NCBI GenBank assembly: GCA_009930415.1
Contig: RZYG01000001.1
Location: forward strand, 1 to 51,556
DNA from: Spartobacteria bacterium
GTDB lineage: Bacteria; Verrucomicrobiota; Kiritimatiellia; CAIQIC01; Lenti-01
DNA length: 51,556 nt
Direction of reading: 5' to 3'
Below are positions 1 through 51,556 of this stretch, one piece after another (positions within the stretch are counted from its first letter, which is position 1; every line of letters begins with the position of its first letter). Made by a program: the position numbers and the translations under genes. The notes beneath the pieces were generated by a model. It had not been told where the DNA came from. It was given only the letters and a program-made list of their open reading frames with translations, and made no database searches.

Positions 1-73
1 CATGACCAACCAGACCGCCCCGCTCTACACCCCCGCCGAATGGTTGACCGCCCGCACTGCAACAGTGCGGTAG
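1..73 (+). CDS. 3' end of an unidentified CDS (partial, enters from window edge)
   Basis: Frame 2 is open from the edge to TAG at 71-73 (...MTNQTAPLYTPAEWLTARTATVR*). Codon position 3 is strongly G/C-biased. A hairpin CCGCACTG-CAA-CAGTGCGG (52-70) abuts the stop. Too short to name. Confidence 0.3.
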   Translation, partial: MTNQTAPLYTPAEWLTARTATVR

Positions 74-188
74 CTCTTCGGACGCTTACGATTCAGCGGC
101 TACAGAATCGTTGATTTGCTCCAGGCCGGAGTCAAAGGACCGGATTCACCCACGGGGCAAGCCCGCGGGGGTCTTGGCAACCGGCCGC

Positions 189-1967
189 CTATTTCTTCGC
201 GATGGGGCGGGGGGGATGGAACTTCTTCATCCAGGCGAGCTGGACGATCATCATGACCTGGTTGGTGGACCAGTAGAGGGAGAGGCCGGAGGGGAAGGAG
301 TAGAACATGAAGGTGAAGAGCACGGGCATCATCATCATCATCTTCTGCTGCTGGGGATCGCTGGTGGGGGTCATCTTCTGCTGCAGCCACATGGTGACGC
401 CCATGAAGAGCGGCAGGATGTTCAGCCCGATGGGCAGGACGTCCGCGAACAGGTTTTCCGGGGTGGAGAGGTCGGAGATCCAGAGGAACGAGGAGAAGCG
501 CAGCTCGATGGCGCCGCGCAGCACGACGAAGAGGGCGAAGAAGACGGGGATCTGGATCAGCATGGGCAGGCAGCCGCCCATCGGATTGATCTTGTGCTCC
601 TTGTAGAGCGCCATCATCTCCTGCTGCTGTTTCTGGGGGTCGCTCTTGTATTTTTCCTTCAGCGCGGTGATGAGCGGCTGGATCTCCTGCATGTGGCGGG
701 TGCTGACCATGGACTTGTGGTTCAGCGGCCAGAAGATGATCCGGATGAGGAAGGTCAGCAGGATGATGGCGACGCCGTAGCTGTAGGGCCAGACGTGGGC
801 CTGGATCCAGACCATGACCTTGAGGATCCAGATGCCGACGACGCGCCAGAAGCCGAGCTGGAGGACGTCTTCCTGGTGCGGGCCATTGGCCTGGAGTTCG
901 GTATAGACCTTGGGGCCGACGTAGAACGTGGCGGCCTGCTCGAGGGTCTGGCCCGGGGCGAGGACGTAGTCGGGCATGCGCAGGTCGGCGGCGACGCGGG
1001 CGAAGGGATAACTGGTGCGCGGGAAGAGGAACATGAAATTCGACCGGACGGGCTCGCCGCGGGCGGTCTGGACGTGGCAGCGGTCGGCGCCGTTTTCGGG
1101 CGTCAGGATCTGGACGAAGTACTTGTTCTTGATCGCGGCCCAGTCGACGTGGACGGGCTCTTCGTCGGGGCCGGGCACGGCCACGGGCGCGCCGTCGCCG
1201 CCGACGGGGAACCACTTTTCGAACTTGCCGCCCCAGTACTCGACGCTTTCGCTGCCGGTGAGGGTGTCCACGCCGAGGAGGGGGACCTGCTGCTTGCCGT
1301 CTTCGCCGGGGAGGTTTTCCATGAAGCCGGATTGCAGGCCGTAGCCGGTCAGGGGGATGGCGGCGGCCGACGTGTTTTCGATCTGGTCCAGGATCTGGAC
1401 TTGGTAATTCGTGCCGAGGGTCAGCGTGCGGGTCAGGACGAGGCCGTCGGGCAGGACCTTGCGGTAGACGATGGAATCGTCCGTGGAGTCGCCGAGCTCG
1501 AACGCGGCGCGCGGGGCGAGGCCGGGATAGCCGATGGGCGCGGCGGCGGGGCGGTCGGAGAAATCGAACGTGACGGGCACGTCCGAGCCCTTGACGGACG
1601 GATAGCCGAGAATCGCGGCGCGGACGACGCCGGCGCCGTGGGTGGACGTCGTGATTTCGAGGCGCTCGTTGCCGAGGGTGGTGAGGACTTCAAGGGAATC
1701 GTCCTCTTCCTCGACGGCGGGGGCCGGGGCTTCGGGCGCGGCGGGGGCTTCCGTTTCCGCAGCGGCCGCGGGGGGGGCGGCGGCGGCCGCGGGGGCGGCC
1801 AAGGCGGTGTCGGCCGGGAGGGAAGGGGCCTGGGCCGTCTCGACGGCGGCGGGCGCCGGCTTGGCCTTGGGCGGAAAGATCTTGGAAATGAACTTCCGGT
1901 CGAGGGTCGGATAGGCCAGGAACAGCGCGAAAATCAGGACGATGGGAATCAGGTCTTGTTTCTTCAT
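189..1967 (-). CDS. yidC: membrane protein insertase YidC
   Basis: Lies in ORF 189..2042(-). Start moved to the ATG at 1965-1967 (MKKQDLIPIVLIFALFLAY, signal-anchor). The C-terminal YidC/Oxa1 core is readable (AIILLTFLIRIIFWPLNHKSM, MALYKEHKINPMGGCLPMLIQIPVFFALF). Sits in the conserved rpmH-rnpA-yidD-yidC order. Confidence 0.9.
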   Translation of the reverse strand: MKKQDLIPIVLIFALFLAYPTLDRKFISKIFPPKAKPAPAAVETAQAPSLPADTALAAPAAAAAPPAAAAETEAPAAPEAPAPAVEEEDDSLEVLTTLGNERLEITTSTHGAGVVRAAILGYPSVKGSDVPVTFDFSDRPAAAPIGYPGLAPRAAFELGDSTDDSIVYRKVLPDGLVLTRTLTLGTNYQVQILDQIENTSAAAIPLTGYGLQSGFMENLPGEDGKQQVPLLGVDTLTGSESVEYWGGKFEKWFPVGGDGAPVAVPGPDEEPVHVDWAAIKNKYFVQILTPENGADRCHVQTARGEPVRSNFMFLFPRTSYPFARVAADLRMPDYVLAPGQTLEQAATFYVGPKVYTELQANGPHQEDVLQLGFWRVVGIWILKVMVWIQAHVWPYSYGVAIILLTFLIRIIFWPLNHKSMVSTRHMQEIQPLITALKEKYKSDPQKQQQEMMALYKEHKINPMGGCLPMLIQIPVFFALFVVLRGAIELRFSSFLWISDLSTPENLFADVLPIGLNILPLFMGVTMWLQQKMTPTSDPQQQKMMMMMPVLFTFMFYSFPSGLSLYWSTNQVMMIVQLAWMKKFHPPRPIAKK

Positions 1968-1981
1968 TCGGTTGTGCTCGC

Positions 1982-2218
1982 TTAAAGTTTCGGTTGTTTG
2001 GGCGGGACGGGATCGTAGCCGCCGGGGTTCCACGGATGGCACCGGAGGATGCGCCGGAGCCCGAGAAAAACGCCGTACCCTACCCCATGGACGCGGATGG
2101 CTTCCAGCATATAATTCGAGCAGGACGGTTCGAAGCGGCAGCAGGGGCCGAACGCGTGCTTGAGCGTTTTTTGATACACGCGGATGAAGAAGCTGAGGGT
2201 CGCGGCGACGGGATTCAT
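1982..2218 (-). CDS. yidD: membrane protein insertion efficiency factor YidD
   Basis: The last 78 codons of ORF 1982..2890(-) read [45 protein letters not shown]...[13 protein letters not shown], the typical YidD signature. The upstream part of that ORF is Arg/Pro-rich shadow. The start overlaps the rnpA stop by 4 nt. Confidence 0.9.
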
Positions 2219-2643
2219 TTTGCGGCGGGGGGCGGCGTCAGGCCGGCCTGCGCGGCCAGCTTGAGCAGGTCGGCGACGACCTCCGCCCACGGCGCGGCCA
2301 AGATGGAACGGCGCGCGACGAGCACGACGTCGTCGGTGCCGGCGGTGAATTCGGCGCGCTGGCGGCGAAAGGCTTCGCGCAGGCGGCGTTTGGCGCGGGC
2401 GCGCTCCGGGGCATTGCCGACTTTTTTGCTGGCCACCACGCCAAGGCGGCGGGAGGCGTCGGGCGCGGCGCGCAGAAAGAGGACCATGGTCCGGCCATGC
2501 CAGCGGCGATCCTGGTCGTAGGCCTGCTGGAACTGCGCCGTGTGCCGCAGGCGCTGCTTGCGGCCGAAGGTTTCGCGGACGCAAAACGCCCGGCCGGGGA
2601 CCTGCGGGTCGGACGGGGCCGGGCGGTCGCTGCCGGGTTGCAT
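2215..2643 (-). CDS. rnpA: ribonuclease P protein component
   Basis: 142 aa, basic, with the RnpA-like core ([12 protein letters not shown]..., [28 protein letters not shown]). Positioned between rpmH and yidD. The exact start is uncertain. Confidence 0.8.
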
Positions 2644-2679
2644 GGAAAACTCGTCCCCGGCGCGGGGGCGAACGGGGGG

Positions 2680-2826
2680 TTACTTCCGGTCGCTGACGGT
2701 CAAGGACTTGCGGCCCTTGGCGCGGCGGCGGCTGAGGGTCTTGCGGCCGTTGGCCGTGGCCATCTTGGCCCGGAAACCGTGCTTGCGGGCGCGCTTGATC
2801 TTGGAGGGGTGATAAGTCGGTTGCAT
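2680..2826 (-). CDS. rpmH: 50S ribosomal protein L34
   Basis: Not in the supplied ORF track (too short). Hand translation of the minus strand from ATG 2824-2826 gives [48 protein letters not shown], a textbook L34 sequence. Stop TAA at 2680-2682. Confidence 0.9.
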
Positions 2827-3012
2827 GGGGGAACCTTTCTTCTATGAAATGGAAGGGCCGTGTGTAGCGCGTTTGCGGCGCGGAAGTCAACCCCTTAATG
2901 AGAAATTAACGGCTTTTGGGGAGCCAAAGCTTGCCAAAGGGGTGGAAGCGCCGGTACTTTTTGCGGCAATCAAAACCAGCGGCCGGGCGCACCGGCCAAG
3001 GAGAGGAGACTC

Positions 3013-3927
3013 ATGAAGAAGGCGGCAAAAATCGCGGCGGCGTTCTGTGCGGCGGGCCTGTTGGGCCTGGCGGCGGCGCAGGCGGAAGGCAATCTGCGTT
3101 ACTCGATCACGGTCACCAAGTTCGCGAACGAAGCGGGCTGGTCAGGCCGGTGGGACGTCGGCGACGGCTTCACGACGATCATGACCGATGCCCTCCAGCA
3201 GAACGGCAAGTTCATCGTCTTGGGCGATGCCGAGATGCGCCAAGAAGCGATGAAGGAACAGGATCTGGCGGCCAGCGGCCGCATGGCCGGCGGCAACAAG
3301 GCCCCGCAGGTCGGCCGGATGACGCCCGCCCAACTGCTGGTGCGCGGCTCGATCACCCACGTGCAGGACGAAACCACCGGCGGCAGCGGCGGCCTCAATT
3401 TCCGCGGCATTTCCATCGGCGGCTCGAAGGGCAAGGCCGAAGTCAACATCACCATCTACCTGGTGGACAGCGAGACCGGCCAGGTCAAGGCGTCGCAGAA
3501 GGTCGTCGGCCAGGCCGGCCGGCGCGGGCTGGGCGTGGGCTACCACGGCAGCGCGCTGGGCGGACTCGGCGGCAACTTGGAAGGCTTCCAGAAAGACAAC
3601 GTCGGCAAGGCCTGCGAAGACGCCGTGGTCCAGTGCGTGGAGTTCCTCGAGAGCCAGCTCGAAAGCATTCCGTGGGAAGCTTCCATCATGCTGGCGGGCG
3701 CGGACAAGCTGGTCATCAATCGCGGCACGCGCGAAGGCGTCGCGGCCGGCATGTCCTTCCAGGTCGGCGCGACCGAGGAACTGGTCGATCCGGACACCGG
3801 CGAAGTGCTCGACGTCGAAATGAAGACCCTCGGCACGACGCAGGTCACGGAAGCCAAGGAAAAGATCGCCTATTGCACGCCGGTCGCCGGCGCTGAAAAA
3901 GGCATGAGCGTCTTGCCGGCGAAGTAG
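3013..3927 (+). CDS. CsgG-family secretion/assembly protein (curli-type channel family), secreted
   Basis: GGAGAGGAGA lies upstream of the ATG. N-terminal signal peptide (MKKAAKIAAAFCAAGLLGLAAAQA). CsgG-like core readable (ITVTKFANEAG...GDGFTTIMTDALQQNGKFIVL...EQDLAASGR...AQLLVRGSITHV). Confidence 0.65.
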   Translation: MKKAAKIAAAFCAAGLLGLAAAQAEGNLRYSITVTKFANEAGWSGRWDVGDGFTTIMTDALQQNGKFIVLGDAEMRQEAMKEQDLAASGRMAGGNKAPQVGRMTPAQLLVRGSITHVQDETTGGSGGLNFRGISIGGSKGKAEVNITIYLVDSETGQVKASQKVVGQAGRRGLGVGYHGSALGGLGGNLEGFQKDNVGKACEDAVVQCVEFLESQLESIPWEASIMLAGADKLVINRGTREGVAAGMSFQVGATEELVDPDTGEVLDVEMKTLGTTQVTEAKEKIAYCTPVAGAEKGMSVLPAK

Positions 3928-3941
3928 GCCGATCGAACCAT

Positions 3942-4109
3942 CCCGGCACGGGGTCGTGCCGGCTCCAAAACAGCCGCGGTTTCCATTCCCTGGAGCCCCC
4001 GACGACCCCGTCGGGGGGGGGGGCAAAACCGGTCGAGACGGAGCTCGCCCCTCCAGAACAGCCGGGACCGTCTGTTTCCGCGACTGGAGGGGCAACCTCC
4101 GTGTTGCCC
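3942..4109. repeat. cluster of REP-like composite hairpins in a 240-nt intergenic region
   Basis: Hairpin CCGGCACG-GGGT-CGTGCCGG (3943-3962). Inverted CTCCA/CTGGAG (3963-3967 / 3990-3995). Hairpin CCCCCGACG-ACCC-CGTCGGGGG (3996-4017) running into a G11 tract. A second unit CCCCTCCAG...CTGGAGGGG (4048-4092). Hairpin GGGCAAC-CTCCGT-GTTGCCC (4090-4109). The same composite recurs at 51378-51445. Confidence 0.5.
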
Positions 4110-4166
4110 GGCAAAGCAACGCAAGATCATTTTGTGCAACATCCTAATCCATCCAGGAGTCCCCCC

Positions 4167-5210
4167 ATGCAAAACGAAATCGTTCCCGCCGTTCCGCCTG
4201 CGCCCGCCGCCGATCCGGCGGTGCGCCATCACTATCCGCTTGCCGTACGCCAGGCGTCGCTCGGCGCCGCGTTCGGCCTGTTCCTGAAAACGCTGCCGTA
4301 CGCGCTGGCGCGATTCGGCATCCTGATCGTCGTCTCGCTGGTGACCATCGTCTGGGGCGTCGTCACGTTCGGCGGCGCGGCTTTTGCCGGCAACAAGATC
4401 CATCCGGTCGTCGGCTGGGGCTGGTTCGCGGTCGGCGCGGGCGTCTACGGCTGGGCCTGGCATTTCGTCGTCCGCTACGCCCTCTATCTGGTCAAGTGCG
4501 GGCACGTCGCGGTGCTGACGGAACTGGTGACGCGCGGCGAAATCGGCAACGGGGCCGAGGGGATGTTCGCCTACGGCAAGCGGATCGTGACGGAGCGGTT
4601 CGCGCAGACCAACGTGCTCTTCGCGATGGACCTGCTGGTGGAAGGCGTCGTGCGCGCCTTCAACCGCACCCTCGACTGGGTGGGCAATCTGCTGCCCGTC
4701 CCCGGCATGCAGGGGTTGATGAACATCGTCAAGGCCCTGCTGCACAGCGCCTCGACCTACATCGACGAAACCATTTTCTCGTATCTGCTGGCCCGCAACG
4801 AAACCAACCCGTGGCGCGGCGGGCAGGAAGGCTTGATCTACTACTGCCAGAACGCCAAGCCCATCCTCAAGACCGCCATCTGGGTGGTCGTGCTCGACAA
4901 GGTGCTCACCGTCGTGCTGTGGGCGATCATGCTGCTGCCCGCGTTGCTCGTGGCCCAGCTGTTCCCGGAAGGCTCCGCCGCGATCTGGACGTTCGGCATC
5001 GCCGTGCTGTTCGCGGCCAACGCCCGAAGCGCGTTCCTCGAGCCGTTGTTCCTGATCATGGTCATGACGACTTTCCACGTCAGCGTCGAGAACCAGCCCA
5101 TCAACCTCGAATGGGACGCTCGCCTGACCTCCCTCAGCGGCAAGTTCAAGGAACTCAAGGACAAGGCCGCCGCGTGGGTCTCCGGCAAGCCGGCGCCGGC
5201 ATCTGCCTGA
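4167..5210 (+). CDS. multi-pass membrane protein, unknown function
   Basis: In frame with ORF 4101..5210. Start placed at ATG 4167, 8 nt after AGGAG, because the GTG at 4101 lies inside a hairpin. Several hydrophobic segments (GILIVVSLVTIVWGVVTFGG, VVLDKVLTVVLWAIMLLPALLV). No family recognised. Confidence 0.6.
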   Translation: MQNEIVPAVPPAPAADPAVRHHYPLAVRQASLGAAFGLFLKTLPYALARFGILIVVSLVTIVWGVVTFGGAAFAGNKIHPVVGWGWFAVGAGVYGWAWHFVVRYALYLVKCGHVAVLTELVTRGEIGNGAEGMFAYGKRIVTERFAQTNVLFAMDLLVEGVVRAFNRTLDWVGNLLPVPGMQGLMNIVKALLHSASTYIDETIFSYLLARNETNPWRGGQEGLIYYCQNAKPILKTAIWVVVLDKVLTVVLWAIMLLPALLVAQLFPEGSAAIWTFGIAVLFAANARSAFLEPLFLIMVMTTFHVSVENQPINLEWDARLTSLSGKFKELKDKAAAWVSGKPAPASA

Positions 5211-5317
5211 CACGCCAGGCACGTTCGGCGATGTCGGGGCTGAGCTGGCGCAGACCGGGTTGGAGCCGGAACAGCCAACCGCGAAATTCACGAATGGCAC
5301 GAAAGGGGGAACGGGCA

Positions 5318-5350
5318 GGACGCCGCGCCGCATCGGCGCGGCGTTTCCGT
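5318..5350 (+). terminator. rho-independent terminator candidate
   Basis: An 11-bp GC stem ACGCCGCGCCG-CAT-CGGCGCGGCGT (5320-5344) followed by TTCCGTT, downstream of the 4167..5210 gene. Confidence 0.55.
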
Positions 5351-5613
5351 TGACGGCCAAGGGGGTGGGGGCTAGGATGCGATCAAGTCGGACCGCATTA
5401 CTCTTTGACACATGCCGGAACTGAATACACAGCAGAAAGCGCATCGGCATTTGGGCACGCAACTGGCCGACCTTGGTTGGTTCGTTCAGATTTACAAGCA
5501 ATCCATGCTCGCTGCCGGGTGGAAATCGCGCTTTGGGAAGCCGCCATGCCGTGCATCTGCACCAGTCCATGAAGCCGAAGGCATTCGAAGGGTATCTTGT
5601 TGAGGAGTAAATC

Positions 5614-6927
5614 ATGAGCGAAAAAAGTCTCACCCATACATCCGACCGAAAGCTGATCATGGAACTGGCCAGCCATTATCGGCAAGGGGCGCTGAATTTG
5701 GAGCCGGGATTCCAACGCGATTCGGTGTGGAAGGAGCGGGACCGGGCCCACTTGATCAATAGCGTGTTGCGCAATTATCCGTTGCCGGCCATTTTTCTTT
5801 ATCGGCGCGAGGATGGCGGCCAACTGATTTACGATGTGATCGATGGCAAGCAACGGCTGGAGTCGATTTTCAAATTCATGGGGGTGCTTCGAGGCCGGTT
5901 CCGGACCAAGGTCAAACTGCCCGGGGAAGAGGCCGAAGAATGGATCGACTGGAGCCGGCTTTGTAAAAGGCGGCTGCAGCATCTGGTCACTGGTTACGAG
6001 ATTCCCACCATCGAGGTGAAGGGATCTTTTACCGACATCGTGGACGTATTCGTGCGCATCAATTCAACCGGCAAGGCGCTTACACCGCAGGAAAAGCGTC
6101 ATGCGAAGTACTACGACAGCGCTTTCCTCAAGGGGGCGCACCGGGTTGCCAAGCGCTTCGAACGCCGATTTCTGAAAACAGAGGTGATGTCGGCGTCCGA
6201 TATCAGCCGGATGAAACACGTGGAGTTGGCGGCCGAGATCATGCTGTCGCTGCATCAGGGAGATGTGCTGAACAAGAAAACGGCGCTGGACCGCATCATG
6301 GCTTCGGACTCGCTCGACGGCCGCAGCATCAAAAAGGCGGCGCGCGCGACGGTTTCTGCGATCGGACGTGTGTTTCGGATGTTTCCTAAACTGCGGCAAA
6401 CGCGGTTCCGCCGGGTCACCGATTTCTATTCGCTTGTTGTTTTAACCGGGAAATTCCAGCAGGAACGCTTTATCTTGACGGACCGGCGACGCAACCGGCT
6501 GGCATGGGATTTGCTGGTGGCCTTTGGCGCGAAAGTGGACAAAATGCGCGAGAAGCAGCGCAACCTCGAAAACGTGAAAACCGGCGAGGAAATCTATCGG
6601 GCCTACCTGATGACCGTATCGCAAATGACCGACGACATCAGCCAGCGGCGCAAGCGAGAAGAAATCCTGCGGGGCATTTTGGGCAGCCTGTTCGCCCAAA
6701 AAGACACCCAGCGCGGATTCACTGCGGAACAGCGCCGGATTCTTTGGAACCAATCCGCTTCCCGGAAATGCAAAGGCTGCGGAAAGACCTTGAGCTGGAC
6801 GGACTTTACCATCGACCACATCGATCCGCACAGCAAGGGTGGCCGCTCTCGGCTCGAAAACGCCGCTCTGATGTGCCGAAGGTGCAATTCGGCCAAGGGT
6901 GCCCACAGAAAACGGCGGAGGATGTGA
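5614..6927 (+). CDS. DUF262 (ParB-like, GmrSD N-terminal type) + C-terminal HNH endonuclease fusion protein
   Basis: GAGGAG precedes the ATG. N-terminal DUF262 hallmarks (LNLEPGFQRDSVW, YPLPAIFLY, DVIDGKQRLESIF = DGQQR-type motif). C-terminal HNH with flanking Cys pairs (CKGCGKTLSWTDFTIDHIDPHSKGG...NAALMCRRCNSAKG). The gene is visibly less G+C-rich than its neighbours. Confidence 0.8.
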   Translation: MSEKSLTHTSDRKLIMELASHYRQGALNLEPGFQRDSVWKERDRAHLINSVLRNYPLPAIFLYRREDGGQLIYDVIDGKQRLESIFKFMGVLRGRFRTKVKLPGEEAEEWIDWSRLCKRRLQHLVTGYEIPTIEVKGSFTDIVDVFVRINSTGKALTPQEKRHAKYYDSAFLKGAHRVAKRFERRFLKTEVMSASDISRMKHVELAAEIMLSLHQGDVLNKKTALDRIMASDSLDGRSIKKAARATVSAIGRVFRMFPKLRQTRFRRVTDFYSLVVLTGKFQQERFILTDRRRNRLAWDLLVAFGAKVDKMREKQRNLENVKTGEEIYRAYLMTVSQMTDDISQRRKREEILRGILGSLFAQKDTQRGFTAEQRRILWNQSASRKCKGCGKTLSWTDFTIDHIDPHSKGGRSRLENAALMCRRCNSAKGAHRKRRRM

Positions 6928-6988
6928 GCGGCGCAACATGCCTACACCAACCCATATTGCCTAAGGCAATTGCAGAGAGGCCGGCGTA

Positions 6989-7948
6989 ATGGAATCGGCT
7001 CGGTTGGCGAATCGCCAAAGCATTCGGAAAAAGGGATGGGACTACGCCGCCGCCGCCGGCTATTTCGTGACGATCAACACGCACCGAAGCCGGGCGCTGT
7101 TCGGGACCATCGTGAACGGGCGGGCGGTATTAAGCGAAGCGGGGCGGGTGGCCGAGGCGGAGTGGCGAAAGAGCGCGGTCGTCCGCAGGGGGATTGAATT
7201 GGATGAGTTCGTGATCATGCCGAATCACGTGCATGGGATCGTATGGTTGCAGGGGCTTGATGCATCAAGCCCGTCCCGGGGGGAATTTGGCCGGCCGGTG
7301 GCGGGGGCGCTGGGGACGTTGGTGGGCGCATACAAGGCGGCGGTGTCGCGCGAGCTGCGGCGGAAGGGCTTGATCCATCCAGCCCGTCCGATTTGGCATC
7401 GCAATTATTGGGACGTGATCGTGTGGGACGGGAAGGCGCTGGCGGGCATCCGCAAATACATCCGGGAAAATCCGCAGCATTACGCGGCGATGGCGAACAT
7501 GCGCGAGCTGCGGTGGATCGGGAACCGCAAGCTATTCGAGGGCCCGAAAATGGGGTTCATGGCCTCGCGGGGCGTGGACGGGGTTCCGTGCGGTTTGCCG
7601 GTGAAGCCCGGCGAAGCGATTGTCAGCGGTTTTCTTTCTCCCATGGAGCAGGCCGTGTTCAGAGCCGGACTGGCGCAGCAGTGGCCGTTGATCTGGGTGA
7701 AGCCCTGGGGGCAGGAGGACCGCGCAAGCTCCGAATCCGTTCGCCACGCTCTCGAAGAAGGGCGGTTGCTGATCGTATCGCCGTTTGCCGACGGCATGGA
7801 TGGCCCGAACATGCGGCGGGCAGCTTGGTGCAACCAATATGTCCTGAAGACGTGCGACCGGCTGGCGGTGGGGCATTTGAATCCCGGCGGCCTACTGGCG
7901 TGCGTGTTGTCCGAAGTCGATCCGGATAAGGAAATCCTGTATTTATGA
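6989..7948 (+). CDS. REP-associated tyrosine transposase-like (Y1/HUH) domain fused to a DprA/SLOG-like C-terminal domain
   Basis: The N-terminal ~170 aa carry the HUH motif (MPNHVHGIVW) and the Tyr region (WHRNYWDVIVWDGKALAGIRKYIRENP) typical of RAYT/IS200-like Y1 enzymes. The C-terminal ~130 aa align by eye to the DprA Rossmann core (IVSGFLSPMEQAVFRAGL..., EEGRLLIVSPF..., RRAAWCNQYVLKTCDRLAVGHLNPGG). Confidence 0.7.
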   Translation: MESARLANRQSIRKKGWDYAAAAGYFVTINTHRSRALFGTIVNGRAVLSEAGRVAEAEWRKSAVVRRGIELDEFVIMPNHVHGIVWLQGLDASSPSRGEFGRPVAGALGTLVGAYKAAVSRELRRKGLIHPARPIWHRNYWDVIVWDGKALAGIRKYIRENPQHYAAMANMRELRWIGNRKLFEGPKMGFMASRGVDGVPCGLPVKPGEAIVSGFLSPMEQAVFRAGLAQQWPLIWVKPWGQEDRASSESVRHALEEGRLLIVSPFADGMDGPNMRRAAWCNQYVLKTCDRLAVGHLNPGGLLACVLSEVDPDKEILYL

Positions 7949-7960
7949 CCGCATGACGTC

Positions 7961-10900
7961 TCACCCCAGCTCGACGAGGACGCGGCGTTCGCGGCCGTCG
8001 TCGACGAGGTGGATTTGCCGGTCGGGCTGGTCGGCGCCGTCCACGGACACGCGGCGGACGGCGGCGGCGGCGGGGGCGGTCTTGAGGATTTCGACGTGGT
8101 AGAAGGTGTTGCGGTAGCGGTAGGTGAGCTTGAAGCCGGGCCAGCCCGCCGGGAGCAGGGGTGCGAAGGTCAGGACGTCGGCCTCGAGGCGCATGCCGAG
8201 GAGGTCTTCGACGAGCAGGCGGTAGAGCCACGACGCGGAGCCGGTGTACCAGCTCCAGCCGCCGGCGCCTTCGTGGCCGGCGGCGGTGTAGACGTCGGCG
8301 GCGAGCACGTAGGGTTCGAGCTTGTAGACGGCGACGTGTTCGGGGGTGTCGCCGTGGCGGATGGGGTTCAGGAGCTGGAACAGATCCCAGGCGACGTCGC
8401 CTTGGCGGAGCGCGGCGAAGGCCATGGCGACCCAGACGGCGGCGTGGGTGTACTGTCCGCCGTTTTCGCGCACGCCGGGGACGTAGCCTTTGATATAGCC
8501 GGGATCCCACGGGGCGGAGTCGAACGGCGGATCGAAGAGGCGCACGAGGCGGTGTTTGGAATCGACGAGACGTTCGCGGACGGCCTGCAAGGCGGTGCGG
8601 GCGCGGGCGGGGTCGCCGGCGCCGCTGAGCGCGGCCCAGCTCTGGGGGATGGAATCGATCTGGCATTCGGGGCTCTGGGCGGAGCCCAGCGAGGTGCCGT
8701 CGTCGAAGAACGCGCGGAGGTACCATTTCCCGTCCCAGGCCTGGGCATCGAGGTTCGCGGACAGGCGTTGGGCTTCGCGGTCGCAGACGGCGGCGAAGTC
8801 GGCGTCGCCGCGGCGGGCGGCCAGCCCGCCGAATTCGCGCAGGACGCGGTGCAGGAAGAACCCGAGCCAGACGCTTTCGCCGCGGCCCTGGTGGCCGACG
8901 CGGTTCATGCCGTCGTTCCAGTCGCCGGCGCCCATGAGGGGCAGGCCGTGGGCGCCGAAGCGCAGGGCGCGGCGGATGGCGCGCGCGGCGTGTTCGTAGA
9001 GCGGAGCCTGTTCGTCGGTGACGCGCGGCTGGTCGTAGACGGATTCCTCGTGGTCGGCGAGGGCGCGGGCCTCGAGGAAGGGGCGGGTTTCGTCGAGGAT
9101 GCCGACGTCGCCCGTGGCGGCGACGTAGCGGCAGAGGACGAGGGGCAGCCAGAGCAGGTCGTCGGTGATGCGCGTGCGCACGCCGCGGCCGACGGGCGGG
9201 TGCCACCAGTGCTGGACGTCGCCGTCGGTGAATTGGCGGGACGCGCTCAGCAGGAGGTGTTCGCGGGTCAGCCACGGGCATTCGCGCAGGAAGGCGAGGG
9301 AGTCCTGGAGCTGGTCGCGGAAGCCGTAGGCGCCGCCGGACTGGTAGAAGCCGGTGCGGCCCCAGAAGCGCGACGACAGGATTTGGTAGAGCAGCCAGTG
9401 GTTGACGAGGAAATCGACGGACGGATCGGGCGTTTCGACGTAGATGCCGCCGAGCTGGCGTTTCCAGAACGCCCAGACTTCTTCGAGCGCCTGGCGGGCG
9501 CCGCTGGGGCCGGCCTGGTGGCGCAGCCAGCCGCGCGCTTCGTCTTCGCTGCGCGCGGCGCCGAGGCAGAAGACGATCTGGACCTGCTCGCCGGGCGGAA
9601 TCTCGAGCCGGGTCTGGATGGCGGCGCAGGGATCGAGCCCGGCGCCGACGCGGTTGGACAGATGCTCGCGCCGCAGGGCGGCGGGCGCGGCGAGCGACCC
9701 GTTGCGGCCGATGAATTCGGTGCGGTCGGCGGTCAACGTGCGGTCGTCGCCGCTGCAATGGAAGAAGGCGAGGCGGTCGGCGAAATCGAGGCTGAAGGCG
9801 TTCTGGGCGAAGATGGCGCCGCTCTGCGGATCGAGGTGCGTGACGACGTGCATGGCCTGCTGGTCGCGGCGCTCGCCGAGGACCCATTCGCAGTAGCCCG
9901 CCACGGACACGCGCCGCGGCCGGTCGGTGCGGTTGTGCAGCGCGATGGACGTGAACTTGAGCGGGGCGCTGACGGCGACGTAGACGGTGGTTTCGGAATA
10001 GATGCCGTTGCGCTCGTGCTCGAAGACGGTGTAGCCGTGGCCGTGGCGGCAGACGTAGGGAGCGGCGCGCGGCGCGGGGCCGGGCAGCGGCATCCAGAAG
10101 CGGCCGGTTTCTTCGTCGCGGACGTAGAACGTCTCGCCGCTGGGATCTTCGACGGCGTCGTTGGCCCAGGGCGTGAGCCGGAACTGGTGGGCGTTCTCGC
10201 TCCAGGTGGTCGCCGCGCCGGATTCGCTCACGACGGTGCCGAACTGCGGATTGGCCAGCACGTTGACCCACGGGGCGGGCGGCGTTTGGCCGGGCTCGAG
10301 CTGGACGACGTATTCGCGGCCGTCGGGCGTGAACCCGCCGAGGCCGTTGAAGAATTCGAGCTCGCGGGCGGGCGGCGGCGCCGGGAGCGGTTCGGTCTTG
10401 GGCGGCTCGCGCTCGGGCACGAGGTCGGGAACGTCGGCTTCGGAAACGACGCGCCGGTCGATCTGGTCGGCGAGGGCGCCGTAGCGGTCGCTGAAGACGA
10501 GCCGGGCGACGGCCCGGAACAGGATGCGGTCTTCCTCGGGCACCTGGTCGATATTGCGCGCGAAAATGCCGCCGGGCTGATCGAGCAGCTTGCCCTCCGT
10601 GCCGGCCTGCACGAGGCCGATGATGGCGTCGAGCAGGTCCTGGCGGTAGCCCGCAAAGGCCTCGGACCAGATGACGAGATCGGCTTCGAGGCCCTTCTGG
10701 CGCCAGTAGCCGTGGGCCTGTACGAGCTGGCGGACGAGGTCGAGGTTGGCGACGTCGGAAATGGACAGCAGCACGATGGGACGGTCGCCGGAGATGCCGT
10801 AGCTCCAGAGCGCGGACTGGTTTTTGCGGTTGGCGGCGATGGCGCTGGCGCGGCCGCGGCGGTGGGGGCCCGCGAAGAACAGGGATCCGGCCAAGCGGGC

Positions 10901-13900
10901 GTAGTGCTGGACGTCGGCTTCGTTCGCGCGCAGCTGGTGCAGCAGCACCTGGCTGCGCGTCCAGGCCAGCGAGAACACGCGCTCGGCCAGGCGCGGGTCG
11001 CGGCAGCGGTCGAGATAGGCCTCGGCGGCTTCGCGCGTGGGCGCGACGCCGAGGAAGGCGTTGGCGCGGACGGATTGGCCCGGCTCGAGCCGCACGCGGT
11101 AGCGGATGGCGGCGGCGGGATCGAGGACGAGTCCGGTGCGGTCGGGCAGGGGGCCGGGCAGATCGAGCGCGGCCGGGTCGCGCACCGACCGGTTGCGGCC
11201 GAGGAAGGCCGCGCGGTCGGTCTCGCACGAGACGCCGCGCAGAACCTGTCCGCCTTCCACGCCGAGGGCGTGGAACGCCCACGGCGGGGTTTCCTCCGCC
11301 GAGCGGGGCCGGCGGGTGAACAGCAGCGCCGCCTTGCCGGGCACGGCCGCGGCGGACACGAACAGCTTGTGGAAGGCGGGGTGCGCGGCTTCGGCGCGGC
11401 CGTCGAGCAGGACGATCTCGGCGTAGCTGGTGATTTCGACGGTGCGCGCGCGGCGGGCCAGGTTCGTCAGCGTCAGTTGCCGCAGCTCCATGTCGTCCTC
11501 GGGGCAGACGGCGATCTGGAGCTGGCTCTGGAACTGGTTGAACGTGGCGCGGTATTCGGCGCCGCCCTGCGAGAAGACGGCTTCATGGCGTTCGAAGGCG
11601 GTCCCGAGCGGCCGGGCGGTGGGTGCCCAGGTTTTGCCGGAATCCACTTCCTTGAGATAGAAGAAGAAGCCGTGGACGTCCTGGGCGGAATCTTCGCGCC
11701 AGCGGGTGACGTCGAGCCCGTTCCAGCGGCTGACGCCGCCGCCGCCGTTGGTGACCATGACGTGGTAGCGGCCGTTGGAGAGCAGGTGCACTTCGGGCGC
11801 AGGGGTGTCGGCGGTATCGAAGGAACGCGCGATGGCCTCGGCGGTTTCCGGGGTGCGCGCGCCGGCGGTTTCGGCCACGGCGGCGGTGGCCTTGGCGCGC
11901 GGCCGGGCGAGCGGGATGCGTTCCTGCAAGAGCAGCGCGGCGGAGCGCAGCTGGAGATTGGCGAGGAACCGGCGCTGCATGGGCTGGTCGTGGAGCACGG
12001 CGTCGTAGGCCAAGAGGCTCATGCCGCCGTGGTGGGCCATCCAGGAGCGGACGAGGGCGAAGGCTTCGCCGGCGGGCACGCGCGCGGGAGTGTGGTCCAG
12101 CGCTTCGTAGAGGCCGTAGCGGCCGACGGCGCCGGCGGCGGCGAGCCGCCGCAGGTTGCGCGCGGCTTCCTTGGGGGCGACCATCAGGGCCATGGCGGAG
12201 GCGTAGGGGGCCACGACGAGGTCGTCGGCCAGACCGCGCTTCATGCCGAGCTGCGGCACGCCGAACGGGCGGTACTGGTAGACGTGGCCGGCGTCCACTT
12301 GGTTGTAGCCCGATTCGGAAATGCCCCACGGAATGCCCGTTTGCCGGCCGTAGCGGATCTGGCGGCGCACCGCGCCCCGGCAGGCCATGTGCAGCAGCGT
12401 GCCATCGTAGGTGGGCATCACCAGCATCGGCATGAGGTATTCGAACATCGAGCCGCTCCACGACGCCAGCACGGCCGGACCGCCGCCCGGCGCGAGCCGC
12501 CGGCCGAGGTGGAACCAGTGGTCGAGCGGCAACTGGCCGCGCGCCACGCCGACGTAGCTGCCGAGGCGGCACTCGGACGCCAGCAAATCGTAGTAGCTTG
12601 GATCGCGCCGGTGGGCGTCGAGGTTGTAGCCGATCGCCAACAGGTGCCGGTCGGCGTCGTAGAGGAAATCCATGTCCTGGTCGGCCAATTCCGCGCAGCG
12701 GTTCGCGGCGTGCCGGAGCTCCGCGATGCGCGCCGCGGCCCGTTCGCTGGCGGTCGCGAGCCAGGCCGTGCAGCGGCGGGCGAATTCCGGGTCCGGCGCC
12801 TGCGCCAGGCGCGCTTCCCAGCGGTGGCGCAGCGTGGCGAGAGTTTCCAGCGTCGGCGCGGATTCCGTTTCGCGCCGCAGGTCGTCCCAGCGCGGCGCGG
12901 AATCGTCGCCGGCCGCGACGGCGGGCCACGGCAACTCCTCGGCGGCGGCCCACGGGGCGAACGCGCGGATTTCGCCGGCGAGCTCGGCGCACTGGGCTTG
13001 CAGCGTTGCGCGCCAGAACGACAGGTTTTCGTCCGGGGCCAGCGCGGCGGCCTCCGCGTCCAGCGCGGCGCGGAACGTTTCCAGCGCGAGGAGGGCCGCC
13101 CGCAACGTCGGCACCGCGCCGCGCGCGGCCTGGGCGGCGGCGCGGATCCGTTGGGTGCTCGCCCGCAGCGTGGCGGCAGGCAGCGGCGTGTCCATCCGCT
13201 GCGTGGCGCGTTCGATTTCTTCGAGCAGGATGCCCGCGCCGTCGGCCAGGCCGGCGGCCCAGCGCGGCGGCAGGAGGGGGGCGCGCACCGCCTCCAGCAG
13301 GCCTTCGCGGACGACGAGCAGCATCGCGACGAGATTGCCGCTGTCCACCGAGGAGACGTACAGCGGGCGCAGCGGCTGCAGCGTGCGCAGGTCGTACCAG
13401 TTGTAGAAGTGCCCGCGGTAGCGTTCCAGCTTGTCCAGCGTGTCGAGGGCGCGCGCGGTGCGGCCCAGGAAGCCGCCGGGCGACAGATAGCCGAAATCGA
13501 CCGCCGCCAGCGCGCTGGCCAGGCCCAGGCCGATATTGGTGGGCGAGGTGCGGTCCGCGACCATCGGCGCCGGGATTTCCTGGAAGTTGTCGGGCGGCAG
13601 GCCGCCGTGGTCTTCGTTCGCGAAATGCTCGAAATAGGCCCAGGTGCGCCGCGCCAGCCGGCGCACGAACGCGGCTTGTTTCGCGTCCAGCGGGCGGGCG
13701 CGCGGCCCGCGCGTCCGGCTGATGAACCAGGCGAGCGCCGGCGCGGCGGCCCAGATGCCGCAGAGCGCGAGCAGCGCCGGCGCCGCCGGCGCGTGCCCCG
13801 CCAGCGCGGGCGCGGCGGCGGCCAGGGCCAACAGGGGGGCGGCCGCCATTTTCACGAAACCGCCGGCGAGGGACGTCTGCGCCGTTCGCTCGCTGTGGCT

Positions 13901-16762
13901 GGCGGTTTGCCATTCGAGCAGGCGCTTCCGGACCGCCAGCCGGGCGAAGACCCGCGCGACGGCATCCAGATAGAGCCAGGCAAAATAGGGCGTCAGCGCC
14001 AGTTCAAGGGCTTCGACGCTCCAGCCGCGCCCTTCGTTGGTGGCCGCGGTGCGCAGGTGGAGGGCCGGCGGCACCGCTTTGCCTTTGAGGAGGAACGCGC
14101 GCGCAGCGCGCAGCGCGGCCGGCAGGAACCAGATGCCCAGCAAGGCCGCCAGGAAACGCGGCGCGGCGCCGCCGGCGAATCCGCCCGCGACCAGCGCGAC
14201 GAACAGCGCGGCCGGAACGAGGCTGCGCCGCAGGTTGTCGAAGATCATCCAGCGCGCGAGCGCGCCGAGCGGATTGCGGACGGGTTTTCCGTCGGGGCCC
14301 GGCGCGCGGGGGAACAGCCAGCTCGCGATTTGCCAGTCGCCGCGCGTCCAGCGGTGCCGCCGGTTGGCGTCGGCCAGCACGCGCGCCGGCTCGCTCTCGA
14401 CAAGTTCGACGTCGCTGAGGAACCCGCACCGCGCGTGGGCGCCTTCGATCAGGTCGTGGCTTAGGATGCGGTTTTCGGGGAAGCGCCCGCCGGTCGCCGC
14501 GTGGAAGGCATGGACGTCGTAGATGCCCTTGCCGACGAACTGGCCCTGGCCGAAGAAGTCGGGATAGACGCTGGCGACTTCCCGCGTGTAGGGATCGATG
14601 CCGACTTCGCCGGCGTGCAAGCGGGCGAAGATCGATTGGCGCGTGGAAGCGAGGCTGACGGCCAGGCGCGGCTGCAGCACGGCATAGCCGCGGACGACGA
14701 TCCGGCGGGCCGGATCGAGTTGGGGGCGGTTCAGCAGGTGGGCCAGCGCGCCGGCCATGCGGCCGGCCGACCCCGGCGGCAACTGGGTGTCGGTGTCCAG
14801 CGTGATCGCGTAGCGCACGGACCGCAGCGGGGCGACGTCGCCGGAGACGACCGAAAACGCGTCGGCGCGGCCTTCGACGACGAGGCGGTTGAAATCCTCC
14901 AGCTTGCCGCGCTTGCGCTCGTGGCCCATCCATTTGCCTTCGGCGGAATTCCAGATGCGCGGGCGGTGCAGGAGGAAAAAGCGCGGTTCGCCTTGCGGGG
15001 CGTGGCGGGCGTTGAGGCGCCGGATGCCCTGGAGCGCCGCGTCGAGCCAGGCGCGGTCGGTCGGCAATTCTTCGGAGTCGGCGTCCGGGAAATCCGTGAG
15101 CAGGGCGAAGAGAAGATTTTGCGCGGGATTGGCCAGATAGCGGACTTCCAGATCTTCGAGGAGGCGCGCGCTCGCCGCTGGCGGCCCGAGGAACGTCGGC
15201 ACGACGACGATGGTGCGGTGGTCGGCGGGGAGGCCCTTGGAAAAATCGAGGCTGGGCAGAAACCGCGGCGGAATCAGGAGCGTGGCGAGCCAATTGACCA
15301 GGGCGACGGCCGGCCGGGTGGCGGCGCAGAGCGCGGCGGCGAGCGCGAGCCACGCGATCCAGCCCGGCGCGGTTGCGCGTAGCGTCGCGGCGGGCGCGGC
15401 GGCCAGCAGGAGCGTCGCGGCGGCCAGCGCCGAGACGTAGAACGCGAAATTGTGGTGGCTGAGGCGGCGGGCCAAGCGGCGGCGCAGGGGAAAGCGGCAG
15501 CCGATCCGGTTTTCCAGTTCGTAGCGGCCGAGGTCGATGAGGTAATAGCCCACGTGGCGCTCGCGCCGGTCCGCGCCGGTCTGGCGGCTTTCGGCCGCCA
15601 GGTTCATCGCGGCTTCGGCCACCTCCGGTTCCGGCTTGCGGGCGTAGCGCGCGAGCTGCTCGACCCGGGTCCGGTAGCGGTTGCGCGTGCGGAAATCCAT
15701 CTGCGGATAGACGCCCGCCGGATCGCGCCGCAGGATCGCCTCGATGGCGCTGGCGGCTTCGACGAAATCGCGCCAGTCGATGGCCGCCATCGCGCGGACG
15801 CTGGTGATGCAGTTGCTGGTGGTGACGAGGTTCGCGGCCTGGGCCTGGTTTTCGCTCTGCTGGACCCGCTCGATCGTCTGGCCGCGGTCGGTCAGTTCCT
15901 GCTCCAGCCAATTCAGCGCGAGGCCGAGGGTGGGGTTCACCCCGTCGATGTTGGCGACCAGTTCCGCGATGTAGGGCGGCGTCAGGGGCGGATTCGCCCG
16001 CACGAAGTCGCCCAGCGTCGTCACGAAGGTGCGCGGCTGGGCTTCGACGACGTCGAGGAAGCGCTCGGCCCAGACCAGCGCGGCGTCGCGCTGGCGGCGG
16101 CGCCAGGCGATCCGCTGGGCCACGAGATGCAGGTTTTCGATCAGCGCCAAACGCAGCATGATCGGCACGGCCCACAGTTCGCCCAGCGCCAGCGGCTGCG
16201 TTTCCTGATAGGCGCGGACGAAGCGGCCGAGGTTGTCGAGATCCACTTGGCCGTCGGTGTGGCGGACCAGCTCCATGACCACGTCGTAGACGCGCGGGTA
16301 GCCCTTGCGCGGACCGGCCTTCAGGCGCGGCAGCTCGCGGCTGTAGCCGGGCGAAAGGTGCGCCTGGGCCAATTCGATTTGTTCCTGGATCAAGTGGTAG
16401 TTGTCCAGCAGCCATTCCGCCGCCGGCGCGATCCGCCGGCCTTGCTGGACGCTGGCGGCGATGGTCTCGTGGCAGCGGCGGATGCCCGTTTCGCTCCGGG
16501 CCAGCTGGTGCAGGAGGCGTTCGACGCCGCGGCCCGTCTCAAGCGCGTGCTTGGAGGCGAGAAACCGCGCGTGGTTTTCCAGTTGGCTCACGCCGAACAG
16601 CTCGGCGCGCAGGGCCATTTCCTCGTGTCCCGCCAATTCCGCCGGCGGCTCCGCATCCGCCCGTCGCCGCCAAAACCCCCAGTTCGACCCGCGGCCCGCG
16701 GCGACCTCGCGCCGGCCGCGCCGGCCGACCTTGGAGACCGTGGATTGCTTGGAAAACTTCAC
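7961..16762 (-). CDS. ndvB: cyclic beta-1,2-glucan synthase (Cgs/NdvB/ChvB family; GT84 + GH94-like phosphorylase domains)
   Basis: A single 2933-aa ORF. Membrane-embedded glycosyltransferase region (AITLDTDTQLPPGS, HRWTRGDWQIASW). C-terminal GH94/cellobiose-phosphorylase-like region (GLPLMGAGDWNDGMN, ENGGQYTHAAVW). Size and domain order match the known cyclic glucan synthases. Confidence 0.85.
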   Translation of the reverse strand: MKFSKQSTVSKVGRRGRREVAAGRGSNWGFWRRRADAEPPAELAGHEEMALRAELFGVSQLENHARFLASKHALETGRGVERLLHQLARSETGIRRCHETIAASVQQGRRIAPAAEWLLDNYHLIQEQIELAQAHLSPGYSRELPRLKAGPRKGYPRVYDVVMELVRHTDGQVDLDNLGRFVRAYQETQPLALGELWAVPIMLRLALIENLHLVAQRIAWRRRQRDAALVWAERFLDVVEAQPRTFVTTLGDFVRANPPLTPPYIAELVANIDGVNPTLGLALNWLEQELTDRGQTIERVQQSENQAQAANLVTTSNCITSVRAMAAIDWRDFVEAASAIEAILRRDPAGVYPQMDFRTRNRYRTRVEQLARYARKPEPEVAEAAMNLAAESRQTGADRRERHVGYYLIDLGRYELENRIGCRFPLRRRLARRLSHHNFAFYVSALAAATLLLAAAPAATLRATAPGWIAWLALAAALCAATRPAVALVNWLATLLIPPRFLPSLDFSKGLPADHRTIVVVPTFLGPPAASARLLEDLEVRYLANPAQNLLFALLTDFPDADSEELPTDRAWLDAALQGIRRLNARHAPQGEPRFFLLHRPRIWNSAEGKWMGHERKRGKLEDFNRLVVEGRADAFSVVSGDVAPLRSVRYAITLDTDTQLPPGSAGRMAGALAHLLNRPQLDPARRIVVRGYAVLQPRLAVSLASTRQSIFARLHAGEVGIDPYTREVASVYPDFFGQGQFVGKGIYDVHAFHAATGGRFPENRILSHDLIEGAHARCGFLSDVELVESEPARVLADANRRHRWTRGDWQIASWLFPRAPGPDGKPVRNPLGALARWMIFDNLRRSLVPAALFVALVAGGFAGGAAPRFLAALLGIWFLPAALRAARAFLLKGKAVPPALHLRTAATNEGRGWSVEALELALTPYFAWLYLDAVARVFARLAVRKRLLEWQTASHSERTAQTSLAGGFVKMAAAPLLALAAAAPALAGHAPAAPALLALCGIWAAAPALAWFISRTRGPRARPLDAKQAAFVRRLARRTWAYFEHFANEDHGGLPPDNFQEIPAPMVADRTSPTNIGLGLASALAAVDFGYLSPGGFLGRTARALDTLDKLERYRGHFYNWYDLRTLQPLRPLYVSSVDSGNLVAMLLVVREGLLEAVRAPLLPPRWAAGLADGAGILLEEIERATQRMDTPLPAATLRASTQRIRAAAQAARGAVPTLRAALLALETFRAALDAEAAALAPDENLSFWRATLQAQCAELAGEIRAFAPWAAAEELPWPAVAAGDDSAPRWDDLRRETESAPTLETLATLRHRWEARLAQAPDPEFARRCTAWLATASERAAARIAELRHAANRCAELADQDMDFLYDADRHLLAIGYNLDAHRRDPSYYDLLASECRLGSYVGVARGQLPLDHWFHLGRRLAPGGGPAVLASWSGSMFEYLMPMLVMPTYDGTLLHMACRGAVRRQIRYGRQTGIPWGISESGYNQVDAGHVYQYRPFGVPQLGMKRGLADDLVVAPYASAMALMVAPKEAARNLRRLAAAGAVGRYGLYEALDHTPARVPAGEAFALVRSWMAHHGGMSLLAYDAVLHDQPMQRRFLANLQLRSAALLLQERIPLARPRAKATAAVAETAGARTPETAEAIARSFDTADTPAPEVHLLSNGRYHVMVTNGGGGVSRWNGLDVTRWREDSAQDVHGFFFYLKEVDSGKTWAPTARPLGTAFERHEAVFSQGGAEYRATFNQFQSQLQIAVCPEDDMELRQLTLTNLARRARTVEITSYAEIVLLDGRAEAAHPAFHKLFVSAAAVPGKAALLFTRRPRSAEETPPWAFHALGVEGGQVLRGVSCETDRAAFLGRNRSVRDPAALDLPGPLPDRTGLVLDPAAAIRYRVRLEPGQSVRANAFLGVAPTREAAEAYLDRCRDPRLAERVFSLAWTRSQVLLHQLRANEADVQHYARLAGSLFFAGPHRRGRASAIAANRKNQSALWSYGISGDRPIVLLSISDVANLDLVRQLVQAHGYWRQKGLEADLVIWSEAFAGYRQDLLDAIIGLVQAGTEGKLLDQPGGIFARNIDQVPEEDRILFRAVARLVFSDRYGALADQIDRRVVSEADVPDLVPEREPPKTEPLPAPPPARELEFFNGLGGFTPDGREYVVQLEPGQTPPAPWVNVLANPQFGTVVSESGAATTWSENAHQFRLTPWANDAVEDPSGETFYVRDEETGRFWMPLPGPAPRAAPYVCRHGHGYTVFEHERNGIYSETTVYVAVSAPLKFTSIALHNRTDRPRRVSVAGYCEWVLGERRDQQAMHVVTHLDPQSGAIFAQNAFSLDFADRLAFFHCSGDDRTLTADRTEFIGRNGSLAAPAALRREHLSNRVGAGLDPCAAIQTRLEIPPGEQVQIVFCLGAARSEDEARGWLRHQAGPSGARQALEEVWAFWKRQLGGIYVETPDPSVDFLVNHWLLYQILSSRFWGRTGFYQSGGAYGFRDQLQDSLAFLRECPWLTREHLLLSASRQFTDGDVQHWWHPPVGRGVRTRITDDLLWLPLVLCRYVAATGDVGILDETRPFLEARALADHEESVYDQPRVTDEQAPLYEHAARAIRRALRFGAHGLPLMGAGDWNDGMNRVGHQGRGESVWLGFFLHRVLREFGGLAARRGDADFAAVCDREAQRLSANLDAQAWDGKWYLRAFFDDGTSLGSAQSPECQIDSIPQSWAALSGAGDPARARTALQAVRERLVDSKHRLVRLFDPPFDSAPWDPGYIKGYVPGVRENGGQYTHAAVWVAMAFAALRQGDVAWDLFQLLNPIRHGDTPEHVAVYKLEPYVLAADVYTAAGHEGAGGWSWYTGSASWLYRLLVEDLLGMRLEADVLTFAPLLPAGWPGFKLTYRYRNTFYHVEILKTAPAAAAVRRVSVDGADQPDRQIHLVDDGRERRVLVELG

Positions 16763-16837
16763 TATGTATTCACTTTAACGGAAACCCGCAAGCCCGACAA
16801 CCCTGCATTTTCCGACTCATTATTTGTTTTGCGGATT

Positions 16838-16884
16838 ATCTAGTAGTTGCAAATACTAGAGTCTAGTATTTGCAACTACTAGAT
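16838..16884. promoter_or_regulatory. perfect 47-bp AT-rich palindrome (22-bp arms, 3-nt spacer) in a divergent intergenic region
   Basis: ATCTAGTAGTTGCAAATACTAG-AGT-CTAGTATTTGCAACTACTAGAT, with the arms verified base by base. It lies 76 nt upstream of the glucan synthase start and 138 nt upstream of the permease start. Confidence 0.5.
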
Positions 16885-17021
16885 GGCATGAATCTCTCCC
16901 CTTCACGCGAACGGGCCCCTTCAATTCGACCCGGCCGACCAATGCAACGTGGACACCGAAACTCCGTTGCGTACGGGACGGGTCTGGTCTATTTTGGTTG
17001 CCACCGATGGAGGACGTACCC

Positions 17022-18368
17022 ATGCAATCCCCGACGCTAGGCCAAGCGGATGTTCTGTTTTCCTTGGATTCCGTTCCGCCGCTGCGGGTGGCGCTGGGGG
17101 CGGCGATCCAGCACCTGCTGGCGATTTTCGCGGGGATCGTGACGCCGGCGCTCGTCGTCTGCGGACTGTGCGGGGCGTCGCCGGCGCTGACGCGCCAGGT
17201 GGCGGGCGCGTCGCTGTTCATCTCGGGCGTTTCGACCTTCATCCAGATCCACCGGTTTGGAGCGGTGGGGTCGGGGTTGCTGAGCATCCAAGGCACGAGT
17301 TCCAGTTTCATCGCCGTATTCGCCGGCATGGCCGGAGCCGGGCTGGCGCGCGGCGAGACGCCGGAACAGATGCTGGGACTGATGATGGGGATGGGGTTTG
17401 TCTGCGCTTTGGTGGAAGTGGGCCTGAGCCAGGTGTTGCCTTGGATGCGCCGGGTCATCACGCCGCTGGTGGCGGGGATCGTCATCACGCTGATCGGCCT
17501 GACGCTGATCCAGGTGTCGGTCCGGCAGATCGGCGGCGGCGACGCGGCGCTGGCGGCGGGGACGTTCGGCGCGCCGCGCGATCTCGCGCTGGCGGCGTTC
17601 ACGGCCGCGGTCGTGCTGGCGCTGAACCGCCTGCGCGCGCCGGCCGCCCGGATGGGCGCGTTGATGTTCGGCATGGTGGCCGGGACCGCGGCGGCGGCGC
17701 TGCTCGGCGCGTTGCCGGTTCCGGCGTGGGAAGGCGGCTGGTTCGCGGCGCCGCTCCCGCTGCGGATTCCGCTGGCGTTCCGTTGGGAATGGATCCTGCC
17801 GATGGCGCTGATGTATCTGGCGACCACCGTCGAATCGATCGGCGACATCACCGCCACCAGCATGGTTTCGGGCGAACCGACGGAAGGTAAACTCTACGAA
17901 CGGCGTCTGCGCGGCGGCATTCTGGCCGACGGTTTGAATTCGATGCTGGCAACGCTCTTCGGGTCGTTCCCGACGACGTCGTTTTCCCAGAACAACGGGG
18001 TCATCCAGTTGACGGGCGTGGCGAGCCGGCGGGTGGGGTTGTGGATCGCGCTGTTCCTGGCGGTGCTGGGGGTGGTGCCGGGCGTGGCGTGGGTGTTTGC
18101 GCTGGTGCCGCGGGCCGTGCTGGGCGGGGCCACGCTGGTGATGTTCGGCACCGTGGCGGCGGCGGGTATCCGGCTGATGGCGGCGGGGGGGCTCGGCCGC
18201 AAAAGCCTGCTCGTGGTGGCCGCGAGCCTCGGAGCCGGCCTGGCCGTCACGCTCGAACCGCGCATCTTGGCCCAGTTGCCGGCGGGATTCCGCCAGCTCT
18301 TCGGTTCGGGCATCGTGGCCGGCACCGCCACCGCGATCGCGGCGCAGGCCCTGGTCGGGTCCGATTGA
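17022..18368 (+). CDS. NCS2-family nucleobase (xanthine/uracil-type) permease
   Basis: In frame with ORF 16998..18368. ATG 17022 lies 8 nt after GGAGGA. Polytopic, with NCS2-like segments (AIQHLLAIFAGIVTPALVV, FSQNNGVIQLTGVASRRVG, AVLGGATLVMFG). Confidence 0.85.
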   Translation: MQSPTLGQADVLFSLDSVPPLRVALGAAIQHLLAIFAGIVTPALVVCGLCGASPALTRQVAGASLFISGVSTFIQIHRFGAVGSGLLSIQGTSSSFIAVFAGMAGAGLARGETPEQMLGLMMGMGFVCALVEVGLSQVLPWMRRVITPLVAGIVITLIGLTLIQVSVRQIGGGDAALAAGTFGAPRDLALAAFTAAVVLALNRLRAPAARMGALMFGMVAGTAAAALLGALPVPAWEGGWFAAPLPLRIPLAFRWEWILPMALMYLATTVESIGDITATSMVSGEPTEGKLYERRLRGGILADGLNSMLATLFGSFPTTSFSQNNGVIQLTGVASRRVGLWIALFLAVLGVVPGVAWVFALVPRAVLGGATLVMFGTVAAAGIRLMAAGGLGRKSLLVVAASLGAGLAVTLEPRILAQLPAGFRQLFGSGIVAGTATAIAAQALVGSD

Positions 18369-18578
18369 ACGGCTCGCGCCGCCGGGCGGCCGCATGGCTT
18401 CCTTTGGACGCCATTGGAGGCCCGGGTTCGCCGGGCCGGACCGCCCCATAAATAACGTCCTGCTTCGCGGGCGAACATTTATTGGCGGAATCCGCTAGAC
18501 ACCGCCGCCGGATTTCTCTAATTTGCTTGAAAAATGAAAGCCGGGGATGGAAGAGCCGGACACCCAGGAGGAATCAGC

Positions 18579-19055
18579 ATGTCGTCGATCATGAAAGAAC
18601 TGAAAGCGGAAATTTCCCGGTTGGCCCGGAAAGAAATCAAGAAAGAGATGGCGCCGGTCCAGCGGGTGAGCGCGACGCGGCGTAGCCTGATCGCGGATCT
18701 GCGCCGCCAGATCGGCGCCTTGCAGCGGGACGTGGCCGATCTGCGCCGGGCGCTGGAGCGCGGCGGCGCGGTGGCGTTGCCGGCGCGGAGCGCGGCCGGC
18801 GCGTCCGGCGCGGATGGCCGGAAAGGGTTTTGGATCACGGGCAAAGGCGTCCGCAAGCTGCGCCAGCGCCTGGGCCTGACCCAGACCCGGTTTGCGCAGC
18901 TTGCGAACGTCAGCGGCCAGACCGTCGTCAACTGGGAAGGCACGAAAGGCAAGATTCCCCTGCGCCGGAAAGACACGTCCGCGCGCCTGCAGGAAATCCG
19001 CCTGATGAAAAAGCGCGATCTGAAACAGGCGGCGGAAGCCCCGGCCGCCTCGTAA
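18579..19055 (+). CDS. XRE-family helix-turn-helix protein with N-terminal coiled-coil
   Basis: AGGAGG precedes ATG 18579. The HTH segment RKLRQRLGLTQTRFAQLANVSGQTVVNWE is typical of HTH_XRE. The N-terminal half is heptad-like (KELKAEISRLARKEIKKE). Confidence 0.6.
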   Translation: MSSIMKELKAEISRLARKEIKKEMAPVQRVSATRRSLIADLRRQIGALQRDVADLRRALERGGAVALPARSAAGASGADGRKGFWITGKGVRKLRQRLGLTQTRFAQLANVSGQTVVNWEGTKGKIPLRRKDTSARLQEIRLMKKRDLKQAAEAPAAS

Positions 19056-19076
19056 GCGCCGGATCGTCCGTCCGCG

Positions 19077-19102
19077 GGCCGCGCCATTGGGCGCGGCCTT
19101 TT
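19077..19102. terminator. bidirectional terminator candidate between convergent genes
   Basis: GGCCGCGCC-ATTG-GGCGCGGCC followed by TTTT, located between the XRE gene stop (19055) and the dpaL stop (19144). Confidence 0.55.
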
Positions 19103-19143
19103 GCATGCCCCGGAGGGGCCCGGCGCGCGGGTCCGGGGCGGGG

Positions 19144-20403
19144 TCAATCGGCTTGGCGGCGGAATTCCTGCGGAACCGGATTGCCGCCTTCCCACACGAC
19201 GCGGCGGAAGTGGTCCGGGTCGGTGTTGCCTTCGGTGTTGATGAGCAGGATCTGGGAGTCGGGGCCGAGGCGCAGCTGCCGCTTGAGATCGACCAGACCG
19301 GCGAATTCGGCGACGTAGGTCAGCGCGCCCAGCGTGACCGCGCCCGATTCGCCGGAGACGATGAACGGGTCGCCCGCGACGGGCACGCCGTAGATGCGCA
19401 TGCCCTTGGCGGCGACGAAATCGGGACAGGACAGGAAGACGTCCGCGCAGCGGATCAGGACGTCCCACGCCAGCGGGCTGGGATCGCCGCAAGCCAGGCC
19501 GGCCATGATCGTGTCGAGGGTGCCCGCGACGGAATGGGGCCGGCCGTCGTTGCGCCGGACCGATTCGAAAAGACAGGCGGCCTTGTCCGGCTCGACCACG
19601 ATCATCGTGGGCCGTTGCGCGCCGAACAGCTTGCGGTAATAGCCCGCCACGGAAGCCGCGAGCGCGCCGACGCCGGCCTGCACGAAGACGTGCGTGGGCT
19701 GGCTGATGCCTTGTCCCGCCAGTTGCTCCTGGATCTCCGCCAGCAGCGTGGTGTAGCCCTGCATCACCCAGCAGGGGATGTCTTCGTAGCCCTCCCACGA
19801 CGTGTCGGAAATGATCTGCCAGCCGTGGACCGCGGCGTCGCTCGTGATGGCCCGGACCGCGTCGTCGTAGGTGCCGGAGATGACCTTGACCTCCGCGCCG
19901 TACTCCTGGATCGCCCGGATGCGCGGTTGGGACGTGCGCTCGTGGACGTAGACCACGCAGCGGAAGCCCAGTTCCATGGCCGCCCACGCCACGCCCCGGC
20001 CGTGGTTGCCGTCCGTGGCCGTCGCGAAACAGATGTCGCCGAGCTGGGCGCGCACCTTGGGGGATTTCAGTTCGGACACCGTGAGTTCGCGGTCGCGGAT
20101 GCCCAGGCGCTTGCGGAGAAACTGGTAGAGCGCGAAGGAACCGCCGAGCACCTTGAAGGAGTTCAGGCTGAGGCGTTCCGATTCGTCTTTGACCCAGAGG
20201 CCGCCCACGCCCAGGGTCGCCGCCAAGCCCGACAGGCTTTTCAGCGGACTCATGCGGTAGCCTTCGAGCTGGCGGTGCAATTGCCGGGCGATGCGCGTGA
20301 TGTCCGGCGGCATCAGGCGATCCAGCGCGCGGCAGGTTTCGTCCCGGCTTGCGCGCGGGTTCGCGATCCATTCCAGGGGCAGTTGGGCGGCGTTTGCGTT
20401 CAT
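19144..20403 (-). CDS. dpaL: diaminopropionate ammonia-lyase (PLP-dependent)
   Basis: Start set at ATG 20401-20403 (MNANAAQLPLEW...); the upstream part of ORF 19144..20571 looks non-coding. Motifs LWVKDESERLSLNSFKVLGGSFA (PLP lysine) and ATDGNHGRGVAWAA match the YgeX/DpaL family. Confidence 0.8.
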   Translation of the reverse strand: MNANAAQLPLEWIANPRASRDETCRALDRLMPPDITRIARQLHRQLEGYRMSPLKSLSGLAATLGVGGLWVKDESERLSLNSFKVLGGSFALYQFLRKRLGIRDRELTVSELKSPKVRAQLGDICFATATDGNHGRGVAWAAMELGFRCVVYVHERTSQPRIRAIQEYGAEVKVISGTYDDAVRAITSDAAVHGWQIISDTSWEGYEDIPCWVMQGYTTLLAEIQEQLAGQGISQPTHVFVQAGVGALAASVAGYYRKLFGAQRPTMIVVEPDKAACLFESVRRNDGRPHSVAGTLDTIMAGLACGDPSPLAWDVLIRCADVFLSCPDFVAAKGMRIYGVPVAGDPFIVSGESGAVTLGALTYVAEFAGLVDLKRQLRLGPDSQILLINTEGNTDPDHFRRVVWEGGNPVPQEFRRQAD

Positions 20404-20539
20404 GGTGTTCCTTTGCCTGAAGGCCGTGCCCATCTTCCGACATCGGCCGCGATTTTCAAGCCGAATCCGTTCGGAATCGTCCGGCGCGGACCGTTTGCTT
20501 TTCCGGCGCCGACGTGGTTGATTGGTGGGCGCCTGCGCC

Positions 20540-22213
20540 ATGGACAAGGAAATCCCCATCCCGACCCGCAAAACGCTGCTGGGCGTGCCCTACGACCACT
20601 ATCGGCTGGCCGACGGCGCGGATCTGTACGTGACGGCGTTCGGGCGGCCGTTCCTGGGGCATCTGTGGCCCGCCAACTGGCTGGAACCGGAGTGGTTCAA
20701 GAAAAGCCGCGAAAAACTGGCGGGCACGAGCACGGTGTACCGGGTGCGGACCAAGCCGGTGGCGGGGACCGGCAAGGATCTGGTCGTCAAATGGTGCCGG
20801 GTGGGGGAAGACGTGCCGCTGGACACCTACACCTTGACGAAGTTCGCCGAGGCGGAATTCAACACGCCCTACGAGGAGTTTTCGCTGCTGATGGAAATGC
20901 GCGCGCGGGCGCAGCCGGGGACGATCCGCACCCACAAGCCGCTGGCCATTTTCGTGCCCGCCAAGCGCCTCGAACCGTGGCAGACGGGGCGTTCCCGGTC
21001 GAAGATCGACGTCAAGAAGGCCAAATACCGCGACGTGGAGCTGGACATCGACCGGCAGTACATCCTCATCTACGAATGGATCAAGGGCGTGGCCAGCACC
21101 GATCCCGCGGCGGCCGCCGCGGCGCGGGCGGCCGGGTTCGCGGATGCGCAGGCCTTCGCCCAGGCCATGCTGCAGCGGTCGATCGCCGACATGGGACAAG
21201 CGGGCTTCCGCGTGCTGGACGTGAAGCCGCAACACGCGATCGTCCGCCCGCATCGCCGGGGCGGCCTGGTGCCGGATCGCCGCGGGCGGCCGGCCTATGC
21301 CCTGGTGGATTTCGAGCTGCTGGCGCGCACGCCGGAATACGAGGAACGCTCCGAGCGGGAGCGCCGGCAGACGTATCTCGAACGGCAGCGGGATCGGTTC
21401 CGTCCGCCGGAACGGTGCGATCATTTTCCCGCGCATCTTCATCCCGCGCGGCTGCTCGGCGTGGATTACGTCCACGGCGATTGCGACAGCACGCGCGGCA
21501 AGCTGTGGGTGGTCGGCCGCGACCCGCAGCTGTTCGACTATTTCCTGCCCGAACGCTGGCGGCGCACGCCGCGCCTCAGCCTGTCCGCCAGCGCCCAAGT
21601 CTACCACACGAAATCCAAGGACGGCATCCAGCTCGTCTGGAAAGTGTCGCCGGTCGGCGATCCCACCAGTGCGGCGGACGGTTCCGGCGCGGTCGCCGCC
21701 CACGGCTACAACAGCCCCTTCGAGGAATTCGCGTTCGCGTTCGAGCTGGCCGCGGCGGGCGTCCCGACCACCTATCCCCGGGCCATCTACATGCTGGGCC
21801 ACCAGTCGACCTTGCCGCCGGAAGCCCGCGACCCGAGCCGCTACGCGAGCCATCGCGAGCTCCGCATGCCCGACGGAACCCCCGTGCTGCAACCGGAGCG
21901 CAACTACATCACCGTCTGGGGCTACTGGAACGGCACGGACGAGGTGGTCGCCCGCGAAGAGCGCCTGCGCGGCCATTGCCGCGGCGTGAACGGCCTCCAG
22001 GCGCTGGCCGAAGGACGCATCGACGCCCGCGAACTGGCCGCCGCGCTGGACAAAACGGCCCGGTTGCTCGCCGGCGCCGGCGTTGCCAGCACCGGCCTGC
22101 TCGCCACCCACTTCCTGCTGACGCTTTCGCCGGAAGACGATCTGTTGCGCGATGTCGACGGCACCGTGGCCGTGCGGCTGTGCAATTTCGAGCTGCTCCG
22201 CCGGAGCGGGTGA
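20540..22213 (+). CDS. tandem protein-kinase-like (Kdo/WaaP/RIO-like fold) protein: putative active domain + degenerate second domain
   Basis: First half: DLVVKWCRVGE (beta3 Lys), NTPYEEFSLLMEM (alphaC Glu), ILIYEWIKG (hinge), FRVLDVKPQHAIV (catalytic loop), ALVDFELL (DFG-like). Second half repeats the pattern (IQLVWKV, NSPFEEFAFAFEL, ITVWGYWNG, ATHFLLT, RLCNFELL) but lacks both Asp residues. Function unverified. Confidence 0.5.
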   Translation: MDKEIPIPTRKTLLGVPYDHYRLADGADLYVTAFGRPFLGHLWPANWLEPEWFKKSREKLAGTSTVYRVRTKPVAGTGKDLVVKWCRVGEDVPLDTYTLTKFAEAEFNTPYEEFSLLMEMRARAQPGTIRTHKPLAIFVPAKRLEPWQTGRSRSKIDVKKAKYRDVELDIDRQYILIYEWIKGVASTDPAAAAAARAAGFADAQAFAQAMLQRSIADMGQAGFRVLDVKPQHAIVRPHRRGGLVPDRRGRPAYALVDFELLARTPEYEERSERERRQTYLERQRDRFRPPERCDHFPAHLHPARLLGVDYVHGDCDSTRGKLWVVGRDPQLFDYFLPERWRRTPRLSLSASAQVYHTKSKDGIQLVWKVSPVGDPTSAADGSGAVAAHGYNSPFEEFAFAFELAAAGVPTTYPRAIYMLGHQSTLPPEARDPSRYASHRELRMPDGTPVLQPERNYITVWGYWNGTDEVVAREERLRGHCRGVNGLQALAEGRIDARELAAALDKTARLLAGAGVASTGLLATHFLLTLSPEDDLLRDVDGTVAVRLCNFELLRRSG

Positions 22214-22233
22214 TCCGCGCGGCGCCGCGCGGA

Positions 22234-23085
22234 TCACCAGTGCGGCTGGTTGCCGATTTCCAGACCCGTGACGTCGTCCGCGTCCATGATGGCGATGAAC
22301 GCGCCGGCGTCGATTTCGTTGACGGCCCGTTTCAGCGCCGAGACGTCCCGGCGCAGGACGACCGAGTACAGCAAGTGGCGTTCCTCGCCTCCGAACCCGC
22401 CGTGGCCCTTGAGCAGGGTGACCCCGAGCTGGTGCTTCCGGGTAAGGGTTTCGGCCACCGCCTGCCACTGCTCGGACATGATCAGCGCGGTGCGGCGCCG
22501 GGCCAGGCCGTGGAACACCTGGTTCGCGAACTGGGAACTGACGAAGACGAACACGAGCGTGTAGAGCACCTTTTCCAGCGGGAACAACAGGGCCGAGGCG
22601 ATCAGCACGGCCGCGTTGACGAGCATCGCTCCTGTCCCGACCTCGATGCCGAACAGCTTGTTCAAAACCACGGAGATGATTTCCGACCCCCCGCTGGAAC
22701 CGAACGAGCGCAGCAGGACGGCCACCCCGATGCCGGACAGGGCCCCGCCGATCACCGCGCACAGCATCGGATCGGCGATCGCCAAATCCACGTCGATGGC
22801 CGCCAGCGCGAAGGAATAGATCGCCATGCCCAGCAGCGAATACGCGACGAACCGGCGGCCGACGAAATAGCCGCCGAGCAGGAACACCGGGACGTTGAGA
22901 ACGAAATACGTCGGCCCGATGGACCACTCCGGCCGCACGTAGCTGATGAGCAGGGCCATGCCGGTCAGCCCGCGCGACAGGAACCCGTGCGGCATCACGA
23001 AGGCCTTCACCGCCAAGGCGCACAACGTGCTGCCCGTCGCCAGCAGCATGATCTGCTTGAGGAATCCCGCCGCTTTCTTGACCAT
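22234..23085 (-). CDS. YitT-family membrane protein (DUF2179 C-terminal domain)
   Basis: Polytopic N-terminal region (LLATGSTLCALAVKAFVMPHGFLSRGLTGMALL) plus a C-terminal DUF2179-like segment (GVTLLKGHGGFGGEERHLLYSVV...AFIAIMDADDVTG). Confidence 0.8.
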   Translation of the reverse strand: MVKKAAGFLKQIMLLATGSTLCALAVKAFVMPHGFLSRGLTGMALLISYVRPEWSIGPTYFVLNVPVFLLGGYFVGRRFVAYSLLGMAIYSFALAAIDVDLAIADPMLCAVIGGALSGIGVAVLLRSFGSSGGSEIISVVLNKLFGIEVGTGAMLVNAAVLIASALLFPLEKVLYTLVFVFVSSQFANQVFHGLARRRTALIMSEQWQAVAETLTRKHQLGVTLLKGHGGFGGEERHLLYSVVLRRDVSALKRAVNEIDAGAFIAIMDADDVTGLEIGNQPHW

Positions 23086-23179
23086 CGCGCACCTCCTGGT
23101 TCTGTTGGCCGGTCGTCGGCACCCGCTTCGAGGCGGCCACCATGCCGGATCGGAGGCGTGCGGTCAACCCGCCCGGACA

Positions 23180-23206
23180 TGGTCGGGAGGGGACTCGAAC
23201 CCCTAC
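23180..23206. repeat. att site: displaced 27-nt copy of the tRNA-Leu 3' end (distal junction of integrated element)
   Basis: tggtcgggaggggactcgaacccctac is identical to 34456-34482, and the preceding 'a' also matches. The sequence after 23206 does not continue a tRNA. Confidence 0.85.
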
Positions 23207-23255
23207 TCCTTTCCGGGCCTAAAAACACGCAAAAACCCTATATAATTGACCGCGC

Positions 23256-23283
23256 TTGACAACCTAAACAATGGCAGTATGAT
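23256..23283 (+). promoter_or_regulatory. sigma70-like promoter candidate for the integrase
   Basis: TTGACA (23256-23261), a 16-nt spacer, then TATGAT (23278-23283), about 30 nt upstream of the integrase ATG (23312). Confidence 0.4.
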
Positions 23284-23311
23284 TAGCAGGTAGAAAGGTA
23301 GGGCTGTCAAA

Positions 23312-24472
23312 ATGGGAAGTTTGCACAGGAGGCCTAACACGAAATTCTGGTGGGCGGCATGGTATGGCCCGGACGGGCGGCAGATTTACCGCTCCACGAA
23401 ATGCACGGATCGGAACGATGCCGCGCAAGTGCTGGCGACATGGGAAAAGGTGTCGAGCCGGGCGAGGGCCGGGGTGCTGACGGAAGAACAGGTGCGCCGG
23501 GTGGCGGCGGATATGTTCTTCCGGGCGACGGGCGACACGGTGAAGCGGGCCACCGTCCAAGAGTTTCTGGAAGGGTGGGCCAAGCGGAAGGAACTGGAAG
23601 TGGCCGATGCTTCCGCTGGCGAGTATCGCCGGATTGCCGAGGGCTTCATTGAACATCTGAGGGGGAGGGCGGAGAAGGACATATCCCAAGTGACCCCGGC
23701 ACAGGTGACGGCGTGGCGCGACTTGACGGCGGGGAGGGTGTCCGCTGGGACGTGCAACAAGTATTTGAAGATCCTCCGGGGGGCATGGAACCAAGCGTTG
23801 CGGGAGGGCGTGGCGGCATCCAATCCGTTTGCGGCGGTGCGGACGTTGAAGGCGCGTCAATCGTTTAAGACAACCCGCCGGGCCTTCACGCTGGATGAAA
23901 TGCGGCGGATTCTGAAAGTAGCGGACGGGGAATGGCTGGGCATCATTCTTTTCGGCCTATACACGGGCCAGAGGCTATCCGACATAACGGGCCTTGCTTG
24001 GAACCAGATTGACCCGGCGGAAGGCGTGGTGCGCTTTGTGACCGCCAAGACGGGGGCGGTGCTGGATATTCCTCTCGCCGCGCCCGTGCTGGACTGGATC
24101 GGCAAGGCCCGCGTGCCGAAATCCGCCCATGCCCCGGTGTTCCCCACGGCGGAGGCTTCCACCGTTTCCCAAAACTCCAAAGCCTTTGCAAAGATTCTTG
24201 TGGCGGCAGGATTGCGGAAGGAACTCCCGAACCACAAAGGCACAGGCAGGGGGCGGAGTGCCAAGCGGGAGGCATCGGAAGTGACGTTCCATTGCCTCCG
24301 CCACACGGCCACAAGCCTATTGAAAAACGCCGGGGTGTCGGACGTGGTGGCGATGGAAATCATCGGCCACAAGACGGAAGCTATCAGCCGGGCCTATACG
24401 CATATTGAACAGAAAACCATTAAGCGGGCGATTGATGCGTTGCCCGACGTGACGAAGGCGGTGCGGAAGTGA
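23312..24472 (+). CDS. int: tyrosine recombinase / phage-type integrase
   Basis: N-terminal SAM-like/arm region. Catalytic signature readable: GLYTGQRLSDITGLAW (Arg I), FHCLRHTATSLL (HxxR), IGHKTEAISRAYTH (His...Tyr). Confidence 0.9.
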   Translation: MGSLHRRPNTKFWWAAWYGPDGRQIYRSTKCTDRNDAAQVLATWEKVSSRARAGVLTEEQVRRVAADMFFRATGDTVKRATVQEFLEGWAKRKELEVADASAGEYRRIAEGFIEHLRGRAEKDISQVTPAQVTAWRDLTAGRVSAGTCNKYLKILRGAWNQALREGVAASNPFAAVRTLKARQSFKTTRRAFTLDEMRRILKVADGEWLGIILFGLYTGQRLSDITGLAWNQIDPAEGVVRFVTAKTGAVLDIPLAAPVLDWIGKARVPKSAHAPVFPTAEASTVSQNSKAFAKILVAAGLRKELPNHKGTGRGRSAKREASEVTFHCLRHTATSLLKNAGVSDVVAMEIIGHKTEAISRAYTHIEQKTIKRAIDALPDVTKAVRK

Positions 24473-25290
24473 AATCCAATTCAAAATATATGCGTCCGTT
24501 TTCGTTGAACTTCACGGAGGATATGACGGTTGAAGAATTGGATGCCTCCAACCCAGTCGAAAATCTAAAAGCGTACGAAAAAAGCGGTTTAAAAAAAATC
24601 CATGATGCCAGTCGTGAGTTGCTCAATTCGGGGCATTCAAAGCTGGGGGCGGTAGCGTTTGGCGCGATAGATGCCGAACAGGTGTTGACGAACACCTTTG
24701 AACAGATTGACGAAATACTTTTGCAGGAAATGCAGGTTGGAAACCCCAAGACGGCGCAAGACCTTACTCCAAAACAAACGGCAATCGCCATGATTGATGG
24801 CCCGTTTCAAGACCTATGCGGCGATGCCGAAAGAAAAATCTTTGACGAAATAAGTGTTTCAACCGCGTTGGGGCTGGGCGCGGCATTGATGCGTTTGGCG
24901 ATTGAAAATCCGGGGAGCGAACTTGCCGCCAAACTGGACAAATTGCTTGGCATTGATTTCTCCAAAGCGGCGGAACTCGGGATGGAGCGGGTTATCAAAA
25001 AGCGGGACAAGCGGAAGCAGGACAAGCGCAAATCCGAAACGGATGCCAAACGGAAATCCGCCGCAATCGCCACGATGAAAAAACTTGTTGGTGAGCTTGG
25101 GCAAGTGAAGGCTTCCGAAGAAGTAGAACGCCGGATGAACAAACGGCACTATGAAAGCAATGGCGCGATTCAAAAAATCTTGCCGGTCTCTCCGGGGACA
25201 ATAAAACGCTGGTACAACGCCAAGTTTGAAAAAGAGAGGATTGCGCGAAAAGCGGCGGCGGAGGCGCGGCTAGGCCGTCGCCCATCTTAA
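24469..25290 (+). CDS. hypothetical protein, AT-rich cargo gene (acidic N-terminal half, Lys/Arg-rich C-terminal half with HTH-like tail)
   Basis: The GTG start overlaps the integrase stop (GTGA). Composition is markedly AT-richer than any other gene here: 24541-24600 is 23/60 G+C by hand count. The C-terminal ILPVSPGTIKRWYNAKF resembles a short HTH. No family recognised. Confidence 0.55.
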   Translation: MKSNSKYMRPFSLNFTEDMTVEELDASNPVENLKAYEKSGLKKIHDASRELLNSGHSKLGAVAFGAIDAEQVLTNTFEQIDEILLQEMQVGNPKTAQDLTPKQTAIAMIDGPFQDLCGDAERKIFDEISVSTALGLGAALMRLAIENPGSELAAKLDKLLGIDFSKAAELGMERVIKKRDKRKQDKRKSETDAKRKSAAIATMKKLVGELGQVKASEEVERRMNKRHYESNGAIQKILPVSPGTIKRWYNAKFEKERIARKAAAEARLGRRPS

Positions 25291-25483
25291 CCCGCCGCCG
25301 GAGCTGTGCGGGACTTCCGATTTTTCCGCACAAAGTTTCCCCGTCATGCGCTTGCGTGGCGGGGCTTTTCTTTTTGTGCGCGGGGCATCAATGGGACGCA
25401 CAACGGGGATGGGTTTGATTAGACGCGTCAACGAAGTATTAGGCGGCGCAGGGCTGGCCAGCGTTGACGCGGAGAATCGAAAC

Positions 25484-25711
25484 ATGAATGCAAATCAGAT
25501 CGTGAACGGGGCCGGGAACGAGGTTTGGGATCGGCTACCCAACAAGGGGTATTACTTGGGAATGTCCCGCCCCTATGTCTACCAGCTAATCAATCGGGGC
25601 GACGTGAAAACCGCCCTTATCAAATCGCCGGGGCGCGTGCGCGGCATCCGCCTTGTGTGGCGGCCTAGCGTGCTGGCGTTCATTGAAAAGAACGTCGTGA
25701 AGGTGGGCTAG
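25484..25711 (+). CDS. excisionase/AlpA-type helix-turn-helix DNA-binding protein
   Basis: ATG 25484 lies 7 nt after GGAGAA. YYLGMSRPYVYQLINRGDVKTALIKSPGRVRGIRLVWRPSVLAFIE matches the HTH_17/excisionase pattern. The upstream part of ORF 25346 is probably not translated. Confidence 0.65.
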   Translation: MNANQIVNGAGNEVWDRLPNKGYYLGMSRPYVYQLINRGDVKTALIKSPGRVRGIRLVWRPSVLAFIEKNVVKVG

Positions 25712-25714
25712 ACC

Positions 25715-25906
25715 ATGAAGCACACCAACGAAAGGGCCGCGCCCTCTCCCAAGAACGCGGCCAGCAACACCAACACGCGGAACCATACCACGGCGACGGG
25801 CCGGGGCGCAAGGGCGCGGAAGCATCTAACGCGGGAACAGCGGGGCCAATTTTGGCAGACCGTGGGCGACCTGATTGAACAGGCGGCGGGGAGGGCGGCG
25901 AAATGA
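25715..25906 (+). CDS. small hypothetical protein
   Basis: 63 aa. Starts 4 nt after the preceding stop and overlaps the next start (ATGA), so it is probably translated. No homology recognised. Confidence 0.4.
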   Translation: MKHTNERAAPSPKNAASNTNTRNHTTATGRGARARKHLTREQRGQFWQTVGDLIEQAAGRAAK

Positions 25907-26901
25907 ATCTTCCCATTTCCAAGATCGTCGCGGATGGCGGAATCCAGACCCGCGAGGGAACCAATCCGGCAACAGTAAACGAGTATGCGGACGCGATGCA
26001 GGACGGAGCCGCGTTTCCTCCCGTGGTGGTATTCCATGACGGCACTCAATACTTTTTGGCCGATGGCTTCCACCGGGTAGCCGCCGCCGAAAGTTTGGAC
26101 TGGAAGGAAATCGAAGCCGACGTGCGCGAGGGCGGACGGTTGGACGCACTTTGGTTTGCGCTTTCCGCGAACAAGGCCCACGGCGCGAGAATGACGCGGG
26201 CCGACGTGCGGAAGGCAATCGGGTTGGCACTCCAGGAATTTCCAGAGCGGAGCAACCGCGATATCGGCAAACAAATCGGATGCGACCACAAGACGGTTGA
26301 AGCCGCCCGACGTGTCCATGAGGCAGGTGGGGAAATTCCCCACGTGGAAAATCGGACGGGGGCCGATGGCAAGACCTACCCGGCCCGCCGGGAGCCGGAG
26401 CCCGAAGCCGTCGAAACGGAATCATCCGAACCGGATGCCGAACCAGACGGAACGGAAGATGCGAAGCCGGAGGGCGACGGAGAGGCAGAGGCGGAGCCCA
26501 CGGAAGAATTGCCGGAGGATGAATCCGGCGACGATGCCGAGGGGAAACCCCTCCCCACCTACAACGCGGTTGTGCGGGCGAATAACATTGCCTCCGCCAA
26601 AAAACGGTTGGCATCCGCATTCGGCCCCGGCGCGGTTGTGTCGGTTGAAAAGCAGACCTTTCCGAAGTCGAAGGCGGAGCGGTTGGGCCGCGCCGAAGGT
26701 TTCGTCGAGGATGCAAAAAGCATTGTAGAGGAATTGTTGGGCGAGATCGAGAGCCGCCGCGACAATATGCCGGAGAACCTACAGAACGGCGAAACGGCAG
26801 ACCGTCTTTCCGAATGCGCGGACGGATTGCAATCCATCGTGGACGCGCTGGGCGAGGTGGATTTTTCATCCATCGAATTTCCGGGAGCGTTTGGACAATG
26901 A
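25903..26901 (+). CDS. ParB N-terminal (ParB/Srx nuclease-like) domain protein with HTH and highly acidic linker
   Basis: ISKIVADGGIQTREGTNPATVNEYADAM...PPVVVFHDGTQYFLADGFHRVAAA is a ParB-box-type N-terminal domain. SNRDIGKQIGCDHKTVEAARR is an HTH. Residues encoded at ~26388-26540 are a long Asp/Glu-rich tract. Confidence 0.75.
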   Translation: MNLPISKIVADGGIQTREGTNPATVNEYADAMQDGAAFPPVVVFHDGTQYFLADGFHRVAAAESLDWKEIEADVREGGRLDALWFALSANKAHGARMTRADVRKAIGLALQEFPERSNRDIGKQIGCDHKTVEAARRVHEAGGEIPHVENRTGADGKTYPARREPEPEAVETESSEPDAEPDGTEDAKPEGDGEAEAEPTEELPEDESGDDAEGKPLPTYNAVVRANNIASAKKRLASAFGPGAVVSVEKQTFPKSKAERLGRAEGFVEDAKSIVEELLGEIESRRDNMPENLQNGETADRLSECADGLQSIVDALGEVDFSSIEFPGAFGQ

Positions 26902-27143
26902 GCAATCCCCGGACACCCCGCCAAGAGGAAAATTGGATTCTTGCGGGCCGTCAATGGCCCAACTGGACGGAGCCCGGAGCCCCCGACGCGCCGCCCATCC
27001 ATGAACCGAAGGAGCCGAACGGAAGAAACGCGCCGAGTTGGTGCGGGCTGGAATCCATCCACCGCACGGAAGAACAAATCCGCGCCGATGATGCCGAACT
27101 CGCCAAGCGCAAGGCGTTGAACGCCGGAAAGGTGGCCGCATGA
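26898..27143 (+). CDS. small hypothetical protein
   Basis: 81 aa (MSNPRTPRQEENW...). ATGA overlaps with both the upstream and the downstream gene. Confidence 0.4.
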   Translation: MSNPRTPRQEENWILAGRQWPNWTEPGAPDAPPIHEPKEPNGRNAPSWCGLESIHRTEEQIRADDAELAKRKALNAGKVAA

Positions 27144-28069
27144 AAGTTGAAAACGGCGCGGCGCGGAAATTCGATGAGGCGTTGCGAACCTGGCCCCCAG
27201 CCGGGAGCGGAGTACACGCCCACTTAATGACGGCGGCGAACCTTGCCGCGATTGCCGGGCTATCACCAGCGGAGGCGGAGGCCCGTATCCTTTCCACCAT
27301 ACCGCGCCCGCCTTCCCCCGGATCGGAAGTGGCGGCGGCGATTCGGAAGGCATACGACGCGCACAAGCCGGGGGAGCAATACGCGCCCCGGAAGATAGTC
27401 CCGCCAAAATCAAAGCCCTTGCCGATGACGCGGGAGGCGTTTATCCGCCGCGGCGACGGGGCGGCGGAGGTGGACTGGTGGGAACGCTCGCCTATCCGCA
27501 TTGACTGGGAGCCCGGCCCCCGCGATGCGCTTGCGGTGCTGGGGACGCTCTACGCCCCGGAGGAATATCTTTTCGTCGGGGAACGCTACGGGGCAGACGT
27601 GCGGACGGCGGGCGACTGGATGCGCCGGATTGAAGCCGGGGAACCCGTGCCGCCCCACTTCATTCCGAACCCCCTCACGGGGCAGGAGCATCCGTTGCCG
27701 GATGGGAAGCTATCGCGGCGCGGGGATTCCGCCGTCGCGTCTTTCCGTTTCGCGGTAGCGGAGTTTGACGGCATGGGCAAGCCGGAGCAACTGGCCTTTT
27801 GGTGGGGCTACCGTTCCGCGCCCATTGCGGCACTCATAGACACGGGCGGCAAATCCATCCACGCGATTCTAAAAGTGGATGCCCCCAGCCGGGAAGCATG
27901 GGAGGCGGAAATCGAAAATAAACTTTTCGCCCGCGTCTTGTGCCCGCTGGGGTGCGATGCCGCTTGCAGGAATGAAGCCCGCCTCTCACGTCTCCCCGGC
28001 CATTTTCGCCGGGAGAAAAACGCTTGGCAACGCCTCTTGTATTTGAACCCCGAAGGAATCCGCCGATGA
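27140..28069 (+). CDS. putative primase-polymerase (archaeo-eukaryotic primase superfamily-like) replication protein
   Basis: An ordered set of AEP-like motifs is readable: FRFAVAEFDG (acidic motif I), GGKSIHAILKV (sxH motif II), DAACRNEARLSRLPG (motif III-like R.PG). It lies immediately upstream of, and overlaps, the helicase gene. The assignment is by motif only. Confidence 0.5.
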   Translation: MKVENGAARKFDEALRTWPPAGSGVHAHLMTAANLAAIAGLSPAEAEARILSTIPRPPSPGSEVAAAIRKAYDAHKPGEQYAPRKIVPPKSKPLPMTREAFIRRGDGAAEVDWWERSPIRIDWEPGPRDALAVLGTLYAPEEYLFVGERYGADVRTAGDWMRRIEAGEPVPPHFIPNPLTGQEHPLPDGKLSRRGDSAVASFRFAVAEFDGMGKPEQLAFWWGYRSAPIAALIDTGGKSIHAILKVDAPSREAWEAEIENKLFARVLCPLGCDAACRNEARLSRLPGHFRREKNAWQRLLYLNPEGIRR

Positions 28070-29265
28070 ACCCCGTTGACGAAATGCTAAAGGAAACCGA
28101 AACCACGCGGGGCGAAACGCCGGAAGGCGCGGAAATCATCCGCCCTTATTCAACCCGCGCATGGGATGAACTGGCAGAGATGGAATTGACCCCGCCGGAA
28201 ATCGTTTGGGGCGGTTTCGCGCTGGGCGGTTCATGCGTGATATTCGGGCAGGGTGGGCTTGGAAAATCGCGCCTTGCTCTCAATCTCGCCCGCAATCAGG
28301 TGTTGGGCATCCCGTTCGCCGGGCTCCCTACCGCGCCGCGCCCCTTGCGGCATTTGATGATGGGATCTGAAAATTCCATCCATCGGTTGCAATCCGACGT
28401 GCGGAAGATGGGCGCGGGGCTGGCCCCCGAACAGGTTGCCAAGCTGGGGGTGCATACCCTACTTGCCACGCTGGAAGGCCCGGAGGATTCCCATATCAGT
28501 CTCGCCTCTCCCGCCAACGTGGAGAAGTGGGCCGCAACGCTGGAAGGCTGGCCCCCGGACGTTCTATGGGTTGACCCGTGGGGCGACGTGCTGGCGGGCG
28601 ATGCGAACGGCGACGAAGATACACGCGCCACCCTATCCGCCCTCCGGCGACTCTTGCGAAAGGTGAATCCATCCGCCGGGATGGGAATCCTAGCCCATGC
28701 CCGGACGGGGGCCAGGAACATCATGCAGGCAATCGGCTACGATGCCGCGAATTTCGGGAAGGGATCGAAAGCCCTCTATTCATCCGCCCGATGCGTTTGG
28801 AATCTCGCCCCCGGCGACGAAGGGGAAAACCCCTTGCTTGTGTGCGTCCATGCCAAGTCAAACGACGCGCCGAAATTCCCGCCTTTTGCCGTAAGCCTAG
28901 ACCCGGAAACGATGCTCTACACGCGGGCGGCGGATTTCGATTTTGACGGTTGGCAATCCGAGGTGGCGGCGCGGGCCAATGGCAAGGCCGGAACCCGCCG
29001 GGGGCCGCGCCTAACGGAAGATGATGCCTTTGACGCGCTGGGCGACGAAACGGGCACGGCGGCGGAGGTTCATCAAAAGTTGCGGGAGAAGGGGGCAACC
29101 CGCGATGAAGCCGACGATCTATGCAAGCGGTTGGTTGTGGCCGGGCGTTGGGAGCGGTGGAGGCCAGCCCTCCGGCATACCCCGGTTTATATCGGCCCCC
29201 CGGATGCCATGAACAGGCGGCGGAAACTGGTAGCGGAACAGGCGCAAGGGAGGTTTGAGGTATGA
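28066..29265 (+). CDS. RecA-fold replicative helicase/ATPase (AAA_25 / RepA-like)
   Basis: ATG 28066 overlaps the preceding stop. Walker A GQGGLGKSRLAL, Walker B VLWVDPWGD, then the typical ...ALRRLLRK...GILAHARTG layout of RepA/AAA_25 proteins. Confidence 0.7.
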   Translation: MNPVDEMLKETETTRGETPEGAEIIRPYSTRAWDELAEMELTPPEIVWGGFALGGSCVIFGQGGLGKSRLALNLARNQVLGIPFAGLPTAPRPLRHLMMGSENSIHRLQSDVRKMGAGLAPEQVAKLGVHTLLATLEGPEDSHISLASPANVEKWAATLEGWPPDVLWVDPWGDVLAGDANGDEDTRATLSALRRLLRKVNPSAGMGILAHARTGARNIMQAIGYDAANFGKGSKALYSSARCVWNLAPGDEGENPLLVCVHAKSNDAPKFPPFAVSLDPETMLYTRAADFDFDGWQSEVAARANGKAGTRRGPRLTEDDAFDALGDETGTAAEVHQKLREKGATRDEADDLCKRLVVAGRWERWRPALRHTPVYIGPPDAMNRRRKLVAEQAQGRFEV

Positions 29266-29432
29266 CGATTCCCGACAATTCCCGACGATTCCCGACAACT
29301 TCCCCGGAAAGCGTGAATTGCCCAGATTTACGATTTCCCCCCGCACTCCCCTTTAGGGGTGCGGGAAATCGTGAAATCGTCAATTCGGGGCGGCGAGACA
29401 TGAAAACAAGCGGAGGGGCCGGAAATCGTCAA
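29266..29432. repeat. putative replication origin: iterons plus long imperfect palindrome
   Basis: 3 x 10-bp direct repeats ATTCCCGAC(A/G) at 29268-29297. An imperfect 41-nt palindrome CGATTTCCC...GGGAAATCG at 29331-29371. GAAATCGT occurs at 29365, 29373 and 29422, the last two as GAAATCGTCAA. The region sits directly downstream of the helicase gene. Confidence 0.5.
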
Positions 29433-29449
29433 CGGAAAGGCGGCATGGA

Positions 29450-29725
29450 ATGAGCGTGCGCGTGATTCAAGTTGAAACGGCGGTTTTGGGAACCGGAAGG
29501 CCCGGCGATACATTCACGCTGGGCGGGCATCTCTATAGGGTGCGCGAGGTTCAATCCTACTTCAACGAGCGGGAGCAACACCGCATTGCCGTGGAAGTGG
29601 AGGCGGAATGCCAAGTGTGCGGGAAGCCTTATACCTACACAACGCACCGCCGCCCTACCTACATTCCCAAAACGTGCAAGGCGCACCGTTGGCAGGGGCC
29701 GCGCAAGGCAGGGGGCGAAGAATGA
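29450..29725 (+). CDS. small hypothetical protein with Cys-containing motif
   Basis: 91 aa, with GGAAAGG upstream. Contains ECQVCGKPY...KTCKAHRW, a possible zinc ribbon. Confidence 0.4.
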   Translation: MSVRVIQVETAVLGTGRPGDTFTLGGHLYRVREVQSYFNEREQHRIAVEVEAECQVCGKPYTYTTHRRPTYIPKTCKAHRWQGPRKAGGEE

Positions 29726-30309
29726 AAGCAGGATGTTGGCGCAACTTGGCGCAAGTATCGGCAGGGGGCAACTTGCCACAACATAACCCCCGGTTGAACA
29801 AAGGCGGCACGGTGGCGGACGCTACCCGCTACCCGGAACTATACCGGGGAACCTACTGGGGCGGTTTCGGGATGGACGCGAACGCGGATATGATAGGGCC
29901 GGAAATCATCCGCAACCGGGATGCGTTTGCGAAGCGTTGGAAATTGCGGCGGCGGGTTGACGCGGTGGGCCGATACCCGGCGCGGGAGGCGGGCACGGAT
30001 TTTGACCATCCCGAATGCTTCAAGGATGCCGAGGGGTGGGTTGTGCTGGTTGTGTCCAACTATGGAAGCATCCCGCCGCCCGCCGTTCTGGGCATGGTGC
30101 GGGTTGCGCCGATATATGGCCGGGGCGTTGGCTCATGGGTTGGGCGGTTTTCATCCGTGCGCGAACTCCGGGCGCGGCTGGATGCTTGCGGGGCCGCAGG
30201 GAGCCCGTTTGCCGTGCGATTGGACGCGGGCAGGGGCAACGCCGGGGGCACGGTGCGCGGCGCGTCTAGGGGGCATCGTGGAGCCCGTGCGGGGGTGCGG
30301 CGGGGATGA
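29722..30309 (+). CDS. hypothetical protein
   Basis: The internal ATG of ORF 29608..30309 overlaps the preceding stop (ATGA). No family recognised. The start is uncertain. Confidence 0.35.
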   Translation: MKAGCWRNLAQVSAGGNLPQHNPRLNKGGTVADATRYPELYRGTYWGGFGMDANADMIGPEIIRNRDAFAKRWKLRRRVDAVGRYPAREAGTDFDHPECFKDAEGWVVLVVSNYGSIPPPAVLGMVRVAPIYGRGVGSWVGRFSSVRELRARLDACGAAGSPFAVRLDAGRGNAGGTVRGASRGHRGARAGVRRG

Positions 30310-30343
30310 ACGAGAAACAAGACAACCAAAGAGGAAACCAACC

Positions 30344-30862
30344 ATGAACAAAGAGAGCATTAAAGAACAGGCGGCGGGGTATGTGGGGATTATGAGTGCC
30401 GCCGTAGATGAAGCATTGGACAAGGGCGGCGGGATGATTTCCGCAAGCCTCTTGCGCCCGATATTGGAGGCTCATTTCAAATCCGCCGGGGTTGCCTTCC
30501 AGCCGCGCATGAATCGGCTTGCGCTGGGGCTGGCCAAACGGCGCATGGTGGAGCAGTCGAATGCGGAATTGCGGGAGGCAACGAAACATTGGACTCCCGA
30601 AATGCGGGCACGCTATGCCCCGGAGCGTATGCGGCAACTTGGGGAACTGGCGCGATTGACCGAGGACATTTGCAAACTGCCCGCCCCGGCGGAGTATGCC
30701 GAGACGTTGGCGGGGCAGTTGGAGAGGGGAGAAATCGAAACCGCCCAATCCGCCGCCGCGTGGCTGAAAGAGTTTGCGGCGGCATACCGGGAGGCGGGGC
30801 GCGAACTTGACGGGCCTACCCCGCGCACGCGCATGGGGCAAGGTGAGGTTGCCCATGAGTGA
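30344..30862 (+). CDS. hypothetical helical protein (position compatible with a small terminase or other packaging accessory; unverified)
   Basis: ATG 30344 is preceded by GAGGAAA. 172 aa (MNKESIKEQAAGYVGIMSAAVDEAL...). The upstream part of ORF 29921 is rejected. Confidence 0.45.
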   Translation: MNKESIKEQAAGYVGIMSAAVDEALDKGGGMISASLLRPILEAHFKSAGVAFQPRMNRLALGLAKRRMVEQSNAELREATKHWTPEMRARYAPERMRQLGELARLTEDICKLPAPAEYAETLAGQLERGEIETAQSAAAWLKEFAAAYREAGRELDGPTPRTRMGQGEVAHE

Positions 30863-31061
30863 GTGCCAAGCAAAGACGGCGGACGGGAGCCCGGCGGGAA
30901 ATCGGTTGGTTCCCCCGAAGGGGGAACGGGCTAGCCGGGGGTTGGCGCACACCGGGACTTTTCGCGTAAAACAAAACGAAAAAAAACAGCAGGGGGTGGT
31001 AGATGCCCCGGCGTCAAGGTACTTCCAGAGAATCAAACGACGGGAACCGCGCACACCGTAA
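30855..31061 (+). CDS. small basic hypothetical protein
   Basis: 68 aa starting inside the previous gene's last codons. Weak evidence. Confidence 0.25.
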   Translation: MSECQAKTADGSPAGNRLVPPKGERASRGLAHTGTFRVKQNEKKQQGVVDAPASRYFQRIKRREPRTP

Positions 31062-31110
31062 TCCCGCGCCCGTCTATCGGCTTTCCAACCATGAACAAAG
31101 GCAACCAACC

Positions 31111-33201
31111 ATGAAGCAGAAAAAGAAAAATCCCAGCCCCAGAGCGAACGAAACCCGGCGGCAACGTCGGGCGGCGGCATCCCTTATTGAACGGCGAAAG
31201 TGCGCGAATCCCAAGCGGCGGGCCGAACTGGAAGCGGCCCCGGCGGAATGGTTGCGCCACTACTTGCACGCGGCATTCCCCCTCCCGTTTGGCGAGGTTC
31301 ATTTGCGGATGATAGAGGCGGCGGCGCGGGCGGTGGAAACGGGCTCCGGGATGGCGTGCGCGGCCCCCAGAGGCACGGGAAAATCTACGGTGCTTTGGGG
31401 GGTGGCGTTGTGGGCGTTGCTCTCCGGGCGTGCCCGCTTCCCGGTGGTGGCGGGCTGGGCGCACGCGGCGGCGCGTCGGATGTTGCGGAAATGGATTTCC
31501 ACGCTGGCGGAGAATCCGCGACTGGCGGCGGACTATCCCGAAGCAACCGCGCCCTTTTGGGAGTCAACGCACGCAAACCGCTTGAAGCATACCGCGTGGG
31601 CCGATACCGGGGAGGCGACGGGGGCGGACGTTCAAACGGGCGGCGGCACGGTGGTTTTGCCGTCCGGGTTGGGCGCGTTGGGAGCCGTGAGCATTTCGGG
31701 GAACACGCGGGGGTTATCGGTTGGGCTCCCCGATGGAAGCACGGCGCGGCCCGACGTGCTTTTTCTGGACGATCCGCAATCCAAAGAGGTTGCCGAATCC
31801 CCGAAGCTGGCGCGGGCGGCGGTGGAGAAAATCGAAGGGGATTTGTTTTCCGTGGCCGGGCCGGATTCCCGCCTTTCCATCATGGTTGCCTGTACGGTGG
31901 TTTCGTCGGGCGACGTGGCGGAGCATTTCCTATCGCACCCCGATTTCGAGGGCGTGCGGGTGGGCCAGATTGTGAAATGGCCCGATGGATGGACGGATGA
32001 CAACTCCCCCACGAGGGCGTTGTGGGATGAATGGAACAAGGCGCGGGTGGCCGGGGTGTCCAACCATGACGGAGGGAAGGCGGCGCGGGGCTACTACGCG
32101 GCGCACGCGGCGGAGATGACGGCGGGCATGGAGGTTTCATGGCCGGAACGATTCGACAGGAAACGCGGCGACCCGGACGCATATTTCGCGGCGATGCTGG
32201 ATTTTTACAGGCTGGGGGAGCGGGCGTTCATGGCGGAGCGTCAAAACGAGCCCCTTGCATCCGGGGAGGCATCCGTTTTTGAACTCCCGCACAACCTTGT
32301 TGCCGGGAAGGTGTCGGGGGTGGCGCGGCGCGTGGCCCCGGAGCATTCCGTTGGATTGGTTGGCATGGTTGACTTGAACGCGGACGGGGCGCGGTGGGCG
32401 TTGGCGACTTGCACAAACTCCGCCGCCCTTTCCATCGTGGACTATGGAACCTTCCCCGGAGGCGGGCGGATGCTGGTTGGGCCGGGAGAATCCGAAGCGG
32501 TTGCAATCATGCGCGGATTGTCGGGGCTGGATGCGTTGCTCCGGGGCGTGGCCGTTATGCAGGGCGAAACTCAAATGCCGCTGGATTTGCTTTTGCTGGA
32601 TTCGGGTTGGCTCATGCAACCCGTCTTTGACTGGTTGGCAGGGCCGGGGCGCACGTCGCCGTTGCCGTGGTTTGCTTCCCGTGGCTGGGGGAGCCGGAAC
32701 TATCGGCCCAACGGGAAAAGCGTTATCGGGAGGCCGGGCGACGGTTGGCACGTTGCCGATTGGCAACGCAAGGGGCGCGTGGTGATTCACGATGCGGATG
32801 CGTGGCGGTATCGGCAACAAAAGGCATGGTTGCTCCCCGTGGGGGCTCCCGAATCCATTTGCCTATTCGGAACGCCCGGCACGCGGCACGACCATTTCGC
32901 GGATGGCGTGGTGGCGGAGCGGTTGGTTGCCTTTGTCCAAACGGATGCGGGGCCGCTTTACAAGTGGCAGGGAACGCCGGGGCTCCGCAACGATTTCGGG
33001 GACGTTGCAACGGGCTTGTGCGTGGCGGCAAATCGGTTGGGCTTCAATCCAACCGGGATGCGCGTCAACCCCAAGCTCAAAAAACATAGGGCGGTGATTT
33101 CTTGGATGCAGTTTGGCGGCGGTGAAAACCACGCGCCCCCGGCCCCCGGAGGGCATCGTGCCGTGATAGGCCGCCCCTCCCGCCGTGGTTTCGGGTGGTA
33201 G
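31111..33201 (+). CDS. phage terminase large subunit-like protein (ATPase + RNaseH-like nuclease)
   Basis: Walker A CAAPRGTGKSTVLW and Walker B PDVLFLDDPQ. The C-terminal half has spaced acidic motifs (GMVDLNADG, LLLLDSGW, VIHDADAWRY) as in TerL nuclease domains. The N-terminal layout (HLRMIEA...PRGTGKS...LWALL) resembles Mu/COG5362-type TerL. The start could instead be 31003. Confidence 0.55.
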   Translation: MKQKKKNPSPRANETRRQRRAAASLIERRKCANPKRRAELEAAPAEWLRHYLHAAFPLPFGEVHLRMIEAAARAVETGSGMACAAPRGTGKSTVLWGVALWALLSGRARFPVVAGWAHAAARRMLRKWISTLAENPRLAADYPEATAPFWESTHANRLKHTAWADTGEATGADVQTGGGTVVLPSGLGALGAVSISGNTRGLSVGLPDGSTARPDVLFLDDPQSKEVAESPKLARAAVEKIEGDLFSVAGPDSRLSIMVACTVVSSGDVAEHFLSHPDFEGVRVGQIVKWPDGWTDDNSPTRALWDEWNKARVAGVSNHDGGKAARGYYAAHAAEMTAGMEVSWPERFDRKRGDPDAYFAAMLDFYRLGERAFMAERQNEPLASGEASVFELPHNLVAGKVSGVARRVAPEHSVGLVGMVDLNADGARWALATCTNSAALSIVDYGTFPGGGRMLVGPGESEAVAIMRGLSGLDALLRGVAVMQGETQMPLDLLLLDSGWLMQPVFDWLAGPGRTSPLPWFASRGWGSRNYRPNGKSVIGRPGDGWHVADWQRKGRVVIHDADAWRYRQQKAWLLPVGAPESICLFGTPGTRHDHFADGVVAERLVAFVQTDAGPLYKWQGTPGLRNDFGDVATGLCVAANRLGFNPTGMRVNPKLKKHRAVISWMQFGGGENHAPPAPGGHRAVIGRPSRRGFGW

Positions 33202-33220
33202 AGGGCGGAGCATTTACGAA

Positions 33221-33526
33221 ATGAACAAACCAACGAAAGGGCGAGACATGAAAAGCAAAAAGAAAATCCGGGCGGAGATAGAGAGCTTGAAAGAGGAAAA
33301 GTTGAATTGCGTTGCTACGGTTGAACTGGAATTGCAAGGGCTGGCGAATTGGCTTGGGGCGCAATTCCCCGGCGCACCGTCCAACCTATTGTGGGCGGTG
33401 GCGAAGTACGAGCCCAACGTGCGGTGGAAAGCGGAGTGGAACCGCAAAGGCGCGGCGGCGGTTCAACGGCGGATTCGGCGACGCATTCGCCAATTGGAAG
33501 CGATGCCCAAACGGGCGCGGCGTTGA
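33221..33526 (+). CDS. small coiled-coil hypothetical protein
   Basis: 101 aa (MNKPTKGRDMKSKKKIRAEIESLKEEKL...). Confidence 0.4.
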   Translation: MNKPTKGRDMKSKKKIRAEIESLKEEKLNCVATVELELQGLANWLGAQFPGAPSNLLWAVAKYEPNVRWKAEWNRKGAAAVQRRIRRRIRQLEAMPKRARR

Positions 33527-33555
33527 CGGCGGCGAGGCCCTACGGGGCGACGGAT

Positions 33556-33948
33556 TCAACCGCGCCGCGACTTGGCGGGGGCGAGATGGGCCAGACGATC
33601 CGGGAGCGGGGCGACGGGCCGGGCTGGGGCGGCGAGGGATTCCCGCATGGCTTCCACGGATTCCGGCGATAGCAGGAAACGCCCTTCCACTTTTTCGCCC
33701 GTCAACTTTCCTTCCGCTATCCAACGGGAGAGGGTGGCGGGATGCTTGCCGAGATACTTTGCCGCCGCCGATGCGCTCATTCCGCGCTGGGGCTGGGCCG
33801 GGGCTGGATCGGCTATGGTATCGCAAGCGGCGATGATGCGGGCGCGTTGGGCGGGCGATAGGGCGGAATCCGTATCCAGCACGGCGACGATTGCGGCGCG
33901 GGTTGCTGGGCTCATTGTGGCGGGGCTCTTGGGTTGCGCTGTTTTCAT
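33556..33948 (-). CDS. helix-turn-helix (excisionase/MerR-type HTH_17-like) DNA-binding protein; candidate island regulator
   Basis: ATG 33946-33948 is preceded by GGGAG on the minus strand. MSASAAAKYLGKHPATLSRWIAEGKLTGEKVEGRFLLSPESVEAM is an HTH_17-like segment. This is the only minus-strand gene in the island, and an AT-rich repeat-containing region lies upstream of it. Confidence 0.55.
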   Translation of the reverse strand: MKTAQPKSPATMSPATRAAIVAVLDTDSALSPAQRARIIAACDTIADPAPAQPQRGMSASAAAKYLGKHPATLSRWIAEGKLTGEKVEGRFLLSPESVEAMRESLAAPARPVAPLPDRLAHLAPAKSRRG

Positions 33949-34455
33949 GCTCCCTACTTTCCCCGAAGGGGAAAGGCATTGCAAGCCGAAAATGAGGCAC
34001 ACTTGCGTTTGCAATCATGCGCAACATAACTAATATTATCCGACATAGACTAAAACCGCCGATGCAACTGCCATATATGCAACGGGATATGGAAGGCGCA
34101 AAACAGGGGTGTTTTCGCCCCTTTTGAAAAATCGGCGTAAGTCTATGTTTTGCGGGCTGGAAATGAGCCCGCCGGGGCATGGATTCCGGGCTGGGCTACC
34201 GTTCCACGCCCCCAGCCGGGGCCGTAGGATGCTTGTCAAGCCTTCCCGCCTTCCGCTCCATGCGGAGACAGGGGCGGGGGGTAGATCGGGGGCCGCGCAG
34301 GGGGTAAAGCGGCGGAGCAACGCGGCATCCCGCCACAACCAAAACAAGCGGTGACAGCGGGTGGGTTATTAGCAGTGGGCATTAGCAGTATGGCCGATTA
34401 TTGACGCGCTAAAACGAATAATCATCAATATTCATGGGCATAATGTGGGAATAAA

Positions 34456-34537
34456 TGGTCGGGAGGGGACTCGAACCCCTACGGATTGCTCCACCAGCTC
34501 CTAAGGCTGGCGCGTCTGCCAATTTCGCCACCCGACC
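34456..34537 (-). tRNA. tRNA-Leu (anticodon UAG), integration target; its 3' 27 nt (34456-34482) form the proximal att repeat
   Basis: The reverse complement folds as a cloverleaf. Acceptor GGTCGGG/CCCGACC, anticodon stem CCAGC/GCTGG with loop CTTAGGA, a long variable arm, T-arm AGGGG-TTCGAGT-CCCCT, discriminator A. Confidence 0.9.
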
Positions 34538-34686
34538 GGGCGTTGCGGCGTGCATTAGACGGGCATGGCGGGCGGATTTCAAGCCATTTGGTCGAATGCG
34601 TCTTCCATTCGATCCGCGCGTTTTGGGATTTGTCGGATGCGGGGCGGGGATGGTAATGTCCATGGGTTTCAGTGGAGGAACGAGCG

Positions 34687-35121
34687 ATGGCGACCATTTA
34701 CGACTCGAAAGACATCCTGGGCATTCTGCCGCACCGGCATCCGTTCATTCTCGTGGACCGGATCGTGGAGTGCAACGACAAGGACTGGATCGTGGGCATC
34801 AAGAACGTCGCCGCGAACGAGCCGTGTTTCCAGGGCCATTTTCCCGGCATGCCGGTCTTTCCGGGCGTGCTGCAGCTCGAAGCCATGGCGCAGACGGCCG
34901 GCATCCTGCTCAACAAGGTGCTGGGCGCGGAAGGCAAAATCGCCTTCTATCTCGGGGTGGACGGCGCCAAGTTCCGCCGGATGGTGGTGCCCGGCGACCA
35001 GTTGCGGATCGAAATCAAGTTCCTCAAGCTGCGCATGGGCATGGCGAAGGTCGAGGGCCGCGCGCTGGTGGACGGCGAACTGGCCTGCGAGGCGACGATG
35101 ATGTTCGGCGGGGGGAAATGA
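34687..35121 (+). CDS. fabZ: 3-hydroxyacyl-ACP dehydratase FabZ
   Basis: GGAGGA lies 7 nt upstream of ATG 34687. Motifs [13 protein letters not shown] and [26 protein letters not shown]. Confidence 0.9.
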
Positions 35122-35897
35122 TGGGTACGACGATCCATCCGTTGGCGGTGGTCGAGCCCGGCGCGGAGCTGGGCGTCGACGTGGCGGTCGGTCCCTTTTG
35201 CCGCGTGGGTCCCCACGCGCGCCTGGGCGACCGCGTGACGCTGCGGTCCCACGTGAGCGTGGACGGCCACGCGACGCTGGGGGCGGGCTGCGAGGTTTGG
35301 CCGTTCGCGAGCATCGGCGGCAAGACGCAGGATTTGAAGTACAAGGGCGGCGCGCCGCGCCTCGCCGTGGGCGAAAACACCGTCATCCGCGAATGCGCCA
35401 CGCTCAACTGCGCGACGTTCGACGGCGGCGAAACCCGCGTAGGCTCGAAATGCCTGGTCATGGCCTATTGCCACGTGGCCCACGACTGCATCGTCGGCGA
35501 CCGCGTCATCATGGCCAACAACGCGACGCTGGCGGGACACGTGATCGTCGAGGACGACGCGATCATCGGCGGCCTGACGGGCATCCATCAGTTCGTGCGC
35601 ATCGGCCGCATGAGCATTTTGGGCGGCTACACCAAGGCCGTCAAAGACGTGCCGCCGTTCATGATGGCCGACGGCGATCCGCTGAAAATCTACGGCCCGA
35701 ACAAGGTTGGCTTGGAGCGGCACGGCGTCTCGGCGGAAGCCCAGCAGGCGCTGAAAACGGCCTACAAAATCGTGTTCCGGATGGACCTCACGACGGACAA
35801 GGCGCTGGAGCGCATCGCGGCGGAATGGCCGGACCTGCCGGAAATCCGGCAGTTCGCCGATTTCATCCGGTCGAGCGAACGAGGAATCTCCCGATGA
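35118..35897 (+). CDS. lpxA: acyl-ACP--UDP-N-acetylglucosamine O-acyltransferase LpxA
   Basis: Forms the C-terminal part of ORF 34455..35897, and its ATG overlaps the fabZ stop (ATGA). It has hexapeptide repeats, a GGKTQDLKYKG segment and the helical C-terminal domain. Confidence 0.9.
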   Translation: MMGTTIHPLAVVEPGAELGVDVAVGPFCRVGPHARLGDRVTLRSHVSVDGHATLGAGCEVWPFASIGGKTQDLKYKGGAPRLAVGENTVIRECATLNCATFDGGETRVGSKCLVMAYCHVAHDCIVGDRVIMANNATLAGHVIVEDDAIIGGLTGIHQFVRIGRMSILGGYTKAVKDVPPFMMADGDPLKIYGPNKVGLERHGVSAEAQQALKTAYKIVFRMDLTTDKALERIAAEWPDLPEIRQFADFIRSSERGISR

Positions 35898-37969
35898 ACC
35901 AACGCCGGCGGAACTGGACGGGGTGGGCGTGCGTGCTGGGCGCGGCATGGGGCGCGGTCGTCGCCGCGGCGGCGGATCGGGGCGGCCCGGCGGAAGAACC
36001 GGCGCCGGCGGCGCCGATTCTCGCGCCCGGCTTCGCGGCGGAAGAGGCCGTGACGGCCTCGGCCGGCGGCGGCCTGGTGCAGTTCAGCTTCGAGCAGGCG
36101 GACATCCGCCTCGTCACGCAGATCGTCGGCAAGATCACCGGCAAGAAATTCGTGGTGCCGGAAGGCGTCGTGGGCAAGGTCACGATCCTGGCCCCCGGTC
36201 CCGTCACGGTCGCGGAAGTCTATCCGCTCTTTCTCAGCACCTTGGAAGCCAGCGGCTACACCGTGGCCGAGCGCGACGGCGTCCATCGGGTCGTCGCCAT
36301 GTCCGGTGGACCGGCGCTGCCGGCCGGCAGCGGCCTCGGCGGCGGCCTCGTCACCAAGCTGATTCCGCTGAAGAACGTGTCCGCGGCCGACGTGAAGAAG
36401 AGTTTCGAACCGCTCGTGCGCGGCGGCAAGGAAGGCGCGCTCGAGGCGTTCGCGCCCGGCAACCGCCTGATCGTCACGGACACGGCCGAAAACGTCGCGC
36501 GCCTGGAAGCGCTCGTGGAAGAAATCGACCGCCCCGGCGCCGGCAACGCGATCGAAGTCGTGGCGCTGAAGCACGCGGGCGCCGACGAGGTGGCTAAGCA
36601 GCTGCGCGCGACGTTCGGCGCGGCCGACAGCGCCGTCAACAAGGTCAACCGCCACATGCAGCAGGTCGCCGGCGGTCTCGGCGACCTGCCGACGGATTTC
36701 ACCGTCGTCGCCGCGCCGCAGGCCAACAGCCTGATCCTGGTGGGGTTGCCCATGCAGATCGCCGAAACCAAGCGGATCATCGCGCTGATGGACGTGGAGA
36801 ATCCGCACGGGTTCGGACGGCTGAACGCGATCTTCCTAAAATATCTCTCGGCGGAGGAGGCCTCCAAGAGCCTGAACGCGCTGCTGGGCAAGGCGCCGGC
36901 GGCAGACGGCGTGCCGGTCGAGCGGGACATCGCGATCGAGCCGAGCGTGCCGAACAACGCGCTGCTGGTGGACGCTTCGCCGCAGGACTTCGAGTACGTG
37001 CGCCGGCTGGTGGAGCGGCTCGACGTCGTGCCGCAACAGGTGCTCGTCGAAGTGCTCATCGCCGAGGTCAATCTCGAGCAGGGCCTCGACCTGGGCGTCG
37101 AGTGGTTCGGCATCGACCAGCCCGAAGGCAGCGGCACCGGCGGGTTCGGCCGCTCGCGCTACGGCGACAGCGATTCCATGATGGACCTGCTGACCGAAGG
37201 CACCTTCCCGCAAGGGCTGGCGCTGGGCGTCCTCAGCGGCACCTTCACGGGCCCCGACGGCAAGACCTACAATCAGATTCCGCTCTATCTGCAGGCCGTC
37301 GCCGGCAACCGCGACCTGAAAATCCTCTCCAACATCCCCCTCTGGGCCCAGAACAACCTCGAGGCGTCCGTCAGCGTCGTCGAGAACATTCCCATTCTCA
37401 AGTCGTCCGTCGAAGGGTCCGGTTCCGACCGCGACTTCATCCAGAACATCGAGCGGCTCGACGTCGGCATCAAGCTCAAGCTGACGCCCCACGTGAATCC
37501 CGACCGCGAGATCCAGCTCGACCTCAACCCCAGCATCGAATCGGTGGTGGAGGAGAGCGGCGACGCGATGAAATACACGCCGACCATCGCCAAGCGCGAA
37601 GTCAAAACCACCGTGACGATTCCCGACCGGTCCACCGTCATCCTCAGCGGCTTGATCCGCGAGGATTCGGCTCGGATCGCCACCAAGGTGCCGCTGCTGG
37701 GCGACATCCCGATTCTGGGCGCCTTGTTCCGCTCGACCAGCGATTCCAAGAAACGCACCAACTTGCTGATTTTCGTGACGCCGCGCATCGTGACCGACAT
37801 GCAACTGGCGGAGCGGGAGAAGGCGCGCCTGGAAAAGGCCGCCAGCCTGCCCAAGGCCGAAAAGCTGCTGGCCGAACCTGCCGCCGCGGCCGAAGAATGG
37901 CGCGTGCGCGAGGAAAAGGATCGGCACAAGGCGGAGTCGAAAAAGACCCGGAGGACCGGCAAGCGATGA
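35894..37969 (+). CDS. gspD: secretin (type II secretion GspD / type IV pilus PilQ family)
   Basis: ATG 35894 overlaps the lpxA stop. Has a signal peptide, an N0-like domain (VQFSFEQADIRLVTQIVGKITGKKFVV) and a secretin C-domain (VLVEVLIAEVNLEQG..., KVPLLGDIPILGALFRSTSDSKKRTNLLIFVTPRIV). Confidence 0.85.
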   Translation: MNQRRRNWTGWACVLGAAWGAVVAAAADRGGPAEEPAPAAPILAPGFAAEEAVTASAGGGLVQFSFEQADIRLVTQIVGKITGKKFVVPEGVVGKVTILAPGPVTVAEVYPLFLSTLEASGYTVAERDGVHRVVAMSGGPALPAGSGLGGGLVTKLIPLKNVSAADVKKSFEPLVRGGKEGALEAFAPGNRLIVTDTAENVARLEALVEEIDRPGAGNAIEVVALKHAGADEVAKQLRATFGAADSAVNKVNRHMQQVAGGLGDLPTDFTVVAAPQANSLILVGLPMQIAETKRIIALMDVENPHGFGRLNAIFLKYLSAEEASKSLNALLGKAPAADGVPVERDIAIEPSVPNNALLVDASPQDFEYVRRLVERLDVVPQQVLVEVLIAEVNLEQGLDLGVEWFGIDQPEGSGTGGFGRSRYGDSDSMMDLLTEGTFPQGLALGVLSGTFTGPDGKTYNQIPLYLQAVAGNRDLKILSNIPLWAQNNLEASVSVVENIPILKSSVEGSGSDRDFIQNIERLDVGIKLKLTPHVNPDREIQLDLNPSIESVVEESGDAMKYTPTIAKREVKTTVTIPDRSTVILSGLIREDSARIATKVPLLGDIPILGALFRSTSDSKKRTNLLIFVTPRIVTDMQLAEREKARLEKAASLPKAEKLLAEPAAAAEEWRVREEKDRHKAESKKTRRTGKR

Positions 37970-39504
37970 GCGACGCCTCCCAGGGCCTGCCCGCGCTGGA
38001 ACGCATCGAAGAGGAGTGGCTCGATCCGGCGCTGATCGAAGCCGTGCCCGTCGATTGGGTGCGCCGGCACGGAGTGGTGCCGTTCCGCCGGAATGGGCAG
38101 GTCGCGATCGCGGGGGCCGACGGCGCGGCCCTCCAGGCCTACGAGGATCTCGCGCTGCTGCTGGGCGCCGAAGCCGTCTGGGTTTCCGCGCCGGCCGCCG
38201 AAATCCAGCGCGCGATCGACCGCTGCTACTTCCGCCGCGCGGGCCGGCCCGACGAAAACGCGGCGCCGGCCGCCGCGGCAACCGCCGCCCCTGCGCCCCC
38301 GCGCCGCGAGGCCGACGATCTCCTCGCCGGCAGCGCCGATGCCCCGGTCGCGCACTACGTCAACGGCATCCTGCTCGAAGCCGTCAAGCGCGGCGCGTCC
38401 GACATCCATATCGAGCCCTTCGCCGACGGTCTGGCCGTGCGCTACCGCATCGACGGCCTGCTCTATGCCCAGCCCAATCCGCCGCGGCCGCTGGAAAACG
38501 CGCTGACCGCGCGCCTCAAGGTCATGGCCAAGCTCGATCTGGCCGAAAAGCGCTTGCCGCAGGACGGCGTGGCGCGCGTCCGCGTCGGCGCGCGCGAAAT
38601 CGACGTCCGCGTGTCCAGCGTGCCGGTGGCCGAGGGCGAGCGCATCGTCCTGCGCCTGCTGCACCGCGAGTCCACGCGCTTCACGCTCAACGAGCTGGGC
38701 ATGGCGCCGGCCGCGCTGGAGCAGTTTCGCGGCATTCTGCGTGCGCCCCACGGCATCGTGCTGGTGACCGGCCCGACCGGCAGCGGCAAGACCACCACGC
38801 TCTATGCCGCGCTGCGCGAGCTCGACACCGCCCACCTCAACGTCCTGACCATCGAAGACCCCATCGAATACCAGTTGCCGGACATCGGCCAGATGCAGGT
38901 GCACCCGAAGATAGGCCTGACCTTCGCGCGCGGCCTGCGGCACGTCCTGCGCCAGGATCCGGACGTCGTGCTCGTCGGCGAAACCCGCGATCTCGAGACC
39001 GCGGAAATCGTCGTCCGCGCCTCGCTCACGGGCCATCTGGTGTTCACCACCTTGCACACCAACGACGCGCTGGGGGCGGTGACGCGCCTGGTGGACATGG
39101 GCGTCGCGTCTTATCTGCTGGCCTCCGCCGCGCGCGCGGTGCTGGGTCAGCGGCTGGTGCGCCGCCTGTGCCCTAAATGCCGACGCGAAACCGCGCTCTC
39201 CGCCGAGGAAGCCGCGTGGCTGGGCCAGCCGAAACTCGCCGGCCAGACCGCGTGGACGGCGGCGCCGGAGGGCTGCGCGGAATGTCTCGGCGGCTACAAG
39301 GGCCGCACCGGCATCCACGAATTGCTGGCCGTCACGCCCGAAATCGCGGAAGCCATCCGCCTGAACGTGCCCCCGGCGGAACTGCGAACCCTGGCGGAGG
39401 CGGCGGGTTTCCGCGACATGCTCGCCGACGGCGTCGACAAGATCCGCGCGGGCGTCACGTCCGCCGCCGAAGTGCTGCGGGCCGCCGGCGCGCGCCGGAC
39501 CTAG
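37966..39504 (+). CDS. gspE: type II secretion / type IV pilus assembly ATPase (GspE family)
   Basis: The ATG overlaps the gspD stop. N-terminal T2SE_N-like domain, Walker A VTGPTGSGKTTTLYA, His box GHLVFTTLHTNDA, tetracysteine CPKC...CAEC. Confidence 0.9.
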   Translation: MSDASQGLPALERIEEEWLDPALIEAVPVDWVRRHGVVPFRRNGQVAIAGADGAALQAYEDLALLLGAEAVWVSAPAAEIQRAIDRCYFRRAGRPDENAAPAAAATAAPAPPRREADDLLAGSADAPVAHYVNGILLEAVKRGASDIHIEPFADGLAVRYRIDGLLYAQPNPPRPLENALTARLKVMAKLDLAEKRLPQDGVARVRVGAREIDVRVSSVPVAEGERIVLRLLHRESTRFTLNELGMAPAALEQFRGILRAPHGIVLVTGPTGSGKTTTLYAALRELDTAHLNVLTIEDPIEYQLPDIGQMQVHPKIGLTFARGLRHVLRQDPDVVLVGETRDLETAEIVVRASLTGHLVFTTLHTNDALGAVTRLVDMGVASYLLASAARAVLGQRLVRRLCPKCRRETALSAEEAAWLGQPKLAGQTAWTAAPEGCAECLGGYKGRTGIHELLAVTPEIAEAIRLNVPPAELRTLAEAAGFRDMLADGVDKIRAGVTSAAEVLRAAGARRT

Positions 39505-39525
39505 GGCGGGGGACGGAACCGGGGC

Positions 39526-40737
39526 ATGACGACCTTCGACTACAAGGGCTTCGACGCGGCCGGCCGCCCGCAGAGCGGCCTGATCGAAGCGGCCGATCCC
39601 AAGGACGCCCGCAAGCGCCTCGCCGCGCGCGGGATATTTCCCGAAACCCTCCAGGCCGCCGGCGGTTCCGCCGCGCGCCGCGCCGCGCCGAAATCGGCGT
39701 TCGTCGCCGACGTCCGCACGATGTTCTACCGCGAATTGGCGGCGCTGCTGGGCTCGGGCGTCGCGCTGGTGCCGGCGCTGGACGTCATCTTGCAGGCGCC
39801 CGAACTGGATCAGGCCCGCACGCTGCTGGCGGCGGTGCGCGACGCCGTGCGCGAGGGGCGGCCGCTGAACGCGGCGCTGGCCGCGGCGTCCCCGCAGGTC
39901 ACGCCGTTCGAGCAGTCGGTCATGGAGGTGGGCGAACGCACGGGCGGCATGGCCGAAGCCCTCGAACGCCTGGCGGGTTTTCTCGAAGAACAGGAAAAGC
40001 TGCGCGAGAAGCTGGCGACGGCGCTGCTGTATCCGGCGGTCGTCGTCTCGCTCGCCGTGATCATCGGCGGGTTGGTGCTGGCGTTCATGCTGCCGCTGGT
40101 CGGACGGATGTTCGCCGAGGCGCATCTGGAACTGCCGCTGCTGACGCGGGTCTTGCTGGCGAGCGGCCGCGCGGCGGGCCTGGCGCTGCTGCTGCTGGCG
40201 GTGGCCGGGATGGGCGGCGTCGCGGTTTTCCGCCGGCGCTTGCGCACCGATGCCGCGCTGCGCCTGCGCGTGGACCGGAAGCTGTTTTCCGTTCCGCTGG
40301 TGGGCGCCGGCTGGCGCAACTTGGCCAGCCTGCGCTTCGTGCGCGTGCTGGGGCTGCTGCTCGAGCGCGGCGTGGGCCTGATCGAAAGCGTGCCGCTGGC
40401 GGGCCGGGCCTCGGGCAGCGCGTGGCTGGCCGACTGCGCCCGCCGCGAAACCGAAGCGATGGGGCAGGGCAAGCCGCTGGTCGAGGTCATCCGCGGCATC
40501 CGCCCGCTGCATCCCTCGCTGGCGGCGTGGGTCCAGGCCGGCGAGGCCGGCGGCAATTTGATCGGCCTGCTCGACAACGCGGCGCAGCGCTTCCAGCAGC
40601 GCTGGGAGCGGCTGGCTTCGCGCGGCATGCTGGTGCTGGAAATCGGGCTGACCGTGGCGGTGGGCCTGTTCGTCGCGCTGATCGCGCTGGCGGTGCTGCT
40701 GCCCGTCCTGCAAATGAACAAAGGAATCGTCTCGTGA
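39526..40737 (+). CDS. gspF: type II secretion inner-membrane platform protein (GspF family)
   Basis: 403 aa with two T2SSF-like repeats and three hydrophobic segments. It follows gspE after 21 nt. Confidence 0.85.
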   Translation: MTTFDYKGFDAAGRPQSGLIEAADPKDARKRLAARGIFPETLQAAGGSAARRAAPKSAFVADVRTMFYRELAALLGSGVALVPALDVILQAPELDQARTLLAAVRDAVREGRPLNAALAAASPQVTPFEQSVMEVGERTGGMAEALERLAGFLEEQEKLREKLATALLYPAVVVSLAVIIGGLVLAFMLPLVGRMFAEAHLELPLLTRVLLASGRAAGLALLLLAVAGMGGVAVFRRRLRTDAALRLRVDRKLFSVPLVGAGWRNLASLRFVRVLGLLLERGVGLIESVPLAGRASGSAWLADCARRETEAMGQGKPLVEVIRGIRPLHPSLAAWVQAGEAGGNLIGLLDNAAQRFQQRWERLASRGMLVLEIGLTVAVGLFVALIALAVLLPVLQMNKGIVS

Positions 40738-42041
40738 TCTGGTGGATCTACAATCTGGTTTTCCCGGTGGCCTTCGCGCTTCTGCTGCCGCACTTCCTGC
40801 TGCGCATGCTGCGCCGCGGGGGCTACGCGCGGCACTTCACCCAGCGCTTCGGGCGCTACGGCGCCGCCGAGACTGCGTTGCTGGCCGCGCCGGGCCGGCC
40901 CATCTGGATCCAGGCCGTCAGCGTCGGCGAACTGGCCGTCGCGTTTTCCTTCATGGCCGAACTGCGCCGGCGCGATCCGGCCGTGCGGTTCGTGCTGACC
41001 ACGAACACCTCCACCGGCCACGCGCTGGCGCTGGCGAAAGTCCAGCCGCCCGACGCCACGCTCTACTTCCCGATGGACGTGCCGGGCGCGGTGAAGCGCG
41101 CGCTGCGGCGCATCCGGCCCGCCGCCGTGGTGCTGATCGAAAACGAGCTGTGGCCCAACCTGATCCGCTACGCCCGGCGGCAGGGCATTCCGACCGTGCT
41201 GGTCAACGGCCGCATTTCCGAGCACTCGTTCAAGGGCTACCGGAAAATCCGCTTCGTCACGCGCCGCCTGCTGCCGGAAGTCCATTGGTTCTGCGTGCAG
41301 ACCGCGGCCGACCGCGACCGCCTGCTGGCGCTGGGCGCGCCCGCCGACCGGCTCGAAGTGGTCGGCAGCGCGAAGTACGATCTCGACCCAACGCCGCCGA
41401 CGGCCGAAGTCCGCGCGCGCGCCGCGCTGGCGGCGCTGGGCGTGCGGCCGGGCGATCCGGTCTGGGTGGGCGGCTCGACCTGGGCCGGCGAGGAAGAGGC
41501 GCTGCTGGATGCCTACCGCGCGGCGAAGACGCGCCATCCCGGTCTGCTGCTGGCGCTGGTGCCGCGCCACGCCGAACGGCGCGACGACGTGCTGGCGGCC
41601 ATTCGCGCCCGCGGCCTCTCCGTCGTTCAGCGCAGCCGCTTTCCCGACGGCGCGCCGCCGCCGGCCGCGCGGCCCGACGTCCTGCTGGTGGACACCACCG
41701 GCGAGCTGCGCGGCTTCTACGCCGCGGCCGATCTCGTCTTCGTCGGCAAAAGCCTGACGCAAACCGGCGGCCAGAATCCCATCGAGCCCGCGCGCGACGG
41801 CAAGCCCATCCTCGTCGGCCCGCACATGGAAAACTTCGCGGAAATCGCGCGCGATTTCCGGGCCGCCGGCGCCTGGGTGCAGGTGGCCGACGCGGCCGAA
41901 CTGGCCGCCGCCGCCGAGCGCCTGCTGGGCGACGCCGCGGAACGCGACCGCCTCGGCCGGGCCGCCGCCGAGCTCGTCGCCCGCCAGGCCGGCGCCACCC
42001 CCCAAATGGCCGCCCGCGTCCTCGCCGCCCGCGTTCGCTAG
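40734..42041 (+). CDS. waaA: 3-deoxy-D-manno-octulosonic acid (Kdo) transferase
   Basis: GTG 40734 overlaps the gspF stop (GTGA) and gives VIWWIYNLVFPVAF... Motif WIQAVSVGE, plus the GT30 C-terminal region (GGQNPIEPARDGKPILVGPHMENF). The upstream 519 codons of ORF 39177 are shadow. Confidence 0.85.
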   Translation: MIWWIYNLVFPVAFALLLPHFLLRMLRRGGYARHFTQRFGRYGAAETALLAAPGRPIWIQAVSVGELAVAFSFMAELRRRDPAVRFVLTTNTSTGHALALAKVQPPDATLYFPMDVPGAVKRALRRIRPAAVVLIENELWPNLIRYARRQGIPTVLVNGRISEHSFKGYRKIRFVTRRLLPEVHWFCVQTAADRDRLLALGAPADRLEVVGSAKYDLDPTPPTAEVRARAALAALGVRPGDPVWVGGSTWAGEEEALLDAYRAAKTRHPGLLLALVPRHAERRDDVLAAIRARGLSVVQRSRFPDGAPPPAARPDVLLVDTTGELRGFYAAADLVFVGKSLTQTGGQNPIEPARDGKPILVGPHMENFAEIARDFRAAGAWVQVADAAELAAAAERLLGDAAERDRLGRAAAELVARQAGATPQMAARVLAARVR

Positions 42042-42042
42042 C

Positions 42043-42127
42043 GGTTTTACGTAGTACGTAAAAACTTTCAGCGGGTTTTACGTAGCACGTAAAAACTTTG
42101 CGCGATTTTTACGTACAACGTAAAAAC
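42043..42127. promoter_or_regulatory. three tandem ~31-bp units each containing a 19-21-bp palindrome TTTTACGTA-N-TACGTAAAA
   Basis: The palindromes are TTTTACGTAGTACGTAAAAA (42045-42064), TTTTACGTAGCACGTAAAAA (42076-42095) and TTTTTACGTACAACGTAAAAA (42106-42126). Spacing is 31 and 30 bp. They lie between the waaA stop and the next gene. Confidence 0.55.
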
Positions 42128-42222
42128 GGCGTTCCGTTGCGCGGAAGAGGGGATTGCCAACGACCGGAAATCTGCTAAGGTTTGCCGTCATGCAGAAGGC
42201 GTGGACAAAGGGCGCTTTCGGA

Positions 42223-43920
42223 ATGAAGCGCTGGTGGCTCGGAAGTTGCGCCATCGCCTGGGCCGGGGCGGCGGCGGGGCAAGCCGTGTTGCCGACCGGC
42301 CATTCGGGACCGTGGAGCAACCTTGCCCTGCTGCCGGCAGGCTGGACGCAGACGGAACTCACGGATTACGCCGTGAACTACGACGGCTTCGGCCGCGGCG
42401 CGGCCAAATTCGATTCCACCAACGACGCGCTTCGCATCGATCTTTCCGGAACGCCGGAAGAAGTCACCTACTGGATCCAGCACAACGTGGCCAGCGGCTA
42501 CGTCTTCCAGGTCGAAGAATCCGTGGACGGCGAGGAGTGGAGCGCTGTCGCGACGTATGCCGGCGTCGGCCTGCCCGCCGTAGCCCAGCCGCGGACCAAT
42601 CGGCTGCTGGCCGCGTCCCGCCACGTCCGGTTCCGGTACGAGACGAAGACGATCGGGAACGTCGGCTTGGATGGGGTGGATATTCGCGGGTGGCCGACCA
42701 ACTTCTGCGTCACGTTCAACCGACGCGACGGCTTCAGCGTCCAGACCGGCACCGTTGTGGCCGTTGTGGCGACGGCCCGCAACGGCGCGGAGCCGTGCGA
42801 GATGGCCTGGGACAGCACGCTGGGGGCCGAGCATTGGTCGGCCAGCGGCGACACGTTCACGATCGAGGCGAGCGCGCCGCGGGGCGACTACGTGGCTTGG
42901 GCGTCGGCGACGGACTCGGGCGAGCCGATCCAGGCCGCGACGAATTCCGTGCGCTTCGCCGTGACGACGGTTTACGCCATCGTCCTTGCGCCGGCGACGC
43001 ATGGAATGCTGGCCACGGAACCGGCGGGATATGCCGCCGGCGGCGAGACCGTGCTCGTTCTGGATGCGCCGGAAGCCGGCTACCAATTGGCTTCGCTGAC
43101 GGTGGAACCCGACGGCGAAGAGCCTTTCCACCTGAACGGGGGGCGTTTTGCCATGCCCGCCACGGCGACGACGGTCCGGGCCGTGTTCGAGGAAATTCCG
43201 CCGGCAGGAAGCTACGTGGTGGATTTCGAGGATGCGGACAAGTTCACCTATCCGACGACCAACGTCGTGTTGAACGGAAAACAATGGGAGCTGGCGCAAA
43301 CCTTGATCGGCACGGCCAGCGAAGACGTCATCGCGGGATTCAAGTCGGCGCGTTTGCGGGACGGGACGAACGCCCCCAGCCTGACGTTGCTCGAAGATCT
43401 GACCAACGGTCTGGGGCGGCTGTCGTTCAAGTATCGCGCCGCCGCGTCGGCCATCGATCCGGTGGATTGGCAGGCAGAATATAGCCGGGACGGAGGAACA
43501 AACTGGGTGCGCATCGGCCGGCCTTTCGCGCCGCCGGCCCTCGACGTCGTGCAATTCTTTTCCCGCGGCGTCCACGTGACGGGACCGGTCCGGGTGCGGA
43601 TCGTGCGTGGCCGGGCGAACGTCGTGGAGGCCAGTAGGCTGATCGTCGACGACCTCGTGGCGACGCCGTACGACGGTCTCGGTCCGACCCTCATCGAAGA
43701 CGTGGGGCCGGGAACGGTCCCCGGGGAATACGAGATCGAAGTTCCGGGCGGTTATGGACTCGCTCGGGTGGAGGGGGCGGAACCGGTCCTCGGCGGTTGC
43801 GGTCCTTGGTCGAACTTGACCGCCGGCGTGCATTACGGCGTAAGCAACGCAACGGTCGCAGTCTGGACGGTTCCAGGCGCGCGCCAATGGCTGCGCCTTT
43901 ATCTGGTCCCCTTGCCCTGA
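42223..43920 (+). CDS. secreted hypothetical protein with beta-rich repeat domains
   Basis: ATG 42223 gives the signal peptide MKRWWLGSCAIAWAGAAAGQA. An internal segment resembles InlB-B/bacterial-repeat-type domains (AIVLAPATHGMLATEPAGYAAGGETVLVLDAPEAGYQLASLTV). Function unknown. Confidence 0.6.
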   Translation: MKRWWLGSCAIAWAGAAAGQAVLPTGHSGPWSNLALLPAGWTQTELTDYAVNYDGFGRGAAKFDSTNDALRIDLSGTPEEVTYWIQHNVASGYVFQVEESVDGEEWSAVATYAGVGLPAVAQPRTNRLLAASRHVRFRYETKTIGNVGLDGVDIRGWPTNFCVTFNRRDGFSVQTGTVVAVVATARNGAEPCEMAWDSTLGAEHWSASGDTFTIEASAPRGDYVAWASATDSGEPIQAATNSVRFAVTTVYAIVLAPATHGMLATEPAGYAAGGETVLVLDAPEAGYQLASLTVEPDGEEPFHLNGGRFAMPATATTVRAVFEEIPPAGSYVVDFEDADKFTYPTTNVVLNGKQWELAQTLIGTASEDVIAGFKSARLRDGTNAPSLTLLEDLTNGLGRLSFKYRAAASAIDPVDWQAEYSRDGGTNWVRIGRPFAPPALDVVQFFSRGVHVTGPVRVRIVRGRANVVEASRLIVDDLVATPYDGLGPTLIEDVGPGTVPGEYEIEVPGGYGLARVEGAEPVLGGCGPWSNLTAGVHYGVSNATVAVWTVPGARQWLRLYLVPLP

Positions 43921-44011
43921 AATCCGCGCGCCGGGCGGGCAAAAACGGGGCGAAAATGTTGCGCGCCCCCTGGCGGGGGAGTAAGCTCAAGGCCGAGGAA
44001 AGGAGGCAGCC

Positions 44012-44593
44012 ATGAGTTTCACCTTGCCGATCGGAGCGACAGCGCCGGACTTCAACTTGCCGGCAACGGACGGGAAGAAATACGCGCTGGCGGACTTCGC
44101 CGACGCGGCGACGCTGGTGGTGTTTTTCACCTGCAACCATTGCCCCTACGTGATCGGGTCCGACGAGACCACGCGGGCGACGGCGGAGCAGTTCAAGGGC
44201 CGCGGCGTACGGTTCGTCGGGATCAACTCGAACAGCAAGCACACCTACGCCGAGGACGACTTCGCGCACATGGTCGGGCGCATGGAGGAATTCCATTTCC
44301 CGTGGGTCTATCTGCACGATGAACCGCAAGACGTGGCACGGGCCTACGGCGCGCTGCGGACGCCGCATTTCTTCGTGTTCGACCGCGCGCGCAAGCTGGT
44401 CTATACCGGGCGGGCGCTGGACCATCCGCGCGAGCCGCAGAAGGCCACGGTCAACGACCTCGCGCGCGCGCTGGAAGAAATCGCCGCGGGTCGGCCGGTG
44501 AGCGTGCCGGTCACGAATCCCATCGGCTGCAACGTCAAATGGGAAGGGCGCGACAAGCACTGGATGCCGCCGGAGGCGTGCGATCTCGTGTAG
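44012..44593 (+). CDS. thioredoxin-fold (AhpC/TSA-redoxin-like) protein
   Basis: AGGAGG lies upstream. [19 protein letters not shown]...[12 protein letters not shown] (CxxC), RTPHFFVFD. Confidence 0.8.
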
Positions 44594-44600
44594 CCGGAGA

Positions 44601-45749
44601 TCAGGAACGGTCGTCTGAATACCGTTCCCGCACGGCGCGGGCTTCGTCGGACTGCCGCCGCAGGGCCGCGACCACCGTCGGGTCGAGCTTGCCGGCGGCG
44701 ACCATCCGGTCGAGTTCCGCGAAGGCTTCGGCGAACGACCAGGCCGGCTTGTAGGGGCGCGGGGACGTCAGCGCGTCGAAGACGTCGGCGACGGTGACGA
44801 TCCGGGCTTCGAGCGGGATGGCGTCGCCGCGCACGCCCTGGGGATAGCCGCTGCCGTCGAGGAATTCGTGGTGGTAGGCGACGATGTTGCGCAACACGGC
44901 CACGCTCGGCAGATCGTTCAAGGCCAGGTCGGAAATCATTTTTTCGAGGACGGCGCTGCCGCGGTCCACGTGGGTCTTCATCGTTTCCCAGTCCGCGCCG
45001 GCCAGCGGGCCGGGCCGCAGCAGGATGTGGTCGGGGATGCCGATCTTGCCGACGTCGTGCAGGGGCGCGAAGAGGAAGACGAGTTCCACGAATTCGTCGG
45101 TCAGGCCCCGGTCCGGGGCGAGTTCCTTGGCGGCGAGGCGCGCGTAGCGGGACATGCGCTCGAGGTGCGTGCCGGTTTCGAAGTCGCGCAGGTCGCAGAA
45201 CGCGCGGGCCACGCCGACCGAGCCGGCCAGGGCGCGGATGGACAGCAGTTCGGCGGCGATGAGCAGGGAGACGAGATTGGCGAACAGTTCGAGATGGCGC
45301 TGCTGGGCGCCCGAAAACGCGTCGGGCTGGCGCGAATCGAAGAAGAGCAGGCCGGTGAAGGCGCCCTGGCCGTACATCGGGAGCGTCAGCGACGTGCGGT
45401 AGCCTTCCTCAAGCAGCCAGACGGAATGGGCGTTGCGGGGAGTGATGGCCGCGGGGATGTCCGGCAACAGCCGGCGGCCGCCGCGGCGGGCCAGCTCAAG
45501 CAGGGAACGACTGGCGGAAAGCTTGTATTCGTAGCCGCGCAGCGCTTCGCCGGAGAGGGTACTGTGGACGAAGGTCTTCAGCACGTCGTCGTCGGGGTCG
45601 TACAGCGCGCAGCCGATGCGGTCCACGTTGGGAACGTCCAGAAGCAGTTGCCGATGCATGGCCGCGAGCCGTTCGCTGAGGCTGGTCGATTCCTTTGCGG
45701 CGCGATGATCGGGAAGTTCCACGGGTTTGTCCTCGACCGCAGTGTCCAT
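44601..45749 (-). CDS. GAF-like sensor + HD-GYP domain phosphodiesterase
   Basis: HDVGKIGIPDHIL and YHHEFLDGSGYPQG motifs. The N-terminal ~170 aa are GAF-like. Confidence 0.85.
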   Translation of the reverse strand: MDTAVEDKPVELPDHRAAKESTSLSERLAAMHRQLLLDVPNVDRIGCALYDPDDDVLKTFVHSTLSGEALRGYEYKLSASRSLLELARRGGRRLLPDIPAAITPRNAHSVWLLEEGYRTSLTLPMYGQGAFTGLLFFDSRQPDAFSGAQQRHLELFANLVSLLIAAELLSIRALAGSVGVARAFCDLRDFETGTHLERMSRYARLAAKELAPDRGLTDEFVELVFLFAPLHDVGKIGIPDHILLRPGPLAGADWETMKTHVDRGSAVLEKMISDLALNDLPSVAVLRNIVAYHHEFLDGSGYPQGVRGDAIPLEARIVTVADVFDALTSPRPYKPAWSFAEAFAELDRMVAAGKLDPTVVAALRRQSDEARAVRERYSDDRS

Positions 45750-45822
45750 TTTCGTCCGGGGCGCGTCAAGCCCGCGGAGACGGAGTTAATCCGCCCGCGG
45801 GCCGCGCGCGGATCGGCGTCGC

Positions 45823-46932
45823 TCAGCGGATGCGCCGGAGCAGGACGAGACCCAGGGTGAGAAACACGGCGTTGGGCAGCCACCCGGCCACGGCGGGCGG
45901 CAGCAGCTGCTGTTTGCCGAAGGCCAGTCCGAGACCCATGAGAACGTAGTAGCCGAAGAACGCCAGCAGCGCGAAGAGAATGCCCAGGCCCATGCCGCGC
46001 CGGCCCGTTTGGAATCCGAAGGGCACGCCCACGAGAATGACGATCAGGCACAGCCACGGCGCGGCGAGACGGTAGTGGAAATCCACCATCAGGCGGTTGC
46101 GGGTTTCCTGGGAGATGCCGGGATGGGTGTCGATGAACTGGAGGATTTCGTAGGCGGACCGCTCGCTGTCGTCCTTGATCTCGTTGAGGAAATCCTTGGG
46201 CGTTTCGGAGAGCATGGTCATTTCCACCGTGGGGCTGGATTCGATCGGGCCGGTGGGGTCGTTGCGGGCGTCGTAATAGCGCGTTTCGACGTTTTCGAAC
46301 CACCAGTGGCCGTCCACCCAGCGGGCGCGGGCGGCGTCGAGCCGGAATTCGTCGGATCCGTCCGGCCGTTGCTGGGTGAGGTTGACGCCGAGCATTTCGA
46401 AGGAGCTTTCGGGGCGGGGATCGAACAGGTTGATTCGCCACACGCGGCGGCCCGTCGTGTTCTTGTAGGCCAGGTTCGGGGCCAGATGGATCTGGCCGCC
46501 GTGCTGGGAGCCCTGCCATTCGAGGAACTGGCGGTTCCGGTACATCGCGCCGGGATTGTAGAGTTCGTTGATGCCGAGCAAGGCGAAGGAGGCGAGCAAC
46601 CCGACGATCAGGTAGGGATGGATGAGTTGGCCGAGGCTCAGCCCGCTCGCCCGCATGGCCGTCAATTCGGCGTTTTTGCCCAGCTGCCAGAGGGCGTAGA
46701 GCAGCGCCAGCAACAGGGAGATGGGCAGGAGGTAGGGCAAAAAGGTCGCCAGCAGGCGGACGTAATAGCCGGCGATGTCCCCGACCGGCGTTTTGGCTTC
46801 CATGAAATCGACGAAATTGCCGAACAGATCCACCAGGATCGCCACCAGCGAAAAGCCGGCCATGACGTAGACCCAAGGCCGGCCCAGATGGCGAAGCAAA
46901 TAGCGGCTGACCAACTTCATCGGCGGGGACAA
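45823..46932 (-). CDS. LptF/LptG-family (YjgP/YjgQ) LPS export permease
   Basis: The N-terminus is typical of the family (LVSRYLLRHLGRPWVYVMAGFSLVAILVDLFGNF). Six hydrophobic segments with a large periplasmic insert. Confidence 0.8.
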   Translation of the reverse strand: MSPPMKLVSRYLLRHLGRPWVYVMAGFSLVAILVDLFGNFVDFMEAKTPVGDIAGYYVRLLATFLPYLLPISLLLALLYALWQLGKNAELTAMRASGLSLGQLIHPYLIVGLLASFALLGINELYNPGAMYRNRQFLEWQGSQHGGQIHLAPNLAYKNTTGRRVWRINLFDPRPESSFEMLGVNLTQQRPDGSDEFRLDAARARWVDGHWWFENVETRYYDARNDPTGPIESSPTVEMTMLSETPKDFLNEIKDDSERSAYEILQFIDTHPGISQETRNRLMVDFHYRLAAPWLCLIVILVGVPFGFQTGRRGMGLGILFALLAFFGYYVLMGLGLAFGKQQLLPPAVAGWLPNAVFLTLGLVLLRRIR

Positions 46933-46962
46933 GCGGCGGAACCGGGCGGCCCGCCGGGTTCC

Positions 46963-47244
46963 TTACGGAGCGGGGACGACTTCTTCGGGCAGGTATTTGG
47001 TCTTGTCGACCCAGATGAATCCCTTGCCGTTGCAGAACGAGCAGGTCGGCATTTTTTCGGGATCTCCGGCGCAGCGCGGACAGACGATCTTCACGTTGGG
47101 GTTGTCGTACGTTTCGGCGCTGTATTTGAGGATCCCGCTCGTTTCGGCGAACCAGAACAAGCCGCCGACGGCCAAAATGGCGCCGACGATGCCCCAGCGA
47201 TATTGGAGCGATTTATCCACCTTGCGACGTTGGGGTTGGGGCAT
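46963..47244 (-). CDS. small membrane-anchored zinc-ribbon protein
   Basis: 93 aa, one TM segment (WGIVGAILAVGGLFWF), CPRCAG...CSFCNGKG. Confidence 0.5.
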   Translation of the reverse strand: MPQPQRRKVDKSLQYRWGIVGAILAVGGLFWFAETSGILKYSAETYDNPNVKIVCPRCAGDPEKMPTCSFCNGKGFIWVDKTKYLPEEVVPAP

Positions 47245-47330
47245 ATGATCTCCGGGTTGTGCGCTACAGTGTCGGGTTTAGGCCGGCAAAGTCAAGGCAG
47301 GAGCGCGGTGCCAGCCCAAAAACCTTCCGG

Positions 47331-47915
47331 CTAGGGCAGGACGAGAACCCGCCAATCCTGGCCATCGAATTCCTCGGAAGCGGACCAGACCTGGCCGAAA
47401 TGGTTGGAGTGGCAGAAATCGCCGCCCAGTCGTTGGAGCAAATAGCGCTCGTCCGATCCGTCCGGCGCAAAGCCTTTGAGTTGGATGGCGTAGAAATTGT
47501 CGCCGGGCTGGGTGATCCACGCCGGAATTTCGATCTGCCAGAGGTCCAGCTCGGCCGTATCGGCCCCCGGCCATCCGCGGAACTGGGTCTCCGGCCGCGC
47601 GGCGTCCAGCGAGACGTTCTTGACCCAGGATCCCATGATCCAATGCGACATGTATCCGTCCCACCAGCGCGCGAAAACCTGTTCGTCCATTTCGCCGGCG
47701 AAATCCTTGGCGGTCAGGACGTAGAGCGTCACCGTGTCGCCGTCCGGGATCTGGTCGGAACCATTGGCCAGAAACGAGAAGCTTTCGCCGGGCACGCGTT
47801 CGACCGTCCGGGTGCCGTTGCCCACGGCGTGGTAGGCTCCGTCCGTCTGGATGTCCGCCTGCGCCGTCAGGGCCGCGCAAACCGCAACGAGGAGGAAAGC
47901 GAAATGCCGTTTCAT
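47331..47915 (-). CDS. secreted hypothetical protein
   Basis: Signal peptide MKRHFAFLLVAVCAALTAQA. 194 aa, Trp-rich. No family recognised. Confidence 0.6.
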   Translation of the reverse strand: MKRHFAFLLVAVCAALTAQADIQTDGAYHAVGNGTRTVERVPGESFSFLANGSDQIPDGDTVTLYVLTAKDFAGEMDEQVFARWWDGYMSHWIMGSWVKNVSLDAARPETQFRGWPGADTAELDLWQIEIPAWITQPGDNFYAIQLKGFAPDGSDERYLLQRLGGDFCHSNHFGQVWSASEEFDGQDWRVLVLP

Positions 47916-47986
47916 GGGATGGTCACTCCTTTGGCTGCGATCCTATCAGGCCGCGGAGGGAGAAGCAACCGTCCGGTTCGCGCGGA

Positions 47987-48748
47987 TCAGGCGCTGGCGG
48001 TGCGGGCCGCCGGAAGCACGTCGAAATCGCAGATCAACGGCAGGTGGTCGCTGAGACGGACGCCGCGGGCCACTTCGAAGTGGGTGACGCGGATTTCGGG
48101 GCTGTGGAGGATGAAATCGAGTTGCCAGCGGGGCGCGCGGCTGGGAAACGTCGGCAGATCGGTCAGATTGGCGCTGGCGAGCTTCAAATCGGCCATGAAA
48201 TCCCGCAATTCCACTTTGCCGGCAAAGGCGTTGAAGTCGCCGGCGATCAGATAGGGTTTGGGGGCGTTTTTCGCCAGGCGAGCCAAATCGGCCAACTGGG
48301 CGGCGCGCGTCCGGCGACTGAGGGCCAAATGGACGACGTAAATGACGACGTCTTCGAGTTCGAGTTCCATGACGAGCCGCTTGACGCCCTTGCGGAGGAA
48401 ATGGGTGCGCTCGCGGATGACGGACCGGCCCGAGATGCAGGCGTTGGCCTGCTTGCGCATCATGGGCAGGTGGCTCCACCAGGACAGATAGCTGTATTTC
48501 GGGCGGCAGAACGGCCGGTGGCCCAGTTGGCGGGCGATGACATCGGCTTGGTCGCGGTGCCCCGCGCGATAGGAGCCGGCATCGATCTCGACCAGTCCGA
48601 GCACGTCGGCCTTTTGCTCGCGGAAAAACCGGATCAGGGAATCCAGGTTTTTGCCTGTTTTCCGGAAAAAACCGCCGAAGGGGAAAGGCAAGTGGAATTT
48701 GACCCCCGTCCCCGTCGCGTAGCGCATGTTGTAAAGCACGAATCTCAT
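47987..48748 (-). CDS. endonuclease/exonuclease/phosphatase (EEP) family protein
   Basis: LGLVEID near the N-terminus, IAGDFNAF, and the terminal RLSDHLPLICDF motif. Confidence 0.8.
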   Translation of the reverse strand: MRFVLYNMRYATGTGVKFHLPFPFGGFFRKTGKNLDSLIRFFREQKADVLGLVEIDAGSYRAGHRDQADVIARQLGHRPFCRPKYSYLSWWSHLPMMRKQANACISGRSVIRERTHFLRKGVKRLVMELELEDVVIYVVHLALSRRTRAAQLADLARLAKNAPKPYLIAGDFNAFAGKVELRDFMADLKLASANLTDLPTFPSRAPRWQLDFILHSPEIRVTHFEVARGVRLSDHLPLICDFDVLPAARTASA

Positions 48749-48846
48749 GTAAACAAAGGCCTAATATACGCCCGGCCAAGAGGAATTCAAGCGCTTCGAC
48801 ACCGAAAAGAGTGGCGCATTCGCAACAAACGGGATATGAAGCGGAT

Positions 48847-49599
48847 ATGACGCGAACGGTTTTGATTTTGGCGCCCCATCCCGACGACGAAAGCATTACG
48901 GGGCTCTTGGCTCTGCGCCTCAAGGAAGAATGCGGCTTTCGGATTTGGGTGGTGCCGGCCACGCTGGGCAGCCGCGCGGACCGGCGTGCCGCGCGGGCCA
49001 AGGAATTGCGCGCGGCATGTCGCGTGCTGGGTTTTCACCTGCGAATTCCCATGGCCATTCCGGATGGCGTCGCGTCGATGAAACAACTGCTGGACATCGT
49101 GGCTGACGTTTCTCCGGCGATCGTTTTCATGCCCCATGCCAAAGATGGCCACCCGACGCATCGCGCTTGCCATTGGATGGGGGTGGCAGCCATGGATGCG
49201 GCCCGGCGGATAAAGGCATTTCACGTAGTGGAAACCGAGTACTGGCATCCGCTGGAACGCCCGAACCTGATGGTGGCGGCGACGAAAACCCACGTGGCGA
49301 CGTTGCGCCGGGCGCTGGCCTGCCATGCCGGGGAAGTGGCGCGCAACGACTATGCGGCGCGCCTGCCGGCCTGGATGAGCGACAACGTGCGCCGGGGCGC
49401 GGAACTCGTGGGCGGTCCGGGAGCCGCCGCGCCGAACATGGCCTACGCCACGCTCTATCGCGCGCGGATCCGCGCCGGCGGAAAATGGAGCGCCCCTTTT
49501 CATGGCGGGAAGAGTCTGAAATCCGCTTGCGACCTGCGGGATTGGGTCGCGGCATGGGACGCACCGCCGGCGGCCGGCGCGAGCGGGCCGGGGCGTTAA
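48847..49599 (+). CDS. PIG-L/LmbE-family deacetylase
   Basis: MTRTVLILAPHPDDESITG and KDGHPTHRA motifs. Start chosen at ATG 48847 rather than GTG 48811. Confidence 0.8.
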   Translation: MTRTVLILAPHPDDESITGLLALRLKEECGFRIWVVPATLGSRADRRAARAKELRAACRVLGFHLRIPMAIPDGVASMKQLLDIVADVSPAIVFMPHAKDGHPTHRACHWMGVAAMDAARRIKAFHVVETEYWHPLERPNLMVAATKTHVATLRRALACHAGEVARNDYAARLPAWMSDNVRRGAELVGGPGAAAPNMAYATLYRARIRAGGKWSAPFHGGKSLKSACDLRDWVAAWDAPPAAGASGPGR

Positions 49600-50129
49600 C
49601 CGAAAAAACTCTCTTCGCCGGCCGGGCGTTCGTTCTCGAAGATGCATATCTGCTGGCGCATCTCGACGCAGGCTTTCTTGAAGCGCTGGCTGGCTTCCAG
49701 AAAATCGTCGTCCGGTTTCTTCAAGAACGCGGCGCAGGCGTCGGCGAAGTCCAGCAGCGCGCGATACAGCTCCTTGGGCAGGCCCTGCGCGCCTTCCTTC
49801 GACATGATTTTATCTTGGAATTCCGGAACGATCTTCACGATGTCCGCGTGGTACTGCGCGTGGATCGGCCGGGCCAGTCCGAGCCACTCGATGCCATAGC
49901 GGTCTTCGTGGGCGGACAGATCCATGGTCAGCCGCTCCGCCAGATCCAGCAGGGCAAGGATATCGCGATAGATCCGGGTGCGGATCTTGGCCTTGGCGAC
50001 GTGTTTCTCCTCGACGTGGGCTTTTTGCTTGCGGACCACGTCCGAGCGGTCGCCCATGCGCACCGGCGGCAGTTTCTTGCCTGGCGCCGTCGTCGGACCG
50101 GGCCGGGGTTGGGAAGGCGTTCCGTTCAT
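49596..50129 (-). CDS. hypothetical protein
   Basis: 177 aa, helical, His-rich (AHEDRYGIEW, IHAQYHADI). Its stop overlaps the convergent PIG-L stop. Confidence 0.5.
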   Translation of the reverse strand: MNGTPSQPRPGPTTAPGKKLPPVRMGDRSDVVRKQKAHVEEKHVAKAKIRTRIYRDILALLDLAERLTMDLSAHEDRYGIEWLGLARPIHAQYHADIVKIVPEFQDKIMSKEGAQGLPKELYRALLDFADACAAFLKKPDDDFLEASQRFKKACVEMRQQICIFENERPAGEESFFG

Positions 50130-50521
50130 GAAGGGACTTTATAGCGCGGCGGCGAGACCGTTTCCAGTCCAAACCGTGCGTCGGCGCTACTCCAGCGCCC
50201 AGACGGTGCTGGCACCGAGCGAAGCCCCCAGAACATCCCAGAAGACGTCCCGCCAGCTCCAGCAGGTTTTTTGACGCGCAGATCGTAGGCTTCCTTGCCG
50301 AAGCCCGCGGCCATGGCCGCCGTCCAGCCGAACGCCGCCGCTTCTTCCGGTTCGAGGTCGCGCGCGGCCAACGCGCCGCCGGCCCCGATGACGAATCCAG
50401 CGGCGAAGTGCTTGGCTTTGTCCGGTCCGAGCCAGGAATCGTTGCAGGTGCGGAAACCGGCGCAGCCGGCCTGCAGGAGCAGGACGGCTGCAACGAGCCC
50501 GTGAAGGCCCCGGGAAACCAT
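50126..50521 (-). CDS. small lipoprotein (LQAGC lipobox); 3' part probably frameshifted at an A6 run
   Basis: The N-terminus MVSRGLHGLVAAVLLLQAGC is a lipobox. After the A6 run (T6 at 50267-50272 on the + strand) the -1 frame has much better codon bias and a hydrophobic ending, with its stop at 50188-50190. Confidence 0.5.
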   Translation of the reverse strand: MVSRGLHGLVAAVLLLQAGCAGFRTCNDSWLGPDKAKHFAAGFVIGAGGALAARDLEPEEAAAFGWTAAMAAGFGKEAYDLRVKKPAGAGGTSSGMFWGLRSVPAPSGRWSSADARFGLETVSPPRYKVPS

Positions 50522-50532
50522 GACGGAAACGG

Positions 50533-51312
50533 TTATTTCCGATCCTGCCGGTCGAGGATCTGGATGGCTTCGATGGCGGTGCGGATGGCTTCTTCCACGC
50601 CGACCTTGGCGATGATGGGGGCGTCGTCGTAGGTCAGGCCGATGGTGGCGAGCACTTCACCCGCGCGGACGCGGCGGATGCTCGACACGACGAAGAGCGC
50701 GGCGGATTCCATCGACGTCGAGATGACGTTCGAGCGGTACCAGGCGTTCCACTTGGCGTCGATCTCTTCGCGGATGGGAATGTCCTTGTCTTCGATGAAG
50801 AAGGCGTCCTTGCAGTGGCCGATGCCGGTGTGCGCGGGCAGCTTCAGGTTCTTCGCCGCCTGGCGCAGGGCCAGGGTGACGTCGAGGTCGGCCACGGCGG
50901 GGTAGGAAAGCGGCACGTACTGGCGGGTGGTGCCCTCCTCGCGCACGGCGCCGGTGGTGATGCACAGGTCGCCGAGCTTCACCTCGCGCTGGAGCGCGCC
51001 GCAGGTGCCGATGCGGATGAAGGTGTCCGCGCCGCACTTGATCAGTTCCTCGACCGCGATGGCGGTGGAGGGGCAGCCGATGCCGGTGGAGCAACAGGAG
51101 ACCTTGATGCCGGCGACGGTGCCGGTCCAGGTGCGGTATTCGCGGTTGAAGGCCACTTCCTTCGCGTTGTCGAAGAACGACGCGATCAGCGGCACGCGGC
51201 CCGGGTCGCCCGGCAGCAGCACGTAGCGACCGACGTCGCCCCGCTTCAGGTGCACGTGGTATTGGAGTTCAGCGGCTTTCTTGGGGGATTTCTTGGCTTT
51301 TTTCTTGGACAT
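50533..51312 (-). CDS. udp: uridine phosphorylase (PNP/UDP family 1)
   Basis: LLPGDPGRVPLIA, REYRTWTG, CCSTGIGCPSTAIAVEELIKCGADTFIRIGTCGALQ closely parallels Udp. A Lys-rich N-terminal tail is present. Confidence 0.8.
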   Translation of the reverse strand: MSKKKAKKSPKKAAELQYHVHLKRGDVGRYVLLPGDPGRVPLIASFFDNAKEVAFNREYRTWTGTVAGIKVSCCSTGIGCPSTAIAVEELIKCGADTFIRIGTCGALQREVKLGDLCITTGAVREEGTTRQYVPLSYPAVADLDVTLALRQAAKNLKLPAHTGIGHCKDAFFIEDKDIPIREEIDAKWNAWYRSNVISTSMESAALFVVSSIRRVRAGEVLATIGLTYDDAPIIAKVGVEEAIRTAIEAIQILDRQDRK

Positions 51313-51377
51313 GGCGGACTCCTTGGGTTTGCGAAATATTGGAATGACGGAACGTTGGAATGGTGGGGGAACAGCCG

Positions 51378-51445
51378 CCCGACGAGGGCGTCGGGGCTCC
51401 AGAAAACGAAAATCCGAACTGGAGCCGGCACGCCCTCGTGCCGGG
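51378..51445. repeat. second copy (inverted orientation) of the composite triple-hairpin element; likely also terminator of the upstream minus-strand gene
   Basis: The reverse complement reads CCGGCACG-AGGG-CGTGCCGG CTCCAG(16 nt)CTGGAG CCCCGACG-CCCT-CGTCGGG. It begins 2 nt after the stop at 51448-51450. Confidence 0.5.
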
Positions 51446-51447
51446 TT

Positions 51448-51556
51448 TTAGACGTCCTCCTTGGCCAGTTCTTTCCAGAACTGGAGGATGAGCTTTTTCA
51501 TGCCGGCCATGGCCTTCTGGGAGGTCTCGAAGACTTCCTGGTGGGTCAGGGCCTGG
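51448..51556 (-). CDS. 3' end of an unidentified CDS (partial, enters from window edge)
   Basis: The minus-strand frame reads ...ALTHQEVFETSQKAMAGMKKLILQFWKELAKEDV* with good G/C third-position bias. Stop TAA at 51448-51450. Confidence 0.45.
   Translation of the reverse strand, partial: QALTHQEVFETSQKAMAGMKKLILQFWKELAKEDV

Follow-up and report, generated by a model that had tools for sequence, protein, structure and literature searches.

Which kind of mobile element carries an integrase, its own replication genes and a large terminase, and none of the genes for a virus shell? The question was raised by a locus at a tRNA-Leu gene on contig RZYG01000001.1 of a Spartobacteria bacterium (assembly GCA_009930415.1), which we analyzed within the whole 51,556-nucleotide stretch of DNA (the window). 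Overall, we consider it reasonably likely that the island is an intact integrative, helper-dependent phage satellite of an undescribed family in bacteria of the PVC superphylum. Genes lie on the plus strand unless otherwise stated.

Insertion at the tRNA-Leu gene

The island is bounded by an exact 28-nt direct repeat (23179-23206 and 34455-34482), which gives an element length of 11,276 bp. The first-pass annotation had reported an exact direct repeat of the tRNA-Leu 3′ end, which stands, and a length of 27 nt, which we correct to 28 nt. It had also placed the left copy outside any tRNA; in agreement, the only tRNA that ARAGORN and Rfam found here is the minus-strand tRNA-Leu(tag) at 34456-34537, with none at the left copy. 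The repeat occurs twice in the window even when three mismatches are allowed, and 0 of 100 shuffles gave a match. The proposed search for empty sites in related genomes was successful: six metagenome contigs of the same species, with flanks 99.1-99.8% identical and an identical YitT, carry the arrangement yitT–tRNA-Leu–fabZ–lpxA without the island, and yitT directly adjoins the tRNA-Leu. Therefore, the island is a true insertion polymorphism, a precise insertion at tRNA-Leu with an empty-site counterpart, and its repeat is not one of a dispersed tRNA-derived family.

At attL (23179-23211), the exact repeat is followed by 5 nt (TCCTT) matching the native tRNA of the empty sites, and thus 33 nt of native sequence are kept, not 28. 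At the other end, the repeat search placed the attR copy at 34455-34482, and the tRNA-Leu(UAG) is intact according to ARAGORN, Rfam and the empty-site comparison. Its variable-arm stem (34483-34492) carries three compensatory pair swaps relative to the empty-site allele, and a single simple crossover does not account for the att junctions. Two ATTAGCAG motifs, 13 nt apart (34368-34388, plus strand), are candidate integrase arm sites near attR; the pair is also present near attR of the related island L096. The composition of the island differs from that of its surroundings, with 61% GC compared with 67% in the flanks and GC3 values of 0.55-0.75 compared with 0.87-0.91 in host genes.

Upstream of int lie a sigma-70-like promoter match (23256-23283, plus strand; TTGACA-16-TATGAT, 11/12, a consensus match only) and one copy of an ATTAGCA motif at 23282. 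The tyrosine integrase (23312-24472, 386 aa) matched the Pfam families Phage_integrase (2e-17) and Phage_int_SAM_5 (2e-5), and all of its catalytic residues are present (R218, H327xxR330, H353 and Y362). It is followed by an orphan cargo gene of 273 aa (24469-25290; GC3 0.55, the lowest GC of the island) that had no match in Pfam, PHROGs, NCBIfam or PADLOC. The next gene (25484-25711) encodes a 75-aa protein with an AlpA/excisionase-type HTH_17 match under the Pfam cutoff (4.5e-4) and 98.7% identity to its counterpart in L096, in which the adjoining 63-aa ORF (25715-25906) is weakly conserved (43% over 49 aa, E 0.002). A second DNA-binding protein of the HTH_17/excisionase family (152 aa) is encoded divergently near the right end (33556-34014, minus strand). 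Its Pfam HTH_17 match exceeds the cutoff (2e-6), and it also matched TIGR01764 excisionase (9e-5), phrog_66 (3e-6) and, weakly, small-terminase PHROGs (6e-4); it is a candidate Xis or regulator.

Replication module and small open reading frames

The ParB N-terminal-domain-like protein (25903-26901, 332 aa) matched phrog_17439 (1e-19) and the ParB-like phrog_1033 (4e-14), with a Pfam ParB_N match of only 0.006, and has counterparts of 50-55% identity in islands L004 and L005. An AEP-like primase-polymerase (27140-28069, 309 aa; phrog_2597 DNA primase, 4e-15) follows, which matched the PrimPol AEP domain 6zp9 weakly (E 0.27) and shares the GGKSIH and RLPG motifs with it. The third component is a RecA-fold AAA_25 helicase-type ATPase of approximately 399 aa (28066-29265; Pfam 3e-19). 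A putative replication origin (29264-29440) comprises four 10-bp iterons, GAC(G/A)ATTCCC (29264-29304), the palindrome CGATTTCCCCCCGCAC...GTGCGGGAAATCG and inverted iteron-like copies; a 63-aa ORF overlapping the iterons (29262-29453) is probably not a gene. Three small ORFs separate the origin from the terminase region. The 91-aa ORF (29450-29725) gave weak matches only (Pfam Phage_attach 0.012, phrog HNH 0.007) and has no assigned function, the 145-aa ORF (29872-30309) had no matches in Pfam, PHROGs or PADLOC, and the 172-aa ORF (orf172, 30344-30862) has a homolog of 71% identity in L093, an island without a terminase gene, and therefore is not linked in transfer to that gene.

The gene order first read from the sequence, namely integrase, orphan, HTH, ParB_N, AEP, RecA-fold helicase, iterons, small ORFs, TerL, helical ORF and divergent HTH, was recovered in all its classes, the weaker matches being those of the short HTH (4.5e-4, below the Pfam cutoff), of ParB_N in Pfam (0.006) and of the AEP against 6zp9 (E 0.27).

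The large terminase and its island family

Judged by sequence and predicted structure, the large ORF at 31111-33201 encodes a genuine large terminase (TerL, GpA-like; PHROG 38, 3e-21). Its reading as a TerL-like ATPase-nuclease was upheld by this match and by a structural model that matched only phage large terminases; its length of 732 aa was not, and is likely 696 aa, since the gene most likely begins at 31111, where the NCBI record also places its start, rather than at 31003. The GTGKST and LFLDDP strings noticed earlier belong to Walker A (AAPRGTGKST, 31360-31389) and Walker B (LFLDDPQ, 31759-31779), and the RNase H-like nuclease has Asp421, Asp497 and Asp631. Both motifs are invariant across the TerL family, and so are the Walker A Lys, the Walker B Asp-Asp and the nuclease Asp residues. 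All significant Foldseek matches of the AlphaFold model (pLDDT 90) were phage TerLs, including those of PhiV-1, HK97, Sf6 and T4; BFVD gave another 204 matches at E ≤ 1e-3, and nearly every named entry in the top 50 was a terminase. Identity to any cultured phage TerL was at most 29%, over half of the protein. Purifying selection acts on the island TerLs (dN/dS 0.16-0.23).

Approximately 70 nt upstream of terL, a non-coding block, CGTCAAGGTACTTCCAGAGaATCAAACGA (31012-31040, plus strand), is conserved with L096 and L097, and the DNA further upstream is unrelated; this block is a candidate regulatory or packaging site. Immediately downstream, 33221-33526 encodes a basic helical-hairpin protein of 101 aa, which is also immediately 3′ of TerL in L096, L097 and L009 and approximately 2 kb downstream in L005. 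It has six representatives among 1.8 billion proteins, was not found in related phages and gave no fold match.

TerL homologs of at least 48% identity reside in similar tRNA-bounded islands of 10-13 kb in Kiritimatiellia, Victivallales and Lentisphaerae. A common plan of integrase, HTH, primase-helicase and TerL was found at tRNA-Ala (L001; 48-nt repeat, 11,362 bp), tRNA-Met (L005; 13.3 kb), tRNA-Arg (L008/L029; 10.2 kb) and in L033, with tRNA-Gly at its 3′ end; L004 and L096 also follow this gene plan, on contigs in which the two ends are not both visible. The integrases and primase-helicases vary, and no island has a portal. TerL is the only protein present in every island of this plan, the one constant phage-derived gene of the family. 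Because these islands are similarly built and independently integrated with TerL as the constant, the satellite reading is strengthened.

More distant homologs (25-43% identity) belong to phages and immediately precede a lambda-type portal gene. Almost all of the 52 IMG/VR relatives have Portal_2 next after TerL, as do the phage-type loci L031, L032, L014 and L030; in at least three phage loci, the portal is in turn followed by a ClpP-type protease. In a neighbour-joining tree, the island TerLs form a derived group nested among portal-linked phage TerLs (nearest phage L032, 43% identity), which places their ancestry in phages. These relationships bear on the idea of an autonomous, integrative plasmid-like element whose terminase-like nuclease-ATPase resolves its own concatemers and which spreads without phages, by vesicles or transformation. 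The replication module, which is complete and includes iterons and a ParB-like protein, would suit such an element, no helper was identified, and vesicle movement has been proposed for cargo-carrying tycheposons. However, the closest non-island TerL relatives are all portal-linked, the modeled TerL keeps a disordered tail at its C terminus, as is typical of terminases that dock to a portal, and we know of no report of TerL-fold proteins working outside capsid packaging. We regard this idea as improbable.

The mosaic relative L093, otherwise unrelated and sharing only orf172, carries a methyltransferase and a ResIII helicase as cargo in place of TerL; therefore, islands of this kind need not carry TerL. 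Some TerL relatives have an N-terminal phosphoribosyltransferase domain fused to TerL, often with an ERCC4 nuclease next. No small terminase was recognizable in the island; since the equivalent gene is unrecognizable even in the related phages, the island may still have one. L093, the fusions and the missing small terminase, together with a GmrSD-type defence gene elsewhere in the window, would fit a replicative, integrative, cargo-carrying island of the tycheposon type, in which TerL is anti-phage cargo, an interference or defence nuclease-ATPase directed at an infecting lambda-like phage, either poisoning its packaging or cutting its DNA, and does not package the island itself. We hold this to be unlikely, though the least so of the alternatives. 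A pure decoy would not need invariant motor and nuclease residues or purifying selection on the whole TerL, TerL alone is common to every island of the plan while integrases and replication modules differ, and PADLOC gave no defence-system match except a marginal P-loop match (E 0.005). Moreover, in known satellites, interference does not preclude self-packaging.

Proposed packaging without virion genes

The absence of portal, capsid, tail and lysis signatures noted in the first-pass annotation was borne out, and the profile-HMM checks that it proposed confirmed TerL, as did structure prediction, and found no virion protein among the island ORFs. Pfam and PHROGs gave no portal, capsid, protease, tail or lysis match, and purpose-built clade-specific portal and protease HMMs, run with filters off, gave nothing (best E 0.8). 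With HMMER filters off, the related island loci likewise contained no portal or protease. A decayed remnant of a lambda-like prophage, stripped of its structural genes, would explain a phage-derived TerL and an integrase at a tRNA site. This origin is disfavoured and very unlikely: several lineages have islands of this compact plan (10-13 kb) at different tRNAs, with their att repeats intact, TerL remains intact and evolves under purifying selection, no portal or protease gene fragments were found, and the replication genes are of a satellite or plasmid type. A complete miniature virus with a capsid and portal too divergent to recognize could be sought in the genes with no assigned function, namely the 273-aa orphan and approximately 2 kb of small ORFs (91, 145, 172 and 101 aa). 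TerL-type packaging needs a portal of at least approximately 350 aa and an HK97-fold capsid protein of at least approximately 250 aa. The island has no room for both, and the one unassigned ORF that is conserved across the family encodes the 101-aa helical hairpin, whose fold is not that of a capsid protein; we give this possibility almost no weight.

For the satellite, we infer helper dependence, excision, replication, packaging into helper capsids and perhaps packaging of multimers. Insertion of the 11.3-kb element into the 3′ part of tRNA-Leu(UAG), and its excision, would be the work of the tyrosine integrase, probably together with the divergent excisionase-type HTH protein. The excised element would replicate from the iteron origin with its own AEP primase-polymerase, AAA_25 helicase and ParB-like protein. 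The GpA-type TerL, with its catalytic residues intact, would then cut the replicated DNA and pump it into procapsids of a lambda-like helper with a Portal_2-type portal, diverting capsids from that phage; the 101-aa partner may assist. Packaging as multimers is possible because the island is approximately one-quarter to one-third the size of the related phage contigs (39-55 kb). No packaging site was identified in the island, no prophage in the rest of the window, and neither an island-type relative nor an attP-like junction in IMG/VR.

Similar to PICIs (SaPIs and Gram-negative EcCI-type islands, approximately 10-15 kb), the island lies between att sites, has an integrase gene at one end, encodes a small HTH regulator and a primase-helicase replicon of its own, lacks virion and lysis genes, and presumably spreads in helper capsids. 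However, PICIs redirect packaging through a small terminase, Rpp/Ppi or capsid-size factors and use the large terminase of the helper, whereas the island has a large terminase and no recognizable small terminase or capsid-morphogenesis gene. In known satellites, TerL is supplied by the helper; in the literature consulted, cfPICIs are the only described satellites with their own terL, always alongside capsid, portal and terS. Of the cfPICI set, which also includes protease, head-tail adaptor and connector, the island shares terL alone. P4-like satellites are likewise tRNA-integrated, approximately 11 kb long and equipped with an integrase, an AlpA-type HTH and a primase-helicase, and their helper is a cos-type phage. 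In contrast, the island has no Psu, Sid, Delta or Epsilon homologs, and it carries its own TerL, whereas P4 relies on the P2 terminase acting at a cos site that the two share. The marine tycheposons/VEIMEs are also modular and tRNA-targeting, combining integration, replication and a swappable third module; their satellite-like members, in cyanobacteria and SAR11 rather than PVC bacteria, have a single packaging gene, terS or a capsid protein, where the island has terL. The island TerL shares the two-domain fold and catalytic motifs of the lambda-type (GpA) terminases of tailed phages, but its gene is split from all other head genes and embedded in an integrative replicon.

On the best reading, its own TerL is the only packaging gene of this satellite family. 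Verrucomicrobia-related bacteria harbor a previously undescribed family of islands with an integrase, replication genes and TerL and no virus-shell genes, which probably spread by taking the capsids of lambda-like phages.

Insertion at the tRNA-Leu(UAG) gene

The only tRNA gene in the window, which comprises the 51.6 kb of host genome analysed here, identified with ARAGORN and Rfam, is tRNA-Leu(UAG) (34456-34537, minus strand), the 3′ part of which recurs exactly at 23179-23206. The first-pass annotation had read this as a 27-nt att repeat; the repeat proved exact and one nucleotide longer (28 nt), and no copy beyond these two was found in the window when up to three mismatches were allowed (0 of 100 shuffles matched). 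Counting the left copy but not the right, the island comprises 11,276 bp. Its GC content is 61.2%, compared with 67.2% in the flanks, and the GC3 of its genes is 0.55-0.75, compared with 0.87-0.91 for host genes. The left flank carries the chromosomal genes yidC, a csgG-like gene, a permease gene, a PLP enzyme gene and yitT, and the right flank carries the ordinary chromosomal genes fabZ and lpxA. Empty sites were sought through an exact-protein look-up of YitT, which yielded six metagenome contigs (L035-L040). As had been anticipated for an unoccupied site, all six carry tRNA-Leu next to yitT (gene order lpxA–fabZ–tRNA-Leu(tag)–yitT) and lack the island; they are 99.1-99.8% identical to the window across 2.7-7 kb on each side of it, and the two flank alignments join inside the tRNA 3′ end. 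The island is a true insertion, at a site that is occupied in some genomes and empty in others.

The variable-arm stem of tRNA-Leu(UAG) (34483-34492) reads GGATTGCTCC at the occupied site and TCCTTGCGGA at the six empty sites (compare L035 5870-5880). The occupied-site stem is GGA...TCC where 6 of 6 empty sites have TCC...GGA; the DNA is otherwise nearly identical, and the difference corresponds to three compensatory exchanges of paired bases. At attL (23207-23225 region), the native sequence is kept for 33 nt, including TCCTT, and diverges thereafter. Neither simple crossover explains both ends: one within the 28-nt repeat leaves the variable arm at attR unaccounted for, and one in the anticodon loop leaves attL unaccounted for. 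Because the tRNA-derived repeat of related islands extends to the anticodon loop, the data suggest that the element brings its own tRNA 3′ half; attL, however, lacks the displaced native segment that would then be expected. Additionally, a pair of ATTAGCA(G/T) motifs 13 nt apart lies near attR both in the window (34368-34388) and in the close relative L096 (6155-6175), with one more motif near attL (23282); these are candidate integrase arm-binding sites.

All predicted island genes were searched against Pfam, and those without a clear Pfam assignment were also searched against PHROGs, NCBIfam and PADLOC. The island opens with a tyrosine integrase (23312-24472, +; Pfam 2e-17) with its catalytic residues present, followed by a 273-aa orphan (24469-25290, +) that matched no library, the PADLOC search for this cargo gene being likewise empty. 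PICIs place an AlpA, Stl or MerR-type regulator next to int; here the candidate beyond the orphan is a 75-aa HTH_17-like protein (25484-25711, +), whose match of 4.5e-4 is under the Pfam cutoff, and a second HTH_17/excisionase-family protein, of 152 aa (33556-34014, minus strand; 2e-6), passes the cutoff and sits at the far end of the island. Between them are a ParB_N-like protein (25903-26901, +; PHROG 1e-19 and 4e-14), an AEP-type primase (27140-28069, +; phrog_2597, 4e-15, and a weak PrimPol match with catalytic motifs in common), an AAA_25 ATPase (28066-29265, +; 3e-19), an iteron and palindrome region (29264-29440), three ORFs of 91, 145 and 172 aa without significant matches (29450-30862, +), the large terminase (TerL; 31111-33201, +) and a 101-aa ORF (33221-33526, +). 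The last is modelled as a helical hairpin (pLDDT 85) with no significant fold match, and it has just 6 representatives among 1.8 billion proteins. Overall, the island has been inserted precisely, is foreign in composition and carries both an intact integrase and a complete replicon.

Two further loci lie elsewhere in the window. A GmrSD_N and HNH protein resembling type IV restriction enzymes (5614-6927, +) lies in a low-GC patch (0.57-0.59), adjoined by an unassigned 319-aa ORF (6989-7948, +), and probably represents a small defence locus that was acquired separately. A 2,933-aa ORF (7961-16762, minus strand) looks by sequence like a cyclic glucan synthase or phosphorylase, because GH94 and glycoamylase domains occur in its counterpart on the empty-site contig L035.

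The large terminase and the search for virion genes

The large ORF of the island is a genuine large terminase. It matches PHROG 38 "terminase large subunit" (3e-21); Pfam terminase families gave no match even at E ≤ 1, many of its homologs match PF20454 GpA_nuclease, and PDB sequence searches returned P-loop noise only. An AlphaFold model (mean pLDDT 90.3), for which 51 sequences were aligned, gave 23 Foldseek matches in the PDB at E ≤ 1e-3, every one of them a phage large terminase or its ATPase domain (PhiV-1, HK97, Sf6, T4 gp17, D6E and P74-26). The matches to the PhiV-1, HK97 and Sf6 TerLs were full length, the Sf6 nuclease domain also matched, and the ATPase domain superposes on those of P74-26 and T4 gp17. 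Moreover, among 204 BFVD matches at E ≤ 1e-3, the named ones in the top 50 are almost all terminases. The protein has the two domains that characterize terminases, an ASCE ATPase at the N terminus and, at the C terminus, an RNase H-like nuclease whose acidic residues are conserved. Walker A (AAPRGTGKST) occupies residues 84-93 and Walker B (LFLDDPQ) residues 217-223; the ATPase residues K91 (Walker A Lys), D220 and D221 (Walker B Asp-Asp) are invariant across the 51 sequences, as are D421 and D631 in the nuclease, where D497 is present in at least 90% of sequences. The terminase assignment of the first-pass annotation therefore stands; its length of 732 aa probably does not, as the start is most likely at 31111, which gives 696 aa, the same as NCBI record NCD21333.1, annotated as a hypothetical protein of the "Spartobacteria bacterium" MAG.

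The accompanying proposal that virion genes are missing was borne out. No island gene matched portal, capsid, protease, tail or lysis families, and portal and protease HMMs built from related phages, run with HMMER filters off, reached a best E of 0.8 in any island locus. Neither a portal nor a protease was found in the window or in the other island loci, in contrast to the phage relatives with 25-43% identity, in which TerL does lie beside portal and head genes. If the island were a degraded prophage, genes for head, tail or lysis proteins would be expected, whole or as fragments; none was found in the island, and its compact architecture recurs in other genomes, both of which contradict decay. 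A cryptic complete virus, with virion genes too divergent to recognize, is disfavoured by too little coding capacity and by the lack of a conserved candidate capsid gene. Judged from its sequence, TerL is a selected, catalytically intact phage packaging enzyme in an element without virion genes.

The small terminase (TerS) is a less settled matter. Weak TerS PHROG matches of the 152-aa protein (6e-4) are accounted for by its HTH, and orf172 (30344-30862, +), the ORF upstream of terL, was set aside as a terminase-linked or TerS gene because a 71% identical homolog occurs in an island that lacks TerL. When the ORFs upstream of terL in the nearest phage and in other islands were compared with PHROGs, no TerS was recognized; since TerS escapes recognition even in that phage, the island may yet encode one.

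About 70 nt upstream of terL lies a 29-nt non-coding block (31012-31040; L096 2688-2716), near-perfectly conserved with the related loci L096 and L097, while the DNA further upstream is unrelated and the upstream genes differ. No exact copy was found in IMG/VR and, from its conservation, the block is a candidate regulatory or packaging site. A 19-nt inverted repeat (31092/32921) was set aside, as it is not conserved in L096.

Related islands and phages

TerL homologs with 48-88% identity lie in islands of like plan: an integrase, HTH_3 and HTH_17 proteins, a primase-helicase, small ORFs and then TerL. The primase-helicase differs among islands (D5_N/DUF5906, Toprim, or PriCT_2 with AAA_25); the ParB-like protein, the 101-aa protein and ERCC4 are each common to subsets; and TerL is the sole protein present in every island of this plan. 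Long tRNA-derived repeats bound L001 (tRNA-Ala, 48 nt, 11,362 bp), L005 (tRNA-Met, about 49 nt, 13.3 kb) and L008 (tRNA-Arg, 54 nt, 10.2 kb), and the genome contigs are labelled Kiritimatiellia, Victivallales and Lentisphaerae. The close relative L096, which shares its study series with three of the empty-site contigs, has a 75-aa HTH protein, a TerL and a 101-aa partner that are 98.7%, 80% and 70% identical to those of the window, together with an unrelated primase-helicase, and its end runs into a similar tRNA 3′ sequence.

L003 (Logan SRR2107180, 11,392 bp) consists of the L001 element (L001 2079-13470) extended by 30 nt of overlap between the contig ends (k-1 for k = 31). We did not count it as a circular or tandem form, because the contig starts exactly where the repeat ends and an assembly-graph artefact is possible. 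An exact-pattern scan of IMG/VR for the right-end junction (attP) found nothing.

Several accessory features vary across the family. In one subgroup (proteins P0016, P0027 and P0022; loci L034, L029, L033, L009 and L013), a PF00156 phosphoribosyltransferase domain is fused to the N terminus of TerL, the end that in lambda gpA binds the small subunit. An ERCC4-family nuclease gene lies 3′ of TerL in six islands, L001 (12016-12567), L009, L013, L029, L033 and L034, and is absent from the window, L004, L005 and L006. An NrdR/Ogr-like zinc-ribbon protein of 58-104 aa with a KRKxWPxDY motif is common to phages and islands (L006 3108-3308; L004 13511-13762; L048 11898-12212; L049 3602-3802); its gene directly follows TerL in phages L048 and L049 and island L006, lies ~1.5 kb downstream in L004 and L005, and has no homolog in the window. 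Finally, the tRNA-bounded island L093 (Logan SRR8925820, 14.6 kb) encodes an integrase, a DnaB/AAA_25 helicase, an N6_N4 methyltransferase and a ResIII helicase and lacks TerL; it has only orf172 in common with the window island (71% aa, 77% nt), evidence that the islands of this community shuffle modules.

TerL might instead be defence or interference cargo. L093, with a methyltransferase and a helicase in place of TerL, is in line with such a role, and the phosphoribosyltransferase fusions and ERCC4 neighbours fit it as well. However, an active motor is favoured by the presence of TerL throughout the family and by the fact that its two catalytic centres are both conserved; interference and self-packaging could also coexist.

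The phage-type TerL homologs, at 25-43% identity, have a lambda-type Portal_2 gene within 0.3-3 kb downstream. This order was seen in L031, L032, L014, L030, L011 and nearly all of 52 IMG/VR loci, and at least three (L014, L031 and L032) have a ClpP-type protease downstream of the portal. In a neighbour-joining tree without support values, the TerLs of the islands group together in a derived position within this portal-linked set, with phage L032 nearest; dN/dS among the island TerLs is 0.16-0.23. A scan of JGI metagenomes with the window TerL returned phage-type relatives only, and no close island-type relatives were found in IMG/VR. In about one-third of related viral contigs, terL starts within about 300 nt of the contig end (IMG/VR loci L041, L042, L047, L050, L051, L057, L063, L065, L069, L071-L074 and L080-L083); we did not use these ends as genome termini or cos sites, as provirus trimming at a hallmark gene could also explain them.

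A proposed packaging model and its relation to known satellites

Overall, with the insertion real, TerL genuine, virion genes absent and the family recurrent, our analysis supports the earlier reading of a satellite-like island, and we provide a putative mechanism. The integrase, aided by the excisionase-type HTH protein, would excise the element, which would then replicate from the iteron origin. TerL would cut the island DNA and translocate it into the procapsids of a lambda-like helper, expected to carry a Portal_2-type portal as the phage relatives of TerL do. DNA recognition might be provided by the 101-aa basic helical protein, the 152-aa HTH protein or a helper small terminase. We lean towards this satellite mechanism with moderate confidence. 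Spread independent of phages, with TerL acting as a concatemer resolvase, would be a less probable explanation, for which we know of no precedent.

Known satellites fall into two groups. In the first, the helper terminase is retargeted by means of a small subunit, by an adaptor or via a shared cos site. The second, the cfPICIs, supplies the whole capsid-plus-packaging kit. In the satellite literature surveyed, PICIs, PLEs, tycheposons and VEIMEs depend on the helper TerL and carry terS, capsid or adaptor genes, and cfPICIs are the only terL carriers, always together with capsid, portal and terS; they encode their own major capsid protein, protease, portal, adaptor, connector, terS and terL, whereas the island has only terL. 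Like a PICI, the island is att-flanked and integrase-bounded within the usual ~10-15 kb (11,276 bp, 28-nt repeat, empty sites) and has its own primase-replicase module (the phrog_2597 primase, the AAA_25 ATPase and iterons). It differs in the hijack module, as no match to a small terminase, Rpp/Ppi or a capsid-size or other capsid-morphogenesis gene was found and a large terminase is present instead. The P4-like genes Psu, Sid, Delta and Epsilon have no counterpart in the window in Pfam or PHROGs, the NrdR/Ogr-like zinc ribbon being restricted in this check to the relatives L004-L006. The likeness to tycheposons concerns the modular layout, the feature that was compared.

A TerL-only strategy was not described in the satellite literature searched. 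Given that described satellites use the helper TerL or, as cfPICIs, carry terL alongside the capsid, portal and terS genes, the most fitting description of the element is that it belongs to a new, terminase-only variant of the phage-satellite-like islands, found in PVC bacteria. We further speculate, regarding the proposal as evenly balanced, that a new satellite family in the PVC superphylum (Verrucomicrobiota, Kiritimatiellia, Lentisphaerae/Victivallales) parasitizes lambda-like phages, carrying only its own TerL, captured from the helper lineage and in some members fused to a phosphoribosyltransferase or paired with ERCC4, to load its DNA into helper procapsids without a capsid, portal or recognizable small-terminase gene.

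If this is true, a satellite equipped with only the motor-nuclease subunit would represent a third strategy beside the two known groups, raising the questions of how a foreign TerL docks on the helper portal, where DNA recognition comes from and how an 11-kb genome fits a capsid sized for about 40 kb. Such islands, none of which is present in IMG/VR, would escape current detection tools, and the TerL clade would be a simple marker for finding them. Satellites would then reach phyla without described satellites, whose hosts are mostly uncultured.
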